A DNA stretch of 64,000 nucleotides from Gammaproteobacteria bacterium (GTDB lineage Bacteria; Pseudomonadota; Gammaproteobacteria; JAADGQ01). The notes under the pieces were generated by a model, which had not been told where the DNA came from, did not search any database, and saw nothing but the letters and a program-made list of their open reading frames with translations. Where the stretch lies: contig JAADGQ010000131.1 in assembly GCA_013152295.1 (NCBI GenBank), positions 6,219-70,218 on the forward strand, read 5' to 3'. The translations under genes were made by a program, and so were the position numbers. Position 1 is the first letter of the stretch. Each line of letters opens with the position of its first letter. This document shows, in pieces, positions 1 to 64,000 of this stretch.

Positions 1-12
1 GCTAGCCACTTA

Positions 13-903
13 TCACGCATAACCCGCACGTTCGCACAGCGGCGAGCGATTTATACCTTTGACAACAGTGCCCTGCCACTTTTCTGGCAGCTGCTGCAAC
101 GCACGCTGCGCTGCCGACTCTGTATCAAACGCGCTGAAAACAGAGGCACCACTACCACTCATTCTCGCCGGGGCATATTGCGAGAGCCACTCCAGCGCTT
201 CCGCTACATCAGGGTAGCGCGCGCAAACCACCGGCTCACAGTCGTTACGACCAGCCGAGGCAATAAAACCGCGTATTTTGACGATCTTGGAGTCACGTGT
301 CAATTCAGGCGCAGAAAAGATTTCGGCGGTCGAAATCGAACACGCGGGCACCACAACCAAATACCAGGGCTCTTCGGGATTAATGCGCGTCAACCGCTCG
401 CCAACGCCTTCCGCCCATGCCGCATAGCCATGAATAAAAACCGGCACATCCGCGCCCAGCGCCAAGCCTATCTCAGCCAGTCGCTGCAATGAAAAATTCA
501 AACCCCACAACTGATTAAGTGCCACCAGCGTCGTCGCAGCATTAGAGCTGCCGCCGCCAAGCCCACCGCCCATCGGCAGCCGCTTATCAACATAAATGTT
601 CACACCAAGAGAGTCCACCGCTGCACTATCGCGCAACGCCCGCGCCGCGCGCACCACCAAATCATCCTCCTCAGCAACACCCGCCAACCGCGACGAACGG
701 CATAAACGCCGGTCGGAGCGCAGCTCAAAATAGAGATCATCACACCAATCGATGAACTGAAAAACTGTTTGCAGCAGATGATAGCCATCATCGCGCCGAC
801 CAACCACATGTAGAAACAGATTTAACTTGGCAGGGGCAGGCCATGGCTGCCCCGAAGGCTTGTTGCCGTTGTTACTCAAGTTAATTTCCCTTAATTTTGC
901 CAA
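13..903 (-). CDS. ispE: 4-diphosphocytidyl-2-C-methyl-D-erythritol kinase
   Basis: 296-aa ORF with the WPAPAKLNLFLHV N-terminal motif and GHMP-kinase Gly-rich loop (PMGGGLGGGSSNAA). Confidence 0.9.
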   Translation of the reverse strand: MAKLREINLSNNGNKPSGQPWPAPAKLNLFLHVVGRRDDGYHLLQTVFQFIDWCDDLYFELRSDRRLCRSSRLAGVAEEDDLVVRAARALRDSAAVDSLGVNIYVDKRLPMGGGLGGGSSNAATTLVALNQLWGLNFSLQRLAEIGLALGADVPVFIHGYAAWAEGVGERLTRINPEEPWYLVVVPACSISTAEIFSAPELTRDSKIVKIRGFIASAGRNDCEPVVCARYPDVAEALEWLSQYAPARMSGSGASVFSAFDTESAAQRALQQLPEKWQGTVVKGINRSPLCERAGYA

Positions 904-989
904 ATTTTAATTGCGCCCCATTGAACGTGCGCGAACTGTTGGCGCACAATACACCTTTTACCGATCCACGCAAAAAAATAGGTGGAGTT

Positions 990-1448
990 ATGGACCACGA
1001 TCAATACGAAGTTGTCTTTCGCGGCGTGATTACGGAGGGCAAAAACGTCGAGGAGGTCAAGCTTGGCATCGCGCGACTCTTTAAAGTCGACGCCGCCAAA
1101 GTGAGCCACCTCTTTTCCGGCCAACACTACACAATTAAAAGAGGTATCGACAAACAGACCGCGCTTAAATACAAAGCAGCCATGCTCAACGCGGGCGCCT
1201 TGTGCTACATCAAACAAGAGGTTCGACAAGAGGCGCCGCCGCTCGCAGAACGCCCCGCCGCTGCCATGACCCTTGCCGAAGTGGGCGCCATGCTGCTCCC
1301 GCCCAAACAGACACCACCGCTCAAAGTTAACCTGAGCGGCATGAGTATGGCAATGCCGGGCACGATGATCAGCGAACCAAGCATCACGCCCAAAGCCGAC
1401 ATCGACACCAGCACTTTCACGCTCGTCGATCGCGAGCAAGAGCAATAA
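990..1448 (+). CDS. hypothetical protein (152 aa from internal ATG with SD AGGTGGAG)
   Basis: Longest ORF begins at 897, but the ATG at 990 has a strong RBS. N-terminal ~70 aa resemble a small alpha/beta domain; the rest is Pro/Met-rich low complexity. No recognisable family. Confidence 0.45.
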   Translation: MDHDQYEVVFRGVITEGKNVEEVKLGIARLFKVDAAKVSHLFSGQHYTIKRGIDKQTALKYKAAMLNAGALCYIKQEVRQEAPPLAERPAAAMTLAEVGAMLLPPKQTPPLKVNLSGMSMAMPGTMISEPSITPKADIDTSTFTLVDREQEQ

Positions 1449-1532
1449 GAGCGCTATCCGCCAAGCCTATAAAAATAAACCCCGCTTATTTAACCTTACT
1501 TTCCAGGTGCGATATTAACCATTTATTTTATG

Positions 1533-1561
1533 TGGACAATACCCATATCCAATGCTATATT
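1533..1561 (+). promoter_or_regulatory. sigma-70 type promoter (-35 TGGACA, 17-nt spacer, -10 TATATT) with AT-rich UP-like tract upstream
   Basis: TGGACA at 1533-1538; TATATT at 1556-1561; exactly 17 nt between. No CDS start follows within 250 nt on this strand. Confidence 0.45.
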
Positions 1562-1567
1562 GGCGTC

Positions 1568-1806
1568 CAACCGTAACTTCAGATACGGGATAAAGGTATT
1601 ACGACAACGCGCTAAAACGCCTCGGGCAGCCGCCGTTCGCAAGCCCCCTCCTAGCAGAGGACGGCGCCTGGGTTCAACCGCCTACCCCCCGGCGAAAGTG
1701 AGCCACCCTCCCGACGGAGCGCGCGTCGAATACCGTTAGTTAGTACGGAAGATCCCTCTCTCCGACACTTACCGGAACGCGCCCCCCGCGTCTCCGGTTT
1801 TTTTTT
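1568..1806 (+). ncRNA. candidate ~240-nt small RNA (unclassified) bracketed by promoter and intrinsic terminator
   Basis: Near-consensus promoter at 1533-1561 and GC hairpin plus T9 terminator at 1772-1806. GC-rich interior with many short complementary segments. Only an Arg/Pro-rich 69-aa ORF (1530-1739) that starts upstream of the predicted TSS. Confidence 0.3.
1772..1806 (+). terminator. rho-independent terminator (9-bp GC stem with 1-nt bulge, followed by nine T)
   Basis: ccggaacgcg-cccccc-gcgtctccgg followed by ttttttttt. Confidence 0.6.
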
Positions 1807-1843
1807 GCCACTTTTTATTGATCGCCTTGATCGCCCGACCGAC

Positions 1844-4066
1844 TCATTCACCACGCCGCCAGCCGTGAAAACGCTTAACCCACTCCAGCAAACCTTGAGG
1901 AGCATGTGCCCGCTTCCATTCACCCGCAACATATTTATTCGCCTCTGCCAGAGTGGGATAGATATGAATGGTGCCAAGAACCTTGTTCAAACCGATTTTA
2001 TGGCGCATCGCCATAACATATTCGGCAATCAGGTCACCGGCGTGTTCACCGGCAATCGTCACACCAAGAATTCGATCTTTACCCGGCACCGTCAGCACCT
2101 TGACCAAACCATGCGCCTCCTCGTCAGCGATGGCGCGATCCAGATCATCAATGCCGAAAGTCGTCACCTCATAAGCAATATTCTGCTCTTTGGCTTCACG
2201 CTCATTGAGTCCAACCCGCGCAACTTCGGGATCAGTAAAAGTCGCCCACGGAATGACTGAGTAATCCGCCTTAAACATTTTAAAACCACTGAACAGCGCA
2301 TTCACCGACGCATACCAAGCCTGATGAGCAGCCACATGGGTAAACTGATAGGGGCCAGCCACATCACCGCAAGCATAAATATTGGGGAAGTTACTCTGCA
2401 GGTATTCATTCACCTCCACCGTACCGCGATCACTCAATGCGACACCTAACGCCTCAAGACCAAAGCCGCGCGTGTTAGCAGCACGACCCACTGCCACCAA
2501 GACCTGATCAAACTCAATGCGCACCATCTCACCTTGATGCTCGCAGAGCAGTATCTTTTTGCCATCCTCCAACAAAAACTCTTTCGCCGTATGCTCGACA
2601 CGCACATCGACGCCTTCGGCGACAAAGCGCTCCATCACCATCTGTGAAATTTCAGGATCTTCGCGACTCATTAGCGTTGAGCCACGCTCAACTTGAATAA
2701 CCTGACTGCCGAGACGGGCAAAGCACTGAGTTAGCTCACTGCCAATCGGGCCACCACCCAACACCAGCAGGCGTTGAGGCTGTTCACGCAAATCCCAGAT
2801 CGTATCTGAAGTCAAATAATCGACCCGATCAATCCCCGGAATTGGCGGCACAAAAGGGCGTGCTCCGGTGGCCACCACAATATTGCGCGTCGTCAGCGTC
2901 TGGCCATTCACTTCAACCGTATAGGGGGACGTAATTTTTGCCTCACCCTCGATCACTTCCACACCTAGTTCGGTATAACGCTCCACTGAATCGTGCGGCT
3001 CAATGGTCTTAATCACTCGCTGCACTCGCTCCATCACATCGGAAAAATCAAACGCCGCCTCTGCCGAGCGAATACCAAACTCTTTCGCTCGACTGACATG
3101 GGCGAGAAACTTGGCTGAACGAATTAACGCTTTAGAGGGAACACAGCCTGTATTAAGGCAATCACCACCCATTTTATGTTTTTCAATGAGTGTCACCTTT
3201 GCTTTCACAGCGGCTGCAATATACGAAGTCACCAACCCCGCCGATCCACCACCGATCACAACAATGTTGCGATCAAATTTTTCCGGTTTAGTATACGGCT
3301 TAAGCACCTTGCGCGCCTTGATCACCGCCACCGCTTTTTTTGCAATCAACGGAAACAGGCCGAGCAATACAAAGGAGAAGATCAGACCCGGAGAGAGGAT
3401 GCCGGATAAAGAATCGATCTGCGCGATCTGCGTGCCCGCGTTAATGAAAACAATGGTACCGAGCAGCATGCCAACCTGACTGACCACAAAGAAAGTAACC
3501 GTGCGAATCGGCGTCAACCCCATCACTAGGTTAATCACAAAAAACGGGATAACCGGCACTAGGCGCAATGTAAAAAGATAGAAAGCGCCATCTTTTTTAA
3601 CGCCTTCATTAACCGTTTTCAGTCTGTCACCAAAACGACCTTGAACCGAATCACGCAATAAAAAACGTGACACCAGGAAAGCAAGCGTTGCGCCCAGCGT
3701 CGAGGCAAACGAGACCAGCACCGTACCCACCAGCAGACCAAATATGGCGCCGCCCGCAAGGGTCATGATCGCCGCGCCGGGTAGAGATAATCCGGTGACC
3801 AGTACATATAGAAGAAAAAAGATTAGTGCGGCATAACCCGGATTCGCTTCGTAATAAGCATTGATCGCTTGCTGCTGCGACTTGAAGTATTCGAGGCTGA
3901 AATACTGCCCCAGATCAAATACAAAAAAAGCGCCCAGCAGCACCGCTATCGTCGCCACCAATAAGATCTTCGTTCTGTTCATTGTCACATTGCCCTTGTT
4001 AATGTAGATATTTTTTGGTTGGCAGCCTGCGGAATCGATCAAGCCCAGCGGAGGTTCGCCTGACAA
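1844..4066 (-). CDS. bifunctional DedA/TVP38 membrane domain - FAD-dependent pyridine nucleotide-disulfide oxidoreductase
   Basis: N-terminal ~230 aa are multi-TM DedA/SNARE-associated-like. C-terminal ~460 aa have the GGGSAGL FAD motif, redox-active CLNTGCVPSK disulfide and a dimerisation domain (dihydrolipoamide dehydrogenase/mercuric reductase-like). Start may be the ATG at 3982 (MNRTKILL). Confidence 0.8.
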   Translation of the reverse strand: MSGEPPLGLIDSAGCQPKNIYINKGNVTMNRTKILLVATIAVLLGAFFVFDLGQYFSLEYFKSQQQAINAYYEANPGYAALIFFLLYVLVTGLSLPGAAIMTLAGGAIFGLLVGTVLVSFASTLGATLAFLVSRFLLRDSVQGRFGDRLKTVNEGVKKDGAFYLFTLRLVPVIPFFVINLVMGLTPIRTVTFFVVSQVGMLLGTIVFINAGTQIAQIDSLSGILSPGLIFSFVLLGLFPLIAKKAVAVIKARKVLKPYTKPEKFDRNIVVIGGGSAGLVTSYIAAAVKAKVTLIEKHKMGGDCLNTGCVPSKALIRSAKFLAHVSRAKEFGIRSAEAAFDFSDVMERVQRVIKTIEPHDSVERYTELGVEVIEGEAKITSPYTVEVNGQTLTTRNIVVATGARPFVPPIPGIDRVDYLTSDTIWDLREQPQRLLVLGGGPIGSELTQCFARLGSQVIQVERGSTLMSREDPEISQMVMERFVAEGVDVRVEHTAKEFLLEDGKKILLCEHQGEMVRIEFDQVLVAVGRAANTRGFGLEALGVALSDRGTVEVNEYLQSNFPNIYACGDVAGPYQFTHVAAHQAWYASVNALFSGFKMFKADYSVIPWATFTDPEVARVGLNEREAKEQNIAYEVTTFGIDDLDRAIADEEAHGLVKVLTVPGKDRILGVTIAGEHAGDLIAEYVMAMRHKIGLNKVLGTIHIYPTLAEANKYVAGEWKRAHAPQGLLEWVKRFHGWRRGE

Positions 4067-4200
4067 ACATGACTGACTAGTCGCACCGTCGCATACAAAC
4101 TTACAGGGCGCGCGGTCGCTAACGGTGAAAACCAGAAGGGAAGGGGGGATCTGCTGAACAGCAGAACAAAGACCATTGAGAGATTAAAGTAGAGCCTCAC

Positions 4201-4226
4201 GATCCCCACGATAAACCGTGGGGATC
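4201..4226. repeat. perfect 10-bp stem hairpin (GATCCCCACG-ATAAAC-CGTGGGGATC), with a second palindrome CTGCTGaaCAGCAG at 4151-4164
   Basis: Seen directly. Lies between the DUF2892 gene stop and the DedA-oxidoreductase start. No T-tract follows on either strand. Confidence 0.4.
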
Positions 4227-4252
4227 AGTGCAATCAAGCGTATAACGGGCTG

Positions 4253-4465
4253 TTAAAGTTCACTACCCGCATTACAGGATTGTTTATCTTTGCACGTACT
4301 GATGCCCAGTAGCGCATAAGGTGGGCACCAACCCATCAGAGCAGTGGCGATAAGCACCAGACCAACAATACCCCACAAACTTTGAAAATAGACCCCCGCA
4401 CCAATCACGGCAAGCCCAACGACAATACGAAGACCCTTGTCAATCCCGCCAACATTTTTTTGCAT
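4253..4465 (-). CDS. DUF2892/YgaP-like small inner-membrane protein
   Basis: 70 aa, two TM helices (GLAVIGAGVYF, IVGLVLIATALMGWCPPYALLGI), matching the YgaP C-terminal membrane module. Confidence 0.55.
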   Translation of the reverse strand: MQKNVGGIDKGLRIVVGLAVIGAGVYFQSLWGIVGLVLIATALMGWCPPYALLGISTCKDKQSCNAGSEL

Positions 4466-4580
4466 AATAGCTCTCCTCTTTTCGATTTAATAAATCAGGT
4501 TCGCTATTAATGTAGACTGAACTCATACGCCTGTATGTGACTAAAACACCTTACCCAAAAACAAAATGCTCCAGAGCAAG

Positions 4581-5255
4581 TTAACGCCGATAGACTTGCA
4601 GGCCGGGTAGATCGGCAACGGTCAGTTTACCGCGCGCCCCTTTTACCAAGCCCTTCCCTTCAAACTCTTTGAGAATGCGACTGACAACTTCGCGGGTGGT
4701 ACCCAGGTCAGAGGCGATCTCGTGATGGGTGATATTGACTGTAGGCCCTCGCGGCGCGATGGCGATCAAATAGGCGGCAATACGCTCATCCATGCGATGA
4801 AAAGCGACATCCTCCAACACGGCAATCACATCTGCCAACCGTTTCGAGATCAAACTAAAAATGAAGGCACCCCAAGGCTTTGATTCACTCATCCACTCAT
4901 GCACCTGCTTTGAAGGGATCAGCAGCGCTTCAACATCCGATTCGGTTACAGCAATGGCGGGGAAGGGTGTATCGCTCATAATACACGAAGCAGTAAGCAC
5001 GCAGCTGTCACCACAGCTAATACGATAGAGCGTAATTTCACGACCTGAATCAGCGAGTTTGTATACGCGTACCATGCCGGAAACCACAAGCGCCAGCCGA
5101 CGGCACTCATTACCATCCGACGCAACGGTGTGGCCTGCAGGAATCTGCATCAGCGTTGCGTTGCGGAAAAAGTCATTACGAAAATCGGGAGAGGAGTCCG
5201 CCAATAGCGGAAAATTTTGGATCAGGCGCTGCTGTTGTTCCGGATTTTCTATCAT
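4581..5255 (-). CDS. Crp/Fnr family transcriptional regulator
   Basis: cNMP-binding-like beta-roll followed by C-terminal HTH (REVVSRILKEFEGKGLV). Confidence 0.85.
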   Translation of the reverse strand: MIENPEQQQRLIQNFPLLADSSPDFRNDFFRNATLMQIPAGHTVASDGNECRRLALVVSGMVRVYKLADSGREITLYRISCGDSCVLTASCIMSDTPFPAIAVTESDVEALLIPSKQVHEWMSESKPWGAFIFSLISKRLADVIAVLEDVAFHRMDERIAAYLIAIAPRGPTVNITHHEIASDLGTTREVVSRILKEFEGKGLVKGARGKLTVADLPGLQVYRR

Positions 5256-5352
5256 CGATAAGCCTGCTGCAATCTATCCACTCAATGTAGCGACTGTTAC
5301 GGCGGTTGGAACGATCACGACACGGGTGGAGTTGAAAGCAGGCGGGTAAGTT

Positions 5353-5429
5353 TGGTCGGGGTGACAGGATTTGAACTTGCGACCCCTGCCTCCCGAAGGC
5401 AGTGCTCTACCAGGCTGAGCTACACCCCG
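5353..5429 (-). tRNA. tRNA-Pro (anticodon CGG)
   Basis: Reverse complement gives CGGGGTG acceptor, GCTC/GAGC D-arm, CTGCC-TTCGGGA-GGCAG anticodon arm (CGG), TTCAAAT T-loop and CACCCCG-A-CCA 3' end. One A.C mismatch in the T-stem. Confidence 0.85.
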
Positions 5430-5430
5430 A

Positions 5431-6399
5431 CTAATAACCGCGTGTTACAGCGAAATCGGCCAGCGCATAGAGCGCGTCAGTATAAGACGACGCAGGAACA
5501 CACGATAGCGCGTCTGCCGCTTTGCGCGCCTCCTCACGGGCCGACTGCGCAGTGTACTGGATGGCCCCGGTGGATTCAATGGCGTCAATAATCGCATCAA
5601 TATTATCCAAGCCACCGTTTTCGATCGCCCGACGCACCGTCATCACCTGTGTCGGCGTGCCGGTACGCATGGCATAAATTAGTGGCAGCGTCGGCTTCCC
5701 TTCGGCTAGGTCATCGCCGATATTTTTCCCCGTATCTTTTGATGCCGCGCTGTAGTCCAGCACATCATCGATCAACTGAAATGCCGTTCCCAGATGCATT
5801 CCGTAAGCAGCCATTGCTCGCTCTTCTGCCTCGGGACGGCCACCGATCACTGCACCAAGACGGGTTGCAGCCTCAAACAGCTTGGCTGTCTTCGAGCGAA
5901 TCACCATCAGATAACGCTCTTCGCTGGTGTCTGCGTTATTGCAGTTAAGCAACTGCAGCACTTCACCTTCAGCGATCACGTTGGTTGCATCGGCAAGGAT
6001 CTCCATCACGCGCATATTGCCGACTTTCACCATCATCTGGAACGCGCGCGAATAGAGAAAATCACCGACCAGAACACTGGCCTCGTTACCCCAAACAGCA
6101 TTTGCCGTATCTCGTCCACGGCGCAGTGCCGAAGCGTCGACAACATCATCATGAAGTAGCGTTGCGGTGTGGATAAATTCGATGATGGCAGCCAGGTCGC
6201 GATGGCTGGATCCAGCGTGACCGCATACTTTGGCACTCAGCAACGCCAGCAGCGGTCGTAGCCGCTTACCCCCACTATTTATAATGTAGCGACTGACCTG
6301 ACTAACGAGTGCAACTTCAGAGTGAAGGCTGTGACGGATAATCTCATCCACCGTTTGCATATCATCCGCAACCAGGGCGCGTATATCCTTTAACTCCAT
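5431..6399 (-). CDS. ispB: octaprenyl-diphosphate synthase
   Basis: Polyprenyl synthetase with DDxxD motifs (LLHDDVVD, LIDDVLD). Start placed at MELKDIRALVADDM by comparison with IspB N-termini; the ORF runs to 6456. Confidence 0.9.
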   Translation of the reverse strand: MELKDIRALVADDMQTVDEIIRHSLHSEVALVSQVSRYIINSGGKRLRPLLALLSAKVCGHAGSSHRDLAAIIEFIHTATLLHDDVVDASALRRGRDTANAVWGNEASVLVGDFLYSRAFQMMVKVGNMRVMEILADATNVIAEGEVLQLLNCNNADTSEERYLMVIRSKTAKLFEAATRLGAVIGGRPEAEERAMAAYGMHLGTAFQLIDDVLDYSAASKDTGKNIGDDLAEGKPTLPLIYAMRTGTPTQVMTVRRAIENGGLDNIDAIIDAIESTGAIQYTAQSAREEARKAADALSCVPASSYTDALYALADFAVTRGY

Positions 6400-6640
6400 G
6401 ACGACCTTTGGTCGATTGTGATCTGTTGTTTCACTGTCGATACAGATGTTTTGCATAACGTCACGGTCTGGAAAGCCAAATATAGATAGCGCTAGCGGAC
6501 AGACTCACAAGCCTGACCAACACTTTACACCGTCGGTCTAGTTTTTTGTAGCGCCATGCCGTACCGGATTGTAGAAGCACAGCACCGCCGGTTACAAGTT
6601 TTTCGCCACAGACGCGCCAGCTGCTCCGAGTCAATGCAGT

Positions 6641-6669
6641 TTGACGCGATTCAACACAGCAGATAGAAT
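6641..6669 (+). promoter_or_regulatory. candidate sigma-70 promoter of the rplU-rpmA operon (TTGACG-17-TAGAAT)
   Basis: Exact hexamers and spacing seen. ~120-nt leader precedes rplU. Confidence 0.5.
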
Positions 6670-6789
6670 GGCCCGTTTGACGCGAAGCTCAACCATAAAG
6701 CCGATCAATGCTGGCTGAGCGCGCACTTGATCACCTATCGGGATGTCGTTCGACACACTTGATACACAGGTTTTATTGGGAGCAAAGTT

Positions 6790-7104
6790 ATGTACGCGGT
6801 CGTTGTAAGCGGAGGAAAGCAGTACCGTATCGCAGAAGGCGATACCATCAAGGTTGAAAAAATTACCGCCGAAGAGGGAACCTCTATCGAACTCGACAAG
6901 GTTTTGATGATCAGCGATGCCGACAATATTAGCGTTGGCGCACCCTACCTTGATGACTGCAAAGTCACCGCGACCATCGCAAGCCATGGCCGTCACAAGA
7001 AGATCAAAATCGTCAAATTTCGTCGCCGCAAACACTCAAGAACACAGATGGGCCATCGCCAATGGTATACAGAGCTCAAGATAACAGGCATCGCGGCCAG
7101 CTAA
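6790..7104 (+). CDS. rplU: 50S ribosomal protein L21
   Basis: [18 protein letters not shown], diagnostic for L21. Confidence 0.95.
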
Positions 7105-7152
7105 ACTTTTCACACCAAACAAGCAAGACGAGCAACACAGAGGCATTCACTC

Positions 7153-7410
7153 ATGGCACATAAGAAAGCAGGCGGAAGTACGCGCAACGGTCGCGATTCT
7201 GAATCGAAACGACTCGGCGTCAAGCGCTTCGGTGGGCAGCAAGTATTGGCTGGAAATATTTTGGTTCGCCAACGCGGCACACGCTTTCACCCCGGAGTGA
7301 ACGTCGGCTGCGGGCATGACCACACACTGTTTGCCAAGTCAGACGGTATCGTACTATTTGAAGTCAAAGGCCCCAAAAACCGCAAATATGTCAGCATCAT
7401 CCCTAGCTAG
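7153..7410 (+). CDS. rpmA: 50S ribosomal protein L27
   Basis: [16 protein letters not shown]...RFGG, diagnostic for L27. Confidence 0.95.
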
Positions 7411-7443
7411 CGGCACAGCATCGTGAACAAGCTGGACCAAAAG

Positions 7444-7465
7444 AGCCCCGAACCGGGGCTTTTTT
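7444..7465 (+). terminator. intrinsic terminator/attenuator between rpmA and obgE
   Basis: agccccg-aac-cggggct followed by TTTTT. Confidence 0.6.
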
Positions 7466-7554
7466 GTCTGTAACAACAGAGCGCGAAACAAGATGCGCTA
7501 CCATCCGCAAACACCCCAACAACGCCTCAAACCCGGAAGCGCGGCTCAGCATAA

Positions 7555-8601
<1,047 letters not shown>

Positions 8602-8613
8602 CGTGCAGCAATA

Positions 8614-9744
8614 ATGACACACAGCCGAAAACAGATCGCAGCAACCACACGCTGGGTCGTCAAGGTCGGTAGCTCGCTGCTCACCAACAATGGCTGCGGC
8701 CTCGACAAATCGCTCATTGCCCAATGGGTCAGTCAGATTGTCGCCCTGCGTGCACGTGGCATTGAAGTGGTGCTGGTCTCCTCAGGCGCTGTCGCCGAAG
8801 GTATGACACGCCTCAACTGGTCGCAACGCCCGCACGCTCTCCACGAGCTGCAGGCCGCTGCGGCCGTCGGCCAAATGGGGCTGATTCAGGTCTACGAATC
8901 CCACTTTCAAAAATATAACACCCACACCGCACAGATATTGCTGACACACGAAGATCTTGCCGACCGTCAACGCTACCTCAATGCACGCAGCACGCTGCGC
9001 ACCCTGCTCGATCTGAAAACAGTACCTGTCGTCAATGAAAATGACACCGTCGCCGCCGATGAGCTGCGCTTTGGCGACAACGACACGCTAGCCGCGTTGG
9101 TCGCCAACCTGCTCGAAGCCGACCTGCTGGTGCTGCTCACCGACCAAAACGGCATGTATGATCTCGATCCAACCCGTCACAGCAACGCAAAACTCATACG
9201 CGAAGCACGTGTTGGCGACCCACAGCTTGAGCAGCAGGCTGCGGCAGGAGGCGTTAGCGCGCAAGGGCGCGGCGGGATGTTGACCAAAGTCAGAGCGGCG
9301 AGCAAAGCCGCGCGCTCTGGAACAGCAACGATCATCGCCTCGGGCCGGGAGGGCGACATATTGCTGCGCATCGCCCAAGGCGATGAGATCGGCACACTCC
9401 TGCTGCCCAACCAGGAACCCATGACAGCGCGCAAACGCTGGCTTGCCGGGCAGCTCCAATACCACGGCGAGCTACACCTCGATGCGGGCGCTGAAAAAAA
9501 TCTAAAAGCATCAGGAGGCAGCTTGCTACCCGTTGGTGTTCGCACTACGAAGGGAAATTTTTCCCGCGGAGAGCTGGTGATCTGCGTTAACCAGCGCGGC
9601 GATGAAATTGCGCGTGGCCTGGTTAACTACAGCGCCGACGAAACAGAAAAAATCATCGGAAAACCAACGGGAGAGATTGAAACCATCCTGGGCTACATCG
9701 ATGAACCGGAGCTCATTCACCGCGACAACCTTGTGCTCACATAA
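8614..9744 (+). CDS. proB: glutamate 5-kinase
   Basis: [10 protein letters not shown] amino-acid kinase motif with C-terminal PUA domain. No proA follows. Confidence 0.95.
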
Positions 9745-9783
9745 AGTGGCAAACACCCTTTCGCAGTAAAATAGAGCGCCTAC

Positions 9784-10971
9784 CTACATTTCATCCATAT
9801 CGCCACCAGATTCCATACCATCTCCGCTCGCGCTGCTTTCAGACGAGGGGGCTGGAGCGAGTAAAGCCTCCTCCTGCGTACGCTTAAAGTTCTCCAGATC
9901 TGCAAGCGCCCGACCAGCCAGTTCGGCGACACGCTCATCTGAGTCCAAAGTCGCCTGCTGCAGCGCACCCGCAATACGACCATCGTGATCGAGTCCATCT
10001 GCTGCTGAGTGCCACAAACTCTGTACCGCTTGGTAGCGTGACTCCACATGCACATCATTGGCGATTTCAAGCCATGCATTGACGCCCGCATCATTGCGCT
10101 GAATGCTCAGCGCCTGCAGCGCAGCGACGCGCTCCTCATCACTTTGTGCAGTCTGTAGCTGCTCAGTCAGTCGTTGCACGACCGCGACTTCTCGCTGTTG
10201 CACAGCAACCTCATACTCCGCCAGCTTTATCTGATATTCAGGGTCGTCGATCGCCTTGTTCTGCGCCGGATTAGCATCATCGGTTGCCGGCTCATTTTGC
10301 ACCGGCGTGGGTGGCCGCAAAACGATCTCATCCTGAGTCGGCCCCTCGTCCATGCGCTGCTTGAATCGCTGCAGATCAGCCAGAGCACGAGCGGCCTCGT
10401 TGGCCACAGCCGCGCTGCTGTCCCGACTGGCCACATCGAGCGCCGTAAGCGCCCGTTGCGGCACACCAATGTCACCGCTGACATCACCGACATAACGCCA
10501 CAGCGCAGCAATCGCCTCGCGTTTCGCATCATCGCCTTCAGCCACATTCAGCGCGGCCAATAATTTATCCAAGCCCCGCGTCGCGGCATCGGCACGCCGG
10601 CCTGCATAGTCAGCCTGTACCTCGGACGCCATCTCTGCGTCATCCGCACCGTCCTCTCCGCCCGATGTATTGCTCTGCAATTGCACGGCATTCAGCCCCT
10701 CACGCGCCTGGCGCAGCAGCTTGTCAGCCACAGGATCACTCTCTGCCACAACACCCCCGCCCGAAGCAACGCCTGATTCAGGTGACACCATCGGCTCGAC
10801 AAAGACCACATCGTCCGTCAACGGAGCAGCGAGTTTCGCGCGCTCATCCAGCGAAGAGATATGACCATTCGATTGAGATGGTGACCACCAAATGGATTGC
10901 CAAACCAAAACAATTCCAAGAAAAACGATAAGACCGCCACCAAAGAGCGCTGCTTTTTTCAAATAGTGCAT
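9784..10971 (-). CDS. hypothetical membrane-anchored HEAT-like repeat protein with acidic C-terminal tail
   Basis: N-terminal TM (LFGGGLIVFLGIVLVWQSIWW), then five or more ~35-aa helical repeats (e.g. AARALADLQRFKQR and AGRALADLENFKRTQ), ending SGDGMESGGDMDEM. Confidence 0.5.
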   Translation of the reverse strand: MHYLKKAALFGGGLIVFLGIVLVWQSIWWSPSQSNGHISSLDERAKLAAPLTDDVVFVEPMVSPESGVASGGGVVAESDPVADKLLRQAREGLNAVQLQSNTSGGEDGADDAEMASEVQADYAGRRADAATRGLDKLLAALNVAEGDDAKREAIAALWRYVGDVSGDIGVPQRALTALDVASRDSSAAVANEAARALADLQRFKQRMDEGPTQDEIVLRPPTPVQNEPATDDANPAQNKAIDDPEYQIKLAEYEVAVQQREVAVVQRLTEQLQTAQSDEERVAALQALSIQRNDAGVNAWLEIANDVHVESRYQAVQSLWHSAADGLDHDGRIAGALQQATLDSDERVAELAGRALADLENFKRTQEEALLAPAPSSESSASGDGMESGGDMDEM

Positions 10972-11011
10972 GACGATTAAACCTTGCTTCGTAAAATTTC
11001 AAGAACCAAAC

Positions 11012-11485
11012 TTATCCTGCCAATGCTGTTTGCAACAACCGAACGCGCAATTTACGCGCGCTATCTTTGGGCAGACTATCTGCCAGCAGAACGACCGAGC
11101 GGCGGCGTTTTTTTGCCTCTTTTTCCGTGACAAAATTGAGCACGACCAGTTTCGGGTGAACGTAGCTGGATATCAGTGTTGCATGGCCGTAGTCTTTGCC
11201 ATTGCCGTCGTGCAATATCCACTCATCCTCATCCCCCCAGACCAACCACTTAACAGCTGACTTTCCACACAGTAGAAAATGTTGGTTGATGTGGTGAATA
11301 AAGCCCACCACCAAAACGCTTGCCAGCAGTAGTTTTATCGCTACGGGTAGCGGTAGGGGGATCAGCAGTGGCAGTGCGCCGCCGTACATCAAGATTAACA
11401 ATCCGCCGAGGTAGCGGGAGCGCTGTGGCTCAAGGTGTAACGGCGTAGCGTATGGCGCTGACGACATCGGCGGCCTCCTGATCAT
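11012..11485 (-). CDS. ygfX: YgfX/CptA-family inner-membrane protein (DUF1434)
   Basis: Two N-terminal TM helices; immediately downstream of and overlapping sdhE, as in the E. coli ygfY-ygfX pair. Confidence 0.6.
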   Translation of the reverse strand: MIRRPPMSSAPYATPLHLEPQRSRYLGGLLILMYGGALPLLIPLPLPVAIKLLLASVLVVGFIHHINQHFLLCGKSAVKWLVWGDEDEWILHDGNGKDYGHATLISSYVHPKLVVLNFVTEKEAKKRRRSVVLLADSLPKDSARKLRVRLLQTALAG

Positions 11486-11672
11486 CGGGCACAGTGCGGC
11501 CCATCAGGTATTCGAGCAGTTGGTTGTCGGCTGTTTTTAGCAACGCGTAGAATGTCTGTTGTTGCGCGTCACTGAGATCATCGTAACCGCTATCGAGAAA
11601 ACCCTGCAGCAGCACATCGAGCTCGCGCATGCCGCGGCGACACTGCCAGCGTAGTCGTGAATGGTTATCCAT
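11430..11672 (-). CDS. sdhE: FAD assembly factor SdhE (YgfY)
   Basis: 80 aa with the conserved RLRWQCRRGMRELD (RGxxE) motif. Confidence 0.85.
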   Translation of the reverse strand: MDNHSRLRWQCRRGMRELDVLLQGFLDSGYDDLSDAQQQTFYALLKTADNQLLEYLMGRTVPDDQEAADVVSAIRYAVTP

Positions 11673-11696
11673 GGTTCGTCTCCTTTGAACAGTTCG

Positions 11697-12179
11697 CTAT
11701 ATCCACACCCAAGCCAGCGCCTGCAGTATGAGACAAGAGAACAGCCCGGCCAGCACATCATCAAGCATGATACCGAGCCCACCGTCGAGTTTGCGATCCG
11801 CCACACCAATAAACCACGGCTTGCAGATATCGAACAGCCGAAACAGCACAAAACCGACGACGATCCACAACCAACCCGGTGGCGCAGCGACCATGGTGAT
11901 CCAGTAACCGACGAACTCATCCCAGACAATGCCGGGGTGGTCGTGTGCACCAAGCAGCTCTGAACTGCGTTGGCAGATCCAGATACCCGCAATCAGCGCG
12001 ACGAAAACAACCGCAATGTAGAGCGCCAACGACAACGGTTGCAACAGCAAAAAAATGGGGATAGCCGCCAGCGTGCCGACGGTGCCAGGTGCCCTAGGCG
12101 CCAGACCACTGCCAAAACCGAACGCTAAAAGGTGCACGGGGTTGCGCAATACAACAGCGGGCGTAATGGGGTTGTTCAT
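11697..12179 (-). CDS. pgpA: phosphatidylglycerophosphatase A
   Basis: LLAFGFGSGLAPRAPGTVGTLAAIP N-terminal signature. Confidence 0.85.
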   Translation of the reverse strand: MNNPITPAVVLRNPVHLLAFGFGSGLAPRAPGTVGTLAAIPIFLLLQPLSLALYIAVVFVALIAGIWICQRSSELLGAHDHPGIVWDEFVGYWITMVAAPPGWLWIVVGFVLFRLFDICKPWFIGVADRKLDGGLGIMLDDVLAGLFSCLILQALAWVWI

Positions 12180-12207
12180 GATACGTGAACAGCTCAGGTT
12201 CGTTTTG

Positions 12208-13194
12208 TCATTGAAAGTGATTGTAACCCGGCTGCTTGATCTCTACCGCCGCGCCATCTGCAGTAACACAGCGCAGCCCGCTGCGCGCTTCAATTGTACC
12301 GATCAGTGTACAGTCACAGTCGAGCGCTGCAAACAGCGGCGGCAGAAGATGCTGCCGGGCTGCGGGAACGGTAAAGCAGAGTTCGTAATCATCGCCTGCC
12401 GTCAGCGCTAACTGATAGCGCTCAACGTCACTGTTGTCTGATTTTTTGCCGATGATTTCAACAAAAGCGCCAGAGCATGGAATTTGATCAACACGCAGTG
12501 TCGCGCCAACCTTGCTGGCTTGAAGCACATGCCCCAAGTCTGCCACCAAACCATCGGAGATATCGATGGCGGCCGTTGCAACAGCGCTCAACGCACGTCC
12601 CGCAGCGATGCGCGGCGTCGGATAGTTGAGACGAGCGAGCAGCGCGTCACCGCTGCTGTTGGCTGGCAGGTGACTATCCAGCAGCAGGCGCAGCGCCAAC
12701 CCAGCATCACCCAATGTGCCGGTCACGTAGATCAGATCGCCAGGTTGCGCGCCGTCACGACGCAGTGCTGCGCCGTGCTCGACCAGACCGTGCAGCTGCA
12801 CCGTGATGGTGAGCGGACCGCGCGTCGTGTCGCCCCCGACCAGCGCCACCCGATAGCGCTCGGCCAACTCAAACAGACCGTTGCTGAACGACTCCAGCCA
12901 GTGCGCATCGCTGTCTGGCACGGTGAGCGCCAGCGTCGCCCACGCCGGCTCCGCCCCCATCGCCGCGATGTCACTCAAGTTCACCGCCATCGCTTTGTAA
13001 CCAATCGCGTGGGCCGGGGTGTCGTGCGGAAAATGGACACCGGCAACCAACGTATCCACACAGACCACGAGCTGCTTGCCATGAGGGACATCGAGCAGCG
13101 CCGCGTCATCACCAATCGCGAGGCTCACGTCGTCACGCTGCGGCCGTGATCGCTTGAAATAGTGCTCAATGATGTTGAATTCGGATTCGGCCAT
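12208..13194 (-). CDS. thiL: thiamine-monophosphate kinase
   Basis: AIGDDAALLD...VCVDTLVAGVHF AIR-synthase-like motifs; conserved thiL-pgpA adjacency. Confidence 0.85.
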   Translation of the reverse strand: MAESEFNIIEHYFKRSRPQRDDVSLAIGDDAALLDVPHGKQLVVCVDTLVAGVHFPHDTPAHAIGYKAMAVNLSDIAAMGAEPAWATLALTVPDSDAHWLESFSNGLFELAERYRVALVGGDTTRGPLTITVQLHGLVEHGAALRRDGAQPGDLIYVTGTLGDAGLALRLLLDSHLPANSSGDALLARLNYPTPRIAAGRALSAVATAAIDISDGLVADLGHVLQASKVGATLRVDQIPCSGAFVEIIGKKSDNSDVERYQLALTAGDDYELCFTVPAARQHLLPPLFAALDCDCTLIGTIEARSGLRCVTADGAAVEIKQPGYNHFQ

Positions 13195-13350
13195 GGGCTC
13201 GGTACAGGCTTGAAAATTGCTCTGATATTGACGTTATCCTAACGTAGCAACAGGGCATCAGACAGTAAGGGCGCACAGCATAGAAGGTGCCCCATTTTTT
13301 GTCTATGCCATGCTTTGCAAAAGCGTTGAGCAGAACTTTCACAGGAGTGA

Positions 13351-16300
13351 ATGCAGATGATTGACAGTACAGCTACTGACTCGGCATCGCCGCTGCGCGC
13401 CGCCATCGACGGCGCACATCACATTGATGAGTCCGCCTGCATTGAGTCACTGCTGGCACGGGCGCACGCCCACCACAAAAAACATGCCGGTGAGCGCCAG
13501 CGCGTCGACCACCTCGCGCGCACGCTGGTGAGTCGTGTGAGAGCACAGTCAGAGAACCATCAAAGTATTGAAGCGTTTTTGCAGGAGTACAACCTCTCCA
13601 GCCAGGAGGGCACCGCGCTGATGTGCCTGGCCGAAGCACTGCTACGCATTCCCGACAGCGCCACCGCAGACCGGCTGATCCGCGACAAGTTGAGCGCTGC
13701 CCAGTGGGGCGAACACCTGGGTCGCAGTCCGTCACTGTTTGTGAATGCCTCCACCTGGGGGCTGATGTTGACCGGCAAGGTCGTACGCCTCGACGACGCA
13801 ACACTGAACGATGCCGGTACCTTTCTCAACCGCACCGTCGCCCGTATCGGAGAGCCACTGGTACGGCTGGCACTCACTCGGGCGATGCGCATTCTCGGCC
13901 AGCAGTTTGTCATGGGTACAACCATCGAGGCAGCGCTGCAACGCGCCCGCAACGAGGCAACACACAGTGGGCGCTGCAGTCGCTATTCGTTCGACATGTT
14001 GGGCGAAGCGGCGCTCACCGAGATGGATGCAGCGCACTATTTTGAGCGTTATGCCACAGCCATCGACACCCTCGCTGCACAGCATACTTGCGCTAAGTCA
14101 CTGTTCGATGCGCCGGGCATCTCGATCAAACTCTCGGCGCTGCACCCCCGTTATGAGTTCGCACAACGACAGCGCGTAATCAACGAGCTGGCGCCCAAAC
14201 TGTTGGCACTGGCGGAGCAGGCCATGGCGGCGGGCATCTCGTTGACCGTGGATGCCGAAGAGTGGCGCCACCTGTCGTTGAGCCTCGATCTGTTTGCAGC
14301 GGTATTCCGCGCGCCCAGACTGCACGGCTGGGAGGGGTTCGGACTGGCCGTGCAGGCCTACCACAAAAACGCGCTGGCACTGATCGACTGGCTGGCCGAA
14401 CTGGCACGTAGCAGAGCACGACGCATTCCACTGCGTCTGGTTAAAGGGGCCTACTGGGACAGCGAGATTAAACAGGCGCAGCTGCAAGGCTTGCCCGGAT
14501 ATCCGGTCTTTACCCGCAAAGCCTCTACCGATCTCTCATACCTGGTTTGCGCGCGGCACATTTTGGCCCAAAGCAGACAGTTTTACGCACAGTTTGCCAC
14601 CCATAATGCTCACACGATGGCCAATATTATGGTGATGGCGGAGCAACACCGCAGCATCGACTTTGAATTTCAGCGTCTGCACGGTATGGGCGAAGAGCTG
14701 TACGGTGCCCTGCATGAAGAGCTGAGCGAAAAGCCGCAAACGTCTGAACTTGATATTCCGTGCCGGGTCTACGCGCCCGTGGGTAACTATAAAACGCTGC
14801 TCCCCTATCTCGTCAGGCGGCTGCTCGAAAACGGCGCCAACACCTCGTTTGTTCATCGCATTACCGACCGTGCAGTCGCCATCGAGCAGATTGTCAGTGA
14901 TCCGCTGACGCTGTTAACGGATGCAAAACAGAAAGTGCACCCGCGCATTCCTCTGCCGCCCAACCTGTTCGGCGCACAACGCATCAACGCCGCAGGACTC
15001 TGCCTCGATCAAGAGAGGGATCTCCAACCGCTACAGGCGGCACTGCACGATGCACTGTCACAGCAGTGGAGTGCGCAGCCCATTGTCGGCGGCCATGATT
15101 GCACCACATCGACAGCAGCAACGTACACCATCCTCGATCCTGCCGATCAGCGTCGCAGCGTGGGCAATGTGCTGACGGCCGACGCAGCGCTCATCGAGCA
15201 GGCACTGTCCCTGGCTGACAGCGCTTCGCCGCAGTGGAATCGACAACCTGCCAGCGAGCGCGCCGCATCGCTGCAGCGTGCCGCCACACTGCTGGAGAGC
15301 CACCGCGCGGCACTGATCGCGCTGTGTATTCGCGAGGGCGGGAAAACCATCCCGGATGCGCTGGCGGAGCTGCGCGAAGCGGTCGACTTCTGCCGCTACT
15401 ATGCCGCCGAAGCGCGCAATAAATTCGCACAACCCATCATCATGCCAGGGCCAACCGGCGAACATAACGAACTGACCCTGCAGGGCCGTGGCATCTTTAT
15501 CTGCATCAGTCCGTGGAATTTTCCGCTGGCGATTTTTGTCGGACAGATTGCCGCAGCGCTGGCCGCTGGTAACGCGGTAATCGCCAAACCCGCCAGCCAG
15601 ACCCCTCTGGTTGCCGCATTGGTGATACGTCTACTGCATCAGGCGGGCATTCCCGGCGACGTGCTCCACTATCTGCCAGGGTCTGGCACGAACGTTGGTA
15701 ACCGCTTGGTACGTGACCCGCGCATCGCAGGCGTCGCATTCACCGGCGCCAGCGACACCGCGCACACGATCAACCGGGTGCTGGCCGAACGAGACGGCCC
15801 CATCATCCCGTTCATCGCCGAAACGGGTGGTCAGAACGCGATGATTGTCGACAGCTCTGCGTTGACCGAGCAGGTGGTGATCGACACGCTGCATTCAGCC
15901 TTCAATAGCGCGGGCCAGCGCTGCTCGGCACTGCGCGTGCTGTTTCTTCAGAAGGATAACGCCGCCGCTATCATCAAAATGCTGCAGGGCGCGATGGCCG
16001 AGCTGCGCATCGGAGACCCGGCAAAACTAGAGACCGACATAGGGCCGATTATCGATGCCAACGCACTGAAAAAATTGAAGGAGCATGTCGCCCGCATGCG
16101 CGAAGTCGGCACCGTAATCTACGGCTCACCGCTACCCGACAGCACCGCCCACGGCCACTTCTTTGCCCCCTGTGCATTCGAGATCGATAATCTGGCACTG
16201 CTAAAGGGCGAAGTATTCGGGCCAATCCTGCACATTATCACCTACCCGGAGCATGAGCTGGATCGGGTCATCGCAGCAATAAACCACACCGGCTACGGCC

Positions 16301-16590
16301 TGACACTGGGTATTCACAGCCGCATTAATGAGCGGGTTGATTACATCCGCAGCCGTGTTCGCGGCGGCAACATCTATGTCAATCGCAACATCATCAGTGC
16401 GGTAGTGGGCGTGCAGCCATTCGGCGGGCAGGGGCTCTCTGGCACCGGACCGAAGGCGGGCGGACCGCACTATCTGCAGCGCTTTGCCAACGAACGCACG
16501 CTAACCGTTAATACCGCCGCAGTGGGTGGCAACGCCGATCTGCTGGCGCTGAATGAGGACAATCCTGTTGAACGAGGGCCAGGCTTTTAG
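13351..16590 (+). CDS. putA: bifunctional proline dehydrogenase / delta-1-pyrroline-5-carboxylate dehydrogenase
   Basis: 1079 aa; N-terminal PRODH barrel and C-terminal aldehyde dehydrogenase (FIAETGGQNAMIVDSSAL, catalytic Cys in GQRCSALR). Confidence 0.95.
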   Translation: MQMIDSTATDSASPLRAAIDGAHHIDESACIESLLARAHAHHKKHAGERQRVDHLARTLVSRVRAQSENHQSIEAFLQEYNLSSQEGTALMCLAEALLRIPDSATADRLIRDKLSAAQWGEHLGRSPSLFVNASTWGLMLTGKVVRLDDATLNDAGTFLNRTVARIGEPLVRLALTRAMRILGQQFVMGTTIEAALQRARNEATHSGRCSRYSFDMLGEAALTEMDAAHYFERYATAIDTLAAQHTCAKSLFDAPGISIKLSALHPRYEFAQRQRVINELAPKLLALAEQAMAAGISLTVDAEEWRHLSLSLDLFAAVFRAPRLHGWEGFGLAVQAYHKNALALIDWLAELARSRARRIPLRLVKGAYWDSEIKQAQLQGLPGYPVFTRKASTDLSYLVCARHILAQSRQFYAQFATHNAHTMANIMVMAEQHRSIDFEFQRLHGMGEELYGALHEELSEKPQTSELDIPCRVYAPVGNYKTLLPYLVRRLLENGANTSFVHRITDRAVAIEQIVSDPLTLLTDAKQKVHPRIPLPPNLFGAQRINAAGLCLDQERDLQPLQAALHDALSQQWSAQPIVGGHDCTTSTAATYTILDPADQRRSVGNVLTADAALIEQALSLADSASPQWNRQPASERAASLQRAATLLESHRAALIALCIREGGKTIPDALAELREAVDFCRYYAAEARNKFAQPIIMPGPTGEHNELTLQGRGIFICISPWNFPLAIFVGQIAAALAAGNAVIAKPASQTPLVAALVIRLLHQAGIPGDVLHYLPGSGTNVGNRLVRDPRIAGVAFTGASDTAHTINRVLAERDGPIIPFIAETGGQNAMIVDSSALTEQVVIDTLHSAFNSAGQRCSALRVLFLQKDNAAAIIKMLQGAMAELRIGDPAKLETDIGPIIDANALKKLKEHVARMREVGTVIYGSPLPDSTAHGHFFAPCAFEIDNLALLKGEVFGPILHIITYPEHELDRVIAAINHTGYGLTLGIHSRINERVDYIRSRVRGGNIYVNRNIISAVVGVQPFGGQGLSGTGPKAGGPHYLQRFANERTLTVNTAAVGGNADLLALNEDNPVERGPGF

Positions 16591-16967
16591 CTTTTTAAGC
16601 CGTGTTTGTTGGGGCTTGAGCAGTAACTTTGAGTATGTTATGCACACTGCATATTGCACCTGAGCAGCGCTACAAACAGTCTGCTCCTCGGCTCAACGAG
16701 CCTTTTGAGGCGGCTGTAACTAATTGATTAAAAAGAGAGTTATTGATCGGTTATTTTTTGATCAATTTAACACAGAGGTAGAACTGACGGGCTTTTCGCG
16801 CGGTTGCCATCAATTCGCCCACAGAGTTATCCACAGGTTTTGTGAATAAGAACCAAAAGCCAATGGCGACATGGAGTTAGCCTCACCAAGGGACGCAGCT
16901 GCATCATCAATGCGCAGCTGCGTTTGCTCTCTGAATACGAAACTCTTTGAGTACGGGATCCCCCGTG

Positions 16968-19826
16968 CTACTTCAAACGTTCGTACAACTGCTGGGCGTT
17001 CTCACTGCTGTCAAAAGCGTCGTGCGGTTGCGCTAACAACGCCTCCAGAGTAGACAGCGCCCGTTCGCGGCTGCCGGATCGAGCGTATGCAGCGGCCAAA
17101 TGGTAACGAATATCGGCAACGCCGGGAGCCCGTTCTGCGGCTTGACTCAGCAACTTCAACGCGCGCATCGGCTCCCCCCGGTTGAGCAAAATCCACCCCA
17201 ACGTGTCGTTGAGTACCGGGTGGTTCGGGCGCAGCGACACTGCTCTCTCCGCCAGCGCCAACGACCTCTCGGGCTCTATCTCTATCAATAGTGACGCCAA
17301 ATCATTGAGCGCATAGATGTTGTTTGGGCTCTGCTTCAGCACATATTCGTAGTGACTGACAGCATCTTCAATCAACCCCGCTTTGCGATAGGCGCTGGCC
17401 AGGGTTAAACGCACCAGTATCTCTTGCGGGTGCATCGTCAGCCACTGGGTCAGCACCCGGCGAGCACTCTTGGTTTGACCCAACTGCTGGCGTGTCTCGA
17501 AAATTTTTATCGCTAGCACCGCGAGCTTATGTCGCTTGGCGGTGGCTTCGTAGATTTTCAGCGCTTTGGCATATTTTTTCTGTGCAGAGTAGATGTCTCC
17601 GCGTAATATGCCGTCTTTGCCACCCAGCTCCTTCTGTCTGGATAGCTTTTTAACGACACGAAATGCCGCCCCGCTATCACCTTGGTCGAGCTCAACACGA
17701 ACCAGCAACTTGGCTGCCGCGATGAAATCCGGCTGCAATTCGAGCGCCTTGGCGAGCTGCCGTTTTGCATCGGCAACGCGCCCCAACTTCAGTTCGGCAT
17801 TGGCCAGGTGGTAGCGTCCACTCGTTGAATTTGGATAGAGCTTGGTGAGCTTTCGAAAGGTTAACAGCGCATCAAGGTAGGTGCCACGCGCCATCTGTGC
17901 GGCCCCCAATGCCAGCAAGGCTTCCGCCTGCTCTGGCGCAGCGGCCACCGCCTCTTGAACCAGCTCCAGCGCTCGGTTGTGCTGACCGCGTGCGGAGTAG
18001 TGACGGGCCAACACAATACGCGATGAGATAGAGTCTGGCGCGGCGCGGCGCGCCCGTTTCAACCAGCTCAGGGCGAGATCTTCGTTGCCCAAACGGTTGG
18101 CGATTTTTGCCAGTTCAAGCATGATTCCAGCATTTTGCGCATCCCAGACAAGCACCGACTCATAACGTGCTTGAGCACTCTTCAAACGTCCGGCACGCTC
18201 GTCCATCCGTGCCAGCTTGACCACGGGCAGTGAATAACGAGGGTTTAGCAATAGTGCTTGCTCGTAGCACTGGCGCGCGCGCTTTTTATCCCCTGCGCGC
18301 TCGTGGAGCGTGGCCAGCAAAACTTGCGCTTCAGCGCTCTGCGGCGCCTCTTTGGCCAAAATTTCAGCCAGGGCGATAGCTTTCTTCATATTGCCCTGAC
18401 GAGCATAGGTCATCGCCAGCAGTGCGCCACTGCGCAACGACGGCTTGTCTCCAGCAAATGACGAACGCAACTCGTCAATGGCGTCTTGCGTATCCCCCTC
18501 GGCCAGATAGGCTTCGGCCAACTTTAAACGAAATAATTCATTGCCGGGGCTCGCCGCAACAGCTTGCTGGTAATAGTTTGTGGCCATTGCGCCATCACCG
18601 TCCAGTATCGCAGCACTGCCCAGCAGTGCCAGCAATTCAGCGTCATCGGGGGCGATTCTCAATGCCGGATTAATAGCACTCATCGCCAGTGCCGGCTGGT
18701 GCTGCTTGAGCCGTGTCGAAGCCAGTAGCTTGTGAGCAGCAATATTGGCAGGCACTCTGGCGAGAAAGCTCGTCAGGTAATCATCGGCCTGCTCATAGAG
18801 CCCCATGGCGTAGCTCACCGCACCCATCAACAGAACAGAGGGGTAGTGTTTGGCATTGATTTTCAGCGCTTGGCCGAGATAATCCCGCGCGGTGCCATAC
18901 TCGCCCTTTTCATAGGCGATGTAACCACGGAAATACTTGATGATCGGCGTCCGTCTCAGACTGTTGCTGAGGCGTGTTATGTGAACTTCAGCCGTCTTCC
19001 AGTCACGCAGTGCCAGCAGAGCCCAGATCAAGCGAATGCGCGCATCGTGAGAGCGTGCGGTAATAACCTTGTCTGGCTGTTGTTTTAACACGCCCTCCAG
19101 CGTGGTGACCGCTGTTACATAGTCAGCCTGAATGAACTCCAATGCGCCCCGCAACAGCAACACATCTTGCTTCAGCCACCGCATCTCGTCAGCTATAGGT
19201 GCGTTCAACGCCCGTTCGATCGCGCTGTGCGCGTCGTCATACGCACTCTGACTTATCAAAAGCACTGCCTGCCCGTAGAGCACCCAAACCGAATCAGCGT
19301 CGTAATGTGCTGCGCTACGCATCGCACTCTGCGCACCGTCTGTGTCACCCAGTGCCAGCAGCGCCCGCCCTCTGAGCGATAACAGAGTCGCTCTGACAGT
19401 CGCGGGCAAGGCATCATCTACCGCAACGTTATCGAGCAGCTCTTGATACTTGTTTTCTTGAATATAGGCCTGTGCGAGATAGAGGCTGAATAGGGGGCCT
19501 ACTGCGCCAGCACCCCGCGCGCGCAGCAACTCTTTCTCGCCATTAATACCGTCTCCGGTGGCAACATAGATCTGTCCAAGCATCATACGTGCCGCCATAT
19601 CATCCGGTTTTTTTTGCAGCGCCCCTTTTAGCTCGATGATGGCAGAAGAGAGATCCCCCCTGCTTTTGTGCTCGACCGCCTGATTGAAATGGTCAACACT
19701 ATCAACATCGCTCTTTTCGCAGCCAGGCAGAAAAATCACCAGCAATAGCAAAACACTACAAAGATATCCGCGTCCCTTCACTTTCACATAACTCTCGAAA
19801 TAACTCTCTGCTGTTCTGTTCGGCAA
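16968..19826 (-). CDS. prsT: PEP-CTERM system TPR-repeat lipoprotein
   Basis: 952 aa, lipobox (LLLVIFLPGC), ~20 TPR repeats; sits next to the exosortase gene. Confidence 0.8.
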   Translation of the reverse strand: MPNRTAESYFESYVKVKGRGYLCSVLLLLVIFLPGCEKSDVDSVDHFNQAVEHKSRGDLSSAIIELKGALQKKPDDMAARMMLGQIYVATGDGINGEKELLRARGAGAVGPLFSLYLAQAYIQENKYQELLDNVAVDDALPATVRATLLSLRGRALLALGDTDGAQSAMRSAAHYDADSVWVLYGQAVLLISQSAYDDAHSAIERALNAPIADEMRWLKQDVLLLRGALEFIQADYVTAVTTLEGVLKQQPDKVITARSHDARIRLIWALLALRDWKTAEVHITRLSNSLRRTPIIKYFRGYIAYEKGEYGTARDYLGQALKINAKHYPSVLLMGAVSYAMGLYEQADDYLTSFLARVPANIAAHKLLASTRLKQHQPALAMSAINPALRIAPDDAELLALLGSAAILDGDGAMATNYYQQAVAASPGNELFRLKLAEAYLAEGDTQDAIDELRSSFAGDKPSLRSGALLAMTYARQGNMKKAIALAEILAKEAPQSAEAQVLLATLHERAGDKKRARQCYEQALLLNPRYSLPVVKLARMDERAGRLKSAQARYESVLVWDAQNAGIMLELAKIANRLGNEDLALSWLKRARRAAPDSISSRIVLARHYSARGQHNRALELVQEAVAAAPEQAEALLALGAAQMARGTYLDALLTFRKLTKLYPNSTSGRYHLANAELKLGRVADAKRQLAKALELQPDFIAAAKLLVRVELDQGDSGAAFRVVKKLSRQKELGGKDGILRGDIYSAQKKYAKALKIYEATAKRHKLAVLAIKIFETRQQLGQTKSARRVLTQWLTMHPQEILVRLTLASAYRKAGLIEDAVSHYEYVLKQSPNNIYALNDLASLLIEIEPERSLALAERAVSLRPNHPVLNDTLGWILLNRGEPMRALKLLSQAAERAPGVADIRYHLAAAYARSGSRERALSTLEALLAQPHDAFDSSENAQQLYERLK

Positions 19827-19848
19827 CGCGCCGAGGCCCTGTTAACAA

Positions 19849-21444
19849 CTACGAATGATCAATGCCCTCTATTCTGCCATGTCCACTGGTCTCAGGTTGT
19901 GCGATATTGGGCAAGCGATCCAGTGATGGGCGCGCCTCCTGCAGAAAGCGTTTTAATAAATTTCGGGAGGGGCCAAGATTCGCTTCGTCGACTAAGGTGG
20001 CGATGGCAAACACCGAAGCACCGGGGGTCTGAGTAAACAGTCCCCATACACCTAGCAGCTTGGCGACGATGGGTTGGGGCGTCACGTAACCGGCAACCCG
20101 ATACCAGGACCAGATCAACATCACCTCACCACCAACTGAACGTACGACCGTCTCTTTGATTTGCCAGGCAGGGGTATCAGCGAACTCTATCTTTTGACTT
20201 CCTTTTTCCAATACGTCCCGCCACACCTCTTCATCATAGAGATAGTTCAGTGAATTAATCAGCTCTGCACCTTGATCCTGCTGCTGATAATAGGCCGTGT
20301 AGAGCTGTATATTTCCAGAACCGCTGCGCTGGTACGTTGCGTTAAATGCCCCTGTTGCACCCCGATACAAGGGCTGCCACGCGCCATCGAAAGGCTCACC
20401 ACCCTGCCAGGAACCGATGCTCGACGGTGCCTCCATCGAAAACTCATCCGGCACATGAATCACCACACTTTTCAGTGCCATGGCCGTCACCGGGGCGACA
20501 ACTAAAACACCGACGGTTAACAGCGCTCCGACAAGCAAATTTTTCGGTTTTAACACAGAGCCAGCATGTTCTTCACTTTTTGTGAATGTAGAGTGCGGTG
20601 CCACAACCACCGGTTTTATGATGTTTTTACCAAACCAAAAAAACAGCACAAGAAACCCTGCGTAGAGCAACCAACCGAAAGTCTCGTGATCATTAATCAT
20701 CGGATGCTGCATTTCGGTCACATGACCAACCCAGACAACAATGAAAACGCGCAACCAGTTGAGCACAATAGCTGCTACCGTCACAGCCCCGACAAACAGC
20801 AATCGCGGCCATAAGTATCGGTAGTTTTCATAGGCATACAGTACTGCCAAAGCCATTGAGACCAACAGGTAACGCAACCCTCCGCACACTTTCTCTATGA
20901 CAAATTGGCCGGAAGGAATGGTAATATGCACGCCCTCCAGTAGAACCGGCACATCCATTAATCGCATCAGATAATAGATAACATGCGCTGTACCAACCTG
21001 CAGCGCCGGCGCAATCAACTCCCAGATCGGCGCTGCAAACCACAAATACGCCAACGGAAAGGTAAGCGTCACCAACACGCGCGTACCAAACAACCCCCAG
21101 ACAACCATCGGCACCATTGCGATCAGGGCAATGTGCTGAATACGTTCGACATCCACTAAAAATGCGACGAACCAGAGTAGGCTCAGCGCGAACAGAAAGG
21201 TCAGCCCAAAGAGGTTGGTCGAGGCGTGACAACGACGAAGTTCATCGCGCTTCTCCCACGCCAAATAAGCAGCGATAATGATGATCAATACGCTGTGTTG
21301 ATAGTTGGAGGACTCCAGCCACAGCTCGAACAAAGAGCGCCACGACTGCCAATACAGCAGCACAAATGCCACCATGACAACGAATAGTGCAGCAATCGGC
21401 GAGCGTCTCCAGAAAATCTGACTTGTCATTACCTGACCACCCAT
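19849..21444 (-). CDS. xrtA: exosortase A fused to EpsI-family periplasmic domain
   Basis: N-terminal ~290 aa polytopic exosortase-like core; C-terminal ~220 aa with one TM plus a soluble domain typical of EpsI. 531 aa total. Confidence 0.7.
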   Translation of the reverse strand: MGGQVMTSQIFWRRSPIAALFVVMVAFVLLYWQSWRSLFELWLESSNYQHSVLIIIIAAYLAWEKRDELRRCHASTNLFGLTFLFALSLLWFVAFLVDVERIQHIALIAMVPMVVWGLFGTRVLVTLTFPLAYLWFAAPIWELIAPALQVGTAHVIYYLMRLMDVPVLLEGVHITIPSGQFVIEKVCGGLRYLLVSMALAVLYAYENYRYLWPRLLFVGAVTVAAIVLNWLRVFIVVWVGHVTEMQHPMINDHETFGWLLYAGFLVLFFWFGKNIIKPVVVAPHSTFTKSEEHAGSVLKPKNLLVGALLTVGVLVVAPVTAMALKSVVIHVPDEFSMEAPSSIGSWQGGEPFDGAWQPLYRGATGAFNATYQRSGSGNIQLYTAYYQQQDQGAELINSLNYLYDEEVWRDVLEKGSQKIEFADTPAWQIKETVVRSVGGEVMLIWSWYRVAGYVTPQPIVAKLLGVWGLFTQTPGASVFAIATLVDEANLGPSRNLLKRFLQEARPSLDRLPNIAQPETSGHGRIEGIDHS

Positions 21445-21686
21445 ACAATCCTTGGTTAACGTTAGCAGACTGCTAGTCTATCTCGCCCCGACGCCAGGAA
21501 ACGCAACGCCAAGCACATTCACAGAACCACAGACTAAAAAGAGAGAGGTAACCACTGCTCGCAGCATGAAAACAGATTGAGGGGGATCAGCGTACACTTG
21601 CTGAGTATCGGGCGGGAAACAGCCAGGAACAGCTGTCGTAAATGGAGGAAGCGCGAAACCAGAAGCTTCGCGCTAAATGTCGAACA

Positions 21687-23057
21687 CTACGCTTTGGAAG
21701 CAGCCCCCTTGAGGCTATATTTATTCATCAACGTATACAGCGTTGGTCGACTCACACCCAGCATCTCTGCTGTCTGAGAGACATTATCGTTACATAGCGC
21801 GAGCGCCCGGCGCAGTGCTATCAACTCCGCCTCTTCCCGTACCTGGCGAAGATTAAAGGGGATCGGCTCCTCACCCGGAATATCCAGCTCTAGATCTTCT
21901 GCAACGACCTGATTTCCTTCTGCCATAATCGCTGCGCGCTTAACTCGGTTCTCCAGCTCGCGAACATTACCCGGCCAGCTATAGGCCGCCAACGCCTCCA
22001 GTGCACTGGGAGAAAAGCCGCGCAAGTTTCGACCATTTTGTTGGCCAAAGGACTCCAGAAAGACTCGCGCCAGCAACATAGCATCGCCCGTTCTCTCGCG
22101 CAGTGGTGGAATTCTGATCGTCATCTCGCTAATACGGTAGTAGAGATCCTCTCTAAACGTCTTCTCCTGAACCAACACCGGCAGATCTTGATGCGTTGCA
22201 CACACCACACGCACATCCACTGCGATCTCTTCACGGCTACCGAGGCGCTCAATCACCCGCTCCTGTAAGAACCTCAACAGCTTAGCCTGCAATGACATAG
22301 GCAGGTCGCCTAACTCATCAAGAAAAAGGGTGCCGCCATTGGCGTGTTCAATTTTGCCTTTGGTCTGTTTGGCTGCGCCGGTAAACGCCCCTTTTTCGTA
22401 GCCAAAAAGCTCACTCTCTAGCAGTGCATCGGGAATAGCTGCGCAATTGATTGCGACAAATCGTTTGCCCGCACGAGGACTTAACTCGTGCAGCGCTCTG
22501 GCCAACAGCTCTTTACCCGTGCCGCTTTCACCCAGCAGCAGCGTTGTAATATCTGTCGGCGCCACCCGCTCAATGGTTCGGCAGATCTTGAGCATCTGTG
22601 GACTGGAGGTGATCAGATTACGTAGCGGTGTATCGCCCCGCTGCCGGGACAGCTCGCGATTCTCCGTCTCCAGCGCATGCAGATGGTAGGCGCGCTCAAC
22701 GATCAGCGACAGCACATCGGGATCGATAGGTTTTTGGCAAAAATCATAAGCACCCATACCAACCGCGCGAACTGCGTTTTCCCGATCATCATTACCGGTC
22801 ACTACGATCACTTTGCAGTCCGGCGCCAGAGCCAGTATCTGTTCGATAGTCGCCAAACCCTCGCTTGCGCCATCAGGATCCGGCGGCAGTCCAAGATCGG
22901 CGGTGACGACCTGAGGTTCATAACGGCGCAAATTGGCCAGTGCGCTCTCCCGATCTCCAGCCACGCTGACTTCAAACCCGTCAAAGCACCAACGCAGTTG
23001 GTTCTGCAAACCCGGATCATCTTCGATAACCAATAATCTTTTCTTTGCTTCGCTCAA
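21687..23057 (-). CDS. prsR: PEP-CTERM-box sigma-54-dependent response regulator
   Basis: Receiver domain (LLVIEDD, phospho-Asp in VVTADLGLPPD), AAA+ sigma-54 activator (GESGTGKE, GAFTGA) and C-terminal Fis-type HTH. Confidence 0.85.
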   Translation of the reverse strand: MSEAKKRLLVIEDDPGLQNQLRWCFDGFEVSVAGDRESALANLRRYEPQVVTADLGLPPDPDGASEGLATIEQILALAPDCKVIVVTGNDDRENAVRAVGMGAYDFCQKPIDPDVLSLIVERAYHLHALETENRELSRQRGDTPLRNLITSSPQMLKICRTIERVAPTDITTLLLGESGTGKELLARALHELSPRAGKRFVAINCAAIPDALLESELFGYEKGAFTGAAKQTKGKIEHANGGTLFLDELGDLPMSLQAKLLRFLQERVIERLGSREEIAVDVRVVCATHQDLPVLVQEKTFREDLYYRISEMTIRIPPLRERTGDAMLLARVFLESFGQQNGRNLRGFSPSALEALAAYSWPGNVRELENRVKRAAIMAEGNQVVAEDLELDIPGEEPIPFNLRQVREEAELIALRRALALCNDNVSQTAEMLGVSRPTLYTLMNKYSLKGAASKA

Positions 23058-23112
23058 CGGATCACCTCTACTTCTTCCACTGATAAAAGGGGTGTTTTAC
23101 ATACACTCCATC

Positions 23113-25224
23113 TCATAATAATGCTGCAACCCCTTCTTTATCGGCCCTTGATTCATTACCGTTAGCGCTGACAGCAGGCAGCCAAATACTAAACTTTGTA
23201 CCAATATCCAGAGTGCTGTTTACCTCTATTTTTCCACCAAGTTTCTGCACAAATTCACGGCTCTCATAGACACCAATACCCATGCCTGCACTGCCCTTGG
23301 TGGAGTCAAATGGCCGAAACAGACGCTCACGAACAAATTGATGATCCATACCACTGCCGTTGTCTTCAATTTCAATCAACGCGCCGCCTTTTGAGCGCGT
23401 CAGCGTTACCTTGACCCAGCCATCATCGGGCGTCGACTCCTGTGCGTTCTGCACAAGGTGCTCGATAATGGCGACTGCCCGGTCTCGGTCCGCGCGGATG
23501 ACAATATCGTCCTCTACATGTTGAATTTGCAGAGGTGGACGACGCTTTTGAGTCAGCTCTTTCACCTCATTCAGCAGCGCCAGTAAACTTACGCCGCTGA
23601 TGACATCTGTTTTTGCCTGACCCGCACGTAACTGAGCCAACAACCGGTTCATTTTCTCCACCGAGTACGCAACTGTCGTGATCGCGTCCTCCATAAATTG
23701 TGGATTATGTTTGTGCTTTTCAGCGTTTGAGACCACTAGTGTAAGCTGCGCTGCAAGATTTTTAATGTCATGAATCACAAACGCAGACAGACGATTGAAC
23801 GCTTCGAACTGGCGCGCATCAATCAACGCCCGGTTTGCCTCTAAAAGAGCAAGGTAGCTGGCAACCTGACGACCCGCGACTCTAAGCAGGTCGATATCTT
23901 CCCAATTGAAGTGATCACCAGCGCGAGAGCGCGCCAACACCAAAAAACCAACCAACTGAGTCTGCTGCATCAGCGGCACAACCAACCAGGCGTCTTCAAG
24001 GTTTTGCAACCATTCGGGCAGATCTAAATCCCGGTACAGACCTGGATCGCGAGCGTACTCATTGACATTAACCACCCACTGCCATGTCTCCAGAAAGTGG
24101 GCCAAAGAACCGTCCGCCGATTCGCTGAGGTTGTAGTCCACTTTAAGATTGCTTGCAGTAACGGGCACAAAGTGGCCAGCTTCCTGGCGCTGCCATAAAA
24201 TACCGCCGGGGCTCTCCATAATGTTGGCAACCGCGTGAATCACCTTGCGCCGCAGCTCCTCATCAGTACCTTGCATTGACAAGGTCCGTATAAATTGCTG
24301 CCACTGCTCACGATAGTCATATTTATAGGAGTAGAAATTTTTTCCGAGAAAAACTTTCAGACGCGCCTGCAACTGACCGGAGAAAACGAAAAGGAGCAGA
24401 ACCAACACCGTACCTGAAAGGAAAGCGACCTGGGCCACCCCGCCCCAGCTACCGCCAAGAAAGCGGATGTAATAACCACCGGCAGCCATCACCAGCAGAT
24501 AGAGGCCGGCCCCAAACAGTACAGTGCTACGAAATACGAGGCGCCGCGAGACGGTAATATCGACAGCCCACTGAGGATTACGAGAGACTGATATGGCAAT
24601 GAGCGGAACAACAAGCGCATTGACAATGCCACGGGCATTCCATAAATCTGCATCAATGACATTGACCAACAGTGCATCTGAATAGAGCACAAAGTCATAC
24701 GCAAACAGGCCACCAATCCCGAAACACAAAAACTTCACGGCCCAGCGCTGATCCTTGGGTGTATTGCGGAACAGCTGCTCAATCAACACTAGCCCAATCA
24801 CCGCCAATATCACCTGACCAACGATACTGACATTCACATCGATGAGTGGCTGCAACAGCTCCCTGGCCATTTGCGGATAGAGCAGAACCAGAACCAACAG
24901 AAGACAAAACAGCGGCATAACCAGACTAACCGCTCTGATTTTTGCCGGTCCAACTTCGCCATCATGCCCAGAACGCACCAAGACAAACAGGAAGAGCAGC
25001 CAGAAAGAGCTGCGTAACACTTCGAGCAGCGACATCATCAACGAAGAGGGATAGTCCGCAGCCGCGTGATAGGCGGCCGTTACCGCCCATACCGTGGAGA
25101 TCATGGATGCAATCGCCAGAAAAACACCCTGCCTCTGCCCACGCCAACCAACGACCAGCAATAGCGTCAGTACCAAAAATGCTACCGCAGCAGCTGCGTA
25201 ACAGACCATCCCGACACTAAACAA
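23113..25224 (-). CDS. prsK: PEP-CTERM system sensor histidine kinase
   Basis: 703 aa; ~10 N-terminal TM helices, a GAF-like region, HisKA (FVIHDIKN) and HATPase_c (DNGSGMD...GMGIGV). Confidence 0.8.
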   Translation of the reverse strand: MFSVGMVCYAAAAVAFLVLTLLLVVGWRGQRQGVFLAIASMISTVWAVTAAYHAAADYPSSLMMSLLEVLRSSFWLLFLFVLVRSGHDGEVGPAKIRAVSLVMPLFCLLLVLVLLYPQMARELLQPLIDVNVSIVGQVILAVIGLVLIEQLFRNTPKDQRWAVKFLCFGIGGLFAYDFVLYSDALLVNVIDADLWNARGIVNALVVPLIAISVSRNPQWAVDITVSRRLVFRSTVLFGAGLYLLVMAAGGYYIRFLGGSWGGVAQVAFLSGTVLVLLLFVFSGQLQARLKVFLGKNFYSYKYDYREQWQQFIRTLSMQGTDEELRRKVIHAVANIMESPGGILWQRQEAGHFVPVTASNLKVDYNLSESADGSLAHFLETWQWVVNVNEYARDPGLYRDLDLPEWLQNLEDAWLVVPLMQQTQLVGFLVLARSRAGDHFNWEDIDLLRVAGRQVASYLALLEANRALIDARQFEAFNRLSAFVIHDIKNLAAQLTLVVSNAEKHKHNPQFMEDAITTVAYSVEKMNRLLAQLRAGQAKTDVISGVSLLALLNEVKELTQKRRPPLQIQHVEDDIVIRADRDRAVAIIEHLVQNAQESTPDDGWVKVTLTRSKGGALIEIEDNGSGMDHQFVRERLFRPFDSTKGSAGMGIGVYESREFVQKLGGKIEVNSTLDIGTKFSIWLPAVSANGNESRADKEGVAALL

Positions 25225-25259
25225 TGTAGAGCCCGCCTCGTTGCAATGCCGTGTATGAA

Positions 25260-26648
25260 CTAACGACTACCCTGGCGCCAGAATATGACCGGCGAAGTCT
25301 GAAAAACAATCATTAAATCGAGCAGTAAACTATAGTTTTTCACATAATACAGGTCATATTGCAGCTTTTCATAGGAGTCCTGCTCCGACGCACCATAGGG
25401 ATAACAGATCTGCGCCCAGCCCGTGATACCAGGCTTAACACGGTGGCGTTCTGCATAATAAGGGATGCTCGCAGAGAGCTGCTCAACAAATTCTGGGCGC
25501 TCGGGGCGCGGCCCGACAAAACTCATTTCACCCTTAAGTACATTGAAAATTTGCGGCAATTCATCAATACGCACTTTGCGGATAAAGTCACCAACCCGTG
25601 TAATACGGTTATCATTTTCCAGAGCCCACTGCGCACCATCCTGCGCCTCGGCATCAACACGCATACTGCGAAATTTGATCACCTGAAATAACTTCCAGTT
25701 CTGCCCCACTCGAACCTGGCGATAGAATATGGGACCGCTATCCTCAAAAAGGATGGCTAACGCCGTTAACAACATAATGGGCCAAGTCACCGCCAGCAGC
25801 AACAGAGCCGCCACGATATCAATGACTCTTTTGCTATACACACGAAAAGCACCAAAACGAAAACCATCGGAAAAAACCATCCAGCTGGGATGCATGATAT
25901 CAAGCATCACCTTACCGCGCTGACGCTCAAAGAAAGTCAACAGGTCAATAACTTCGATGCCACTCATGCGGCAGTCCAATATCTCGTGCACAGGGAAGGC
26001 CTTGCGTCGATCATCCAGCGCCTCCACAATTTCATGCGCATCATAGCGCTTGGAAATTTCCAGTAATGTGGTATCAGCATGAATAATGTTGCTGCGCTCT
26101 ACAAGCTCTTCACCACCCATTGAGACATAGCCAACGACAACGAATCCGCGGCGATCCAGCTTTCTGCGCAATCGCTCATTGATACTTTTTGCACGCGCTC
26201 CGGCACCCAGCACCAAGACGCGCCGCTGCAGTGCGTCTTGGTCAACCAGCTTGAAAAATATCGCGCGTGCAGCGACCACACAGATAAAAGCAAAAAAGAG
26301 CGCAATACCGAAAGCACCGCGCCCCAAAAACATACTGGGAAATGCGTAGAATATCAGCGACATCAAGGCGAACCCGAGCAGGAAGCCAGCGCCCAAACGC
26401 AGCAGCATTCCCGAAAACCCTTCCCGCAGCTGACGCTGGTACAGACCCATGGCGGTATTAATACTAACCATGAGCAACATAAACAGTGTTGCTTTAAAAA
26501 ATATCGGTTCGATGCCAGGCGGAAGCTCCTCTTCCCCCCAAAACCGTAGTGCAACACCCAGGTAAATGGAGACAAAAAAGAGAGCAGCTTCCACCAATCC
26601 CAAAAATACAAAATATTTCGGTATGTAGTGCCTGAATACTCGGAGCAT
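25260..26648 (-). CDS. PEP-CTERM-associated undecaprenyl-phosphate sugar phosphotransferase (EpsB/WbaP-like)
   Basis: Five TM helices, central Rossmann-like domain and C-terminal bacterial sugar transferase motif (DELPQIFNVLKGEMSFVGPRPERPEF). Confidence 0.85.
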   Translation of the reverse strand: MLRVFRHYIPKYFVFLGLVEAALFFVSIYLGVALRFWGEEELPPGIEPIFFKATLFMLLMVSINTAMGLYQRQLREGFSGMLLRLGAGFLLGFALMSLIFYAFPSMFLGRGAFGIALFFAFICVVAARAIFFKLVDQDALQRRVLVLGAGARAKSINERLRRKLDRRGFVVVGYVSMGGEELVERSNIIHADTTLLEISKRYDAHEIVEALDDRRKAFPVHEILDCRMSGIEVIDLLTFFERQRGKVMLDIMHPSWMVFSDGFRFGAFRVYSKRVIDIVAALLLLAVTWPIMLLTALAILFEDSGPIFYRQVRVGQNWKLFQVIKFRSMRVDAEAQDGAQWALENDNRITRVGDFIRKVRIDELPQIFNVLKGEMSFVGPRPERPEFVEQLSASIPYYAERHRVKPGITGWAQICYPYGASEQDSYEKLQYDLYYVKNYSLLLDLMIVFQTSPVIFWRQGSR

Positions 26649-27399
26649 CTTTAGTCCCTAAAAATAAAATGTTAATAAATCGGCCCTAAATAAAGATAGC
26701 CGTTAGCTGCCAAGTCAAGGCAGCTCAAATACACTCACACAAAAGCGACCGCACCTTCGGCTCTAATCGGCAAGCCTGACCCCATCACTAAAATCTCAAG
26801 AACACGATTGAAATAGCCGATGAAGGTTAGCTCAACCCGAGCACACCAACTGTCGCCGTAGTAGTCGGCTGACAGCAGAGAAAATCAAGTCAAGGCAGAC
26901 ACTTTTAACATGCATAAAAAACCGTTGCGCGAAACGCAATAAGTGGGTCATATGACAAGAGGGCAATGGCATTGTTGAGAACGGCACACAACTTGACTGC
27001 TGACGACCAAAATCAGGAGCGACGAGCAGCTTCCGCTCACGGGAATAACGATCGAATGAGAAGCCCATCGACACTGGCTGCTGAATCAGAAGCAGATTTA
27101 CAATGAGAAATCCACTACCCAATTTGCGCTGCAATCATAACGCCCCAGGCTACCATTTTCCATCCAAACCCAAACCCATTCACTCATCCATATTCCGTGA
27201 ACCATGTCGCTAATTTGGCGAAGCCGGAACACTATAATCAGTGTCCACGCACTATATTCTCATTCCATGCACAAGAATGTGACGAAAGTCAACAAGTTTG
27301 ATATCGTTACTCTCCCCAGCAGGTGCGGCGCCATCCAGCAGTTCATTCGCTATTTTCCACAAGCAAACCGTTCAGATTTAATTTAATGGAGCAAATTAT

Positions 27400-28728
27400 A
27401 TGAAGGTCACCATTTTTGGCTCAGGGTATGTTGGGCTCGTTACGGGCACCTGCCTCGCTGAAGTCGGCAACGACGTACTGTGCGTTGACATCGACGCCAA
27501 TAAAATCGATATGCTCAATCGCGGGGAGCTCCCCATTTACGAGCCCGGTCTCGAAGAGCTCGTACACAGCAACGCCAAAGCGGGCCGCCTCGCCTTCACC
27601 ACGGATGTTGCTGCGGGCATCACCCACGGACTATTTCAATTCATCGCTGTGGGCACCCCGCCCGACGAAGATGGCTCTGCCGACCTGCAGTATGTGCTCG
27701 CTGTCGCCAACAGCATCGGTGAGCACATGCCGGACTACCGGGTCGTCATCGATAAATCCACAGTGCCTGTAGGCACGGCTGACAAGGTACACGAAACCAT
27801 TCGAAGCGCCTTGAAAAAACGTGGTGTCGAGGTCGATTTCGATGTCGTATCAAATCCGGAGTTTCTCAAAGAGGGCGCAGCAATTGATGACTTCATGAAG
27901 CCTGACCGCATTGTCATCGGCACCGACAATCCACGCACCACCGAGCTGTTGCGTGCGCTCTACACACCGTTCAACCGCAGCCGAGACCGCCTGATATCAA
28001 TGGACATTCGCTCAGCCGAACTGACCAAGTATGCTGCTAACGCCATGCTTGCCACCAAGATCAGCTTTATGAATGAGCTATCGAACCTCGCGGAACGACT
28101 GGGTGCCGATATTGAACAAGTACGCATCGGTATCGGCTCAGACCCACGCATCGGCTACCATTTCATCTACCCAGGCTGCGGCTATGGCGGCTCATGCTTT
28201 CCCAAAGATGTTCAAGCATTGGAACGAACAGCACATGAAGTGGGCTACCAAGCAGACTTGCTCAGCGCCGTAGAAGCCGTCAACAAAAACCAGAAACAGA
28301 TACTCTTTAACAAAATCAGCCACCACTTTGATGGCAATCTGAAGGGCAAGACGTTTGCGCTTTGGGGGCTGGCGTTCAAACCCAACACTGACGATATGCG
28401 TGCGGCTCCCAGCCGAGCATTGATGGAAGCGCTGTGGGAAAATGGCGCGCAGGTGCAAGCATACGACCCGGAAGCGATCAACGAAGCACAACGCATTTAT
28501 GGCGAGCGCTCTGATCTAGCATTGGTTGAGTCACCGGAAGCAGCACTACAGGGAGCCGACGCGCTGGTTATCGTTACCGAATGGAATGTCTTCCGCAGCC
28601 AAGATCCCGCCAAAATCAAAGAGATTCTACAAGAGCCGCTCATATTCGACGGTCGAAATCTCTACGATCCAAAGCGATTGCAAGCGGAGGGCTTTACCTA
28701 CTACGCCATAGGGCGCGGAACTTCATAA
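27400..28728 (+). CDS. ugd: UDP-glucose 6-dehydrogenase
   Basis: [13 protein letters not shown] fold and catalytic [10 protein letters not shown] motif. Confidence 0.9.
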
Positions 28729-28842
28729 GCATCTACTCAAACAAGGCCAGCCATTGCTGGTGCAGTCCCTCTGCAATTTTTATAGATTACCCCTGCAGGG
28801 CATAGCATCGGTAAATGGCGCATATAATCGACGGAAAAAAAT

Positions 28843-30120
28843 ATGGCAAACTTGGAAAATACTCGCATAGGAATGATCGGACTGGGTTACGTTGGCCTCC
28901 CGCTTGCGGTGGAGTTCGGCAAACAGTTTCCCACTGTTGGGTTGGATATCAACGAAGCGCGCATCGCCGAACTCAAGCAGGGCAAAGACAGCTCGCTGGA
29001 AGTTGAGCCCGAGGAGCTTCAACAGTGCCCTCATATCAGCTTCACTGCTAACCCAAACGATCTCGCCGACTGTAACGTCTACATCGTTACCGTCCCCACG
29101 CCGATCGACAACAACAAACGCCCCGACCTGTCACCACTGGTCGGGGCCAGCACCAGCATCGGCAAGTTACTCAAAGAGGGTGATGTCGTCATCTATGAGT
29201 CAACCGTCTATCCCGGCGCAACAGAAGAGGTCTGCATCCCTATTCTTGAAGCTCAATCGGGACTCACCTATAACAAAAACTTCTTTGCTGGCTACAGTCC
29301 GGAGCGCATCAATCCCGGCGACAAAGAGCACCGGGTCACAAACATCAAAAAGGTGACCGCTGGCTCTACCCCGGAAATCGCTGATTTCGTTGATGCGCTT
29401 TATTGTCGCGTTATTACAGTAGGCACCCATAAAGCGAGTAGCATCCGCGTTGCTGAAGCCGCCAAGGTGATCGAAAACACTCAGCGCGATGTCAACATTG
29501 CCCTGATCAACGAACTCGCACTGATCTTTGGCCGTCTTGGAATCAATACCGAAGAGGTACTCGAAGCAGCAGGTTCAAAATGGAACTTTCTGCCGTTTCG
29601 CCCCGGCCTGGTCGGTGGCCACTGCATCGGCGTTGACCCCTACTACCTGACACACAAAGCGCAAGAGATCGGCTATCATCCCGAGATGATACTTGCCGGG
29701 CGCCGCGTCAATGACGGAATGGGCGCTTATGTGGCAGAGCAGGTCGTTAAACTCATGACGCGCAAACGCATTCATGTCACCGACGCTAACATTTTGATAA
29801 TGGGCCTCACATTCAAAGAGAATTGCCCCGATCTGCGCAACACGCGCGTCGTCGATATCATTGATGAATTTCAGGACTACCACGCCAATGTCACCGTCTA
29901 CGACCCTTGGGTTAGTGCCGAAGAAGCGAAACGTGAATACGGCATCACCACCGTTGATACACTTGAAAAAGGACGTTACGACGCCATCATTCTCGCTGTC
30001 TCTCACAATCAATTCAAAGAGATGGGACTTGAAGAGATTCGCGCACTGGGCAAACCTCAGTCCGTACTTTTTGACATTAAATACCTTTTCCCCGCCGACC
30101 AGGTAGACGGGCGCCTGTAA
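28843..30120 (+). CDS. nucleotide-sugar dehydrogenase, TviB/WbpO-like (UDP-N-acetyl-D-glucosamine 6-dehydrogenase family)
   Basis: [18 protein letters not shown]-terminus and [12 protein letters not shown] catalytic motif, typical of the UDP-GlcNAc/ManNAc dehydrogenase branch. Confidence 0.8.
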
Positions 30121-30186
30121 CTACACGACCATCACCGCTGCCGGCAGCGGTGCAACACTAACCATTTGTTCAATGTAGGAGTCACC

Positions 30187-31194
30187 ATGAAAGTCCTCGT
30201 TACGGGCACCGCCGGATTCATCGGCAGCACGCTGGCACTGCGCTTAATGGCGCGCGGCGATGAAGTCATTGGCGTGGATAACGTCAATGACTATTACGAC
30301 GTCAATTTAAAGCTGGCCCGTCTGGAACGCGTTAAAGTCGGCGGCAACTTCACAGAAGAGCGCATCGACCTCGAAGACCGGGCAGCAATGGAAGCGGTCT
30401 TCAAAAAGCATCGTCCACAACGTGTCGTGAATTTGGCCGCCCAGGCAGGTGTGCGTTACTCGCTAACCAACCCTCATGCTTATATCGAAAGCAATATTGC
30501 TGGCTTCATCAACATTCTCGAAGGCTGTCGACACAACGATGTCGAGCATCTGGTCTACGCATCAAGCAGCTCGGTCTACGGTGCCAACACCACCATGCCA
30601 TTCTCTGTGCACCATAATGTCGATCACCCGGTCAGTCTCTACGCGGCAAGTAAAAAAGCCAACGAGCTGATGGCGCACACCTACAGTCATCTCTACCAGA
30701 TGCCAACCACAGGACTACGTTTCTTTACTGTTTACGGTCCGTGGGGTCGACCAGACATGGCACTGTTTATCTTTACCAAGAAAATTCTTGAAGGCGAGCC
30801 CATTGATGTTTTTAATTTCGGCAAATGCCAGCGCGACTTCACCTACATCGACGACATTGTTGAGGGCGTGATTCGTACACTGGATAACGTCGCCACCAGC
30901 AACCCCGATTGGTCAGGCGCCGAACCTGACTCAGCCACCAGCCTAGCGCCCTACAAGCTCTACAATATCGGCAATAACCAGCCCGTTGAATTGCTCTATT
31001 TCATTGAAGTCATTGAAAAATGCCTGGGTAAAAAAGCCAACAAAAATCTGATGCCGCTACAACCCGGCGACGTTCCGGCCACTTATGCGGATGTAGATGA
31101 TCTGATCAACGATGTCGGCTTTGCGCCAAAAACAGCGATCGAAGATGGTATTGGGCGCTTTATCGAGTGGTATAAGGGATACTACAAAGTTTAG
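30187..31194 (+). CDS. NAD-dependent UDP-glucuronate (or UDP-GlcNAcA) 4-epimerase, Cap1J/TviC-like
   Basis: [14 protein letters not shown], the [16 protein letters not shown] signature of the UDP-uronate 4-epimerase clade, and YASSSSVYG...YAASK catalytic triad. Start at 30187 (AGGAG RBS) rather than 30166. Confidence 0.85.
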
Positions 31195-31256
31195 TCTCAG
31201 CAAGCCAAACTCAGCACGGCCAGCAAAAACGATCCTGACTCGGGAAGGATAACGCC

Positions 31257-32342
31257 ATGCGATTTGAAGAGACGCTTGCCGGAAATTATAGCTACGTCTA
31301 CGGTGGCCCCGTTGCTCACGCAACCATTCGCCGCGACCCGGAAGATTTTCAGGTCGAGGAGGAGCTTGGGTTTGAACCCAGTGGCAGCGGCCAGCACCTG
31401 CTGCTGCAGATAAGAAAACGCAGCACGAATACCGACTATTGTGCCCGCCGACTCGCCGATTACTGCCAGGTCTCGCTGCGTGATGTCGGTTACGCTGGCC
31501 TCAAAGATCGCCACGCCGTCACCAGCCAGTGGTTCAGTATCGACCTCAAAGGCAAAACAGCTCCCGATTGGCAGCTATTTTGTGAAGAGAATATCGAGCT
31601 GCTACATGTCGAAGCGCACAACCGCAAGCTAAAAAAAGGGGCGCTCAGCGGTAACCGCTTTTCAATCATCCTGCGCGATATCAGTGGTGACAACGGTGCC
31701 ATTGAGCAGCGGCTGCAACAGATCGCCAGCACAGGCGTCGCCAACTACTTTGGCGAACAGCGCTTCGGCCATTCGAACATCGACATGGCCCGCAAGATGC
31801 TCAACAACGACATTGTGGTCAAAAATCGCCACAAAAAAGGGATCTATCTGTCAACAGCCCGAGCATTGCTATTCAACCATGTACTATCAAATCGCGTCAG
31901 CGACAGGAGCTGGAATCAGCCCGTTAACGGTGATGTCATGATACTGGCCGGTCGCCGCGCCACATTCCGCGCCGATCAAGTGGATGAGGCTATTACGCAG
32001 CGACTCGAAGCCGGTGAAATCCATATCACCGGTCCACTGTGTGGCCGCGGTGAACAGCTCATTCAAGAGGATGCGAAAACCATTGAAGAGCCTCTGCTCG
32101 CCCCCTGCACATTCTGGGTCAAAGGTCTGGAGCGCGCTGGCGTGGAGCATGGGCGGCGACCTCTGAGACTCAGCGTCGAAAACCTCCATTGGCAATGGCT
32201 GGAGAGCGATGTGCTCAACCTGCACTTTCGCCTCACCTCTGGCAGCTACGCCACATCAGTGTTACGCGAAATCGTTAGCTATCAACAACACCACGAATCC
32301 ATGCAACGATCATCCGAAAAGAACAACAGAAAAAACCTATGA
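31257..32342 (+). CDS. truD: tRNA pseudouridine(13) synthase
   Basis: GYAGLKDRHAVTSQWFSI and GEQRFG motifs of TruD. Confidence 0.9.
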   Translation: MRFEETLAGNYSYVYGGPVAHATIRRDPEDFQVEEELGFEPSGSGQHLLLQIRKRSTNTDYCARRLADYCQVSLRDVGYAGLKDRHAVTSQWFSIDLKGKTAPDWQLFCEENIELLHVEAHNRKLKKGALSGNRFSIILRDISGDNGAIEQRLQQIASTGVANYFGEQRFGHSNIDMARKMLNNDIVVKNRHKKGIYLSTARALLFNHVLSNRVSDRSWNQPVNGDVMILAGRRATFRADQVDEAITQRLEAGEIHITGPLCGRGEQLIQEDAKTIEEPLLAPCTFWVKGLERAGVEHGRRPLRLSVENLHWQWLESDVLNLHFRLTSGSYATSVLREIVSYQQHHESMQRSSEKNNRKNL

Positions 32343-33053
32343 ATTCCCACTCAAAAAACAGGTGTGCAACCGTACTTATCAGTGGCGCGAACAGAGGTAT
32401 CGGCCTCGAATTTTGCCGTCAATATACGCAGGCCGGTTGGCACGTCATTGCCTGTTGCCGGGATGTCAGTGGTGCCACACAGCTACAAAACCTCTGCCAT
32501 ACAGCAGCAGGTCAATTTGAAATTTTCCCGCTCGCTTGATCTGCTTGAGTCCAAGCAAATCAAGACGCTATCAGCCAGCTTGGCAGGTCAATCCATCGAC
32601 CTGCTGATCAACAACGCGGGCTACTATGGTCCCAAAAACGCGGCATTAGGCTGCATCGATAGTGATGAATGGATGCGGGTTCTACAAATCAACACCATCG
32701 CGCCGCTCAAGCTGGTCGAAGCACTCATACCTCAATTGGCGCTGTGCAAACACGCCACCGTTGCCATGCTCAGCAGCAAAATGGGCAGTATGGATGACAA
32801 CCATTCTGGCGGTTCTTATATCTACCGCTCATCGAAGGCGGCGCTAAATGCCATCACCAAAAGTCTGGCCATTGACCTGGGCATCAAGGCAGTGGCACTG
32901 CATCCCGGCTGGGTGAAAACAGATATGGGCGGCACCAATGCGCTGATCACGACTGAAACTGCCGTTAGCGGCCTGCGCCAAGTGATCGCGCAACTCACGC
33001 CTGAGAACAGCGGCTCATTCTTCGCCTATGATGGCACTGCCATCCCCTGGTAG
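32339..33053 (+). pseudogene. short-chain dehydrogenase/reductase (C-factor-like SDR) disrupted by a +1 frameshift
   Basis: N-terminal 66 aa (VLISGANRGIGLEF...) in frame 2 ends at TGA 32537-32539. The rest (LDLLESK...NNAGYYG...YRSSKAAL...) continues in frame 0 from ~32538. A 4-nt gctt at 32534-32537 (repeated at 32544-32547) separates the two frames. Start overlaps the truD stop by ATGA. Confidence 0.6.
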
Positions 33054-33102
33054 TCTGGTAACAGACATCTGTTACCCCCCCCCTCAAAAAAACCAAAAAA
33101 AA

Positions 33103-33127
33103 GCCGCCCCTAGCAAAAAAGGGCGGC
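33103..33127 (-). terminator. rho-independent terminator for the PEP-CTERM protein gene (GCCGCCC stem, then TTTTTTTTGGTTTTTTT on the minus strand)
   Basis: Seen directly. A second perfect 8-bp hairpin (GGTAACAG-acat-CTGTTACC) at 33057-33076 follows the SDR stop. Confidence 0.6.
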
Positions 33128-33178
33128 ACAAAACAAAACATCACTGACAAATAATTAAATACGGCTATTTGGCTATCT

Positions 33179-33772
33179 CTATCTATTTAAAAAAGGGGGA
33201 TATGTTGCAGCTCGACGGCGAGCGACGAGACCCATCCCCACCAAACCAAGCCCCATAATTGCGAGAGTGCCAGGCTCAGGCACACCAATCTGGGTCACCT
33301 GTCCACTGGACTGCGCCAGGTTAAAACCATAGCCGGTAACATTAGCAGCCGATGGACTACCGACGGCGCCAACCCCAAAATCCAAGGCTAACGCCGCAGT
33401 ATCGTACTGATCAATGGTGAAAGCACTGCCACTCACTCTACCGCCAGTGGTATCGACATAGAGGTAGGCGTCGATGGATTCGCCGCCCACATTATCATTC
33501 GTCAAATAGAGTTTAATACCACTGAAGCCGCTAAAATCGAGCGACCCGGCAACGCCGAAGTCGGCTTGGTTAGCGCCCACTCCAGACCATGTGGTGGTTA
33601 GATCTCCGCCGTCGGTGACGCCAATCGACACAACGATGGGATCACCACCCTGATATTCAAAATCAGCCAGCTGCTCAGCGGAGTATGTAAAATTCGCCGC
33701 TTGCACAGACGAGATAGAGAAAAAACAGACCAGCAAGGCGCAACCCATTGCAAGAATATGGCGTTTAATCAT
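33179..33772 (-). CDS. PEP-CTERM sorting-domain secreted protein (putative exosortase substrate)
   Basis: Signal peptide (CALLVCFFSISSVQA), Gly/Asp/Thr-rich body, C-terminal VPEPGTLAIMGLGLVGMGLVARRRA (PEP motif, TM helix, Arg cluster) with an unusual 9-aa extension. Confidence 0.8.
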   Translation of the reverse strand: MIKRHILAMGCALLVCFFSISSVQAANFTYSAEQLADFEYQGGDPIVVSIGVTDGGDLTTTWSGVGANQADFGVAGSLDFSGFSGIKLYLTNDNVGGESIDAYLYVDTTGGRVSGSAFTIDQYDTAALALDFGVGAVGSPSAANVTGYGFNLAQSSGQVTQIGVPEPGTLAIMGLGLVGMGLVARRRAATYPPFLNR

Positions 33773-33874
33773 GATTTGAATTCCTTCGGATACGAGGAGT
33801 TAGCTTAATTTTTTAAAAATTATCGCCCGAATTTCTGATAAACCGGCGACTTGATTCGTTGTTGTGCAAATAAA

Positions 33875-33889
33875 GCAAATACTTTGCCA
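33875..33889 (-). promoter_or_regulatory. sigma-54 (-24/-12) promoter TGGCAAAGTATTTGC upstream of the PEP-CTERM protein gene
   Basis: Minus-strand reading gives TGGCA-N6-TTGC with correct GG/GC spacing, ~100 nt upstream of the ATG at 33772. Consistent with control by the sigma-54 activator PrsR. Confidence 0.5.
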
Positions 33890-33926
33890 GCTTTTTAGCT
33901 TTTTGTTTTTATAGGATATTTAATCG

Positions 33927-33943
33927 CATTCAGTGACTGAATG
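33927..33943. promoter_or_regulatory. perfect 8-1-8 palindrome CATTCAGT-G-ACTGAATG, candidate enhancer-binding-protein site
   Basis: Located ~40 bp upstream of the -24 element relative to transcription direction. Confidence 0.35.
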
Positions 33944-34217
33944 TGGGTGTATTGTAAAGAAAACCAACACCACAAACGACTACACTGCAATGCCTCAATA
34001 CAGCATCCCGGCGTTCGGCCAGCTCGACTCGAAACTCCTCTGAAATGACAATGTCATCTGTGCGCATTTGCCCTCAAGGGCAGCAAACGTGCATCGGCAA
34101 GCCATGATATGATTACTTATTCGGTAGCTGAAAAGTAACGCGATAGATCAGGGGGGGCTCGTTCCCTCCGCGAAGCTAAAAAACGGTCGACATCAAACGA
34201 CCGCGCAGGATGAAATC

Positions 34218-35537
34218 ATGAGCGGCACAAGTCAATCTCGAATTAAAATTCCGGTCGTCATAGAAGGGCGCTCGTCTACGCCATACAAAGGCTTGCGCTG
34301 GAAAAATCGGGCCGCCCGTTACGGGGTCATCATTTTGGCGATTTTGATTCCGTTATCGGGTCTGTTTCGCATCGACGTGTCATCAGGCTTTATCATCCTC
34401 TCTCGGCAGGTCTGGTTTTCTGATTTTTTTCTGGTATTTGGCCTCTGGCTAGCGCTCGTCAGCTTGATCATCATGTTCTACTCAACGCTAGGCACTGCTT
34501 TTTGTGGCTGGGTCTGCCCACAAAATACGCTCTCATCCTGGGCCGATTCGGTCACACAGAAGCTTCTAGGCAAGCGCGCCGTCGTTGATTGGGAAAAGAG
34601 CGCGGGAGGAAAAGTCGCCGCCGCCAAAAACAGATGGGGAAACTGGCTGCTACTGGTGCTCAAATTAGTAGCAGCATCGATGCTGATTGCACTGATCCCT
34701 CTACTCTATTTCAACACCCCTGGTGCGATGTGGTCGTTTGTCACCTTTCAGGCTAACGATCAACTGGCGGGCTCTCTGCACTGGATATACCTGGTTTTTG
34801 TCTTCATCATTTTTGTCAACATTGCAGTGGTACGCCACTTTATGTGCCGCTACATGTGTTTCTATCGCATGTGGCAATTTCTGTTTAAAACGCGCGATAC
34901 GCTGCACGTAGAATACGATGAATCACGAGCGGATGAGTGCCGCAAATGCAACTACTGCGTCACGTCATGCATGGTCGGCATTGATCCCCGCAAGACGCAA
35001 ACATATGACAGCTGCACTAACTGTGGTGAGTGTTTGAGCGCCTGTGCGTCACTTCAAGCCAAAAGCGGAAAAAGCGGCCTGCTCAGCTTCAAATTCGGAC
35101 CACGCAGAAGTGAGCGCTTGCAGGTTGCTGAACAAACTAAACTGGCATCGATCTCCAGCCGCTTGAAGTGGGTATCCCCCGTATTTCTGCTCGGCACCGC
35201 CCTTTTTGTATGGGGATTGTGGTCATACCAGCCTTATCACTTCACGGTGTATCGAGCAGAGATGCAGCAGCGTGGCCAAATCGACAACTACCGTATCAAT
35301 ATCGCAAATAAGATCTACCATCCGGTGAACTTCACCATTGATATCGAAGGGATCGACAAAGCGCTGTACGAGATCGACACTACATCGATCAATCTTTCCA
35401 GTGCCGGTCGCAGCGATGCTCTGCTGCACATAAAAGAGGGCCTGCCAGGCGGCGTACATACGTTTACGGTGCGGGTGAGCTCTGACGATGGTTGGAGCAA
35501 CTCCTATAGAATGCAGCACATTGTAAAGAGAGGTTGA
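34218..35537 (+). CDS. CcoG/FixG/RdxA-family polyferredoxin membrane protein
   Basis: CGWVCPQNT motif after TM helices; two CxxCxxCxxxC-like 4Fe-4S clusters (CRKCNYCVTSC, CTNCGECLSAC); C-terminal Ig-like FixG_C domain. Confidence 0.8.
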   Translation: MSGTSQSRIKIPVVIEGRSSTPYKGLRWKNRAARYGVIILAILIPLSGLFRIDVSSGFIILSRQVWFSDFFLVFGLWLALVSLIIMFYSTLGTAFCGWVCPQNTLSSWADSVTQKLLGKRAVVDWEKSAGGKVAAAKNRWGNWLLLVLKLVAASMLIALIPLLYFNTPGAMWSFVTFQANDQLAGSLHWIYLVFVFIIFVNIAVVRHFMCRYMCFYRMWQFLFKTRDTLHVEYDESRADECRKCNYCVTSCMVGIDPRKTQTYDSCTNCGECLSACASLQAKSGKSGLLSFKFGPRRSERLQVAEQTKLASISSRLKWVSPVFLLGTALFVWGLWSYQPYHFTVYRAEMQQRGQIDNYRINIANKIYHPVNFTIDIEGIDKALYEIDTTSINLSSAGRSDALLHIKEGLPGGVHTFTVRVSSDDGWSNSYRMQHIVKRG

Positions 35538-35538
35538 T

Positions 35539-35985
35539 ATGAGTGAGCAGAATCAAAACGGCAACAACAAAATCCCCCTGAAACCCACCACCAAAGTTGG
35601 CTGGGGAGAAACAGCTGCGGATAACTTTGGTTATGAGAGCGATGCCGAACGCATCAGCAAGCGCGGCCTGGAAGATTGGGAAATGCTTGAAAAGATGGAT
35701 GAATCTGACAACGCCATCCCCTACTGGTTTGTTGCCATCTTTATCGTGCTACTGCTCGTCGCGGTTGGCCTAACCTTTCCATTTTGGGGTGTGCGCTCCG
35801 GCTACGAACGCGACTGGTTCGACTGGGGTATCGTCGCAGGGGTTGCGTGGTGTGTGGCAATGGCTGCGCTGATCTATTACTTCGTGGATTACCGCTACCA
35901 GCACGCTGAAAAAGTGGCCAAAAAAGATGCCAACAACAGCCCTGATAACAACTCAGACAAAAACACAGCGGTACCGAAAGAGTGA
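35539..35985 (+). CDS. hypothetical two-TM membrane protein
   Basis: 148 aa; tightly coupled (1-nt gap) to the CcoG-like gene; hydrophobic segments IPYWFVAIFIVLLLVAVGL and IVAGVAWCVAMAALIYYF. Confidence 0.5.
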   Translation: MSEQNQNGNNKIPLKPTTKVGWGETAADNFGYESDAERISKRGLEDWEMLEKMDESDNAIPYWFVAIFIVLLLVAVGLTFPFWGVRSGYERDWFDWGIVAGVAWCVAMAALIYYFVDYRYQHAEKVAKKDANNSPDNNSDKNTAVPKE

Positions 35986-36020
35986 CAAACACGCAAACTA
36001 ACAGAACACGCGATCGCGTG

Positions 36021-36332
36021 ATGAGTGGTTATTTGGGTTGGGTGACTGTGGCTATTAGCACGATGCTGCTGGTGGGCTGTTCCCTAGAAAATGAGGGTTC
36101 ACCACGCAAAGCACTGCCTGAAAGCAACTCGCCAGGCGCGCAACTGTTGAAGAAATTTTGCTCCAATTGCCACGCCCCACCACAACCTGCGATCCACAAC
36201 CATGGTGAGTGGAAAAATATTGTGCTGCGCATGGAGGATCATCGAATCATGAATGGCGAAGAGCACATGACGGCATCTCAAATTGAGCAGTTAAGCGGTT
36301 ATTTAGACAAACATGCCGGAGGATCCAGGTAG
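36021..36332 (+). CDS. mono-haem c-type cytochrome lipoprotein
   Basis: Lipobox MLLVGCS; single CSNCH haem-binding motif. The ORF could start at GTG 35982, but the lipoprotein signal begins at ATG 36021. Confidence 0.65.
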   Translation: MSGYLGWVTVAISTMLLVGCSLENEGSPRKALPESNSPGAQLLKKFCSNCHAPPQPAIHNHGEWKNIVLRMEDHRIMNGEEHMTASQIEQLSGYLDKHAGGSR

Positions 36333-36334
36333 AG

Positions 36335-36781
36335 ATGAGGTACCTTGCAAGATTATTCATCGTGGCAGGAGTGTTGACAGGATTAGGTGGCTGCTCCGAC
36401 GAAGTTACACCCAGACTCGGCCCACAACAGTGGCAAGATATTGTCTTTCTGGTAGAGACGCGCCCACCACAGCTCCGCATCGGAATGAATGAGTTTTTGG
36501 TGCTTGCGAGCATCGACGGGCACAAACCCGCTCATGACATGATTCTCTCGTTTCGGCTTAACGGCGAAGGAAAATGGCAGCAGGCCATACAAGACGGCTA
36601 TGTTGGTGTTTACCGTAAAGCGATACGAGTTAACGATATCGAGAACGACGTGCTGGAGGTACGGGTTGAGCGCTATGTCGAAGGTCAAAACGAAAGGGAT
36701 CTGACGCTGCTGCGCTTTCCATTGCGCCAACAAACAGAGAAGAGAGCGCCAACGCCTACCAGCGAAACGGCAAAAGACTGA
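36335..36781 (+). CDS. hypothetical periplasmic lipoprotein (beta-rich, possibly FixH/Ig-like)
   Basis: Lipobox LTGLGGCS; no recognisable motifs; last gene of the four-gene operon. Confidence 0.45.
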   Translation: MRYLARLFIVAGVLTGLGGCSDEVTPRLGPQQWQDIVFLVETRPPQLRIGMNEFLVLASIDGHKPAHDMILSFRLNGEGKWQQAIQDGYVGVYRKAIRVNDIENDVLEVRVERYVEGQNERDLTLLRFPLRQQTEKRAPTPTSETAKD

Positions 36782-36808
36782 AAGAGTTCGTAACAGCAGT
36801 GCCACTAC

Positions 36809-38839
36809 TCACTTGCTTTCTGAATACGGGCACCTGGCTCTGCTGTAGTGAACATTGCGAATTTGGTTGACGATGGTTAGCAGTTTGTCCTCGTCCAGCG
36901 GTTTCGATAAAACTTCTACTGCACCAATCTCCAATCCTTCACTGCGGCAATCCGCGCGCGAGACGATGACCACGGGGACGTTGCTGAGCGCCAGATCGCC
37001 GTTGAATTTATCCATCAACGCCCATCCGACCTCCACATTGGGCAGGTTCGGATCAAGCAGTATCAGCATCGGCCTCACTGCACACGCACGAATAAAGCCA
37101 TCCTCTGAACTCGTAGCGGTGTAGACCAAGTAGCCCGACTGCCGCAATAGCCCTTCCATTCTGTCGACGAAACCTGCATCGGCATCGATGAGCAACGTTG
37201 ATGGGATATCGCTGGGCTCCGCCATCTGCGGTGCAGTTGATGGCCTATGGGCGTCATTTTCACGTTGCGAGGCTGGATTATCTTTGATCGGTAACGGGAT
37301 ATTGATGGTGAAGCGCGAACCTTTGTCTGGCTCGCTATCAACTTCGATATCACCACCCATCAGTCGGCACAGTCGTTGACTAATGGTCAGGCCGAGCCCG
37401 GTGCCACCATAATCGCGGGTGGTCGTCATATCCGCTTGACGAAACTCCTCAAAAATATGGCGTTGCTGCGCTTCGCTCATGCCAATACCGGTATCGCTAA
37501 CTACAACAACCACCCTATCGCTGTCGTGTTCGGCATCGATTTTGATCAATCCGTGGTGAGTGAACTTTGAGGCATTGCTGAGCAGGTTAAGCAGTATCTG
37601 GTAGAGCTTTTTAGCATCAATACGCAGGGTTTCTGTGACATTTTTGGTGACACTGATTTTGAGCTGATTGTCATTTTTGACCACAAGGGGACGAATGGTA
37701 TCTTCAGTTTGCCGAATAATGGACTCCAGGTCTGTATATTCGAGCAGTAGCTCCGCACGACCGGATTCGATTTTGGCCAGATCAAGAATACTGCTGATCA
37801 GTGACAGTAGATGGTGAGAGGCGTTGAGCACACGATTCAAGTCACTGACCACCGTTTCGGGACCGGCGAGCTCTTCGAGGCTCATCTCCGTATAGCCGAT
37901 GATAGCATTCAACGGTGTGCGCAGCTCGTGGCTCATATTGGCCAAAAATTCCGACTTCAGACGATTGGATTTGAGCGCCTCATCGCGCGCCTGCACAATC
38001 TCGGCTGTGACCACCGCAATCTGCGATTCGAGCATGTTTTTGTGGCGCCGCAAACGCATATTGCGCTCATCGAGGGTGTCCATCATGTTGTTGAACACCT
38101 CCCCCATGCAGGCAATTTCAACCGGCCCGGTCACTTCAGCGCGAACACTAGACTCTTCAGTTTTTGCTCGCAGCATGATGGTAGAGAGGTTTTGTAACGG
38201 GGTCGTGATGCGCCTGATAACGACCATCAACAGCAGCAGCAATATTGCAGCGAAGGCCATTGAGACGGCAATATTCTGGGCAAAAATAGCATACTGGACC
38301 GCGTTGAGTTGCGCCTTGCTCATGGTGACGTGCACGTAGCCCAGCAGCTCCGTTGCGGCAGGCGCTTCGTCAAACAGCGCCTCTGCTTCATTATCCTCGT
38401 TGCGGAAAGAGTAGACGGGTGCCATAAACTGCAGTACGGCGTCACTCTCATTAACCAACACCGCCTCTTTCCCAGGCTCGGTAACCGCGACGGGCAGTGC
38501 GGAAAGCGCCTGTTCAGGCTCTCCTCGGTCAATAAGTACTTTGCCACTATTATCGATGATCGCGACGTAATCGATGTCGGCAAAACCAAGCGTTGCTAGC
38601 AGCGCATCGCGAGCATTGTCTCCCGAACCAACCAGCAGCGATAGGACGCTCTGCTCGGCGAGGTTTCCGGTAATCTGCATACCCTGCTCGACCATACGCT
38701 CGCGGGCGCTACTGCTGGCCATCCACGCCGTCGTCAATGATGCTGAGAGCGCCAGAAAGATAATGCCCAAGGTAAAAACCAGGATCAGCTCCCGACGGAA
38801 GCTTGTTCTGCCCGATTTTAGGTTACTTAACATAGCCAT
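36809..38839 (-). CDS. hybrid sensor histidine kinase/response regulator with periplasmic sensor domain
   Basis: Two TM helices flanking a ~150-aa periplasmic segment, HAMP, HisKA (NMSHELRTPLN), HATPase_c (DTGIGM, GGTGLGL), C-terminal receiver with DD pair and LILLDPNLP phospho-acceptor. Confidence 0.85.
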   Translation of the reverse strand: MAMLSNLKSGRTSFRRELILVFTLGIIFLALSASLTTAWMASSSARERMVEQGMQITGNLAEQSVLSLLVGSGDNARDALLATLGFADIDYVAIIDNSGKVLIDRGEPEQALSALPVAVTEPGKEAVLVNESDAVLQFMAPVYSFRNEDNEAEALFDEAPAATELLGYVHVTMSKAQLNAVQYAIFAQNIAVSMAFAAILLLLLMVVIRRITTPLQNLSTIMLRAKTEESSVRAEVTGPVEIACMGEVFNNMMDTLDERNMRLRRHKNMLESQIAVVTAEIVQARDEALKSNRLKSEFLANMSHELRTPLNAIIGYTEMSLEELAGPETVVSDLNRVLNASHHLLSLISSILDLAKIESGRAELLLEYTDLESIIRQTEDTIRPLVVKNDNQLKISVTKNVTETLRIDAKKLYQILLNLLSNASKFTHHGLIKIDAEHDSDRVVVVVSDTGIGMSEAQQRHIFEEFRQADMTTTRDYGGTGLGLTISQRLCRLMGGDIEVDSEPDKGSRFTINIPLPIKDNPASQRENDAHRPSTAPQMAEPSDIPSTLLIDADAGFVDRMEGLLRQSGYLVYTATSSEDGFIRACAVRPMLILLDPNLPNVEVGWALMDKFNGDLALSNVPVVIVSRADCRSEGLEIGAVEVLSKPLDEDKLLTIVNQIRNVHYSRARCPYSESK

Positions 38840-38869
38840 GCTAGGTGAGATGGCCTGTGCGATCGCCTG

Positions 38870-39832
38870 TCAGCGAGCCGGAAATATCCATTTAAAATCG
38901 TCCATATGGTCAGAAATATCGAGACTGAGGTGTGCGGCAGTGCGCCTATTTAGAGACATATTGAGCTCTTTTACCGGCTCAATAACCAAAGGTCGTCGCC
39001 CTTTGATCTTGTTTTGGCTGAGCGCCATTTCGGCCAAGCTGACACCTAGTTTGAAGTAATCTGGCGACGCGGAAAACAGCACCCCTTTTTTCGCATGACT
39101 TGGCACACTGGAAAAAAGGATCAATTTTTTCTGCCAGGCTGCCTTCAACAACATCGAGATAATGGACTTGCCGTTGATGGCGTCGCGCATGATCCATATC
39201 GCGTCTGTATCGGATTGTATACGGTCAAGAATATCGCCATAGACTACAGCCGCTTCGCGCAAGCTGCTCACCGGGTACGCACGCAATTTAAGCCCAAATT
39301 TAGCGCTGGCTTGCTCACTTAGACGGTGTAACCACGAAAAACGGTTTGGGTTGTAGAGCACAACCACTCGCTTCACTTTCGGTGCGATCTTTTTCAGCTG
39401 GGCGAATAGACGCTCTACATCGGCCGTCAGGCTGATGCCAGACACACCCTCGCCATCAGTAATCAAATGGGCACCACTGATATAGGGTATATCGCTTTTC
39501 AAACGTTTGGTGGCATTAACGCCACGCTGCCCCAAAGCGATAATAGAGTCGGCCGGGTTCTCTTTCAGCCACTTGGCGAGGTCCTCCAGCTCGTACTTGC
39601 GGGGCAACTTGTATTGCCCGCTAACCATCACCCGTTGCTCTATGCCCAAGATAATGGAGGAGAAAACCTTTTGGTAAGGACCTCGGGCCTCAGGGTAGAT
39701 GACGACGACACTGGATGTAGCTGCGTATATCGGCAGAGAGGGGAAGGAGAGAAGCAGGGCAAAAAGCAATGGGATGAGCCGCCCCCAATGCATTTGGCTG
39801 CCACCGTGTCGTCGTTCAATCGAGCGATCCAT
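38870..39832 (-). CDS. COG2984-type periplasmic substrate-binding protein (ABC-type SBP without transporter genes)
   Basis: Signal peptide (likely start MHWGRLIPLLFALLL at 39793); PBP fold. Immediately upstream of and co-oriented with the hybrid kinase. Confidence 0.7.
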   Translation of the reverse strand: MDRSIERRHGGSQMHWGRLIPLLFALLLSFPSLPIYAATSSVVVIYPEARGPYQKVFSSIILGIEQRVMVSGQYKLPRKYELEDLAKWLKENPADSIIALGQRGVNATKRLKSDIPYISGAHLITDGEGVSGISLTADVERLFAQLKKIAPKVKRVVVLYNPNRFSWLHRLSEQASAKFGLKLRAYPVSSLREAAVVYGDILDRIQSDTDAIWIMRDAINGKSIISMLLKAAWQKKLILFSSVPSHAKKGVLFSASPDYFKLGVSLAEMALSQNKIKGRRPLVIEPVKELNMSLNRRTAAHLSLDISDHMDDFKWIFPAR

Positions 39833-40107
39833 GCGTTTTTCCGTTTCCCGTACCTGACTTTTTTGTTTTTACTTTTTATTATAAAAGTAGCAACAGCTGA
39901 GTGGATGCGGAGCATCAAGCCTCGACTGTATAACGGCGGCTATAGTCGTTGTTTTTAGCTTCCGTTGGAAACGCCTATCTGCGTGGATGTAGCCGCATAG
40001 GCTATACCGCTAATTGTTGCCCGGTTTGTGGTCTATATGCAATGATCCTGTTGAGCTGCGTACACACGACCAAATTGAGCGGTGCAAAAAAGTGCCTTTA
40101 AGAGACC

Positions 40108-40148
40108 TTTGCACGAAAACTATTTTTCGTGCAAATTTTCGTGCAAAG
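40108..40148. promoter_or_regulatory. operator-like array: 12-4-12 palindrome TTTGCACGAAAA-ctat-TTTTCGTGCAAA followed directly by a third direct copy TTTTCGTGCAAA
   Basis: Seen directly in the divergent promoter region between the SBP-kinase operon and the orphan CheY gene. A degenerate fourth copy (GGTGCAAAAAAGTGCC) lies at 40081-40096. Confidence 0.4.
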
Positions 40149-40245
40149 ATCTCTTAAACTTATTTTGCCAAGCCGACGATAACCGGTCTGTTGCGAAGTA
40201 CGGTAGAGATCTATTCGACCGCTTAATCATGGAACCACATCTTTT

Positions 40246-40614
40246 ATGGCAACAGAGATATTGCTTATCGAGGATCACCCGGATAATCGGGATATGCTGG
40301 CACGCCGTTTAACGCGGATTGGCTACACTGTTCACACCGCTGTCAATGGCGAAGAGGGTGTTCAAGCTGTATATGATCGACCACCTGAGTTGATCCTAAT
40401 GGACGTCAGCATGCCAATCATGGATGGTATCGAAGCAACGCGCCACATCAAATCAGACCCTGACTACCAACATATTCCTATCATTGGTATCAGCGGCCAT
40501 ACTTTGAGTGAAGAGAGGGAGAGGATGTTTGCTGCCGGCGCAAATGATTACACGCACAAGCCGATCGATTTTAACAAGCTGTCAATCTGTATTAAGCAGT
40601 GGCTTAGCCACTGA
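40246..40614 (+). CDS. single-domain CheY-like response regulator
   Basis: ILLIEDHPDNRDML, phospho-acceptor in LILMDVSMP, conserved T/S and K positions; no output domain. Confidence 0.85.
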   Translation: MATEILLIEDHPDNRDMLARRLTRIGYTVHTAVNGEEGVQAVYDRPPELILMDVSMPIMDGIEATRHIKSDPDYQHIPIIGISGHTLSEERERMFAAGANDYTHKPIDFNKLSICIKQWLSH

Positions 40615-40666
40615 GTGAGTATTGATGAGAAGCGCGAATTAATTTAATGGTTGAGTGGACGAAAAA

Positions 40667-40696
40667 GCGCCCTGATTCGTTAACGAATCAGGGCGC
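40667..40696 (-). terminator. strong intrinsic terminator (13-bp perfect stem GCGCCCTGATTCG-ttaa-CGAATCAGGGCGC, T-tract on the minus strand)
   Basis: Convergent intergenic region between the cheY-like gene and the roadblock gene. Confidence 0.6.
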
Positions 40697-40731
40697 ATGA
40701 ACAACGGTTACTGTATTTTGTCAGCGCTTAA

Positions 40732-41103
40732 TCAGTGCAGTAGTTCTTCAGTTACATCAATGGCGGCGCGTTGAATCTCATTCGAGACCAACCCCAGTTC
40801 GGCGTTGGCTTTGATAATGGTGGCAACGACAGCATCGTCGCCCGCGTGGGTGATCATCATGCAACCAGCCTCCCCGCTTACAACAATCTGCTTCATGGTA
40901 CCACCGCATATCAGTTCGATCATGGCCTGATCGCCTAGCGATACGATAGCGGCGCTCACCGCTCCCAAGCGGTCTTCATCCATATCGGTCGGCAGTTGAG
41001 AAGCCATGACCAAGCCGTCGATCGACATAATTGCCGATGCTTCAATATCCGGTGACTCTTTGTTCAGATCAACAAGAATAGATTGCAGAGCTGTGTGATT
41101 CAT
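40732..41103 (-). CDS. Roadblock/LC7 (MglB-like) domain protein
   Basis: 123 aa with the alpha-beta-alpha roadblock pattern (AIMSIDGLVMAS...GAVSAAIVSLG...VVSGEAGCMMITHAG). Confidence 0.75.
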   Translation of the reverse strand: MNHTALQSILVDLNKESPDIEASAIMSIDGLVMASQLPTDMDEDRLGAVSAAIVSLGDQAMIELICGGTMKQIVVSGEAGCMMITHAGDDAVVATIIKANAELGLVSNEIQRAAIDVTEELLH

Positions 41104-41176
41104 CGAAAACCCCCGTGGTTTTTTTAATTCTCCGAAAGTTAACCTGGCAACCTACATCATCGAATAAAAAGCGATG

Positions 41177-41752
41177 TTAGGCCGCCTCAATTTTGCGGGC
41201 GATGTCAGCATACACCGTCTTGAGCATATTCCTCATCAGTGGTGGCGTCCACCCCGTCGCCTGTAGCAGCCCTTTTTTACGCCCCTCATCAACCAGCGTC
41301 GTCGTCAACGCAACGGTTGCATCGACAACATGCTGAAAAGCAAGGAAAAGCCTGACCCCTTCGTCTGCTCCTAGTTCACTCACCATCGCCTGTAGAAAAA
41401 ACTCACGAGAACGGCTGGCCATGGTCAGCATGTAACGATTGGGCACTTCTCGACGAATGTGCGCCAAACCGATCAGGTACTGTTTTTTCCAGAATTCGTC
41501 ATCGTCATGCCCCTCAACAAGGCTTAACACCCACTTGCGCAACGTATCCTCAACCGCTGGCCGCTCCCCTTCGCGGAAAATTTCACGGGGGCCCTCGTTG
41601 TCGTAAATCGTATCGTAGAAGTGCTTAACAAAGCCCTCCAAATTACTTGTAAAGAAGTCCGTATGCTTTTTGAGAAGGGCAAAGTCACCTTCCGAAACGG
41701 AAATGACTGCATGGACTTCCCTCAGATAGAGTCCAAAATTTTGTTCACTCAT
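41177..41752 (-). CDS. protoglobin-domain protein (single-domain sensor globin)
   Basis: Globin-coupled-sensor-type globin fold with putative proximal His in LIGLAHIRREVPNRYM. Start taken as MSEQNFG (41752); the ORF extends to 41881. Confidence 0.65.
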   Translation of the reverse strand: MSEQNFGLYLREVHAVISVSEGDFALLKKHTDFFTSNLEGFVKHFYDTIYDNEGPREIFREGERPAVEDTLRKWVLSLVEGHDDDEFWKKQYLIGLAHIRREVPNRYMLTMASRSREFFLQAMVSELGADEGVRLFLAFQHVVDATVALTTTLVDEGRKKGLLQATGWTPPLMRNMLKTVYADIARKIEAA

Positions 41753-41984
41753 TTGCGACAATCTCCCGCGTGCGCTTGCCTGGGGCCATCTAAAAAGATG
41801 GCTCAGAGCGTGTGTCAAATATCCATGATGGCGACCATTCCGTTCAGCGTGTACAGCTGCGAGCTGTCCCACGGCGGCCAATAACGATGGGGCTTAACAA
41901 GAGCAGCTAACGCTCCACAGCACGGTGGAACATAACTACATGCATAGTGTTGTTATCGTCCGCTGGATCGTTAACTTTAGCGAC

Positions 41985-42887
41985 TCAGCGGGCGGGCAGA
42001 CCACTGGCCAGGTCAGGATAATCAGGTTGTACGCCCAAACCATGCACCATAAGCCGGTTATCGAGGCGCTTTGATTCGGCAAGGTAGGAGAGCATGGCGG
42101 GACTCAGCTGTTGCTGTGCTTGCAATAGAGTGATCGCAGGTGGGCGAGGTAGTCCCAGCAGATCGGCAACCCGATTGAAGTAGTCGGTCATCGTCGTGGG
42201 GTTGCCGTCACTGGCGTTATAGATGGGTGCTGGCACCTCTTTATGAGCTGCGGCAAAACAGACACGGGCAAGATCGTCGGCATGGATGCGATTGCTAAAT
42301 GGTGCCTCTGCTTCGCGCAGTACCGGCACCTCTTGGCGGATGCGTGCTATCGGCAAGCGCTGCGGACCATAGATACCTGCAACACGCAGAACAACCGAAG
42401 AGATAGCGCGCTGTTGGCTCCAGCTGCGCAGGGTGATCTCGCCATCGAGTCGCCGCCAAGCGCGTTCGCTCTGCGGGTTGGTCGGCGCTGTTTCGTCAAT
42501 CCAGGCACCGTGGCAATTGCCATAAACACCGCTAGTACTGATCAACACAATGCGCTGCGGTTGATGATCGTCGTGGATGGCACCAAGAAACGCGGCTATG
42601 CGCGAATCCGTGGCTCCCTGCGCAGGTGGTGGTGCAAAGTAGTAGATCAATGCATTGTGCGTTGGCAGCTGAATCAACGACCGCGCCACATCAAGGTCGC
42701 ACTGCAATAACTCAACGCCTTGCGCTGCTAACCGGGTGGCCGCCACACCGCTGCGCGCAACCCCTATTACCTGCTGCGCACCGCCAAGCCGTTCAAGCCG
42801 CGCAACACGGCAACCGATATCGCCACATCCAACGATGAGCACTCTTGGCACTATTTTGAGAAGCCGTACGAGGACTCTTGTAGCCAC
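41985..42887 (-). CDS. NAD(P)-binding epimerase/dehydratase-family (extended SDR) protein
   Basis: Rossmann VLIVGCGDIGCRVA N-terminus. True start probably the GTG at ~42851, abutting the GGDEF-EAL stop. Confidence 0.65.
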   Translation of the reverse strand: MATRVLVRLLKIVPRVLIVGCGDIGCRVARLERLGGAQQVIGVARSGVAATRLAAQGVELLQCDLDVARSLIQLPTHNALIYYFAPPPAQGATDSRIAAFLGAIHDDHQPQRIVLISTSGVYGNCHGAWIDETAPTNPQSERAWRRLDGEITLRSWSQQRAISSVVLRVAGIYGPQRLPIARIRQEVPVLREAEAPFSNRIHADDLARVCFAAAHKEVPAPIYNASDGNPTTMTDYFNRVADLLGLPRPPAITLLQAQQQLSPAMLSYLAESKRLDNRLMVHGLGVQPDYPDLASGLPAR

Positions 42888-45331
42888 TGCTTAAAGTGGT
42901 CGGCGGGTATTGGCGGGCTGAAAAAGTGACCCTGCCCATAGTCACAACCCAGTTTTATCAATAGCTCGCAAATAGCCGCGTTTTCAACACCTTCGGCGAT
43001 GACTTTAATACCCATGTTATGGGCCAGCTCGATCGTTGAGCGGACGATCGTGGCATCAGCTTCATCTTCGTTGACACGCAACACAAACGACTTATCGATT
43101 TTAAGCTCGTCCACTGGCAGCTGTTTCAGGTAAGCAAGTGAGGAGTAACCCGTACCAAAGTCATCGATCGAAAACTGTATGCCCATGGCATTCAGTTCAT
43201 TGATCACCTCCAGCGCACGTACTGGCTCCTCCATGATGGCGGTTTCAGTGATCTCCATACGCAGCAACTCAGGAATGGCATCGGCCCTTTTCAATATCCC
43301 TTTGATCCGTGACGGGAACTGCTCCTCCAGTAAATTTTGTGGGGAGAGATTCACCGCCACATTCAGTTCGATACCTGCCTGCTGACACATTCTGCACTGC
43401 CTGACGGCAGCCTCTACAACCCACAGGGTGAGCGGACGAATCAGCCCGGTCTGCTCCGCGAGGGGAATAAACTCATCCGGTGGTAGCAAACCGTGCTTGG
43501 GGTGCTGCCAGCGCACCAACGCCTCAACACCAATCACTTTGTGCTGAATCAGATCGATTTTAGGCTGGTAATACAAAATCAGTTGCTCTGCATGAATTGC
43601 TGTGCGCAGCTCGCCCGCCAGAGCGAAATTGCGCGCACTGTGTCTATCCTGATCCGGGTTGTAGACGACGACATCGCGGTGGCCACGCTTGGCGGCATAC
43701 ATCGCCACATCTGCGTGGCGGGTCAGCGTAATGCTGTCGTTGCCGTGGTCGGGGTAGAGTGCAATGCCGACGCTGGCGGACAAGTGCAATGACTGGCCAT
43801 CCATTTTGTCGATAACGAAGGGGGCCTCTATAGCGGTGAGCAGTTCATGTGCGACTTGCGAGGCATGTTCGCCGCTACTGCCCGGCAGATAGACGGCGTA
43901 CTTGTCGCCACCGAGACGGGCGATGACACCGGGTGGGCTATCCACGCGCTGTTTTAAACGGCGGGCAACTTGCAGCAATACGTTGTCACCGCACTGATGA
44001 CCCAGCGTATTGTTGATCTCTTTGAAGCGATCAAGGTCCAACAACAGCAGGGCAAACTGCAGCTGTTGCTCAGCCCCGTCGGCGATGGCTTGTTGAAGTG
44101 CGTGATCGATGTAGGCGTGGTTGGGCAGCCCGGTTTGAGCATCGTGAGTGGATTGATACTCCAGTGCAGCAGTCTGCGCTCTTCGTGTGGTGATGTTGTG
44201 AAGAATGCCGACAAAGTAGTGGCGCCTGTCCAGCGTCATTTTGCTTAACGTCACCTCCACCGGGAACAATGAGCCATCTTTGCGCAGGCCCAGCAGTTCG
44301 CGGCCAATACCCATCATTCTTGGCACTTTTGATGAGATGCAGCGGCTCATATAAGCACCATGCAGATCACTAAGATGGGTGGGCATCAACATGGTAACGT
44401 TCTGGCCAACCAATGCTTGGGAAGGGTAACCGAACATCTCTTCAGTGGCCGGATTGACCGTCACCATCTCGCCCTCTTCATTGGTCGTAATCACAGCATC
44501 GGCGAGGTTGTCAACAATCGCCCTGATACGTGCTTCGGAGGCGATAAGATCGCGTTGCATAGAGTTAAAAACTGTGGCCACCTGACCCAGCTCATCCTTT
44601 CTCTCCTCAGCCAACAGCGCGGTGCGATCACCCTGACCAACCCTTGTAATAGCATCGCGCAGGATACCGATCGGGCGCAACACATTGACGCGTAGTGCCA
44701 GCCACATGGCGATACCGAGAAACAGTGACAGCAACACAAGAATCATCCACATACGTGATTGCATATAGGCAATATGCTTGGAGACCTCTTTTATAGAGGA
44801 TGTCAGCATCAACACACCACGCAATGGTGCGGAGTCATAGCCGTGACATGCCAAACACTCTGCATCCGCTCTGATCGGCATCAGCACGGTAATCTGCTCG
44901 CTAGTGCCTGTTTCGATAATTGTATCGCCGCTGAGAGCGGCGTTGAAGGCCGTCATTGGCACTGAAGGTGGCGTACTTGACAGTACTGCTGTTCTCTGAA
45001 AACGTGGGGTGTGCAGATATGAGTTGACGGCGTTGACCGTCTCAAGGTCGGTGAACGCGGGCTGGCCGTTACGGCGCAGAATCTCGATACGCACAATGCC
45101 TTCGGCATCTTTCATGCGATCCAACCACTCTCGCGCCAACGTCCCCTGACCGTTGAGCATCAATGTTTTCAGGCTGGCTAGCAGGGTTTTAGCGTGAGAT
45201 TCAGCGCGCCTGACCTCCTCTTTATAAACGGTGTCAGCGAGCTGTTTCTGAATCCACAAGCCGCTGAAGATCAGCGGTACTGCGAGCACCAGGGAGATAA
45301 TTAAAGCGAGGCGGGTGCTCAGGCTGTTCAT
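42851..45331 (-). CDS. membrane-anchored signalling protein with periplasmic domain, PAS, degenerate GGDEF and intact EAL domains
   Basis: Two TM helices flanking a ~170-aa periplasmic region. PAS (IVDNLADAVITTNEEG). GGDEF A-site reads RLGGDKY (Glu to Lys, Phe to Tyr; no RxxD I-site). EAL domain has EALVRW, DDFGTGYSSL and KIDKSFV motifs. Confidence 0.9.
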   Translation of the reverse strand: MNSLSTRLALIISLVLAVPLIFSGLWIQKQLADTVYKEEVRRAESHAKTLLASLKTLMLNGQGTLAREWLDRMKDAEGIVRIEILRRNGQPAFTDLETVNAVNSYLHTPRFQRTAVLSSTPPSVPMTAFNAALSGDTIIETGTSEQITVLMPIRADAECLACHGYDSAPLRGVLMLTSSIKEVSKHIAYMQSRMWMILVLLSLFLGIAMWLALRVNVLRPIGILRDAITRVGQGDRTALLAEERKDELGQVATVFNSMQRDLIASEARIRAIVDNLADAVITTNEEGEMVTVNPATEEMFGYPSQALVGQNVTMLMPTHLSDLHGAYMSRCISSKVPRMMGIGRELLGLRKDGSLFPVEVTLSKMTLDRRHYFVGILHNITTRRAQTAALEYQSTHDAQTGLPNHAYIDHALQQAIADGAEQQLQFALLLLDLDRFKEINNTLGHQCGDNVLLQVARRLKQRVDSPPGVIARLGGDKYAVYLPGSSGEHASQVAHELLTAIEAPFVIDKMDGQSLHLSASVGIALYPDHGNDSITLTRHADVAMYAAKRGHRDVVVYNPDQDRHSARNFALAGELRTAIHAEQLILYYQPKIDLIQHKVIGVEALVRWQHPKHGLLPPDEFIPLAEQTGLIRPLTLWVVEAAVRQCRMCQQAGIELNVAVNLSPQNLLEEQFPSRIKGILKRADAIPELLRMEITETAIMEEPVRALEVINELNAMGIQFSIDDFGTGYSSLAYLKQLPVDELKIDKSFVLRVNEDEADATIVRSTIELAHNMGIKVIAEGVENAAICELLIKLGCDYGQGHFFSPPIPADHFKQWLQESSYGFSK

Positions 45332-45411
45332 TTATTATCTGTTCATCTTGTGATGGAACAGCACATTGCACAAAGAGTTAGAGTTAAGCAAACTGTTTAC
45401 CATTAAGGCGC

Positions 45412-46599
45412 TCACTGGATGTTGCTGATGTGAGCGACACCTCCGAAGCTACCGATCCAGACGCTGCCGTCTGCAGCATCGCTCATTGAGAAGACGTTAT
45501 CGGCATAGAGACCATCGGCACGAGTCAGCACAGAGAAGCCGCTACCCTGTTTATTAAAATAGGCCAAGCCGTTACTGGTGCCGATCCAGATCCGACCATT
45601 GGGCGCACGGTGCAACATAAAAATGTGGTTCGCAGGGAGGCCATCTACGGTGGTGTAGTTGCGCCAGCTTTTACCATCGAAACGTGCCAAACCGCCACCC
45701 CAAGTGCCGCACCAGACAACGCCTTGGCTATCTACTGCAAGCGAGATGATGTAGTTGGGATTATAGGCGACTTTGACATCAGACAGACCCTGCTCAGCTT
45801 TCTGTCGGGCGTGATGTGAGGAGGCTTGCGCCGGATCGTTGGTAAATTGAATGGTCTCTTTTACCACGTCGTAGGGTGCTCCCAACCCGTCATCATGTTT
45901 CCAGTTAACCCAGCTACCATCCCTATACCGCGCCAGCCCATCTTCGGTAGCGAACCAGATATCACCGTTCAAACCCTCTTCAAGGCCGTAAACCCATGGG
46001 TTCGGCAGCCCGCCATCGGTGTTTTCAACGGTAAATGATTGCCAGCTATCTGGGTCTTCGAGCACGCCGCCTTTAATACGATTAACCCCCGACCAGGTTG
46101 CAATCCAGATATCGCCGTTGGAAACTTTCTTGACATCATAGACAAACTGATCGGCAAGTCCTTCGGGAATATTATAGTTCTTCCATTTATCGGCACTGAT
46201 GTCGTAAACCGACAGGCCGCCACCGTAGGTGCCAAGGTAGATCCGCTCATCAATTCTGCTAACGTGAAAAATACCGTTAGAGAGAATACCGCTGACTTTG
46301 TTGTCGAAAACCTTGTAGCTGTCATCTCGGGTATCGTAGCGAATGACGCCTCCGGAAGTACCGATCCAGACGTAGTGACCCTCGGCATGTATCGATTTAA
46401 CGTTGCTGTTGCCCACCTCAAATTGAGCAAAGTGGTTGTTGCTCGGCATCTGCTGTTTGTGTTGTGCCGTCGAAGCGTTGGCTGTACCGCTGCTGGTCGT
46501 TGTATTGGTTTCGCTCGGTGAACAGGCGATGAGGGCAGTAGCCATTGCTAGCAGCCCCGTCGCGATGATGACGCGTTTATTGATCCAACCCTGACTCAT
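45412..46599 (-). CDS. secreted two-component-regulator-propeller (Reg_prop) beta-propeller lipoprotein
   Basis: Signal/lipobox (LLAMATALIACS). At least six WxGT/WIGT repeats (VWIGTSGG, IWIATWSG, IWFATEDG, VWCGTWGG, IWIGTSNG, VWIGSFGG). Confidence 0.75.
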   Translation of the reverse strand: MSQGWINKRVIIATGLLAMATALIACSPSETNTTTSSGTANASTAQHKQQMPSNNHFAQFEVGNSNVKSIHAEGHYVWIGTSGGVIRYDTRDDSYKVFDNKVSGILSNGIFHVSRIDERIYLGTYGGGLSVYDISADKWKNYNIPEGLADQFVYDVKKVSNGDIWIATWSGVNRIKGGVLEDPDSWQSFTVENTDGGLPNPWVYGLEEGLNGDIWFATEDGLARYRDGSWVNWKHDDGLGAPYDVVKETIQFTNDPAQASSHHARQKAEQGLSDVKVAYNPNYIISLAVDSQGVVWCGTWGGGLARFDGKSWRNYTTVDGLPANHIFMLHRAPNGRIWIGTSNGLAYFNKQGSGFSVLTRADGLYADNVFSMSDAADGSVWIGSFGGVAHISNIQ

Positions 46600-47789
46600 T
46601 GCTTGTTATCCGCTTGTTGAGGTGTATTGCCAATGCGCACAACGCCGCTACGTGTTCCAGCCCAAATCTCACCGTCTGCGGTTGTAGCTACTGAGTAGAC
46701 GCTCTCACCAAGCAGCCCGTTGCTTCGGTCAAGGGTAATCCAAGATGTTCCATCGAAGCGCGACAATCCTTTGTTAGTGCCAAACCAAAGCGCACCCTGA
46801 CGATCTTCCGCGATGCTGAAGACAATATCGCCAGCAAGGCCATCCTCAGAGGAGAAACTTTGCCACTGTTTACCGTCGAAACGGCTGACGCCACCACCCC
46901 AGGTACCCGCCCAGATTGAGCCATCATCAGCCTTGTGGTGTATCGAAAAGACATAAGAGGGGTTGTAAGTAGGGCGCCCTTCAGTGAGCACGCTCAGGTT
47001 GTGTCGTGAGCGAGTGCCGAGCCCGGTGTTGATGCTGAGCGGCAGACTGCCCCGGTTATCGGCACCAAGGCCATCGGCGTGGGTCCACGCTTGCCACTGC
47101 ATGCCGTCAAACATTGAGACGCCACCCTCTGTGGCAAACCAGACGCGCTCTTGTGCATCCACAGCGATACCGTAGACCCACTCGTTAACGAGTTCTTCAA
47201 CGTAGTTGGTTAATTCGCCGCTGCTGCCATCCAGGCGGCTGGCGCCTGCCCAGGTGCCAACCCACAGCGTATTATCAGATTGCTGTGCGAAAGCATAAAC
47301 CCAGTAGTCGGCCAGTCCGTGCATGGGAAAGTAAGTTTTCCACTTGTCATCGCGATAGCGCGACATGCCGCCGCCGTTGGTGCCAAACCAAGTTGCGCCG
47401 CTATTATCGGTGAGAATACTGAACACGTATTCGTTGGCCAGGCCGTGTTCTCGGGTGAAGGTGTTGAGGACGTTTTGATCTTTTAAGTCGACCTCGATGA
47501 CGCCGACGGATGAACCAACCCACAACCGCTTGCGCTTTTCATCCACGTTGAGTGCGCGCACATAGACCTCTTTGCCCACATCAAAAGCGTCGAGAACGCG
47601 AAAATTGTGCGCTTTGATCTGTTTGTTAGCGCTGCTCTCCGCCGGATTTTTAACTTGAGCAACGCTTGTTGGTTGCGTGGTGGTTGCTTGCTGCTGCGCC
47701 GTGGCAGGAGGTTCGCTATTCTGTTCCGAGCAGGATGCCAACATCAAAGAGATACACAGCAACGCAACAGAAAGAACAGCTGCACGCAT
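46596..47789 (-). CDS. secreted Reg_prop beta-propeller protein (paralogue of the gene above)
   Basis: Signal peptide with lipobox (LMLASCSE); repeats LWVGSSVG, TWFGTNGG, LWVGTWAG, VWFATEGG, IWAGTWGG, LWFGTNKG, IWAGTRSG. ATGA overlap with the downstream propeller gene. Confidence 0.75.
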   Translation of the reverse strand: MRAAVLSVALLCISLMLASCSEQNSEPPATAQQQATTTQPTSVAQVKNPAESSANKQIKAHNFRVLDAFDVGKEVYVRALNVDEKRKRLWVGSSVGVIEVDLKDQNVLNTFTREHGLANEYVFSILTDNSGATWFGTNGGGMSRYRDDKWKTYFPMHGLADYWVYAFAQQSDNTLWVGTWAGASRLDGSSGELTNYVEELVNEWVYGIAVDAQERVWFATEGGVSMFDGMQWQAWTHADGLGADNRGSLPLSINTGLGTRSRHNLSVLTEGRPTYNPSYVFSIHHKADDGSIWAGTWGGGVSRFDGKQWQSFSSEDGLAGDIVFSIAEDRQGALWFGTNKGLSRFDGTSWITLDRSNGLLGESVYSVATTADGEIWAGTRSGVVRIGNTPQQADNKQ

Positions 47790-48103
47790 CAGCGCAACGT
47801 CCTCAGATAAGCAATCACGTCAAGCATCTCCGTCTCATTCATACGCCCCATGAACGCAGGCATCATCCCCTTTCCCGCTTTCAGCACAGAGAGCAGCCCA
47901 ATATCGGACTGCAGCAACCCTTCACCACGCGTGAAATCGGGCACTCCGGGAATGGCACCACGGCCACCGCTGCCATGACAGCCTGTGCAGTAGCGATTGT
48001 ATTTTTTGGCTCCCTCACCAGGGTTGCCAGCATGTGCGACACCGCTCAGCAGAAAAGCGAGCAAGACGACCATCAAATTTATTTTGGCTGTGTGGTTTTT
48101 CAT
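47789..48103 (-). CDS. periplasmic class I c-type cytochrome (c553/c6-like)
   Basis: 104 aa from MKNHTAKINLMVVLL (signal peptide) with a single CTGCH haem site and distal Met (GKGMMPAF). Its stop overlaps the propeller start by 1 nt. The listed ORF extends upstream to 48253. Confidence 0.75.
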   Translation of the reverse strand: MKNHTAKINLMVVLLAFLLSGVAHAGNPGEGAKKYNRYCTGCHGSGGRGAIPGVPDFTRGEGLLQSDIGLLSVLKAGKGMMPAFMGRMNETEMLDVIAYLRTLR

Positions 48104-48170
48104 CTCCCATCCCTCCTTAATTTTGCGCTGCATCTTATTGCTTTTATCATTTTTGTGGGCCAGAGCAAAG

Positions 48171-48707
48171 CTACTGCGCACTGATCGGCAATGTTCCATC
48201 ATAAGCAGCTTCGAGCATCTCAATCGTTGCTGGGTCGTGCCACTGTCGCGCACCGATAATCTGGCGCAGCAAAACCCCGTCTCGGGAGATCAAAAACGTG
48301 CTTGGGTATGCGCTGATAGCCAACTGCTGCTGAGCAATCGCCATTGTCTTATCGATAAAGCTCATCAGCCTGACCCCTCTATCGATCAGGTATTCACGCA
48401 CCGGCAGCTCATCATCGTCTACCGACATGAGCAGCACCGCAAAACGCTCTCTGTCCAACGCACCCATCAGTTTTTCAAGGCTGGGTAACTCACTGCGACA
48501 TGGCGCGCACCAAGTCGCCCAGACGTTGAGCATGACGACTTTGCCACGATACTGCTCAAGCGGGGTCTGGCTTCCATCTAGTCCCGTCAACATGATCGCG
48601 GGAAAACGCTTCCCCTCAATGAGTCCCTTTTCAGGGGGCGGCGGCTCGCTGCATGCTGAGGCAGCCAATAACGTGATTAACAACAGCAGAAGCCTGCAGC
48701 GTCTCAT
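48171..48707 (-). CDS. TlpA/ResA-family periplasmic thiol:disulfide oxidoreductase
   Basis: Signal peptide and WATWCAPCRSE thioredoxin-fold active site. Confidence 0.8.
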   Translation of the reverse strand: MRRCRLLLLLITLLAASACSEPPPPEKGLIEGKRFPAIMLTGLDGSQTPLEQYRGKVVMLNVWATWCAPCRSELPSLEKLMGALDRERFAVLLMSVDDDELPVREYLIDRGVRLMSFIDKTMAIAQQQLAISAYPSTFLISRDGVLLRQIIGARQWHDPATIEMLEAAYDGTLPISAQ

Positions 48708-48748
48708 CTATTAGCGACCAATGTTAGCGGCCAGTTTTTCCCGTTGAT

Positions 48749-50035
48749 TTACGGCACTATCTGATCGATAACGATGGTCACGTCGTCGCTACCAACCGGC
48801 ACATTTGCCGCGATGCCTTGCAGATCACCACTGGCCGATGATGCATCGCCGCTACGCGAGACGCGAGCGACAAGAATAACGTTTTGGTGGTCTGACAACT
48901 TCAGTGACGGCATCAACGCAGTCGTGTCATCCAGCGTAAAAGTTACGGGCAGCTCTTTGAGCTGTTTGCGCACAATAGCGACCGGCATGCGTGCATTTTC
49001 ATCGGTGCGAGCAAAGATGAACACAGTGTCATCGGGCTCTGCTTTGCCCAGCAAATCGGGATTCAGCTCAACACGGCCCGAGATCTGAGTCGTGCGATCT
49101 GCTTCGCCTAGTGTGTCTTGAGTGACATCGCCGGACTGAGAGGCATCACCAAACGTTGGCGGCGCAGCATTACCCGTAGCCAGGTGACGTGCCTGGGCAA
49201 TGTTACCTTCGATAATCCCCGCGTCTTCCGAGCCCGGCGTCAGTAGCGTCAGCAACTTCTCCCAGTAAGGAATGGACGCGAGAAAGTTACCCCGGTCAAA
49301 TTCGTAGGTGGCGGATAACCACAACCCCTTGCCGTTGTTGGGGTCGAGCTCCAGAGCACGACGTATCAACGTGATCGGCCTGCCTTCGAGGCTTTCGTTG
49401 TTGCTGCTCATAGCCAGTGCATCGGCATAATCGAGGAGCAAATTGGGATCATTGGGACCGACCAGTTTAACGACGTTGCCATACGCGTTGGCTGCCTCCG
49501 CAAAGCGGCGCAGGGCAAAATAGGAGCGGCCGAGCATGTTCCAACCATCCACGTCATCGGGATTCTCGTGCATGCGCTGCTCCAGAGCCGCCACCATCGC
49601 CTCGATCTGACCCGGCAAATTATGGTCCGCTGTGTTCGGCGCAGCTATCTCGGCAGGCTGCTCCGCAAACGCCTGCGGATTGCCCAACGTCTGATAAAGC
49701 GTAATGGCAAGTGCAGGAACCGCCACCGCGACCAGCACAGCGGTGATCAAAGAGGGCTTTCTCTCGGTCTTTGTTTCGACAGCGGCGCTACTGTCACCGA
49801 TATCCTCAAGCATCCGTTTTTGCAGGTCCGCACGCGCCTGATTGAGACGAATATCACTGAGCGTGCCCTGCTCCAGGTCTCTATCGAGGTCGGCAAACTG
49901 CTCTTTGTAGATGGATACGTTAACCGCAGTGCGATCGACTTCAGCCTTTGCAGAGCCACGCCGCAGCATGGGGGGGAGCAGAAAAAACAGGGCAACTGCA
50001 ATAAATCCAGCAGCCACCATCCAAAAAACCATCAT
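48749..50035 (-). CDS. ccmI: c-type cytochrome biogenesis protein CcmI (CycH)
   Basis: N-terminal TM hairpin (FWMVAAGFIAVALFFLLPPML) and C-terminal TPR region. Last gene of the ccm cluster. Confidence 0.8.
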   Translation of the reverse strand: MMVFWMVAAGFIAVALFFLLPPMLRRGSAKAEVDRTAVNVSIYKEQFADLDRDLEQGTLSDIRLNQARADLQKRMLEDIGDSSAAVETKTERKPSLITAVLVAVAVPALAITLYQTLGNPQAFAEQPAEIAAPNTADHNLPGQIEAMVAALEQRMHENPDDVDGWNMLGRSYFALRRFAEAANAYGNVVKLVGPNDPNLLLDYADALAMSSNNESLEGRPITLIRRALELDPNNGKGLWLSATYEFDRGNFLASIPYWEKLLTLLTPGSEDAGIIEGNIAQARHLATGNAAPPTFGDASQSGDVTQDTLGEADRTTQISGRVELNPDLLGKAEPDDTVFIFARTDENARMPVAIVRKQLKELPVTFTLDDTTALMPSLKLSDHQNVILVARVSRSGDASSASGDLQGIAANVPVGSDDVTIVIDQIVP

Positions 50036-50508
50036 GCCTTATCTCTCCCGATATCCTCATTTAGCAGCTGATCAACGCGTTCACGCTCCTCCTTGGTGAG
50101 CACGGTTTCGGTGCCGCGTGCCCGGCGCCGTTTGAGCACCACAAACAGAACCGTCGCGCCGATCAACAACATGCCCAGCGGCCCCAGCCACAACAGCATC
50201 GTGGTGCTATTGAAGGGAGGACGGTAGCGAACAAAATCACCGTAACGTTCGACCAAATAGTCGACAATCTGCTGGTCACTCCATCCAGATTTCATTTTGT
50301 CGCGCACTTCATTGCGCATATCAATAGCAAGCTCAGCGTGGGAAGCTGCCACAGACTGATTCTGACAAACGAGACAGCGCAGCTCTTTGCTGAGTGCCAT
50401 CACCCGTTTCTCCAGCACCGGATCTTCGGCCATGGGGGTCGCTTCATTTGCCACGACCGCGCCAGACAGCAACCCTGCAATCAATATGAGAGGTATCAGT
50501 ATTTTCAT
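50032..50508 (-). CDS. ccmH: cytochrome c-type biogenesis protein CcmH
   Basis: LRCLVCQNQSV (LRCxxC) motif. Confidence 0.85.
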   Translation of the reverse strand: MKILIPLILIAGLLSGAVVANEATPMAEDPVLEKRVMALSKELRCLVCQNQSVAASHAELAIDMRNEVRDKMKSGWSDQQIVDYLVERYGDFVRYRPPFNSTTMLLWLGPLGMLLIGATVLFVVLKRRRARGTETVLTKEERERVDQLLNEDIGRDKA

Positions 50509-50527
50509 TCCATTAACTCTATTGGTG

Positions 50528-51061
50528 TTAGCTCTCTAGCTTCAGCTTTTTAATCAGGGGGATGATGGTTTCGTCCAGTGCTTTTCGCGTTACCGGACCA
50601 ATCTGCTTGTAGCGGATTGTGCCATTCTGGTCGATGAGGTAGGTCTCTGGAACGCCGTATACGCCGTAATCGAAACCAACTTTGCCTTCCACATCCTGAG
50701 CACTCAACACGTAGGGGTTGCCAAGCTGACGTAGCCAGCGGATGGCATCCGTCCGTTTATCTTTGTAGTTGAGACCATAGATCGGAACAATGTTCTGTTT
50801 GGCAAGCGCGATCAGCAGCGGGTGCTCGGCACGGCACGAGACGCACCACGATGCCCACACATTGAGCAGCCACACTTTGCCAGCCATATCGCTACGCGAG
50901 AATGTTTTTTCTGGCTGGTGCAACTGGCTGAGTTGAAACGCAGGCGCAGCTTTGTCAATCAACGGTGAAGGAACGTTGCGTGGATTGAGATCCAGCCCAA
51001 TCAGCAAAAACACGGCGATACCGATAAAAACGGCGAGCGGGGCAATAAAACGAATCATCAA
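50528..51061 (-). CDS. ccmG: thiol:disulfide interchange protein DsbE/CcmG
   Basis: WASWCVSCRAEHP active site and GVYGVPETYLID motif. Confidence 0.9.
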   Translation of the reverse strand: MMIRFIAPLAVFIGIAVFLLIGLDLNPRNVPSPLIDKAAPAFQLSQLHQPEKTFSRSDMAGKVWLLNVWASWCVSCRAEHPLLIALAKQNIVPIYGLNYKDKRTDAIRWLRQLGNPYVLSAQDVEGKVGFDYGVYGVPETYLIDQNGTIRYKQIGPVTRKALDETIIPLIKKLKLES

Positions 51062-53097
51062 CTACTAGCCTCTGTGGCGATGTTATTGTCAACAACCGCT
51101 CTACCATCGGCAATGGATGCCATACGCGCCTGTTGTTTGCGTGCGGCGATGCGGTAACGGCGGTCACTCATGGCCAGAAAACCGCCAATAGCGAGAAACC
51201 CACAGCCGCCCCACAACCAACCGATGAATGGTTTGTAGTAGACACGAACGCTCCAAGCGCCGCCGCTAAGTGGATCACCGAGCGATATGTAGAGATCGCG
51301 GGTAAAGCCATAATCGATAGCGGCCTCGGTCATAGGCATTGACTGTACGTTGTAAATACGTTTTTCCGGCTCCAGCACCATTAGATCTTTGCCGTCTTTG
51401 ATGACTTGAATCATGCCGCGGTTGGCGCGGTAATTTGGACCAGTGGTCGACATAACGCCATCAAAGCGAAAGGTGTAACCAGACATCGTCAAGGTGTCGC
51501 CCACCTCCATACGCACATCCTGCTCAACCTCATAGCCTTTAACCAAAGTGATGCCTGCGACGATGACTGCGAGTCCGAAATGAGCTACCTGCATACCCAG
51601 GTAGCCGTTGGGCAAGCCCAGTAACGCAGTGATAGCGCTTTTGCCGCGCTTTATCTCCTGAGCAATCCTGCTCCCGACCCCCTGCAAAATCGACAGCATC
51701 AGCCAAGCAGCCAAAAACAATCCGACACTCACCATGAGTGATATTTCACCCATCAAGAATGGCAGCGCAACAGCTAATACGATGCTGATAATGAACGACG
51801 TGCGCAGCTGTTTGATCAGCTCGCCTGCATTACCCTGCTTCCAGCGTACATAGGGGCCAATCGACATCAACAGCAGCAACGGAATCATCGGCAGCAGAAA
51901 CATGCTGTTGAAGTAGGGCTCACCGACAGATATTTTCGCAGGCTCGATAATGTTCAGTGCTACGAATGCATCGACGACCAGCGGGAACAGTGTGCCGAGC
52001 AGCACCACACCGAGTGCGACCACCAACAACACGTTATTGATGAGCAGCATGGTTTCTCGTGAGAAGGCGTTGAAACCACCGCCGAGCCCAACGCGCGGCG
52101 CACGCCATGCATAGAGCAACAGCGCGCCACCGATGACCACGCCAAGAAAGATCAGAATGAACAGGCCACGCTCGGGATCGGTGGCAAAGGCATGTACCGA
52201 TGTTAAAACACCGGAACGAACCAGAAAGGTGCCCAGCAAGCTCAGTGAAAAGGCGAGGATGGCGAGTAGTACCGTCCAACTGCGGAAGCCGCCCCGTTTT
52301 TCGGTGACAGCAAGCGAGTGGATCAGTGCAGTGCCAGCCAACCACGGCATGAATGATGCGTTTTCAACGGGGTCCCAAAACCACCAGCCGCCCCAACCAA
52401 GTTCGTAATAGGCCCACCAGCTCCCCAGACCAATGCCAATGGTGAGGAACACCCAGGCCACAGTTGTCCACGGTCGTGACCAGCGCGCCCAGGCGGCATC
52501 AAGTTTGCCGCCGATCAAGGCCGCGATGGCAAAGGCAAATGCAACGGAAAAACCGACGTAGCCCATATAGAGCATCGGTGGATGGATGACCAGCCCGAAA
52601 TCTTGCAGCAGCGGATTCAGGTCGCGACCATCGACAGCAGCCGGAAACAGCCGCTCAAACGGGTTGGAGGTAAACAGGATAAACAGCAAAAACCCAACAC
52701 AGATCAAACCCATAACACCCAGCACCCGGGCAGCCATTGCCGGGGAGAGGTGGCGACTGAAGAGCGCAACTGCTGTAGCCCAGCCTGAGAGCATCAAAAT
52801 CCACAACAGCAGAGAGCCCTCATGACCACCCCACACGGCGGCAACGCGGTACTGGATTGGCAGTGCCGAGTTGGAGTGTAACGCCACGTAGAGCACCGAG
52901 AAGTCATTCTGCACAAAGGCGTAGACGAGACAGCCGAAGGCGGTGGCGACAAACAGAAACAGCGCATACGCCGCCGGGCGAGCTACAGCAACCCACGCGG
53001 GAATGCGCAGAACCGTGCCAGCAATAGGCAGTATGCCGAGCAACAGTGCAACGCTGAGCGCGGTGATGAGGGCAAAATGCCCAATCTCTGGAATCAT
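51058..53097 (-). CDS. ccmF: cytochrome c haem lyase subunit CcmF
   Basis: 679 aa polytopic membrane protein with the WWxxD tryptophan-rich motif (WGGWWFWDPVEN). Confidence 0.9.
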   Translation of the reverse strand: MIPEIGHFALITALSVALLLGILPIAGTVLRIPAWVAVARPAAYALFLFVATAFGCLVYAFVQNDFSVLYVALHSNSALPIQYRVAAVWGGHEGSLLLWILMLSGWATAVALFSRHLSPAMAARVLGVMGLICVGFLLFILFTSNPFERLFPAAVDGRDLNPLLQDFGLVIHPPMLYMGYVGFSVAFAFAIAALIGGKLDAAWARWSRPWTTVAWVFLTIGIGLGSWWAYYELGWGGWWFWDPVENASFMPWLAGTALIHSLAVTEKRGGFRSWTVLLAILAFSLSLLGTFLVRSGVLTSVHAFATDPERGLFILIFLGVVIGGALLLYAWRAPRVGLGGGFNAFSRETMLLINNVLLVVALGVVLLGTLFPLVVDAFVALNIIEPAKISVGEPYFNSMFLLPMIPLLLLMSIGPYVRWKQGNAGELIKQLRTSFIISIVLAVALPFLMGEISLMVSVGLFLAAWLMLSILQGVGSRIAQEIKRGKSAITALLGLPNGYLGMQVAHFGLAVIVAGITLVKGYEVEQDVRMEVGDTLTMSGYTFRFDGVMSTTGPNYRANRGMIQVIKDGKDLMVLEPEKRIYNVQSMPMTEAAIDYGFTRDLYISLGDPLSGGAWSVRVYYKPFIGWLWGGCGFLAIGGFLAMSDRRYRIAARKQQARMASIADGRAVVDNNIATEASS

Positions 53098-53142
53098 GGT
53101 CAGCGTGTCCTTTTATATTGTCGCGCTTAACTTGTCGCTTAT

Positions 53143-53592
53143 TTACAGGGCGGGTTGCGCCACTGATGAGTTTGCCTGCTCAGCTTTCTCGAGCGCTGCC
53201 GCAACCTCGGGAGGCATGTAAGTCTCATCATGCTTGGCCAGCACCTCTTCGGCGTGGAACACGCCATCACTGCGCATGCGCCCCTGCGCGACCACCCCCT
53301 GCCCTTCCTGAAACAGGTCCGGGAGAATGCCGGTGTAGCTGACCGAGACCGTTTCGGCGTTGTCGGTGACATCAAAGCGCACCGTCAGACCCTCGCGTTT
53401 AACAGTCCCCTTTTTAACCAATCCACCCAAACGCATGGTGTGATCAACTGGTGCCTTATTGGCAACGATGTCGCTAGGGGAGAAAAAGTAGGCAAGGTTG
53501 CCCTCAAGTGCTTTGAGTACCAGTGTGGCCGCAATGGCGATAGCCACTAATCCACCGACAATAAAGGCCAGGCGTTTGTGTCTAGGTTTCAT
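53143..53592 (-). CDS. ccmE: cytochrome c-type biogenesis haem chaperone CcmE
   Basis: N-terminal TM and the conserved LAKHDETYMPPE region carrying the haem-binding His. Confidence 0.9.
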   Translation of the reverse strand: MKPRHKRLAFIVGGLVAIAIAATLVLKALEGNLAYFFSPSDIVANKAPVDHTMRLGGLVKKGTVKREGLTVRFDVTDNAETVSVSYTGILPDLFQEGQGVVAQGRMRSDGVFHAEEVLAKHDETYMPPEVAAALEKAEQANSSVAQPAL

Positions 53593-53761
53593 GACGTTTA
53601 GCTTCCTCAGCTTTAATCCGCATAATACGACTCAGCCGCTGCAGAATAGTTCGGCGACGCTGTTTTACCATCACAATTTCAACAATGATGAACAGCGCAC
53701 TGACACCGAATGAGCCCCAGACGTAGAAGGCGTGCCCACCCATCGCAAAAAAATCCGCCAT
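53582..53761 (-). CDS. ccmD: haem exporter protein CcmD (59 aa, absent from the ORF track)
   Basis: Manual translation gives MADFFAMGGHAFYVWGSFGVSALFIIVEIVMVKQRRRTILQRLSRIMRIKAEEAKRHET. Single TM with conserved YVW...G. 11-nt overlap with ccmE, 2-nt gap to ccmC. Confidence 0.7.
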   Translation of the reverse strand: MADFFAMGGHAFYVWGSFGVSALFIIVEIVMVKQRRRTILQRLSRIMRIKAEEAKRHET

Positions 53762-53763
53762 GG

Positions 53764-54522
53764 TTAACCTCTCCCGCCACGGTTGTCGGGACCGACTACC
53801 GAAGCGACCCAGTCTGTGTTTCGCTCACGCTCCAAAATAATGGAGCGCACCCGGCTTAACACCACAGCGATCGCGTAACTCCAGCAGGCAGCAGTCATAA
53901 TCAGCAGCGTGGTCAGCATGATGCTGGTCATCGAAGGAGCAGCGCCAGGGCTGATGGATGCACCTTGGTGAAGGGTGTTCCACCACTGCACCGAGTAGTA
54001 GATGATCGGGATATTGACCGCGCCGACGAGCGCCAACAGAGCGCTGGCTTTATCGGCGCGACGTGGATCGTCGATGGAGGCGTGCAGGGCCATGAAACCA
54101 AAATAGAGGAACAGTAGAATCAGTTCAGAGGTGAGGCGTGCATCCCACACCCACCATGCACCCCACATCGGCTTGCCCCACAGTGCGCCGGTCCACAGCG
54201 CGAGAAAGGTAAACATCGCGCCGGTTGGTGCCAACGCCTGACTCATCATCGCGGAAACGCGCGTCTTGAAAGCCAGCCCGATCGCGGCCCACATCGCCAT
54301 GACCAGATAGATGAACATCGACATCCACGCCGCCGGGACGTGAATAAACATAATGCGATAGCCCTCACCCTGCTTGTAGTCGGTGGGTGCCACGAAGAAG
54401 CTGAGGTAGAGCCCGACGACCATTAGCACTACAGCGAGCACACCAAACAGCGGTGCTAATCGGCCTGCCAGCGGATAAAAGGTGGGCGGCGAAGCGTACT
54501 TGAACCAGTTAATAGAACTCAT
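53764..54522 (-). CDS. ccmC: haem exporter protein CcmC
   Basis: WGxxWxWD tryptophan-rich motif (WGAWWVWDARL). Confidence 0.9.
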   Translation of the reverse strand: MSSINWFKYASPPTFYPLAGRLAPLFGVLAVVLMVVGLYLSFFVAPTDYKQGEGYRIMFIHVPAAWMSMFIYLVMAMWAAIGLAFKTRVSAMMSQALAPTGAMFTFLALWTGALWGKPMWGAWWVWDARLTSELILLFLYFGFMALHASIDDPRRADKASALLALVGAVNIPIIYYSVQWWNTLHQGASISPGAAPSMTSIMLTTLLIMTAACWSYAIAVVLSRVRSIILERERNTDWVASVVGPDNRGGRG

Positions 54523-54554
54523 AATTGGCGATACAACCCGTTATCGTAATCTTT

Positions 54555-55229
54555 TTATTCAATGGAAATGCGTAGTGCTGCGACAGCAGAGATGGGCGAG
54601 AAACAGAGCGCCAACACAAAAATAGCGCCGAGCATGGCAACATGGCTCTGTGCACCCAACCCGGATGTGCTCGCCTCAACGGCACCAGCCCCAAAAATCA
54701 GTACAGGAATGCACAACGGCAGCACGATCAGTGACAGCAGCACCCCGCCACCACGAAGGCCCAGCGTCAACGCTGCGCCAATAGCGCCGACCAAGCTCAG
54801 CACCGGAGTGCCAAGCAGCAGCGTTACGACCAGCACTCCCAATGCATCCAGCGCCATGTCGTACTGCAAGCCCAACAGCGGCGCCATCAATACAATCGGC
54901 AGACCTGAAACCAGCCAGTGAGCGCATATTTTTCCGAACACCAGCACCGATGGCGGCTGCGGTGTCAGCAGCATCTGCTCCAGACTGCCATCATCATAGT
55001 CGTTGGCAAACAGTCGCTCCATTGACAGCATCGATGCCAACAGCGCAGCAACCCAGACCACTCCAGGGGCGATAGTGCGCAGCGTGTCACTCTCAGGCCC
55101 GATACCCAAAGGGAACAGGCTGACCACAATGACGAAAAAGAACAGCGTCGTAAACACATCCGATTTGCGTCGTATGGCCAGGGTGAGATCGCGCCTCACT
55201 ATACAGCGAAATGTTGCCCACATACCCAT
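54555..55229 (-). CDS. ccmB: haem exporter permease CcmB
   Basis: Six-TM ABC permease. Start set at MGMWATF (55229), 5 nt after the ccmA stop; the ORF extends to 55277. Confidence 0.85.
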   Translation of the reverse strand: MGMWATFRCIVRRDLTLAIRRKSDVFTTLFFFVIVVSLFPLGIGPESDTLRTIAPGVVWVAALLASMLSMERLFANDYDDGSLEQMLLTPQPPSVLVFGKICAHWLVSGLPIVLMAPLLGLQYDMALDALGVLVVTLLLGTPVLSLVGAIGAALTLGLRGGGVLLSLIVLPLCIPVLIFGAGAVEASTSGLGAQSHVAMLGAIFVLALCFSPISAVAALRISIE

Positions 55230-55234
55230 GGTTA

Positions 55235-55852
55235 CTATGCGTCTAACTCTATCTCTTGCACGCGACCCGACGTCCACTCAATCTCTTGATGAGTTGTCAG
55301 CACCACCAAACCGCCTTGCGCCACATGCCGCTCAATGACCTCACGCAGCTGCTCAACCGCAGCGCTGTCCAGCGCAACAAATGGTTCGTCCAGTATCCAC
55401 AGGCGCGCCGTTGTCAGCAGCAGACGCGCCAAAGCGACGCGGCGCTTCTGGCCCTGCGACAGCACTCTGACCGGCAGATCTTCATAACCGCGCAGACCAA
55501 CCTCTTGCAGAGCATCCCAAATCTGCGTCTCTGCCAAATCGTCGCCATCAAGCTGGGCAGCGACGGATAAATTCTCTACCGCCGTTAAGTCACCTTTAAC
55601 TGCGTTGAGGTGCCCCAGATACAGAACCTCTCGACAAAACCCTTCAGCCAGTGCGCCGATCTTTTCATCGCGCCAACGGATCTCTCCCTGCTCCGGCTCA
55701 CTGAGACCGCACAGTGTACGCAGCAACGTGGTTTTGCCGCTGCCATTGCGACCACGCAAGTGCAACACTTCACCCTCGCCCAATGAAAAATTCAGAGCGG
55801 AAAACAGGCGACGATCACCGCGCACGCACTCCAGATCAACAACACTCAGCAT
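55235..55852 (-). CDS. ccmA: cytochrome c biogenesis ATP-binding export protein CcmA
   Basis: Walker A (GRNGSGKTTLL), ABC signature (LSQGQKRRVALA), Walker B (ILDEP). Confidence 0.85.
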   Translation of the reverse strand: MLSVVDLECVRGDRRLFSALNFSLGEGEVLHLRGRNGSGKTTLLRTLCGLSEPEQGEIRWRDEKIGALAEGFCREVLYLGHLNAVKGDLTAVENLSVAAQLDGDDLAETQIWDALQEVGLRGYEDLPVRVLSQGQKRRVALARLLLTTARLWILDEPFVALDSAAVEQLREVIERHVAQGGLVVLTTHQEIEWTSGRVQEIELDA

Positions 55853-56361
55853 TTATAGCGTATCCGCTGGCAGACGAAACGGGCGAGTATACAATATTAG
55901 CGCCAAGCTAAGAAATTATAGTGCGGAGAAATATTTGCACCCTAATATAGCCTGCGCAAACACTTTATCACCATGAATTAATTAATATTTCTCCACACCT
56001 CAGCGATACACCAAAGCACTAAACAGGGGCGCAAAAAAGCATTATGGCAATTACTGCGCGACTTGAGTCTTGATTTTTGACAAAAACCTATTTTAAATGT
56101 GCCTTTGTCGCTATTCATAAGGCGGCGGAAAATGTAGAATCTACGCCGCCCGCAGGGCTGGCGGCTGGGGATCGTGAGGAGAACATCTGTTTTTTTGCGT
56201 GACTTGGCATTTTGCAGCCGGGTGAGCCCTGAAATTGGATGATTGACCAAGGGCGTTATCAATAATAAACGGGGTGGAGGAGTGCAGGTTCAAGCTTCTG
56301 ACTATTCCGAGAAACGACAGAACTTTAACGACAAGACAGACAGACTAAAAGGCTTTTAACC

Positions 56362-56667
56362 ATGAAAAAGAGACGACTAGGTAAGGCGTTGTTCATATGC
56401 TTGTTGCCGATTTTGGCCGTTGGTTGTGCATCAACCGCCGAACTGAGCAAACTAAAAGAGTCCGTAGCTTCTGCTCAGACAACCGCCGACGAAGCAAAAG
56501 CGATGGCTGCTGATGCGAAGAGCATGGCGCAACAAGCGATGGACAAAGCAAACACGGCTGATTCAAATGCAGGTAGCGCCCAGCGTGCTGCTGAGAACGC
56601 GCTGGCTGAAGCACGCAAAGCCAACGAAAAAGCGGGTCGCATGTTTCAAAAGGCGATCAGCAAATAA
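56362..56667 (+). CDS. Lpp/OprI-like alanine-zipper lipoprotein with C-terminal Lys
   Basis: Lipobox LAVGCAS, Ala-rich heptad-like coiled coil, terminal ...QKAISK (Lys at the C-terminus, as in peptidoglycan-linked Lpp). Confidence 0.55.
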   Translation: MKKRRLGKALFICLLPILAVGCASTAELSKLKESVASAQTTADEAKAMAADAKSMAQQAMDKANTADSNAGSAQRAAENALAEARKANEKAGRMFQKAISK

Positions 56668-56675
56668 GGTGTTGT

Positions 56676-56717
56676 AAAAAACTGCCGCTCTTGGGCTAAA
56701 TAGAGCGGCAGCTTTTT
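56676..56717. terminator. bidirectional intrinsic terminator between the Lpp-like gene and serS
   Basis: A-tract, then CTGCCGCTC...GAGCGGCAG 9-bp stem, then TTTTT. Confidence 0.6.
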
Positions 56718-56748
56718 CCCGTCTGTTCCTCCCTCCCGGCTTCAGTCG

Positions 56749-58388
<1,640 letters not shown>

Positions 58389-58786
58389 GTGCCGCCGACG
58401 CAGAGGCCCACGCTGAGCACCATGTTCAGCACCGCCTTAATACGCTCACCCTGCTCGATCAGATTCAGCGTCTCGATAGAGAAGGTGGAGAACGTAGTGA
58501 ATGCGCCCAACAATCCCACCAGCAACGCGCCCCGCCACTCTGCACTGATGGTGACGCGATCCGTCAACAGCACGTAGAGCACCCCCATCAACAACGAGCC
58601 GAGCACATTCACGGCCAGCGTGCCATAAGGGAATGAGCGACCAACTACCGCGTAGACCCAGTTAGACATGGTAAAGCGCATCACCGCACCGGCGGCGCCA
58701 CCGGCCGCGATGGCGAACAGTTGCGTCATGCGCCTGTCCTGTTGTTGAGCTGAATCAAGCTATTAAACCGAATCAAACGATGTGGA

Positions 58787-60097
58787 TTATTGATCATCGT
58801 GCGCCTGTCCATCCCGTTGCTCTCTGTTTTGCGCCTCTCTATCCAACGCTTTCAGATGATTTAACTTTTCGCCGATTTTGATCTCAAGGCCACGTGGCGC
58901 TGGACTGTAGTAGCGCCTGCCGCTCAGCTGCTCGGGAAAATAGTCCTCTGCCGCCGCATAAGCCTCGGGTTCGTCGTGTGCGTAGCGGTAATCTTTTCCG
59001 TAATCGAGTTCTTTCATCAGGCGTGTCGGTGCGTTGCGCAAATGCAGTGGCACCTCCAGCGAGCCGAATTTTTTGGCATCCGCCGCAGCGGCTTTATGAG
59101 CCATGTAAACAGCATTGCTCTTCGCGGCGCAGGCAAGATAAGTGACCGCTTGCGACAATGCCAGCTCGCCCTCGGGGCTGCCCAGTCGCTGCAATATTTC
59201 CCAGCTATTGAGCGCCAGCGTCAACGCGCGCGGATCGGCATTGCCAATATCTTCGCTGGCCATGCGCACCACGCGCCGGGCAATATACAGCGGGTCGCAG
59301 CCACCGTCCAACATGCGCGCCAACCAGTAGAGGGCGGCGTCCGGGGCCGAGCCGCGCACCGCTTTGTGCAGTGCTGAGATCTGATCATAAAACGCTTCGC
59401 CGTGGTGATCAAAACGGCGCGTGCCGCCCGCCAGCACCTCGTCCAGCAATGTTGCGCTAACAACCAAAGCGTCGTGTTGCTGCTCGGCAAGGCTACAGGC
59501 GATCTCAAGAAAATTGAGGGCGCGGCGGCCGTCGCCATCTGCGGCGCTGGCGATGCGATCACGCAGCTCGGTAGCAATATCGATCGTGTCACCACCGAGA
59601 CCGTTCTCTTTATCGAGCAGCGCACGATCGATAAGTTGGCGAATTTCATCGGGCTGCAACGCTTTGAGCACGTAGACGCGGGCACGCGAGAGCAGCGCGT
59701 TATTCAACTCAAATGACGGATTCTCAGTGGTTGCACCAATGAAGGTAAAAGTACCGTTTTCAACAGCGGGCAGAAATGCATCCTGTTGCGATTTGTTAAA
59801 GCGGTGGACCTCATCGATGAACAGTACCGTACCGCGACCGCTGTGCTGACGCGCGTGCTGCGCCTGCTCGACAGCAGCGCGCACATCTTTGACACCCGCG
59901 AGCACCGCCGACAGGGTAATCATCTGCGCATCGGCCTGTGCGGCCATCATACGTGCCAACGTGGTTTTGCCGGTGCCGGGTGGCCCCCACAAGATCATAG
60001 AGTGCAGGCGGTCCGATTCGACCGCGCGACGCAGCGGCTTTCCCGGTCCGAGCAGGTGCTGCTGACCGCAGAAATCAGCCAGTATGCGTGGCCGCAT
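58787..60097 (-). CDS. rarA: replication-associated recombination protein A
   Basis: AAA+ Walker [13 protein letters not shown], sensor motifs and MgsA C-terminal domain. True start may lie further upstream, overlapping lolA. Confidence 0.9.
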
Positions 60098-60156
60098 GCG
60101 ATCTGCCAGCGGGCGAAACTCGTCCGCTGGGTGCTGTTTCGCTTGTCTATGCGTGG

Positions 60157-60792
60157 CTATTGCTGCTCTCCCACCACATCGACGCCTGCTGGCACGACAA
60201 AGCGGAACAGCTCATCTTTTAACCGGATGTTGCGCTGACTATTGCTGAACTCCAGATAGGTGGTCTGATCGAACGCGTCGCGTAGCTCCATCGCCTGCAG
60301 GGTCTGCTCGCTAAAGCCAAGCCGCACCCGCTTGAAGTTGCTGTCAGTGGCCTTTGGGCTCAGCTCGACCCACTCCACCCCTTTGATGTTGCCCAGTTCG
60401 CGAATGTTGAAGCGCTCGTCCAGAGCAACAGATTGAGTGAGCAGCAGCGCCGGTGTATCGCCGAGTTCGCTGGACTGGGGCTTCACCGTGACCTGCTCCA
60501 AATCTTCGTCATAGAGCCAAATATTGCGTCCATCAGCGATGATCAGCTGAATGAATGGTTCGATATATTCCCAGCGAAAACGGCCCGGCTGTGACAGATA
60601 AAACGTGCCCTCTGCGCGCTGCGTGACCTGGCCATCGTCATTCAGAATGATCTGTGTGAATTGCGCGCGCAGAGTCTGCGTCTCTTTGTAGAAGTTCTGC
60701 AACTGCGCTGCGCCACCACCTGCGTGACTGGTCAGTGATGCGGTGATGAGTAACGTGCCGAGCAGGCGACGAATCAGTGGGGTTATTGGCAT
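60157..60792 (-). CDS. lolA: outer-membrane lipoprotein carrier protein
   Basis: Signal peptide followed by the LolA fold N-terminus (QLQNFYKETQTLRAQFTQ). Confidence 0.85.
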   Translation of the reverse strand: MPITPLIRRLLGTLLITASLTSHAGGGAAQLQNFYKETQTLRAQFTQIILNDDGQVTQRAEGTFYLSQPGRFRWEYIEPFIQLIIADGRNIWLYDEDLEQVTVKPQSSELGDTPALLLTQSVALDERFNIRELGNIKGVEWVELSPKATDSNFKRVRLGFSEQTLQAMELRDAFDQTTYLEFSNSQRNIRLKDELFRFVVPAGVDVVGEQQ

Positions 60793-61013
60793 AGATAATG
60801 AGGCCTTAGTATTAGTCGTTGCGTATGTTCTCGCATATAAAAAAGTACTTTTTTCACCCTGATGGGGAAAATTAACTGCGAATATTTATGCCGCTATTCA
60901 TGCAGATCACCTGTAGGTCCGTTCAAGCTTTGGCGGAACGGGCGAGGCTTTTCTGCGTATCAACGCCTGATCCGCTGAGGCTTGATCAGGCCTACGGCGA
61001 TGTTTAACGCAGG

Positions 61014-63329
61014 TTAATCCCGTGCGGGCGGCGCTGGTGCCAGCACTTCGCGAGAACCATTGGACTGCACCGGGCCGACAACACCAGCCGCCTCCATCGC
61101 CTCGACCAGCCGCGCAGCCCGGTTATAACCGATTTTGAGCCGCCGCTGCACACCCGAGACGGAGGCACGGCGTGTTTCGGTCACAATCTGCAACGCCTCA
61201 TCGTAGAGTGGATCGCTTTCGGCATCCGAGTTGCCGCTCTTTTCACCAGGCAGCCCGATATCGACCACCTCGGCGTGCAACACCTCTTCGATGTAGTCCG
61301 GCTCACCACTCCCACGCAGATGGGCGACGACGCGGTGTACCTCTTCATCCGAGACAAAAGCACCGTGCACGCGCGTGGGCACGCTGGTGCCCGGCGGCAG
61401 ATAGAGCATGTCGCCATGGCCGAGCAGCTGCTCGGCGCCCATCTGATCAAGAATGGTGCGCGAATCGATTTTTGACGAAACCTGAAAGGCCATGCGTGTA
61501 GGGATATTGGCTTTGATCAGCCCGGTCAACACATCCACAGAGGGGCGTTGTGTAGCAAGAATCAGGTGAATGCCCGAAGCACGTGCTTTCTGCGCCAGCC
61601 GCGCGATCAGCTGTTCAACCTTTTTGCCCACTACCATCATCATGTCGGCAAGCTCATCGACAACAACCACGATAAACGGAATATGCTCCAGCATCGGCTG
61701 GTCGGCCAGGCTATCGCCGGGCTGTGGCGTAAACGTAGGGTCAGGAATCGGCGTACCGTTTTTTTCGGCCTCGCTGATTTTTTTGTTGTAACCACCGATG
61801 TTACGCACGCCAACTGAAGCCATCCAGCGGTAACGCTTCTCCATCTCGGCCACGCACCAGCGCAGCGCTGTGGCGGCATCTTTCATATCGGTGACCACCG
61901 GCGTCAACAGGTGTGGTATGCCTTCGTAGATCGACAGTTCAAGCATTTTCGGATCGATCATGATCAGCCGCACATCCCGTGCGGTGGCGTTGTAGAGCAA
62001 ACTCAGCAGCATTGCGTTAACCGCCACCGATTTGCCCGACCCGGTCGTGCCTGCGACCAGCAAGTGGGGCATCTTGATCAGGTCAACCACAACCGGCAGG
62101 CCGACGATATCTTTGCCCAGAGCCAGACTGAGTGGTGATCCGGCACAATCATAGGCTTTGGATTTGATGATTTCGCTGAGGCACACAGTTTCGCGCAGCT
62201 CATTAGGGATCTCCAGCCCGATCACCGGCTTGCCGGGGATGACCTCCACCACGCGCACGCTATTGACGGAGAGCGCGCGCGCCAGATCTTTGCTGAGGTT
62301 GGTGACCTGATTGACCTTGAGGCCCGCAGCAAGCTCCAGCTCAAAACTGGTGATGATGGGGCCGGGGTGTACCGCAACAACCCGCGCCTCAACACCGAAG
62401 TCACGCAGCTTTAGCTCTACCTGGCGCGACAGCACCTCCAGCGACTCCTTCGATGGCCCGCCGACGTGCGGCTCTTTGTTATCGAGCAGTGACAGAGGTG
62501 GCAGGGTGGTGTTTGGGTTGGTGTCGGTAAACAGCGGCAGTTGCCGCTCCTGATCGACCCGCTCACTGATCTCGATGACATTCAACGTCGGTTCAATGCG
62601 CGGTGGTGGGCGCTGCTCCACTTTTTTGACCTCTTCACGGATCGACTCCGCACGCTGCTGCTGCACCATTCTGAAACGCGCATACTCACTCAAACGACCC
62701 AATTGAATGCGCAGATAGTCGCCGAACTGAAGCGTAATGCGGCCCGTACTGTCGATCAGCCAGACCCAGGAGAGGCCGGTAAACAGTGTGATACCGGTCA
62801 GGAACAGCGCCAGTAAAAACAGCGTCGCACCAAGAAAGCTGAACAGTTTAACCAGCAGTGCGCCGAACAGATCACCGAGGATACCGCCCGACTGCAGCGG
62901 CAGATGCTGGCCAAACTCGCCGAAGTGCAGCGCAGCGATGGCGGCGCCAGTGCTGAGGGTCAACACAAACCCCGTTGCGGCGAGTACCAGCGGATAGCGG
63001 TGGATCTCTACGCCAGGCTTGCTGCTGCGACCGCGATAGAGGGTGAGCGCAGCATGGATCACCATCAACGGAAAGAGGTAAGCCATATAACCAAACAGAT
63101 AAAAAAAGAGATCGGCAAACCAGGCGCCGACGACGCCGCCGGTGTTAGTCGGTACTGTGTTACCACCATGATGAGACCAGCCCGGATCAGCGGGATCGTA
63201 GCTGGTCAGCGATATGAACAGATAGATGGCAATCGCACCAAACAGCCACAGCGCAATTTCGCGAACGCCCTTGCCCATATAAGCTGTGGTGGACGGCGTA
63301 TTCTGCTTCTTCTTTGTAGCTTGTCCCAA
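61014..63329 (-). CDS. ftsK: DNA translocase FtsK (short-linker form, 771 aa)
   Basis: Four N-terminal TM helices; motor domain with Walker A (GTTGSGKS) and Walker B; C-terminal gamma winged-helix domain ([18 protein letters not shown]). Confidence 0.9.
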
Positions 63330-63369
63330 CGATGTAGCCTTTAGTATCTGTCAGCGAGGGCTCACATAA

Positions 63370-64000
<631 letters not shown>

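Follow-up and report, generated by a model that had tools for sequence, protein, structure and literature searches.

A candidate structured non-coding RNA of about 238 nt bracketed by a predicted promoter and terminator from an uncultured lineage of Gammaproteobacteria

The DNA analyzed here, referred to as the window, is a stretch of 64 kb from a MAG labelled Gammaproteobacteria bacterium. Close to its left end, ispE on the minus strand is followed by a plus strand gene for a hypothetical protein of 152 amino acids and, after a gap of 395 bp (1449-1843), by a minus strand gene for a fusion protein of 712 amino acids. The gap contains the signals and the predicted fold of a candidate non-coding RNA on the plus strand. 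The features of the locus are the following (SD, Shine-Dalgarno sequence):

13-876/903, minus strand: ispE, with GHMP kinase domains (Pfam)
990-1448, plus strand: 152-aa hypothetical gene (GXP10_08480, a hypothetical protein in the annotation of a Gammaproteobacteria MAG)
About 1509-1532, plus strand: AT-rich, UP-like tract ATATTAACCATTTATTTTATG, 5' of the -35 element
1530-1739, plus strand: Arg/Pro-rich open reading frame of 69 aa, with its start inside the -35 element and no SD
1533-1561, plus strand: sigma-70-type promoter, -35 TGGACA, 17-nt spacer, extended -10 TGcTATATT
1569-1806, plus strand: predicted transcript, non-coding and about 238 nt long, from a predicted start at A1569, 8 nt past the -10 element, to an end in the U tract
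1571-1588, plus strand: weak 5' hairpin of 5 bp with an 8-nt loop, -4 kcal/mol
1595-1734, plus strand: core domain of 140 nt with two enclosed hairpins, A and B
1631-1666, plus strand: hairpin A, with GCCCCCUCCUAG (including a C run, 1644-1648) in its open apical region
1671-1704, plus strand: hairpin B, with apical loop UACCCCCC (1683-1690) and the 13-mer AAAGTGAGCCACC on its 3' side
1743-1766, plus strand: hairpin C, whose loop UCCC (1753-1756) is part of the CU-rich stretch CCCUCUCUCC
1771-1806, plus strand: intrinsic terminator with an 11-bp stem, CCCCC loop and U9 tail
1844-3982, minus strand: 712-aa fusion gene, VTT/DedA membrane domain plus pyridine-nucleotide-disulphide oxidoreductase (Pfam)

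The candidate RNA thus has the 152-aa gene on its 5' side and converges on the fusion gene. An earlier note on this DNA had placed it downstream of ispE, which gets the orientation wrong, as ispE is encoded on the minus strand; that the next gene (1844-3982) lies on the opposite strand was stated correctly. The 152-aa protein has no match in Pfam, and its identity to the nearest relative is 35%. Its family is small, and the relatives, mostly of about 250 aa, have only the N-terminal half in common with it (33–41% identity). The fusion of a VTT/DedA domain with an oxidoreductase, here of the mercuric-reductase/Lpd-like type, is widespread, with 588 confirmed relatives in Gamma- and Betaproteobacteria, Desulfuromonadales, and Nitrospina. 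The stop codon of the 152-aa gene (1448) and the promoter are 85 nt apart, and a terminator scan detected no plus strand terminator between 1448 and 1771. Transcripts of the 152-aa gene, which lacks a terminator of its own before 1771, would therefore cross the RNA region, and this region would also be the 3'UTR of that gene.

The promoter had been described as a near-consensus sigma-70 sequence, TGGACA-17-TATATT, preceded by an AT-rich, UP-like tract, and both are present. The hexamers TGGACA (1533-1538) and TATATT (1556-1561) reach 10 of 12 consensus matches, to which an extended -10 TG at 1553-1554 is added. Sites with at least 10 matches occur three times on both strands of the window (128 kb), and the candidate promoter is the only one among them with the TG. 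The GC content is 0.425 over 1401-1600. A palindrome, CCAAT-N5-ATTGG (1549-1563), overlaps the -10 hexamer and is a possible operator, for which its 5-bp arms are weak evidence.

At the other end, about 240 nt after the promoter, the strong intrinsic terminator with nine T reported from the sequence by eye was found to consist of a GC-rich stem (1771-1781/1787-1798) with 8 of 11 bp being G-C and one bulge, followed by T9 at 1798-1806; the hairpin is predicted at -15.6 kcal/mol. It was because of the bulge that our simple terminator scan missed this hairpin. Runs of at least eight T occur three times across both strands of the window (128 kb). On the minus strand, A9 stands before the hairpin and UAAGUGUCGG after it, so that the terminator is unidirectional, which would imply real plus strand transcription ending at 1798-1806. 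By chance, a given terminator would have a promoter with 10 of 12 matches at 100–400 nt upstream, on its own strand, with a probability of about 0.007. An own promoter and an intrinsic terminator that bracket a non-coding intergenic stretch, one of the general hallmarks of a trans-acting sRNA gene, are found together here. Elsewhere in the window, a C9 run at 33075-33083 followed by A8 at 33095-33102 is situated between convergent genes ending at 33053 (plus strand) and 33179 (minus strand). This A8 is the only T run of at least eight on the minus strand, and 33075-33102 is probably, judged from its sequence, a terminator region.

The capacity of the stretch to encode a protein is small. No ATG or TTG occurs within 1566-1806, and the only start codon in these 241 nt is a GTG at 1698, which opens a 13-codon frame (1698-1739) without SD. 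None of the overlapping open reading frames, the 69-aa frame included, has a match in Pfam. A comparison of the 69-aa translation with 1.84 billion representative proteins returned a single match, to 10 stretches of a repetitive 820-aa protein, which by its sequence is compositional. The earlier note was therefore right in seeing no credible coding sequence between promoter and terminator, and in describing the sole open reading frame as Arg/Pro-rich and as beginning upstream of the predicted transcription start, since it opens inside the -35 element. That the locus encodes a small protein at 1530-1739 or 1698-1739 is barely conceivable: the two frames exist, but both lack an SD, and the longer one starts within a promoter element, has the Arg/Pro-rich composition typical of a GC-rich off-frame, and is devoid of a Pfam match and of any real homologue among the representative proteins.

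The sequence between the two signals is predicted to be highly structured. It is GC-rich (0.655 in 1601-1800), and the plus strand has a minimum free energy of -89.7 kcal/mol, corresponding to z = -3.9 (200 shuffles). In a scan of 242-nt windows taken every 400 nt on both strands (background mean z -0.35, sd 1.18), the candidate obtained z = -4.35 (30 shuffles) and rank 3 of 322, with 2 of 320 other windows as extreme, which puts it in the top 1%, whereas its minus strand fold reached a z of about -2. Nearly all helices have predicted pairing probabilities close to 1, and so does the core throughout. The core is closed by a long, interrupted helix (1595-1613 with 1716-1734), inside which 1620-1629 pairs with 1710-1714/1668-1670. 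The earlier description of the interior as GC-rich with many short self-complementary runs is confirmed.

The predicted fold exposes several C-rich loops. Three runs of at least five C fall within 145 nt (1644-1648, 1685-1690, and 1782-1787), compared with 31 on the whole 64-kb plus strand. CCC is found in four of the five hairpin loops, against 1.1 ± 0.9 in dinucleotide-preserving shuffles, of which 1 in 400 reaches four; the share of C among the unpaired bases is not above that of the shuffles. As the plus strand is C-rich across the first 6 kb of the window, with a GC skew of about -0.2, some excess of C in loops is to be expected. The 13-mer on the 3' side of hairpin B occurs exactly twice in the 64 kb, both times on the plus strand, at 1098-1110 within the coding sequence of the 152-aa protein and at 1695-1707 within the RNA, and 15 of 16 bases are identical over 1095-1110 and 1692-1707. 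Shuffles give an expectation of 0.06 for such 13-mer matches, which amounts to an event of about 1% when the post hoc choice is allowed for. The pair could, from the sequence, be due to chance, to a micro-duplication, or to a shared binding site.

No known RNA family had been recognized by eye, and the Rfam search proposed at that time agrees with this: with Rfam 15 (4227 models) at gathering thresholds, the only match in the whole window is a tRNA at 5356-5429. ARAGORN found nothing. When 501 nt around the candidate (1400-1900) were searched at E-values up to 10, three sub-threshold matches of 13.9–16.8 bits appeared, compared with gathering scores of 41–45: suhB/mmgR on the plus strand (13.9 bits, E 3.4), and COG3860 (15.1 bits) and dauA (16.8 bits) on the minus strand. 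A riboswitch or another cis-regulatory leader was rejected because the next gene (1844-3982) is on the minus strand, so that there is no plus strand gene downstream to control. It is highly improbable that the candidate is a diverged member of a known family missed by Rfam, be it a decayed riboswitch, a 6S RNA or an sRNA of the mmgR, 6C or RsaE type. The three weak matches are what could be cited for such an origin, but they remain 25–30 bits under the gathering scores, at E 0.6–5 in the 501-nt search, only the tRNA reaches gathering in the window while ARAGORN stays empty, and a diverged riboswitch would, again, lack a gene to act on.

Several described sRNAs nevertheless share single traits with the candidate. 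6C RNA (RF01066) of Actinobacteria is a stand-alone sRNA that uses C runs in its hairpin loops to pair with G-rich sequences in several mRNAs (PMC6486639). Loop runs of about six C are also present here (UACCCCCC, GCCCCCUCC, and CCCCC), but the candidate is about 238 nt long, has a 140-nt core of multiple helices, is gammaproteobacterial, and has no RF01066 match at E-values up to 10. RsaE/RoxS (RF01820) of Firmicutes, an RNA of about 100 nt with its own promoter and intrinsic terminator, masks Shine-Dalgarno regions by unpaired UCCC/CCCC motifs (PMC2790875, PMC6158497). Unpaired C-rich motifs, a promoter, and an intrinsic terminator are likewise predicted for the candidate, which is a resemblance only; it comes from another phylum, has no RF01820 match, and its loops have no preference for the translation-initiation regions of the window. 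In Alphaproteobacteria, the cuckoo or alpha-r14 family, which includes NfeR1 and CcsR, is characterized by stem-loops with anti-SD-like C/U-rich loops, the hallmark motif CCUCCUCCC, and multi-copy siblings (PMC4615179, PMC10746234). The candidate also has several stem-loops presenting C/U-rich loops, but CCUCCUCCC is absent from 1565-1806, where CCCCCUCCU and CCACCCUCCC come nearest, and the candidate is single-copy in the 64 kb. RepG of Helicobacter pylori uses a C/U-rich terminator loop as the pairing site for a G repeat (PMC8295292); the terminator loop of the candidate, CCCCC, might serve in the same manner, but the two RNAs have no sequence relation. With the mmgR/suhB family (RF00519), which gave the best sub-threshold match on the plus strand, the candidate shares a CU-rich single strand, CCCUCUCU, ahead of the terminator; the 13.9 bits of this match, compared with a gathering score of 41, cover the last 75 nt only. 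The mmgR/suhB family is alphaproteobacterial.

Homologues of the candidate were sought next to the neighboring genes of distant relatives, and none was present in 124 loci anchored on these genes. Neither blastn nor nhmmer matched 1501-1830 in 80 genome loci of the fusion gene (up to 77% identity), none of which has ispE nearby, and both programs likewise failed to match the candidate RNA in 35 metagenome loci of ispE (up to 61% identity). The contigs carrying the nearest ispE and 152-aa homologues do not contain it, and nothing similar was detected in plasmids and phages (blastn) or in viral contigs (two 20-mer scans). A covariance model built from the single sequence of the core domain (model R1, 46 bp) found only its own site in the window and gave no convincing match in the loci of the relatives; one match of 15.6 bits, in locus L112, was rejected because it lies inside a TPR/lolB coding sequence. 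This test of conservation is a weak one, since the nearest relatives are distant and do not have this gene arrangement. In a search of 5.8 billion proteins, no ispE came closer than 67% identity, which means that the lineage is poorly sampled and lacks a sequenced relative at the level of the genus.

The order of genes differs from that in relatives on both sides. These have the arrangement TPR-lolB-ispE-prs-rplY-pth-ychF, whereas the window has no lolB next to ispE; a signal-peptide gene of about 265 aa comes directly after the fusion gene in the closest relatives, and this gene is missing here. Homologues of the 152-aa gene are followed by other genes that start within 25–45 bp downstream, and they have no comparable RNA-like tail. 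Judged from these gene orders, 876-1843 is a synteny breakpoint at which ispE faces the lineage-specific 152-aa gene and the RNA, and the candidate locus can be said, on the sequences compared, to be lineage-specific at the family level and above. A pseudogene was rejected, since searches for remains of lolB, the TPR gene, prs, and the gene following the fusion gene in relatives came back empty; for lolB and the last of these genes, the interval covered was 900-1900. The 152-aa gene and the RNA, 908 bp in all, are flanked by the imperfect direct repeats TTTTGCCAAATTTTA and TTTTGCCACTTTTTA (895-909 and 1803-1817; 13 of 15 bases identical), a similarity at chance level for AT-rich 15-mers. Flanking direct or inverted repeats were rejected as marks of an insertion, because they do not exceed chance level.

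The best single reading of these data is that a gene of its own, lineage-specific and encoding a highly structured candidate non-coding RNA of about 238 nt, is located in the 395-bp gap. We advance it tentatively, on intrinsic evidence, and estimate its probability as somewhat short of even. For the small RNA running from promoter to terminator that the earlier note had proposed, this evidence is stronger than could be judged by eye, with two rare signals, a stretch almost devoid of start codons, and an exceptional plus strand fold; conservation or covariation was not found in its favor. That note had also left out of account that the terminator is shared with the upstream plus strand gene, which turns a 3'UTR into a real rival. 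The stretch might be nothing but a long, structured 3'UTR with the terminator of the 152-aa gene, in which the GC-rich fold protects the 3' end, the match to a promoter being due to chance or of minor importance. Transcripts of the 152-aa gene, with no terminator between 1448 and 1771, must indeed cross the stretch and end at the same hairpin, and the 13-mer is common to the coding sequence and the RNA. This explanation leaves it to coincidence, however, that the best promoter in 128 kb, with an extended -10 and an AT-rich spacer, is located exactly ahead of the folded body, and the homologues of the 152-aa gene, closely followed by other genes, carry no such tail. We consider it possible but rather unlikely that the stretch is a 3'UTR alone. 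A 3'UTR and an sRNA with its own promoter can, by analogy, both be true, as in MicL, an sRNA transcribed from its own promoter in a 3' region whose terminator is common to the mRNA of the upstream gene (PMC4102768). The candidate resembles MicL in having its promoter just behind the upstream gene and in sharing the terminator with the mRNA of that gene, but as its promoter lies 85 nt past the stop codon it is formally intergenic.

A synteny breakpoint could also mean that the region is inert DNA at the junction of a rearrangement or an insertion, or at a join made in assembling the MAG, in which signals and fold have arisen by chance. The missing lolB beside ispE, the gene that directly follows the fusion gene in relatives, the lack of an RNA homologue and of a close 152-aa homologue, and the weak direct repeats at 895-909 and 1803-1817 all fit such a junction. 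It is nonetheless unlikely, for several independent rare features would have to fall on one strand in the right order; moreover, the syntenic neighbor genes have left no remnant and the flanking repeats do not exceed chance level. Still less probable is a cis-antisense or convergent element, whose plus strand transcription would collide or pair with read-through from a fusion gene lacking a good terminator. Between the end of the fusion gene (1844) and the hairpin there are 38 nt, and the hairpin in its minus strand form, with A9 before and UAAGUGUCGG after it, makes a poor terminator. Yet the plus strand RNA stops before the stop codon of the fusion gene and does not overlap its coding sequence, nothing shows read-through on the minus strand, and the fold of that strand is much less exceptional, at a z of about -2.

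If the separate RNA gene is accepted as the working model, RNA polymerase would start near A1569 and stop at 1798-1806, releasing a stable RNA that would be composed of the 140-nt core, two small hairpins, and the terminator. If transcription reads through from the 152-aa gene, the mRNA of that gene would carry this RNA body in its 3'UTR. With low confidence, we propose that the RNA might act in trans by base pairing, for which the C-rich single-stranded loops CCCCCUCC, UACCCCCC, UCCC, and CCCCC could serve as seeds for G-rich stretches of target mRNAs. The proposal of pairing through C-rich loops, equally of low confidence, is made by analogy with 6C, RsaE/RoxS, cuckoo, and RepG. In enterobacterial sRNAs that depend on Hfq or ProQ, the long U tail of the intrinsic terminator is the chaperone-binding module. 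A U9 tail is present in the candidate, and a search of the 64-kb window for hfq, proQ, and csrA turned up none of these genes. Since most of the GGA motifs lie in paired regions of the fold, a role as CsrA sponge is unlikely. The C-rich loops pair no better with the 56 translation-initiation regions of the window, whose gene starts are approximate, than with controls from inside coding sequences, so that a generic anti-SD action is not supported by this window. CCUCC occurs only twice, compared with about 0.7 expected, and target prediction with the full-length RNA produced meaningless long duplexes.

The candidate, if real, would be a trans-acting or 3'-region sRNA and not a new kind of system. 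It would be a regulatory RNA specific to one uncultured lineage of Gammaproteobacteria, and it would extend pairing through C-rich loops to a scaffold that is far larger and more ornate than those of the Gram-positives, Alphaproteobacteria, and Helicobacter from which this design has mainly been described. A bolder proposal, which we regard as distinctly improbable, is that it could be the first representative to be sampled from a so far undescribed class of ornate regulatory RNAs of about 240 nt in uncultured marine or hydrothermal Gammaproteobacteria, which might either capture G-rich mRNA leaders by C-rich loops on a rigid scaffold or act as a decoy titrating a regulator that would also recognize the shared 13-mer AAAGUGAGCCACC in the neighboring mRNA. 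The capture mechanism, if true, would represent a Gram-negative counterpart of 6C/RsaE. The present worth of this orphan candidate is that of a well-documented lead and not of a discovery, and with its precisely predicted 5' and 3' ends it offers a clean test case.

The fold scan of the window also brought up other structured sites. The most extreme fold (60801-61042, plus strand, z -4.7) falls in an intergenic gap of 221 bp and includes the hairpin GCCTGATC...GATCAGGC at 60965-60991; the site has no Rfam match. The second most extreme (26401-26642, plus strand, z -4.6) is located at the 5' (start) end of a minus strand open reading frame (25260-26648), beside a gap of 183 bp. A further site, at 40097-40158, consists of a 23-bp inverted repeat (TTTAAGAGAcCTTTGCACGAAAA / TTTTCGTGCAAAGaTCTCTTAAA; 22 of 23 bases match) with a third copy of TTTTCGTGCAAA in the spacer. 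It lies in a 413-bp gap upstream of a plus strand gene starting at 40246, has a z of about -3.7 on both strands, and is probably, from its sequence and position, an operator or a divergent promoter region.

Follow-up and report, generated by a model that had tools for sequence, protein, structure and literature searches.

A predicted XrtA/PEP-CTERM sorting core with xrtA between prsR and prsT in an uncultured gammaproteobacterium

What does a group of genes with the marks of PEP-CTERM protein sorting represent, when its exosortase gene lies in a regulatory operon and most of the usual polysaccharide genes are missing around it? We asked this question of the region 16968-26648 of the window, that is, of the whole 64-kb stretch of DNA analyzed here. 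Judging from family membership and motifs, we estimate at about 0.88 the probability that an XrtA/PEP-CTERM protein-sorting system of an uncultured gammaproteobacterium has its core in this region. The locus is a divergent new case of an already described system. Two things about it are modestly unusual: the position of xrtA between prsR and prsT and the missing genes for chain-length determinant, tyrosine kinase, and deacetylase.

The first-pass annotation had placed five co-directional genes here, and the ORF list of the window matches them exactly, all on the minus strand and with products of 462, 703, 456, 531, and 952 aa. The identities which it had given to the five genes, and its recognition of an XrtA/PEP-CTERM core with the PrsK/PrsR/PrsT trio, were borne out by the HMM search: every marker scored above its trusted NCBIfam cut-off, and the Pfam architectures agree with these assignments. 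Only one model needs correction, as TIGR02602 is the general exosortase model and the XrtA-specific model is TIGR03109. The locus is already annotated in GenBank under these family names (NOY63184.1, NOY63187.1, NOY63192.1).

The gene at 25260..26648 codes for an EpsB2-type XrtA/PEP-CTERM-system polyprenyl glycosylphosphotransferase, the priming sugar transferase (TIGR03013, 587.5 bits, cut-off 393; TIGR03025, 420 bits), with Pfam domain Bac_transf at residues 273-456; the family name is identical in its GenBank entry, NOY63187.1. It is followed by the gene of PrsK (23113..25224), a multi-pass membrane GAF histidine kinase whose match to TIGR02916 (826.7 bits, cut-off 300) is full-length and covers profile positions 2-679 of 679. 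PrsK has about eight hydrophobic segments within residues 7-281 by hydropathy, Pfam domains GAF (322-458) and HATPase_c (579-684), an H-box FVIHDIKN, and a G-box DNGSGM. After a gap of 55 bp comes the gene of PrsR (21687..23057), a sigma-54-dependent response regulator, or enhancer-binding protein (TIGR02915, 727.7 bits, cut-off 502.6). Its Pfam domains are Response_reg, Sigma54_activat, AAA_lid_14, and HTH_8, and its motifs include the receiver Asp in VVTADLGLP, the Walker A motif GESGTGKE, and the GAFTGA loop. The last gene (16968..19826) codes for the TPR-repeat protein PrsT (TIGR02917, 641.9 bits, cut-off 312.2, residues 25-931 on profile positions 6-898 of 899), in which many TPR families of Pfam were also found. 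On reading its N-terminus (...LLLLVIFLPGC), the Cys after the hydrophobic stretch could belong to a lipobox, with an atypical Pro at -2, and PrsT may be a lipoprotein.

The 531-aa protein, coded between prsR and prsT (19849..21444; in GenBank 526 aa with the start at 21429), is an exosortase A that carries EpsI as its C-terminal domain, both within one ORF. Its XrtA part matches TIGR03109 at residues 19-274 with 246.9 bits, 39 bits above the cut-off of 208, and its EpsI part matches TIGR02914 at residues 337-510 with 103.8 bits (cut-off 42.8). In Pfam the same ORF carries PF09721 (Exosortase_EpsH) and PF11984 (DUF3485; 118.7 bits, residues 310-510). Cys187, Arg232, and His253 stand in invariant columns of an alignment with 30 homologues; an invariant Cys/Arg/His was proposed as the transpeptidase triad of exosortase (Haft et al. 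2006, PMC1569441). Hydropathy places the segments of a polytopic core within residues 17-282, and the AF2 model (pLDDT 86.6) has a helical membrane core at about 15-275 predicted with high confidence, an extra transmembrane helix at 300-326, and then an alpha/beta domain at 346-510. This modeled topology of a multi-pass core, one extra helix, and a soluble domain fits an exosortase.

The XrtA-EpsI fusion had been singled out in the first-pass annotation as notable. Both domains are indeed in one ORF, but the fusion is the usual XrtA architecture. PF09721 and PF11984 occur together in 35 of 37 homologues, 34 of these being 455-570 aa long, and the match extends into the EpsI part in all of the best 80 GTDB species-level loci. 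EpsI was described as "fused with or adjacent to" EpsH in 2006 (Haft et al., PMC1569441). Because the fusion is so usual, the 531-aa ORF is unlikely to split into two genes on resequencing.

Is there a substrate for this exosortase? The gene at 33179..33772 (minus strand, 6.5 kb from the five-gene core) codes for a 197-aa PEP-CTERM sorting-domain protein (TIGR02595, 24.1 bits, cut-off 16), a candidate XrtA substrate, and is in GenBank as NOY63192.1, "PEP-CTERM sorting domain-containing protein". The protein has an N-terminal signal peptide and, near the C-terminus, the stretch GVPEPGTLAIMGLGLVGMGLVARRR; its tail consists of the PEP motif, a transmembrane helix, and a basic cluster (VPEP-GTLAIMGLGLVGMGLVA-RRR). 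It is the sole ORF with such a tail in the 64-kb window, and Haft et al. 2006 (PMC1569441) required more than two PEP-CTERM proteins per genome to call the system present.

The gene carries a predicted PrsR/sigma-54 control region with the published PEP-CTERM box architecture. A predicted sigma-54 (-24/-12) promoter, TGGCAAAGTATTTGCT, lies on the minus strand at 33874..33889, about 101-102 nt upstream of the ATG at 33772; it is the sole match to TGGCA-N6-TTGCW on both strands of the 64 kb and corresponds to motif 2 of Haft et al. 2006. At 33953..33958 on the same strand, 63 nt upstream of the sigma-54 site, stands TTTACA, the hexamer with which the proposed PrsR-binding motif 1 ("PEP-CTERM box") ends at its 3' side; the comparison uses this hexamer alone, since the published logo is a figure. 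In the published set (Haft et al. 2006, PMC1569441) the spacer between the two motifs has a mean of 62.8 nt (SD 10.6), and the sigma-54 motif lies about 71 ± 38 nt from the start codon. The pattern of TTTACA, spacer, and sigma-54 site occurs once in the window and 0.04 times per mononucleotide shuffle. Thus the window has the same organization as was described in 2006 (PMC1569441), with a single-gene PEP-CTERM unit, a long upstream region, and motif 1 followed after about 63 nt by the sigma-54 motif. Upstream of xrtA and of the transferase gene, no sigma-54 promoter was found.

How does the whole arrangement compare with those already described? All named components of the system of Haft et al. 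2006 (PMC1569441) are present in the window above cut-off, with EpsI fused as described. There, the exosortase gene was [quoted passage not shown] and lay near prsK/R in 3 of 13 genomes (PMC1569441); unlike this pattern, xrtA of the window lies inside the regulatory operon. The usual polysaccharide-cluster setting holds in 72 of 80 surveyed loci but not in the window; locus L086, which also has prsR and the transferase gene close to xrtA, was for that reason counted outside the 72. Only six of the 80 surveyed genomes share the position of xrtA between prsR and prsT. The order TIGR03013-prsK-prsR-xrtA-prsT is complete in L012 (JAOUNI010000004.1), L015 (CAYPEL010000028.1), and L084 (DROB01000393.1), all MAGs of uncultured Gammaproteobacteria with a five-gene order identical to that of the window, and partial in L007, L011, L019, and L041. 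Identities between the window and the three complete loci are 59% for PrsR, 47-48% for the transferase, 40-42% for PrsK, and 31-34% for XrtA. In these three relatives the PEP-CTERM genes are interleaved with the core, in contrast to the distance of 6.5 kb in the window. Sigma-54 promoters precede the PEP-CTERM genes adjoining the core, as in the window; in L012 all three PEP-CTERM genes beside the core have strict ones 60-99 nt upstream.

The canonical cluster runs Poly_export, Wzz-like, AAA_31 kinase, OMP, ATPase, epimerase, deacetylase, FemAB-like, GT, xrtA, GT, AsnB, and further genes to Wzy_C (examples are L001, a Thiohalocapsa, L003, L005, and L009, with L008 for the part from xrtA to Wzy_C). 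Its exosortase shares with ours the two-domain architecture, the catalytic residues, and a length of 515-530 aa, but has about 29% identity to the clade of the window, scores about 100 bits more on TIGR03109, and has wholly different gene neighbors.

Could the 531-aa protein then be a separate exosortase subtype, set apart by lying within the prsK-prsR-prsT operon and with its own substrate or acceptor preference? The prs-embedded proteins (from the window, L007, L011, L012, L015, L019, L041, and L084) reach 228-247 bits on TIGR03109, in contrast to 346-364 for XrtA of canonical polysaccharide clusters, and when 76 XrtA-EpsI sequences are clustered by average linkage, the first split parts exactly these eight from the rest, with 42% identity within the group and 29% to the others. 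Yet the 531-aa protein still passes the XrtA cut-off of 208 and is far below the cut-offs of all other exosortase types (XrtW 206 against 425, XrtD 136 against 400). The partners are all markers of the XrtA system, namely PrsK/R/T and TIGR03013 here and TIGR03007, TIGR03018, and TIGR03006 in relatives, and the tail of the substrate is a plain VPEP PEP-CTERM. We consider a separate subtype unlikely.

The first-pass annotation had also remarked on the absence of Wzc/Wza-type export genes nearby, and by HMM scans and tblastn this holds for the entire 64 kb. No match to the Wza/Wzc-type module (TIGR03027, TIGR03007, TIGR03018) was obtained among about 55 larger ORFs of the window. Seventeen proteins of canonical XrtA polysaccharide clusters, with the export-module proteins in their L012 and L009 versions, gave no counterpart in tblastn at E <= 1e-5; the sole match was that of a PEP-CTERM tail to the gene at 33179-33772. 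The same scans of the 64 kb found no export protein, TIGR03007 chain-length determinant, TIGR03018 kinase, TIGR03006 deacetylase, FemAB-like protein, GT4s, AsnB-like protein, or Wzy-like protein. The polysaccharide genes of the window are the priming transferase and three sugar-nucleotide genes alone. In L011, L012, and L015, the three same-core relatives with enough downstream sequence, prsT is followed by TIGR03007 and TIGR03018 genes, and in L012 and L015 also by a TIGR03006 deacetylase gene; in the window a convergent putA stands there instead.

The absence of export genes near the core is real and differs from the closest relatives, yet split layouts are documented in Aquincola. Work on the floc-formation gene systems of Aquincola tertiaricarbonis RN12 and Zoogloea resiniphila (PMC9850573, PMC9012009), both Betaproteobacteria and not gammaproteobacteria as here, describes in Aquincola an epsB2(TIGR03013)-prsK-prsR group apart from the large polysaccharide cluster, a requirement of epsB2 and prsT for floc formation, and dependence of pepA on RpoN (PMC9850573). 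In the passages on this Aquincola group xrtA is not reported as a member, unlike in the window, and prsT lies with pepA at another locus rather than in the core. In these bacteria a PEP-CTERM gene that depends on RpoN has its -24/-12 promoter mapped.

It is tempting to regard the prs-embedded XrtA as a distinct exosortase lineage of uncultured Gammaproteobacteria, in this genome without a dedicated Wza/Wzc-type polysaccharide exporter. If so, PEP-CTERM sorting would be uncoupled from the canonical polysaccharide pathway, but we hold this to be improbable.

A slightly less probable explanation sees in the locus a remnant, decaying or orphaned, in which a rearrangement just after prsT removed the module for chain length, kinase, and deacetylase and left no working sorting system. 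The genes that follow prsT in the three relatives, the convergent putA in their place, the tblastn result with no real counterpart of the 17 proteins, and a frameshifted SDR gene nearby all point this way. Against it, all five ORFs are full length in comparison with their HMMs and have intact catalytic and signaling motifs, and the PEP-CTERM gene is likewise intact, as is its control region. Moreover, split layouts work in Aquincola (PMC9850573), and our view is that of a 64-kb window of a MAG. It is highly improbable that a chimeric contig, mis-assembled from the metagenome at the prsT-putA junction, makes the missing neighbors an artefact. For this reading, the source is a MAG contig and G+C rises from about 0.55 in prsT to 0.59-0.60 in putA and thiL. 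Against it, the rise is small and of the size of genes, one and the same contig of 71,978 bp is in both NCBI and JGI, and the 377-bp gap between prsT and putA (16591-16967) contains a hairpin placed as a terminator after prsT would be, while no repeat is obvious on reading it.

How might a divergent case of the described XrtA/PEP-CTERM system work in this bacterium? Judging by the protein families, PrsK would sense an envelope signal and phosphorylate PrsR, which would bind at the site with TTTACA, about 63 nt before the -24/-12 promoter, and switch on the PEP-CTERM gene. The product would be exported by Sec and stay anchored in the inner membrane through its C-terminal helix and Arg cluster. 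XrtA, with its EpsI domain probably periplasmic and in the usual fused form, would cut this product at VPEP by way of a Cys acyl intermediate and pass it to an exopolysaccharide-associated acceptor, and this transfer may hold polymer and cells together in a floc or biofilm matrix. To our knowledge, the cleavage site, the acceptor, and the roles of EpsI and PrsT have not been demonstrated biochemically for any XrtA system. In this lineage xrtA would have left the large polysaccharide cluster for the regulatory operon, where it stands between prsR and prsT. The chain-length/tyrosine-kinase/deacetylase module is no longer adjacent in this genome and presumably lies elsewhere in it.

Uronic-acid precursors are probably supplied by the neighboring UDP-sugar dehydrogenases. 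Three sugar-nucleotide genes on the plus strand (27400..31194) are transcribed divergently from the five-gene core: a UDP-glucose 6-dehydrogenase (27400..28728; TIGR03026, 466.7 bits), a TviB-like UDP-GlcNAc 6-dehydrogenase (28843..30120; NF011729, 634.9 bits, cut-off 592), and an NAD-dependent epimerase (30166..31194) with epimerase/dehydratase HMM matches. In L012 a TviB-like gene lies directly upstream of the TIGR03013 gene. The frameshifted SDR gene near the locus occupies about 32340-33053.

The XrtA/PEP-CTERM system is linked to the formation of floc and biofilm matrix, and the locus studied here is a divergent member of this well-described system, correctly identified and already annotated. 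It adds an uncultured gammaproteobacterial representative, with little import beyond annotation. Its core consists of five co-directional genes on the minus strand, and the ORF list reproduced exactly the five genes described in the first-pass annotation. All five products scored above the NCBI curated HMM cut-offs. They are the XrtA/PEP-CTERM-system transferase (25260-26648; TIGR03013, 587.5 bits, cut-off 393), PrsK (23113-25224; TIGR02916, 826.7 bits, cut-off 300), PrsR (21687-23057; TIGR02915, 727.7 bits, cut-off 503), a 531-aa exosortase A (19849-21444; TIGR03109, 246.9 bits, cut-off 208, residues 19-274) with an EpsI domain in the same ORF (residues 337-510; TIGR02914, 103.8 bits, cut-off 43), and PrsT (16968-19826; TIGR02917, 641.9 bits, cut-off 312). 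Their Pfam architectures are as expected. The translations revealed the H-box and G-box of PrsK and the receiver Asp, Walker A motif, GAFTGA and Fis-type HTH of PrsR; the lipobox of PrsT, LPGC, is atypical.

The window belongs to a 71,978-bp contig of a GenBank MAG, and GenBank already names its proteins by family, such as NOY63187.1 (TIGR03013 family transferase) and NOY63192.1 (PEP-CTERM sorting domain protein). The exosortase, NOY63184.1, is named there only "EpsI family protein" and starts five codons downstream (526 aa); it is under-annotated and qualifies as exosortase A by the current TIGR03109 model. Exosortase W was dismissed as an alternative, the score for that type being 206 bits where the cut-off is 425.

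How unusual is the joining of exosortase and EpsI in one polypeptide? The first-pass annotation had called this fusion notable, and comparison contradicts it. In a search of 5.8 billion proteins, both PF09721 and PF11984 were present in 35 of 37 homologues; 34 of these 35 two-domain proteins are 455-570 aa long, and many bear the name "exosortase A". An alignment-based query of one genome per GTDB species gave the same picture, the match extending into the EpsI part in each of the best 80 loci taken. The same comparisons reject the reading of the 531-aa ORF as two genes. EpsI was described as "fused with or adjacent to" EpsH homologues in 2006 (Haft et al. 2006; PMC1569441), and TIGR02914 is now named "exosortase C-terminal domain/associated protein EpsI". 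The fusion is the default architecture, and the practical value of this result is a caution that it should not be marked as unusual.

The structure of the protein was modelled by AlphaFold (pLDDT 86.6, pTM 0.84). Hydropathy and the model agree that the helical membrane core ends near residue 275, followed by a poorly ordered linker, a TM helix (300-326) and an alpha/beta domain (346-510), which we infer to face the periplasm. Cys187, Arg232 and His253 occupy invariant columns in an alignment of 30 sequences. Fold searches returned no significant solved relative.

The position of xrtA between prsR and prsT defines a small group. Five unrelated contexts, metagenomic or genomic, have the gene in a large canonical cluster, or in as much of one as can be seen, with the order Poly_export, Wzz-like, AAA_31 kinase, outer-membrane protein, ATPase, epimerase, deacetylase, FemAB-like, GT, xrtA, GT, AsnB-like and, further on, Wzy_C. 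When all 90 loci collected for comparison were surveyed by tblastn, the order transferase-prsK-prsR-xrtA-prsT was complete only in three of them, L012 (JAOUNI010000004.1), L015 (CAYPEL010000028.1) and L084 (DROB01000393.1), and partial, with contig ends intervening, in four others (L007, L011, L019 and L041). The core order of the window thus occurs in 6 of 80 species-level genomes and in one metagenome contig, all of the carriers being uncultured Gammaproteobacteria or Pseudomonadota. When 76 XrtA-EpsI sequences were grouped by average-linkage clustering, exactly the eight prs-embedded XrtA proteins split off first, with 42% identity inside the group versus 29% to the rest. Their TIGR03109 scores are 228-247 bits, versus 346-364 bits for cluster-embedded XrtA, and the window XrtA is itself remote, its best BLASTP relative being 36% identical. 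The locus shows that xrtA can travel with regulators instead of polysaccharide genes.

Layouts intermediate between the two arrangements were also seen. Colwellia sp. C2M11 (L086) and a Psychromonadaceae MAG (L066) have a TIGR03013-like transferase no more than 10 kb upstream of an xrtA of the canonical type, and in the former prsR also lies within this distance. The linkage of the regulatory and sortase modules therefore varies continuously among Gammaproteobacteria.

The absence of nearby Wzc/Wza-type export genes, also reported in the first reading, was borne out. Neither HMM scans of ~55 of the larger ORFs in the 64 kb nor tblastn with 17 proteins of the canonical cluster detected export or polymerisation genes in the window, whose remaining genes are housekeeping (ispE, ispB, obg, proB, thiL, pgpA, truD, the ccm operon, serS, rarA, lolA and ftsK). 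In the three relatives that have the core and enough sequence downstream (L011, L012 and L015), prsT is followed by a TIGR03007 chain-length determinant and a TIGR03018 tyrosine autokinase, and in L012 and L015 by a TIGR03006 deacetylase as well. In contrast, the window lacks all of these, and the next gene after prsT is putA, in convergent orientation. A split layout is not new in kind, because prsK/R were close to the exosortase gene in only 3 of 13 genomes (Haft et al. 2006; PMC1569441) and because in Aquincola the epsB2-prsK-prsR cluster lies apart from the large polysaccharide cluster, yet is functional (PMC9850573). The operon-embedded xrtA lineage and the absent export module are small variations, a subject for comparative study and not a discovery. 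Should the export module also be missing from the rest of the genome, the locus would be a useful natural test of the dependence of PEP-CTERM sorting on its cognate polysaccharide. The G+C content is 0.59-0.60 over thiL/putA (12000-16600) versus 0.50-0.55 over the exosortase locus and the DNA to the right of it (16968-34000), the shift falling at the synteny break after prsT.

Only one window ORF has a PEP-CTERM-type tail. This gene (33179-33772) lies 6.5 kb from the core on the same minus strand and encodes a signal peptide and the C-terminal tail GVPEPGTLAIMGLGLVGMGLVARRR (TIGR02595, 24.1 bits versus a cut-off of 16). The 445-bp region upstream of it contains TGGCAAAGTATTTGCT at 33889-33874 on the minus strand, the sole strict sigma-54 consensus in the 64 kb when both strands are counted, with TTTACA (33958-33953, minus strand) 63 nt further upstream. 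This matches the scheme described for proteobacterial PEP-CTERM genes, in which a motif ending in TTTACA is separated by 62.8 +/- 10.6 nt from a -24/-12 motif, itself 71 +/- 38 nt from the start codon (Haft et al. 2006; PMC1569441). Across the window the two elements together have a single occurrence, versus 0.04 per shuffle. Strict sigma-54 sites also lie 60-99 nt upstream of each of the three PEP-CTERM genes around the same five-gene core in L012, so that control through PrsR and sigma-54 is conserved within the lineage. These genes, at 5195-5938 (-), 14472-15053 (-) and 20362-20982 (+) of L012, are interleaved with the core or flank it; one of them, between the transferase gene and prsK, encodes a "choice-of-anchor N" protein.

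With up to three mismatches allowed, the sigma-54 consensus shows no enrichment across the window (126 observed versus 144 expected); the strict site ahead of the PEP-CTERM gene is the only meaningful one. For the operon itself, neither the region before the transferase gene (26649-27399) nor the 242 bp between prsR and xrtA yielded a sigma-54 promoter of acceptable quality, and a loose match at 21356-21371 is within the xrtA ORF. Sigma-70 and terminator scans of the locus performed no better than on shuffled sequence, and an Rfam scan of the window matched only a tRNA-Pro.

The gene identities and motifs, read with the family literature (PMC1569441, PMC9850573, PMC9012009), suggest the following as the most likely mechanism. 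PrsK would detect a signal and phosphorylate PrsR, which may bind the TTTACA site and turn on the PEP-CTERM gene from its sigma-54 promoter. The product, exported by Sec, would be anchored in the membrane through its C-terminal helix and Arg cluster until XrtA cleaves VPEP via Cys187 and passes the protein to a matrix-associated acceptor. The TIGR03013 enzyme would prime the polyprenyl-phosphate carrier, and uronic-acid sugars could plausibly come from the divergent UDP-glucose and UDP-GlcNAc 6-dehydrogenases and the epimerase (27400-31194). A TviB-like gene is linked to the core in L012 as well.

Several other window genes deserve mention. An SDR gene at 32336-33053 (+) looks frameshifted: the Rossmann N-terminus MNSHSKNRCATVLISGANRGIGLEF lies in one frame, with a stop near 32535, and for the rest of the gene (ORF 32364-33053) the match to SDR profiles begins only at position 48. 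The GenBank protein numbers pass over it (NOY63191 to NOY63192); the gene is a pseudogene, or else the MAG sequence is in error here. Tandem paralogues of ~395 aa with "two-component regulator propeller" repeats (45412-46599 and 46596-47789, minus strand) sit upstream of an 826-aa PAS-GGDEF-EAL protein (42851-45331, minus strand), with a looser sigma-54-like site, TGGTAAACAGTTTGCT, at 45387-45402, 56 nt ahead of the GGDEF-EAL start; the stretch 42851-47789 (-) may constitute a c-di-GMP module with a bearing on control of the matrix. Between it and the PEP-CTERM gene are sensory genes for a 234-aa protoglobin-domain protein (41177-41881, minus strand) and a 676-aa hybrid histidine kinase adjoining an ABC-type substrate-binding protein (36809-39832, minus strand). 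At 9784-11485 (-), a 395-aa ORF without an NCBIfam or Pfam match lies beside a 157-aa CptA-type (PF07254) membrane protein.

Follow-up and report, generated by a model that had tools for sequence, protein, structure and literature searches.

A CcoG/FixG-like four-gene operon as a candidate accessory module of a CcoN/CcoO-only cbb3-like oxidase

The four genes analyzed here (W1–W4) lie in a 64-kb stretch of DNA, referred to as the window. They are conserved as a separable unit, with a three-gene core (W1, W2, and W4) and an optional cytochrome (W3). As the same set adjoins a divergent cbb3-type oxidase in most relatives, and the region is already in the literature, the operon standing alone here is not a new system but a known, uncharacterized module in an unusual place. 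With a probability of roughly 55%, W1–W4 represent an accessory module of a divergent cbb3-like haem-copper oxidase consisting only of CcoN and CcoO, detached from it in the window. The most likely role of the set is that of a CcoG-centred biogenesis (copper-handling) module for this oxidase, by a mechanism that we infer.

Operon organization and genomic surroundings

The ORF check of the window confirmed four ORFs on the plus strand (Table 1). The original prediction had described the genes as tightly coupled, and this was evident when the junctions were read directly: a 1-nt spacer separates W1 from W2, the stop of W2 and the start of W3 overlap in GTGA, and a 2-nt spacer lies between W3 and W4. 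Moreover, a purine-rich RBS-like stretch was present at every junction, and AGGA is located 8–11 nt ahead of the W1 ATG. In the case of W3, an alternative ATG exists at 36021. Accordingly, W1–W4 form one translationally coupled operon. The 5' neighbour of W1 is a divergent PEP-CTERM gene (33179-33772, minus strand). A consensus scan of the 445-nt region upstream of W1 gave no sigma-70-like site, and nothing interpretable was obtained from the promoter and terminator scan. The cluster look-up of W1 and W2 returned the protein accessions NOY63193.1 and NOY63194.1.

Table 1. Coordinates of the operon features in the window
Feature	Position	Strand	Length	Description
Upstream intergenic region	33773..34217		445 nt	Presumed operon promoter region
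W1	34218-35537	+	439 aa	CcoG/FixG-subfamily membrane polyferredoxin
W2	35539-35985	+	148 aa	2-TM membrane protein, highly conserved
W3	35982-36332	+	116 aa from GTG start	CxxCH monohaem c-type cytochrome lipoprotein, facultative
W4	36335-36781	+	148 aa	Periplasmic lipoprotein, CopC/CrdA-like β-sandwich fold

Nearly all large ORFs in the 64-kb window were scanned with Pfam, and no match to COX1, FixO, FixP, or P-type ATPases was obtained. Thus, the earlier statement that no oxidase or P-type ATPase genes are nearby held for 34 kb upstream and 27 kb downstream, and no ccoNOQP or ccoI was found just beyond the set in the same operon. CcoH, CcoI, and CcoS were likewise absent from the 64-kb window, and no nap, mau, or nos genes were found near the operon. 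The genes around W1–W4 are unrelated housekeeping or signalling genes, as are those around the set in the related loci L014/L085; apart from generic signalling domains, no flanking genes were common to the window and other loci. L014 is located on WFPC01000041.1. The lack of an oxidase in the 64-kb window and the existence of stand-alone lineages (window, L014/L085) were counted against an accessory function.

Properties of the encoded proteins

W1 had been predicted to be a CcoG homologue, which was confirmed by above-threshold matches to Fer4_5 and Fer4_18 (Pfam), by ccoG_rdxA_fixG (TIGR02745) as the best NCBIfam match (112.1 bits, E=3.1e-32), and by its CcoG/FixG architecture. As its score reached only about a third of the TIGR02745 equivalog cutoff (316.7 bits), W1 was considered a distinct subfamily or paralogue and not an equivalog; its identity to canonical CcoG is 22–27%. 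Like CcoG/FixG/RdxA, W1 has five TM helices, two CxxCxxCxxxC motifs for [4Fe-4S] clusters in a cytoplasmic domain, a CGxxCPQ motif (CGWxCPQ in W1), a second CxxxC (CRYMC), and a C-terminal periplasmic Ig-like domain. However, another residue takes the place of the Pro that follows the second CxxxC (CRYMC[IVF]Y versus CVYACPW). All 12 Cys residues align with cysteines of Paracoccus CcoG, and C96/C100, C210/C214, C241/244/247/251, and C266/269/272/276 were invariant in 59 relatives.

Five TM segments were assigned to W1 by hydropathy (36-54, 70-88, 144-162, 187-205, and 316-334), with the same helices in the AF2 model, and K/R-rich loops were located at 1-35, 89-143, and 206-315. From hydropathy combined with the positive-inside rule, as well as from the AlphaFold model, a cytoplasmic location is predicted for all four motifs of W1 (two [4Fe-4S], two CxxxC), which makes the original description of the set as periplasm-facing doubtful. 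The C-terminal Ig-like FixG_C domain, whose top structural match was the solved FixG C-terminal domain, is predicted to be the only part of W1 facing the periplasm, as described for CcoG. A PDB sequence search with W1 gave only generic ferredoxin domains. The second-best NCBIfam match was NapH/MauN (TIGR02163; 52.7 bits, cutoff 213). W1 resembles NapH/MauN/NosH in the Fer4_5-type CxxxCP membrane motif and the cytoplasmic di-cluster ferredoxin domain, whereas those proteins have four TM helices and no Ig domain, and W1 has a fifth TM helix and FixG_C.

W2 has two hydrophobic helices according to its hydropathy, and its family alignment showed the motifs KRGLEDWE, IPYWF-TM1-FPFWGxRPGYE, and WFDWG-TM2. 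Its mean column identity of 51% makes it as strongly conserved as W1. The comparison of W2 with the family of ~210-aa membrane proteins encoded right after ccoO in the linked oxidase operon of relatives gave an hhalign probability of 95.4% (E=1.9e-8), and W2 is thus a paralogue of this protein, which weakens the view of the set as self-contained. Several other assignments of W2 were considered and rejected. Sub-threshold cytochrome b561 (Ni_hydr_CYTB) matches occurred in 31/36 relatives, and since no His is conserved, they do not imply a haem. FixP_N, indicative of the CcoP N-terminal anchor, was matched weakly and below threshold in 4/36 relatives, and hhalign against canonical CcoP was negative. 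PDB sequence searches with W2 and W3 yielded no meaningful match.

W3 has LVGC as its lipobox and CSNCH as its haem motif, and the pattern C..CH..P.P...W...RM was conserved among 51 homologues, with the invariant RM located ~20 residues past CxxCH. W3 therefore has the CxxCH and conserved distal Met of class I c-type cytochromes, with Pfam cytochrome-c models remaining sub-threshold; as the homologues were selected for CxxCH, the Met conservation is the sole independent evidence for this class. The predicted haem-c lipoprotein is present in the window, but the four-gene composition did not hold in general, because W3 was found between W2 and W4 in 51/81 loci and was missing in 30/81, including the Thiotrichaceae-type relatives closest to the window. 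W3 was also compared with the monohaem cytochrome encoded in the oxidase operon, and a relationship between the two was rejected.

W4 carries the lipobox LGGC and belongs to a small, isolated family, and its nearest solved folds were periplasmic Cu or Fe/Cu-binding proteins. Its fold is a CopC/CrdA-like β-sandwich (cupredoxin-like/Ig-like) without known copper ligands. Among 49 family sequences, one Met (M51) and no His were invariant, and neither a Met-rich Cu(I) loop nor a His-containing Cu(II) site, as defined for CopC/CrdA (PMC9182242), was found. Compared with CopC/PcoC/CrdA and P19/FtrA/Tp34, W4 lacks the Met-rich MxxMPGM-type loop, the His brace, and a Pfam CopC match, and differs in being an anchored lipoprotein. 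YtkA-like was touched by 5/49 relatives with E of 0.006 or weaker, and a duplication of the W1 Ig domain was rejected on comparison. In the case of both 148-aa proteins, no Pfam FixH (PF05751) match was found and hhalign against Paracoccus FixH gave a probability of 0.3%, so FixH/CcoH was rejected at the sequence level for W2 and W4, neither of which showed detectable similarity to FixH or CcoP. Thus, of the suggested FixH- or CopC-like nature of these proteins, only the CopC/CrdA-like fold of W4 was supported, and the similarity to FixH and the CopC ligands were not. The description of the small partners as having no obvious family was correct, as no curated family was found at the sequence level. 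The absence of CopC/CrdA ligands from W4 and the dissimilarity of W4 and W2 to FixH or CcoP were also counted against an accessory function.

Conservation and linkage to a divergent oxidase

Relatives of the set were found in 237 species-level genomes, with amino acid identities to the window proteins of about 38 to 65%. W2 directly followed W1 in 85/85 related loci, and W4 followed in 81/81 loci with contigs extending far enough. As this adjacency and the protein conservation hold across relatives, W1–W4 are real genes and not chance ORFs, and the concern that the small genes might be non-conserved was removed.

Linkage was counted in the 80 species-representative loci fetched. The set was physically joined to a divergent ccoN-ccoO-like operon in 60 of them: directly downstream of it on the same strand in 39, convergent in 8, and cut by the contig end with the expected neighbour visible in 13. 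Accordingly, the predicted uncoupling from any cbb3 oxidase applies to the present contig and not to the module, and the co-occurrence analysis supported the recurrence of the set as a unit while revealing W3 as facultative and the oxidase as the usual neighbour. The linked operon gave CcoN-like and FixO matches and also encodes an FGE-sulfatase-domain protein and an MFS/spermidine-synthase fusion. In most loci, CcoN, CcoO, small membrane proteins, a monohaem cytochrome, an FGE-sulfatase-domain protein, and a large fusion protein are encoded upstream of the set, and a hypothetical protein and a truncated CcoN downstream. The FGE-sulfatase, the MFS/spermidine-synthase fusion, and the truncated CcoN were absent from the whole 64-kb window. 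In the loci examined, ccoP and ccoQ were absent from the linked operon. In no fewer than 14 loci, the set was either unlinked or convergent to the oxidase operon, and at least two lineages (window; L014/L085) had no oxidase genes within 10–34 kb.

The linked CcoN-like protein is ~29% identical to canonical CcoN and keeps the residues matching Paracoccus H271, Y315, H321/H322, and H409/H411. In canonical CcoN, conserved histidines and a tyrosine bind CuB and the haems. Since the matching residues are retained, the linked oxidase still needs copper. With only CcoN and CcoO, it differs from the canonical ccoNOQP enzyme, and we infer that it is the 'distal cbb3' of iron-/sulfur-oxidising and electroautotrophic Proteobacteria.

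The W1–W4 operon was compared with ccoGHIS of Rhodobacter capsulatus and Bradyrhizobium. Both are usually located just downstream of the oxidase structural genes and can be unlinked from them, as reported for ccoGHIS (PMC7558416, PMC8267372). However, the partners of CcoG are CcoH, CcoI, and CcoS, whereas those of W1 are a 2-TM protein, an optional cytochrome c, and a lipoprotein. The canonical layout was seen at L086 (Paracoccus ferrooxidans pFER4), whereas W1 relatives adjoin ccoN/ccoO-like genes without ccoH, ccoI, or ccoS. A CcoI-type ATPase, CcoH, or CcoS accompanied the set in no locus examined, which was likewise counted against an accessory function.

In Ca. Tenderia electrophaga, a conserved 26-gene 'cbb3-1/cbb3-2' region has been described, in which genes 21-24 (ALP51739.1 to ALP51742.1) encode a 'CcoG cbb3 maturation protein', a hypothetical protein, a monohaem cytochrome, and a hypothetical protein (Eddie et al. 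2022, bioRxiv 10.1101/2022.05.06.490989). W1–W4 match these genes as equivalents, based on the same order of gene types and on Ca. Tenderia MAG loci with the same set (L060, L070, L071, and L081). Unlike that region, the window lacks CcoN/CcoO, the FGE-sulfatase, the fusion protein, and the truncated CcoN. The same study mentions an earlier sighting of the region in freshwater iron oxidisers, which probably refers to the 20 shared genes of Emerson et al. 2013 (PMC3770913). Moreover, canonical FixG is missing from most Tenderiales while FixHIS is kept (Eddie et al. 2022), which leaves room for a W1-type paralogue in the FixG role.

Proposed role and alternative readings

CcoG contains two [4Fe-4S] clusters and specifically reduces Cu(II), an activity known only for R. 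capsulatus CcoG (PMC7558416). By analogy, W1 would take electrons on the cytoplasmic side via its two clusters and reduce Cu(II) to Cu(I), which would supply the CuB site of the oxidase. Through the shared N-terminal helix, W2 may attach the module to the oxidase or to intermediates of its assembly, and W4 and the dispensable cytochrome W3 may act as a chaperone or redox helper at the periplasmic face. In the window, the module would have parted from the oxidase genes, as in the scattered ccoGHIS of Campylobacter jejuni. Because of the low TIGR02745 score and low identity to CcoG, the substrate of W1 could differ from that of CcoG.

Alternatively, the four proteins might not be assembly factors but functional subunits of the divergent oxidase or partners dedicated to its electron transfer, with W2 replacing the missing CcoP/CcoQ anchor, W3 serving as the electron entry haem, and W1 connecting to the cytoplasmic redox pool. 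This was considered rather unlikely. The missing ccoP and ccoQ, the paralogy of W2 to an operon-encoded membrane protein, its occasional FixP_N matches, and its W1-like conservation would fit such a role, and an 'alternative complex IV' with a membrane complex of the whole region has been proposed (Eddie et al. 2022). However, W3 is missing from 30/81 loci and is therefore no obligatory electron entry, and the set moves independently, being either unlinked or convergent in no fewer than 14 loci, which is more typical of accessory operons. The negative hhalign result of W2 against CcoP, the predicted cytoplasmic Fe-S domain of W1, and the lack of a known turnover role of CcoG also argue against subunits.

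The original prediction saw an oxidase-independent, self-contained module that passes electrons to the periplasm or reduces metal there. A quinol-linked polyferredoxin of the NapH/NosH type that feeds a haem-c lipoprotein would be an example. That three quarters of the loci are joined to ccoN/ccoO-like genes and W2 has a paralogue in the oxidase operon makes such a module improbable, even though the set occurs by itself in the window and L014/L085, two partners are periplasmic lipoproteins, one with haem, and the lithoautotrophic hosts have elaborate electron transfer in the periplasm. NapH/MauN as the second-best match of W1 points the same way, but its score is far under the cutoff, and FixG_C is absent from NapH; moreover, the predicted location of the Fe-S clusters is cytoplasmic, and the haem protein is dispensable. 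There is also a slim chance that the genomes of the window and L014/L085 lack the CcoNO-only oxidase and that the set is an autonomous redox/copper-handling module there. In that improbable case, W1-W2-W4, with W3 if present, would relay reducing power from the cytoplasmic Fe-S clusters to a periplasmic target, perhaps copper destined for other cuproenzymes or a different metal, and the CcoG family would have a new physiological role in lithoautotrophs.

To our knowledge, none of the roughly 20 accessory genes of the CcoNO-only region has been studied experimentally. Iron oxidisers express the region at high levels (PMC8788666), and it is conserved in electroautotrophs. Regarding the preferred accessory role, the separable module, the paralogy of W2, and the ligand-less copper-chaperone-like fold of W4 provide concrete hypotheses on CuB loading in this oxidase class. 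The contribution of the window is limited to the rarer, detached arrangement of the module.

Architecture of the four-gene operon

The four coupled ORFs of the original prediction (W1–W4) were all present on the forward strand. Read directly from the sequence, their junctions were a 1-nt spacer (W1/W2), a GTGA stop/start overlap (W2/W3), and a 2-nt spacer (W3/W4). As a purine-rich stretch also preceded every junction, translational coupling within one operon is plausible. No sigma-70 consensus was recognisable in the 445-nt intergenic region upstream of W1, and a convergent hybrid histidine-kinase gene ended 27 nt past W4.

Coordinates of the four-gene set and of other features in the window and in relatives (L001, L004)
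Feature	Position	Strand	Length
W1, CcoG/FixG-like	34218-35537	+	439 aa
W2, two-TM protein	35539-35985	+	148 aa
W3, CxxCH lipoprotein	35982-36332	+	116 aa, from GTG start
W4, lipoprotein	36335-36781	+	148 aa
VTT/DedA-oxidoreductase fusion	1844-4066	-	740 aa
ORF	9784-10971	-	395 aa
CptA/YgfX-like toxin-family gene	11012-11485		
PEP-CTERM/exosortase system	16968-26648; 33179-33772	-	
Protoglobin unit	40246-41881		
Protoglobin-domain protein	41177-41881	-	
Extended ccm cluster	45412-55852	-	
c-type cytochrome	47789-48253		
Thioredoxin-like protein	48171-48707		
MFS/spermidine-synthase fusion	L001:4879-7503		~870 aa
Bact_hydrolase/CcoN-fragment pair	L001:10349-11373	-	
Bact_hydrolase/CcoN-fragment pair	L004:10509-11551		

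In Pfam, the W1 matches to Fer4_5 and Fer4_18 passed the threshold, with FixG_C slightly under it; its top curated family was ccoG_rdxA_fixG (112 bits vs. a cutoff of 316.7), followed by NapH/MauN (52.7 bits). Hydropathy and the positive-inside rule predicted five TM helices, with the N-terminus, the 89–143 loop (carrying C96xxxC100), and the 206–315 domain (C210xxxC214 and two CxxCxxCxxxC motifs) in the cytoplasm and residues 335–439 in the periplasm. The AlphaFold model (59 sequences, pLDDT 83) agreed with this layout and contained a very confident C-terminal β-sandwich. The proposed periplasm-facing orientation is therefore doubtful for the Fe-S motifs. When W1 was aligned with the bona fide CcoG of Paracoccus ferrooxidans pFER4, taken from a locus of textbook order (ccoNOQP-ccoG-fixH-ccoI-ccoS), identity was 25% and all 12 cysteines were kept. 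W1 is therefore a protein of CcoG architecture in a separate subfamily. CcoG itself reduces Cu(II) specifically and carries two [4Fe-4S] clusters, besides an Ig-like domain with no assigned role (PMC7558416).

The small partners had been described as lacking an obvious family, and this was borne out for W2 (no membership in the curated-family search) and W4 (no Pfam match). W2 has two TM helices and is unusually conserved in the family alignment (KRGLEDWE, IPYWF-TM1-FPFWGxRPGYE, WFDWG-TM2); cytochrome b561 matches recurred, all sub-threshold, and the family had no conserved His. W3 is a lipoprotein (lipobox LVGC) with the haem motif CSNCH, downstream of which RM is invariant among homologues. 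W4, also a lipoprotein (LGGC), was modelled as a β-sandwich (pLDDT 90.5), and an exhaustive profile search of 1.84 billion proteins gave 105 representatives. CrdA, a CopC/PcoC-type protein, binds copper via a Met-rich loop (PMC9182242); since in the W4 family a single Met and no His is invariant, only the fold is shared.

Conservation of the set and its linkage to an oxidase

Hundreds of W1 relatives at 50–63% identity were retrieved by homologue search from Thiotrichaceae, Halothiobacillaceae, Thiohalomonadales, Rhodocyclaceae, and unclassified Gammaproteobacteria. When one genome per species was scanned, a relative was present in 237 genomes; gene context was read from 80 loci, including Ca. 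Tenderia, Sideroxydans, Gallionellaceae, and biocathode MAGs. By tblastn, W2 directly followed W1 in 85/85 loci and W4 followed in all 81 with enough sequence, while a CxxCH ORF lay between them in only 51 of the 81; elsewhere the gap was too short for a gene or held no CxxCH ORF. Thus, the set is a three-gene core (W1, W2, W4) with an optional cytochrome, W3.

The first three relatives examined all carried the set directly downstream of a conserved oxidase operon. Its first two genes encode proteins resembling CcoN (COX1 258 bits; TIGR00780 227 vs. a cutoff of 583) and FixO/CcoO; next come genes for a membrane protein of ~210 aa, several small membrane proteins, a monohaem cytochrome, a protein with an FGE-sulfatase domain and, last, an MFS/spermidine-synthase-family fusion (NF037959), whose gene directly precedes the set in most relatives. 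CcoA, the copper importer for cbb3, is likewise an MFS protein, so by analogy the fusion might be part of that copper-supply route.

Among 80 species-level loci, the operon was immediately upstream on the same strand in 39 and convergent, 3–11 kb downstream, in 8. A contig end cut the locus with the expected nearest gene visible in 13, the operon was absent despite 10 kb on both sides in 6, and 14 were too short to judge. The stand-alone placement is a minority arrangement. Locus L003 and the region L014/L085 have downstream genes in common (GGDEF, threonine-dehydratase-like, rpiA, DUF2905), whereas upstream L003 has the whole ccoN/ccoO-like operon and L085 has ribosomal protein L31, nuclease, and malic enzyme genes without it; thus, the operon was gained or lost beside a fixed four-gene set.

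A convergent pair was also observed just downstream of the set in 38/51 loci with enough sequence, namely PF20603 'Bact_hydrolase' (~166 aa) and a 175-aa protein matching only C-terminal COX1/CcoN (profile positions 345–413). It was absent from the window.

Two further links to the oxidase go beyond synteny. The W2 profile matched that of the ~210-aa post-ccoO protein along its N-terminal segment, TM1, and the PxWGxRP motif (hhalign 95.4% probability, E=1.9e-8). The linked CcoN-like protein keeps residues aligning with Paracoccus CcoN H122, H271, Y315, H321/H322, and H409/H411, which in cbb3 structures are the haem/CuB ligands and cross-linked tyrosine. Accordingly, the oxidase still needs copper insertion. 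Its CcoNO-only composition suggests that it corresponds to the 'distal' oxidase of Ducluzeau et al.

The module belongs to a known but uncharacterised gene set. In a conserved 26-gene region of Ca. Tenderia electrophaga, genes 10–11 are CcoN/CcoO, genes 21–24 a 'CcoG cbb3 maturation protein', a hypothetical, a monohaem cytochrome, and a hypothetical, and genes 25–26 a hypothetical and a truncated CcoN; the authors suggest 'a sort of alternative complex IV' plus assembly helpers and note that the region was already known from freshwater iron oxidisers (Eddie et al. 2022, bioRxiv 10.1101/2022.05.06.490989). Emerson et al. described a gene suite common to Sideroxydans ES-1 and Mariprofundus PV-1 (PMC3770913), and 'distal' cbb3 genes are highly expressed in ES-1 (PMC8788666).

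Proposed function of the module

The data show the CcoG architecture of W1 and the association of the set with the oxidase genes. With a probability of roughly 55%, it is a CcoG-centred accessory module of the CcoNO-only oxidase, probably for copper handling and biogenesis, detached from its partner genes in this contig. W1 would supply copper-reductase chemistry, W2 may serve in docking, and W3 and W4 would act on the periplasmic side. Genes ccoG/I/S can be scattered apart from ccoNOQP (PMC8267372).

That the four proteins instead work in the oxidase itself, as subunits or as partners in electron transfer, is rather unlikely; the haem protein W3 is the dispensable member. The oxidase-independent periplasmic redox or metal-reduction module originally proposed is quite improbable, as the oxidase operon joins the set in most relatives.

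Genomic surroundings in the window

Neither a haem-copper oxidase nor a P-type ATPase turned up when nearly all large ORFs of the 64-kb window were scanned with Pfam. No flanking gene was common to the window and any other locus. Upstream of the set lie exosortase/PEP-CTERM and sugar-nucleotide genes, and downstream signalling genes, a protoglobin and, at 12–19 kb, a ccm cytochrome c maturation cluster. The PEP-CTERM/exosortase system includes a 952-aa TPR protein, an exosortase EpsH-DUF3485 fusion, a sigma-54 response regulator, a GAF histidine kinase, and a sugar transferase, and a gene for a PEP-CTERM-tagged protein is immediately upstream of the set. The ccm region is an extended cluster with unusual extra genes, as two 'Reg_prop' β-propeller proteins, a c-type cytochrome, and a thioredoxin-like protein are encoded directly upstream of ccmI/H/G/F and ccmC/B/A.

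The protoglobin-domain protein, with its neighbouring Roadblock/LC7 protein and single-domain response regulator, may form a globin-coupled sensing unit; several conserved globins are known in Tenderiales (Eddie et al., bioRxiv 10.1101/2022.05.06.490989). In a further fusion, a pyridine-nucleotide-disulfide oxidoreductase, dimerisation domain included, is attached to a VTT/DedA membrane domain, and the 395-aa ORF, with no Pfam match at E ≤1e-5, adjoins the CptA/YgfX-like membrane toxin-family gene.

Follow-up and report, generated by a model that had tools for sequence, protein, structure and literature searches.

What might a haem sensor globin be reporting to when the gene behind it encodes a roadblock/LC7 protein, the unit is closed by its own strong terminator, and no partner GTPase is encoded nearby? 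This question is raised by a two-gene unit on the minus strand of the 64,000-nt stretch of DNA analysed here as a whole (hereafter the window, or 64-kb window). By combining domain and structure comparisons of the two proteins with a survey of related loci, we arrived with moderate confidence at a reading in which the pair serves as a satellite module, bringing an O2/redox input to a small GTPase whose gene lies in another part of the genome.

Layout of the globin-roadblock unit

The unit and its surroundings contain the following features.

36809-38839: sCache-HAMP-HK-REC protein, from domain search
40246-40614, plus strand: CheY, a 122-aa REC-only protein (PF00072, E 5.7e-26), convergent to the pair
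40667..40696, minus strand: intrinsic terminator closing the two-gene unit (13-bp stem, 4-nt loop, TTTTT tail)
40732..41103, minus strand: Roadblock/LC7 (MglB-superfamily) protein, 123 aa (PF03259)
41104..41176, minus strand: intergenic spacer, 73 nt, read from the sequence
41177..41752, minus strand: single-domain sensor globin (SSDgb; Pfam 'Protoglobin'), 191 aa, ATG start (PF11563)
41753..41984, minus strand: intergenic region upstream of the globin gene, read from the sequence
42851-45331: HAMP-PAS-GGDEF-EAL protein, from domain search

The globin gene could also be read as a longer ORF with a TTG start that extends to 41881, but homologues align from the ATG; a GGAGA Shine-Dalgarno sequence lies 9 nt before this ATG. 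The globin and roadblock ORFs occupy different frames and are separated by exactly the 73 nt (41176-41104) given in the initial annotation, and a G-rich Shine-Dalgarno-like run was found in this spacer ahead of the roadblock ATG. A regulatory hairpin in the spacer was ruled out, as its fold is no better than that of shuffled sequences (z +0.73), and a terminator scan found no terminator-like site there on the minus strand. The unit does end, as had been claimed, in a terminator with a perfect 13-bp stem, of which 9 pairs are G-C; its free energy is −25.9 kcal/mol (z = −5.4), a value reached by 0 of 200 shuffles, and it acts on the minus strand only, the plus strand being without a T-run. The orphan CheY gene said to adjoin the unit was likewise located on its far side.

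Upstream of the globin gene, a TTGACA −35-like hexamer occurs at 41818->41813 with only a weak −10, and a consensus scan of 41753-41984 found no full sigma-70 match; a promoter belonging to the pair is possible from these sequence features. No terminator was found by scanning between the globin gene and the upstream epimerase gene, and transcription may also read through into the pair from the GGDEF-EAL and epimerase genes. The globin-roadblock layout is operon-like.

The globin and roadblock proteins of the window

The window globin belongs to PF11563 (60.7 bits against a cut-off of 25, E 2.2e-16), and its globin core takes up approximately residues 1-150; the remaining ~40 aa are a helical tail, made up of two helices in the AF2 model (pLDDT 96.2). 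Its PDB sequence match is the AfGcHK globin 5ohe (E 2.4e-7), in which the 'FYD' and 'GxxHxR' motifs align with Y46 and H98 of the window protein. Foldseek placed AfGcHK 5ohe, HemAT 1or4 and GsGCS 2w31 at the top, with 5ohe superposing on the model at an rmsd of 1.7 Å over 148 columns (TM-target 0.85), while archaeal protoglobins fitted less well (rmsd 2.6-3.3 Å). The model and these matches identify a 3-on-3 globin fold of the globin-coupled-sensor type. The name 'Protoglobin' used initially is no more than a Pfam label, the protein being closer to the globins of bacterial globin-coupled sensors than to archaeal protoglobins. As the 191-aa protein carries PF11563 only and no fused transmitter domain, in agreement with the earlier description of a globin lacking an output domain, it is a single-domain sensor globin and not a globin-coupled sensor in the strict sense.

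Both the proximal His (F8) and the distal Tyr (B10) of haem sensor globins are present, as H98 and Y46. An alignment of 16 sequences shows an invariant proximal His, which is still at least 90% conserved when 50 relatives are compared, and the ten roadblock-linked globins all share F45, Y46 and H98. Judged from these residues and the modelled fold, the window globin probably binds haem via His98, which supports the putative haem sensor proposed initially; its ligand is probably O2, held with help from Tyr46, NO or CO being less likely. We also considered that the protein might be a sensor globin without haem, like the RsbR N-terminal domain or photoglobin, that passes a non-gas signal to the roadblock. 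Such globins do exist within or near the superfamily (PMC4476040; PMC8717448), and the B10 Tyr is missing from two close relatives, P0019 and P0022; nevertheless, the conservation of the proximal His, the presence of both His98 and Tyr46 in the window protein and the fact that only haem-bound sensor globins appear among its best structural matches make this very unlikely.

For the window globin, a word-index homologue search returned the query alone, an exhaustive search of representative sequences found a best relative of 40% identity, and the protein sits in a clade separate from the two large clades of roadblock-linked globins described below. Apart from the window copy, this clade is not linked to roadblocks: none adjoins the nearest relatives P0019, P0022 and P0020 (for P0020, the gene inspected downstream encodes something else), nor is the neighbouring gene of P0071, a globin like that of locus L015, a roadblock.

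The second protein is a member of the Roadblock/LC7 (MglB) superfamily, matching PF03259 Robl_LC7 with 49.9 bits (cut-off 23, E 2.7e-13) as well as the solved roadblock proteins 7f8m (E 1.5e-17), 9jue (4.7e-12), Rv3364c and CvnB5. It scored only 16.1 bits against the MglB equivalog model NF052242, for which the cut-off is 200. Members of its own family, which is distributed in Gamma- and Betaproteobacteria, are found at >571 genome loci and are 46-56% identical to it, and it retains the family motifs IEASAI.S.DGL and MDEDR.GA.SAA..SLG. In the family tree it is the outgroup and the most divergent member, with about 50% identity to all others. The initial statement that no GTPase is nearby held throughout the 64-kb window, where an HMM built from the GTPases associated with this roadblock family found no small GTPase even at E<=10. 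Taking a GTPase gene within four genes as the mark of coupling (PMC4316618), the window roadblock is an 'orphan', a common condition among MglB homologues, 328 of 749 of which (44%) are uncoupled from a GTPase gene (PMC4316618).

Pairing across genomes and the GTPase cluster

For the survey, a cassette was defined as a PF11563 globin and a roadblock of the IEASAI/MDEDR family on the same strand and immediately adjacent, as the window pair is; the window's own locus was not among the genome loci returned by the roadblock search. An adjacent globin was found at 10 of 80 roadblock-anchored genome loci (binomial P ~5e-14 under a generous null), where a random neighbour would be expected to be a sensor globin in about 0.3% of cases or less. 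Conversely, a roadblock adjoined the globin at 49 of the 55 globin-anchored metagenome loci that could be determined, with the globin first in 30 and the roadblock first in 19, and with gaps of mostly 9-57 nt compared to the 73 nt in the window. The pair was also present in all three blind-sampled genomes (Methylocaldum, Methylobacter and a JGI contig). The globin-roadblock pairing is thus far commoner than chance, and the co-occurrence check suggested at the outset gave a strongly positive answer. At least four globin clades, mutually only 13-30% identical yet all keeping F45, Y46 and H98, are paired with this one roadblock family, which indicates from sequence comparison that globins were repeatedly recruited to it.

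The two proteins were not found fused. A profile of the concatenated pair detected no globin-roadblock fusion among 8000 scored candidates, the top ones being single-domain globins, and the longer globin-containing representatives carried zinc ribbon, HisKA, hemerythrin or PsiE domains as fusion partners and no roadblock. AF2 prediction of an artificial globin-roadblock fusion from unpaired alignments yielded no interface of good confidence (pTM 0.64), with the roadblock part poorly modelled (pLDDT 41-82).

These data bear on whether the two genes are neighbours in this genome merely by accident or as a vestige, with the globin acting alone (say, as a single-domain globin that binds or detoxifies O2/NO) or with another protein, and the roadblock an orphan with an unrelated role. 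In favour of this, no roadblocks stand next to the closest relatives of the globin, the 73-nt spacer implies that translation is not coupled, the roadblock branches as the outgroup of its family, and orphans make up 44% of MglB homologues overall. Against this stand the shared strand, a spacer without terminator or structure, a single strong terminator placed after the second gene, and the neighbourhood of both families in dozens of other lineages, independent globin clades included, at a chance expectation of ~0.3% or less for a sensor globin. We therefore regard a fortuitous adjacency as improbable.

At related loci the roadblock family usually resides in a cluster comprising a Ras-like GTPase, a 215-aa protein, the roadblock, an Aer-type FAD-PAS protein and a PhnD-like protein. 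The GTPase was found at 63 of 80 related roadblock loci and the 215-aa protein at 67 of 80; the former matches PF03029/Ras and, in the PDB, Rab, Ras and MglA, while the latter has no Pfam, NCBIfam or PDB sequence match, and the 415-aa and 237-aa partners seen in related clusters have no Pfam family match. The small stand-alone PAS protein of the cluster (~158 aa) is 43-44% identical to the FAD-binding PAS domain of E. coli Aer over residues 7-134, and the cluster PAS proteins lack a HAMP or MCP signalling domain. With globins and Aer-type PAS proteins both found beside the roadblock, stand-alone forms of both classic O2/redox sensor domains habitually flank it. In the window, neither the 215-aa protein nor an Aer-type PAS or PhnD-like gene was detected.

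Globins are often part of these clusters. A globin gene is inserted in the full cluster (GXRPSD or GXPRSD) at 13 complete-cluster metagenome loci, as well as in partial clusters, and inside the cluster at two or three genome loci (L077 and L086, with L066 partial). In the tree, the roadblocks of stand-alone pairs nest within lineage-specific clades of cluster roadblocks; the stand-alone pairs are recent duplicates of the cluster roadblock. A stand-alone pair and a full cluster occur together in one MAG in SDAY01, NCBI NCGK01 and JALSLS01. The roadblock family is thus normally GTPase-linked, and the idea, implicit in the initial annotation, of a roadblock that works without a GTPase does not agree with the 63 of 80 related loci where a Ras-like GTPase adjoins it, with the insertion of globins in GTPase clusters, or with the full cluster carried by genomes that have stand-alone pairs. 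The window copy itself is atypical in its separate globin clade, its most divergent roadblock, its 73-nt spacer and the lack of a GTPase in 64 kb.

The initial annotation also proposed an input to the neighbouring c-di-GMP and two-component genes. Formulated as an explanation, the pair would control the HAMP-PAS-GGDEF-EAL enzyme, the orphan CheY or the hybrid histidine kinase locally and independently of a GTPase, the roadblock serving as a kinase or cyclase adaptor, as CvnB binds the kinase-like CvnA, in an O2-dependent control of c-di-GMP or of a phosphorelay. A precedent exists in conservon roadblocks, which bind a kinase-like protein (PMC4316618, PMC13343842); the 64 kb contain no GTPase, and ccmA, the GGDEF-EAL gene, the epimerase gene and the pair are all co-directional with no terminator upstream of the globin. 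A PAS-GGDEF-EAL gene lies <6 kb from the pair in the window and at L001, L077 and L086, and near a PAS-roadblock pair at L072, and is found at few plain cluster loci; a YcgR-like PilZ gene follows the pair at L080. On the other hand, such a gene was near only 4 of the approximately 19 globin-bearing loci first examined, the encoded proteins are only 27-29% identical and of a kind abundant in these genomes, and L077 and L086 belong to the same genus, leaving few independent events. Apart from this, no relation is seen between the genes that flank the pair at different loci (biotin genes, succinate dehydrogenase, transposases, plasmid genes), and the roadblock family is overwhelmingly GTPase-linked. 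The neighbouring signalling genes are real, but an input of the pair to that network is weakly founded, and we consider such local wiring unlikely.

A putative oxygen/redox input to a small GTPase and its known counterparts

In the reading that we prefer, the globin and roadblock genes would form a sensor-adaptor cassette, and the gene of its GTPase would lie at another place in the genome, within a cluster of the kind described above (GTPase, 215-aa protein, roadblock, Aer-type FAD-PAS and PhnD-like protein). The globin would hold haem through His98 and take up O2 (less likely NO or CO) aided by Tyr46, and the ligand would change the conformation of the globin dimer; through direct contact between the two proteins, this change would reach the co-expressed roadblock. 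Acting as a GAP, as a GEF platform or, like MglC, as an adaptor, the roadblock would then alter the nucleotide state or localisation of the Ras-like small GTPase.

Beyond the window, the pairing inside Ras-like GTPase clusters points to an undescribed route for oxygen/redox signals into a bacterial G-protein pathway. That such a pathway, from a HemAT-type globin and an Aer-type FAD-PAS protein through the roadblock to the Ras-like GTPase, operates in many Gamma- and Betaproteobacteria is a tentative proposal, under which the window pair would be an independently recruited satellite input. Its hosts would include methanotrophs, sulfur oxidisers, Thiothrix and Zoogloea. The ecology of microaerophilic methanotrophs and sulfur oxidisers depends centrally on where they place themselves in O2 gradients.

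The pairing was rightly presented at the outset as not being a textbook system. The literature on roadblock proteins with globins, aerotaxis, PAS or bactofilin yielded no description of such a system besides HGbRL of Methylacidiphilum infernorum, a globin fused to a C-terminal Roadblock/LC7 domain (PMC4476040) and the sole published precedent found; the photoglobin neighbourhood paper mentions neither roadblock nor GTPase. HGbRL was proposed to relay a ligand-induced movement to its roadblock part, its function being not known, and its genome also has a separate pair of a roadblock and an MglA-like GTPase (PMC4476040). It resembles the window pair in placing a haem globin ahead of a Roadblock/LC7 domain, but it is one polypeptide where the window has two genes, and its globin is of the flavohaemoglobin/HGbI (M) type and forms a site-swapped dimer, whereas the window globin is of the sensor (S) type. 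Furthermore, HGbRL was reported as unique to one verrucomicrobial genus (PMC4476040), in contrast to the two-gene pairing, which is widespread in Gamma- and Betaproteobacteria and occurs inside GTPase clusters. With cassettes present in the cultivable genera Methylomonas, Methylocaldum, Methylobacter and Thiothrix, the question becomes open to experiment.

The MglA/MglB(/MglC) systems of Myxococcus and Thermus likewise use a roadblock-fold protein as partner of a Ras-like GTPase, with MglC as a roadblock paralogue acting as adaptor. However, the Mgl module is without haem or PAS sensor proteins, the window roadblock is without an adjacent GTPase, and the GTPase that accompanies its family elsewhere matches PF03029/Ras and is not a close MglA relative.

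Conservons combine CvnA-D with the accessory sensors CvnE/CvnF, and their sensor presumably acts through the roadblock on the GTPase, with stand-alone GAF or P450 accessory sensors (PMC13343842). They share with the proteobacterial clusters a roadblock, a small GTPase, a protein of unknown function and stand-alone accessory sensors (GAF or haem P450), but are found in Actinomycetota only and have a four-gene core of the kinase-like CvnA, CvnB, the DUF742 protein CvnC and CvnD, of which the window holds the roadblock alone. No kinase-like CvnA or DUF742 gene was detected in the window or in the related proteobacterial clusters, and the accessory sensors of conservons act on the kinase, while in the proteobacterial clusters sensors flank the roadblock gene. 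If our proposal is true, small GTPases of the MglA and conservon type would gain a defined physiological input (O2/redox), which has been largely missing so far.

The best sequence and structure matches of the window globin came from globin-coupled sensors, which sense O2; HemAT, AfGcHK, DosC, BpeGReg and the haem-RsbR stressosome sensor share with it the sensor-globin fold, the proximal His and the distal Tyr. The FAD-PAS domain of Aer is a counterpart for the related clusters and not for the window. Globin-coupled sensors carry a fused output (MCP, kinase, GGDEF or STAS), whereas the window globin has a helical tail of ~40 aa and a separate roadblock as its putative output. To the known outputs of sensor globins, namely fused chemoreceptor, kinase, cyclase and STAS domains, a roadblock/GTPase output would, if true, add a further class, and the pathway as a whole would be a bacterial counterpart of the roadblock-scaffolded GTPase sensing of eukaryotes (Ragulator-Rag).

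Layout of the globin-roadblock unit and identity of its products

The features of the unit and of its surroundings are as follows.

41752-41177, minus: globin gene, ATG start, 191-aa ORF
41176-41104, minus: intergenic spacer between globin and roadblock genes, exactly 73 nt
41103-40732, minus: roadblock gene, 123-aa ORF
40696-40667, minus: intrinsic terminator with a 13-bp perfect stem, 4-nt loop and TTTTT tail, 36 nt past the roadblock stop codon
40246-40614, convergent to the pair: gene for a CheY-like, REC-only protein (domain match)
41985-42887, minus, upstream of the globin gene: NAD-dependent epimerase-family gene
42851-45331, minus, upstream of the globin gene: HAMP-PAS-GGDEF-EAL gene
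45412-47789, minus: two tandem Reg_prop propeller genes, ~395 aa each
47789-55852, minus: complete ccm cytochrome-c maturation (haem delivery) operon with extra thioredoxin-like and cytochrome c genes
36809-39832, minus: sCache-HAMP-HisKA-HATPase-REC hybrid kinase and PF04392 (ABC_sub_bind) periplasmic binding protein
27400-30120: two UDP-glucose/GDP-mannose dehydrogenase genes
16968-26648, minus: PEP-CTERM/exosortase-type locus

The bicistron-like layout described in the initial annotation, with its two ORFs, their Pfam matches, the 73-nt spacer, the terminator and a CheY-like neighbour, was confirmed in all particulars. The globin matches PF11563 (Protoglobin) with E 2.2e-16, well over the curated cut-off, and the roadblock protein matches PF03259 (Robl_LC7) with E 2.7e-13. 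The terminator stem folds with −25.9 kcal/mol (z = −5.4), and 0 of 200 shuffles fold equally well. Scanning found no terminator-like site in the spacer, whose fold is no better than that of shuffled sequence (z +0.73), and none between the globin and epimerase genes. A −35-like hexamer, TTGACA, with a weak −10 can be read ~60 nt upstream of the globin ATG. A longer, TTG-started globin ORF reaching 41881 was rejected, because the alignments of its homologues all begin at the ATG.

By sequence, the closest solved structure to the globin is the globin domain of AfGcHK, the Anaeromyxobacter globin-coupled histidine kinase (5ohe, E 2.4e-7), and further PDB matches are the haem-containing anti-anti-sigma factor 7o0i and the BpeGReg, Geobacter GCS and HemAT globins. 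When the window globin is aligned to AfGcHK, its 'KHFYDTI' falls on 'EEFYDRI' and its 'IGLAHIRREVP' on 'IGRVHVRIGLP', which places Tyr46 and His98 at the positions of what we take, from established knowledge of AfGcHK and HemAT, to be the distal Tyr and proximal His. All 16 sequences of one alignment have His98, and in another of 50 sequences its conservation is at least 90%. Foldseek matched an AlphaFold2 model built on 50 relatives (mean pLDDT 96.2) to AfGcHK (rmsd 1.7 Å, 148 columns), HemAT, GsGCS and a cyanobacterial sensor globin, and more poorly to archaeal protoglobins proper. A non-haem globin is thus very unlikely, given the conserved His and Tyr and these structural matches. The ~40 residues past the globin core are modelled as the end of a long helix (129-166) and a second helix (170-190), and no output domain was found in the 191 aa. 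Because a fused transmitter is absent, the protein is not a strict globin-coupled sensor; the description that fits it best is S-family sensor single-domain globin, and 'protoglobin' is no more than the Pfam label.

The roadblock protein has PDB matches to 7f8m (E 1.5e-17), 9jue, mycobacterial Rv3364c and Streptomyces CvnB5. It scores 16 bits against the NCBIfam MglB equivalog (cut-off 200) and, judged from its sequence, is not an MglB orthologue; the four-gene criterion for GTPase coupling classes it as 'orphan'.

Several neighbours have features of their own. From its listed GTG start, the epimerase-family gene shares 37 nt (42851-42887) with the 3' end of the GGDEF-EAL gene, which reflects either translational coupling or a real start further downstream. 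The Reg_prop (two-component regulator propeller) genes, between the cytochrome c/ccm operon and the GGDEF-EAL gene, encode repeats only, without kinase or output domain. That the ccm operon lies upstream of, and co-directional with, the haem-globin unit is probably coincidence. The exosortase-type locus encodes a 952-aa TPR protein, exosortase EpsH with DUF3485, a sigma-54 response regulator, a GAF histidine kinase and a sugar transferase.

The GTPase cluster and recurrence of the pairing

Relatives of the window roadblock (46-56% identity, common motifs IEASAI.S.DGL and MDEDR.GA.SAA..SLG) are encoded at no fewer than 571 loci in a scan of one genome per species, of which the best 80 (L008-L087) were examined, with ORFs called in all loci and classed by HMMs made in this study. 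All 80 are from Gamma- and Betaproteobacteria, including Thiothrix, Thiolinea, Leucothrix, Methylomonas, Methylomarinum, Methylophaga, Thiodiazotropha, Halothiobacillaceae, Zoogloea, Sphaerotilus, Accumulibacter and Lysobacterales. The dominant order comprises five genes, for a small GTPase, a 215-aa protein (X215), the roadblock protein, a single-PAS protein and a PhnD-like binding protein:

L014:4778-7715: full cluster of Thiothrix fructosivorans, an arrangement typical of 63 of the 80 loci

Among these best 80 of at least 571 loci, the GTPase is found in 63, X215 in 67, an adjacent small PAS in 49 and the PhnD-like gene in 50; two more recurrent proteins without Pfam match, of ~415 aa (56/80) and ~237 aa (48/80), are encoded upstream. 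The 180-aa GTPase has PF03029/Ras/Roc matches and PDB matches to Rab, Ras and MglA, X215 has no match in Pfam, NCBIfam or PDB, and the PhnD-like protein (PF12974) has ~248 aa. The PAS protein (~158 aa) is 43-44% identical over 127 residues to E. coli MG1655 Aer, and since the match covers Aer residues 7-134, it resembles Aer's FAD-binding PAS domain. This conserved cluster is apparently undescribed. The hybrid kinase and PF04392 gene of the window follow the same sensor-plus-binding-protein logic as the PhnD-like gene of the GTPase clusters. Bactofilin genes (PF04519) occur in 14 of the 80 loci; in L012 (1608-1970, minus) and 13 other Thiotrichales loci they lie ~3 kb upstream of the cluster, reminiscent of SofG-BacP, the GTPase/bactofilin polarity system of Myxococcus.

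A PF11563 globin gene directly adjoins the roadblock gene on the same strand in 10 of these best 80 loci (globin->roadblock in 8, roadblock->globin in 2), for which P(≥10 of 80) is ~5e-14 under a null that generously assumes five such globins per 3500 genes and two neighbours, phylogenetic non-independence being ignored. Additional pairs occur in three metagenome/MAG loci (L001, L002, L003). Three context-blind picks from the largest globin clade (Methylocaldum marinum, a Methylobacter genome and a JGI contig) all carry a 120-aa roadblock gene 9-17 nt past the globin, with flanks wholly unlike each other and no GTPase found within 7 kb. Anchoring on the globin instead, with an alignment of the largest clade, yielded 59 metagenome loci, and a roadblock gene is adjacent in 49 of the 55 with both sides readable (globin->roadblock 30, roadblock->globin 19). 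The 59 comprise 26 stand-alone pairs, 9 partial clusters, 1 roadblock->globin pair, 10 GTPase-X215-roadblock-globin-PAS-PhnD and 3 GTPase-X215-globin-roadblock-PAS-PhnD clusters, and 10 globins alone (6 with both sides readable, 4 not). Since roadblock-anchored, blind and globin-anchored samplings all show the pairing, the Protoglobin/Roadblock_LC7 co-occurrence proposed earlier as a check is strongly positive. The GTPase cluster of many lineages includes the globin as an integral gene, and the globin-roadblock pair is a sensor-adaptor module that genuinely recurs.

The cassette may be mobile, given that one roadblock->globin pair shares a plasmid-like contig (L001:1-12363) with MobA/MobL relaxase, TraD, KfrA, ParE and PemK, and that the pair of Methylomonas fluvii (L071:6518-7603) has an IS110 transposase directly after it.

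Evolution of the pairing and position of the window pair

Roadblock-linked globins form at least four clades with mutual identity of only 13-30%: the large clade A (Methylococcales, Thiodiazotropha and others), clade B with the order roadblock->globin (Halothiobacillaceae and the plasmid-like contig), a single Leptothrix globin, and the window globin. Phe45, Tyr46 and His98 are kept in 10 of 10 aligned members. Roadblocks of stand-alone pairs nest within lineage-specific clades of cluster roadblocks, that of L002 being nearly identical to the L049 cluster roadblock of the same MAG, and the MAGs SDAY01, NCGK01 and JALSLS01 each carry a full cluster and a stand-alone pair. Owing to this nesting and coexistence, stand-alone pairs look like duplicated 'sensor + roadblock' satellites of the cluster. 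NCGK01 and JARJMX02 also have a stand-alone Aer-PAS->roadblock pair:

L045:3627-4467 and L072:5439-6348: stand-alone Aer-type PAS->roadblock pairs, in MAGs also carrying the full GTPase cluster

As such pairs exist alongside globin->roadblock pairs, it seems that a small sensor plus a roadblock can be duplicated together as a general unit.

The window pair departs from this pattern. In the family tree its roadblock branches outside all other members, and those that branch off next (L004, L082) adjoin a GTPase. Its globin is isolated, the next best relative among 1.84 billion representatives, P0019, having 40% identity, and none of its nearest relatives is roadblock-linked: P0022 and P0020 have other neighbours, and P0019 belongs to a tandem globin-globin pair (L005:2-3079) downstream of genes for an ODP-family di-iron protein, a ParA/CbiA-like ATPase and a 193-aa protein, which may be a different multi-sensor O2 module. 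The spacer is 73 nt, versus mostly 9-57 nt in metagenome cassettes, and the study HMMs detected no GTPase, X215, Aer-type PAS or PhnD-like gene in the 64-kb window even at E≤10. These atypical features would suit a fortuitous adjacency in this genome, which the shared strand, single terminator and repeated independent pairing render quite improbable; the window feature is real and non-random.

Proposed signalling route and relation to known systems

With moderate confidence, we propose that a haem/O2-sensing globin acts through the co-expressed roadblock protein on a Ras-like GTPase encoded elsewhere. The globin would bind haem via His98 and sense O2 with Tyr46, NO or CO being possible too, and would contact the roadblock protein, which may modulate a GTPase presumed to exist in this MAG, as a GAP/GEF platform or as an MglC-like adaptor to a cluster roadblock. 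A fused-chain AF2 model of the two proteins (pTM 0.64) placed no interface between them with confidence. The strongest circumstantial argument is that the two classic domains for O2/redox sensing, a HemAT-type globin and an Aer-type FAD-PAS, habitually flank this roadblock family as stand-alone proteins. Both halves of the model have published precedents: in HGbRL a globin and a roadblock are naturally fused, and its genome also has a roadblock/MglA-like pair (PMC4476040); conservons are systems in which a sensor signals via a roadblock to a GTPase, and they include stand-alone GAF or P450 accessory sensors (PMC13343842; PMC4316618). As for cellular output, the bactofilin genes of some clusters would fit a role in polarity or the cytoskeleton, and the GGDEF-EAL or PilZ genes close to certain loci would fit one in c-di-GMP signalling, but neither association is consistent.

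Local wiring, in which the pair acts without a GTPase on neighbouring GGDEF-EAL, CheY or kinase genes, is rather unlikely. A PAS-GGDEF-EAL gene does lie within 6 kb in the window, L001, L077, L086 and L072, but identity among these proteins is only 27-29%, genes of this kind are abundant, two of the loci belong to one genus and the flanks of most cassettes are unrelated, so the tie to c-di-GMP genes suggested in the initial annotation is weak. Its interpretation is partly right: the sensor-adaptor pairing stands, whereas the implied idea of a roadblock dispensing with a GTPase is not supported, since the family is GTPase-linked, and with a GTPase in 63 of 80 related loci the module most probably feeds one instead of substituting for it.

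In the literature searched, where absence is not proof of absence, we found no account of split sensor-globin/roadblock cassettes or of the GTPase-X215-roadblock-Aer-PAS-PhnD cluster, and neither longer globin-containing representatives nor a concatenated-profile search (8000 scored candidates) yielded a globin-roadblock fusion. The finding joins roadblock/small-GTPase signalling with globin sensing: the window globin has the tested features of S-family sensor globins, whereas the unit differs from a conservon in having neither CvnA nor CvnC, and from HGbRL in encoding its globin and roadblock as separate proteins.
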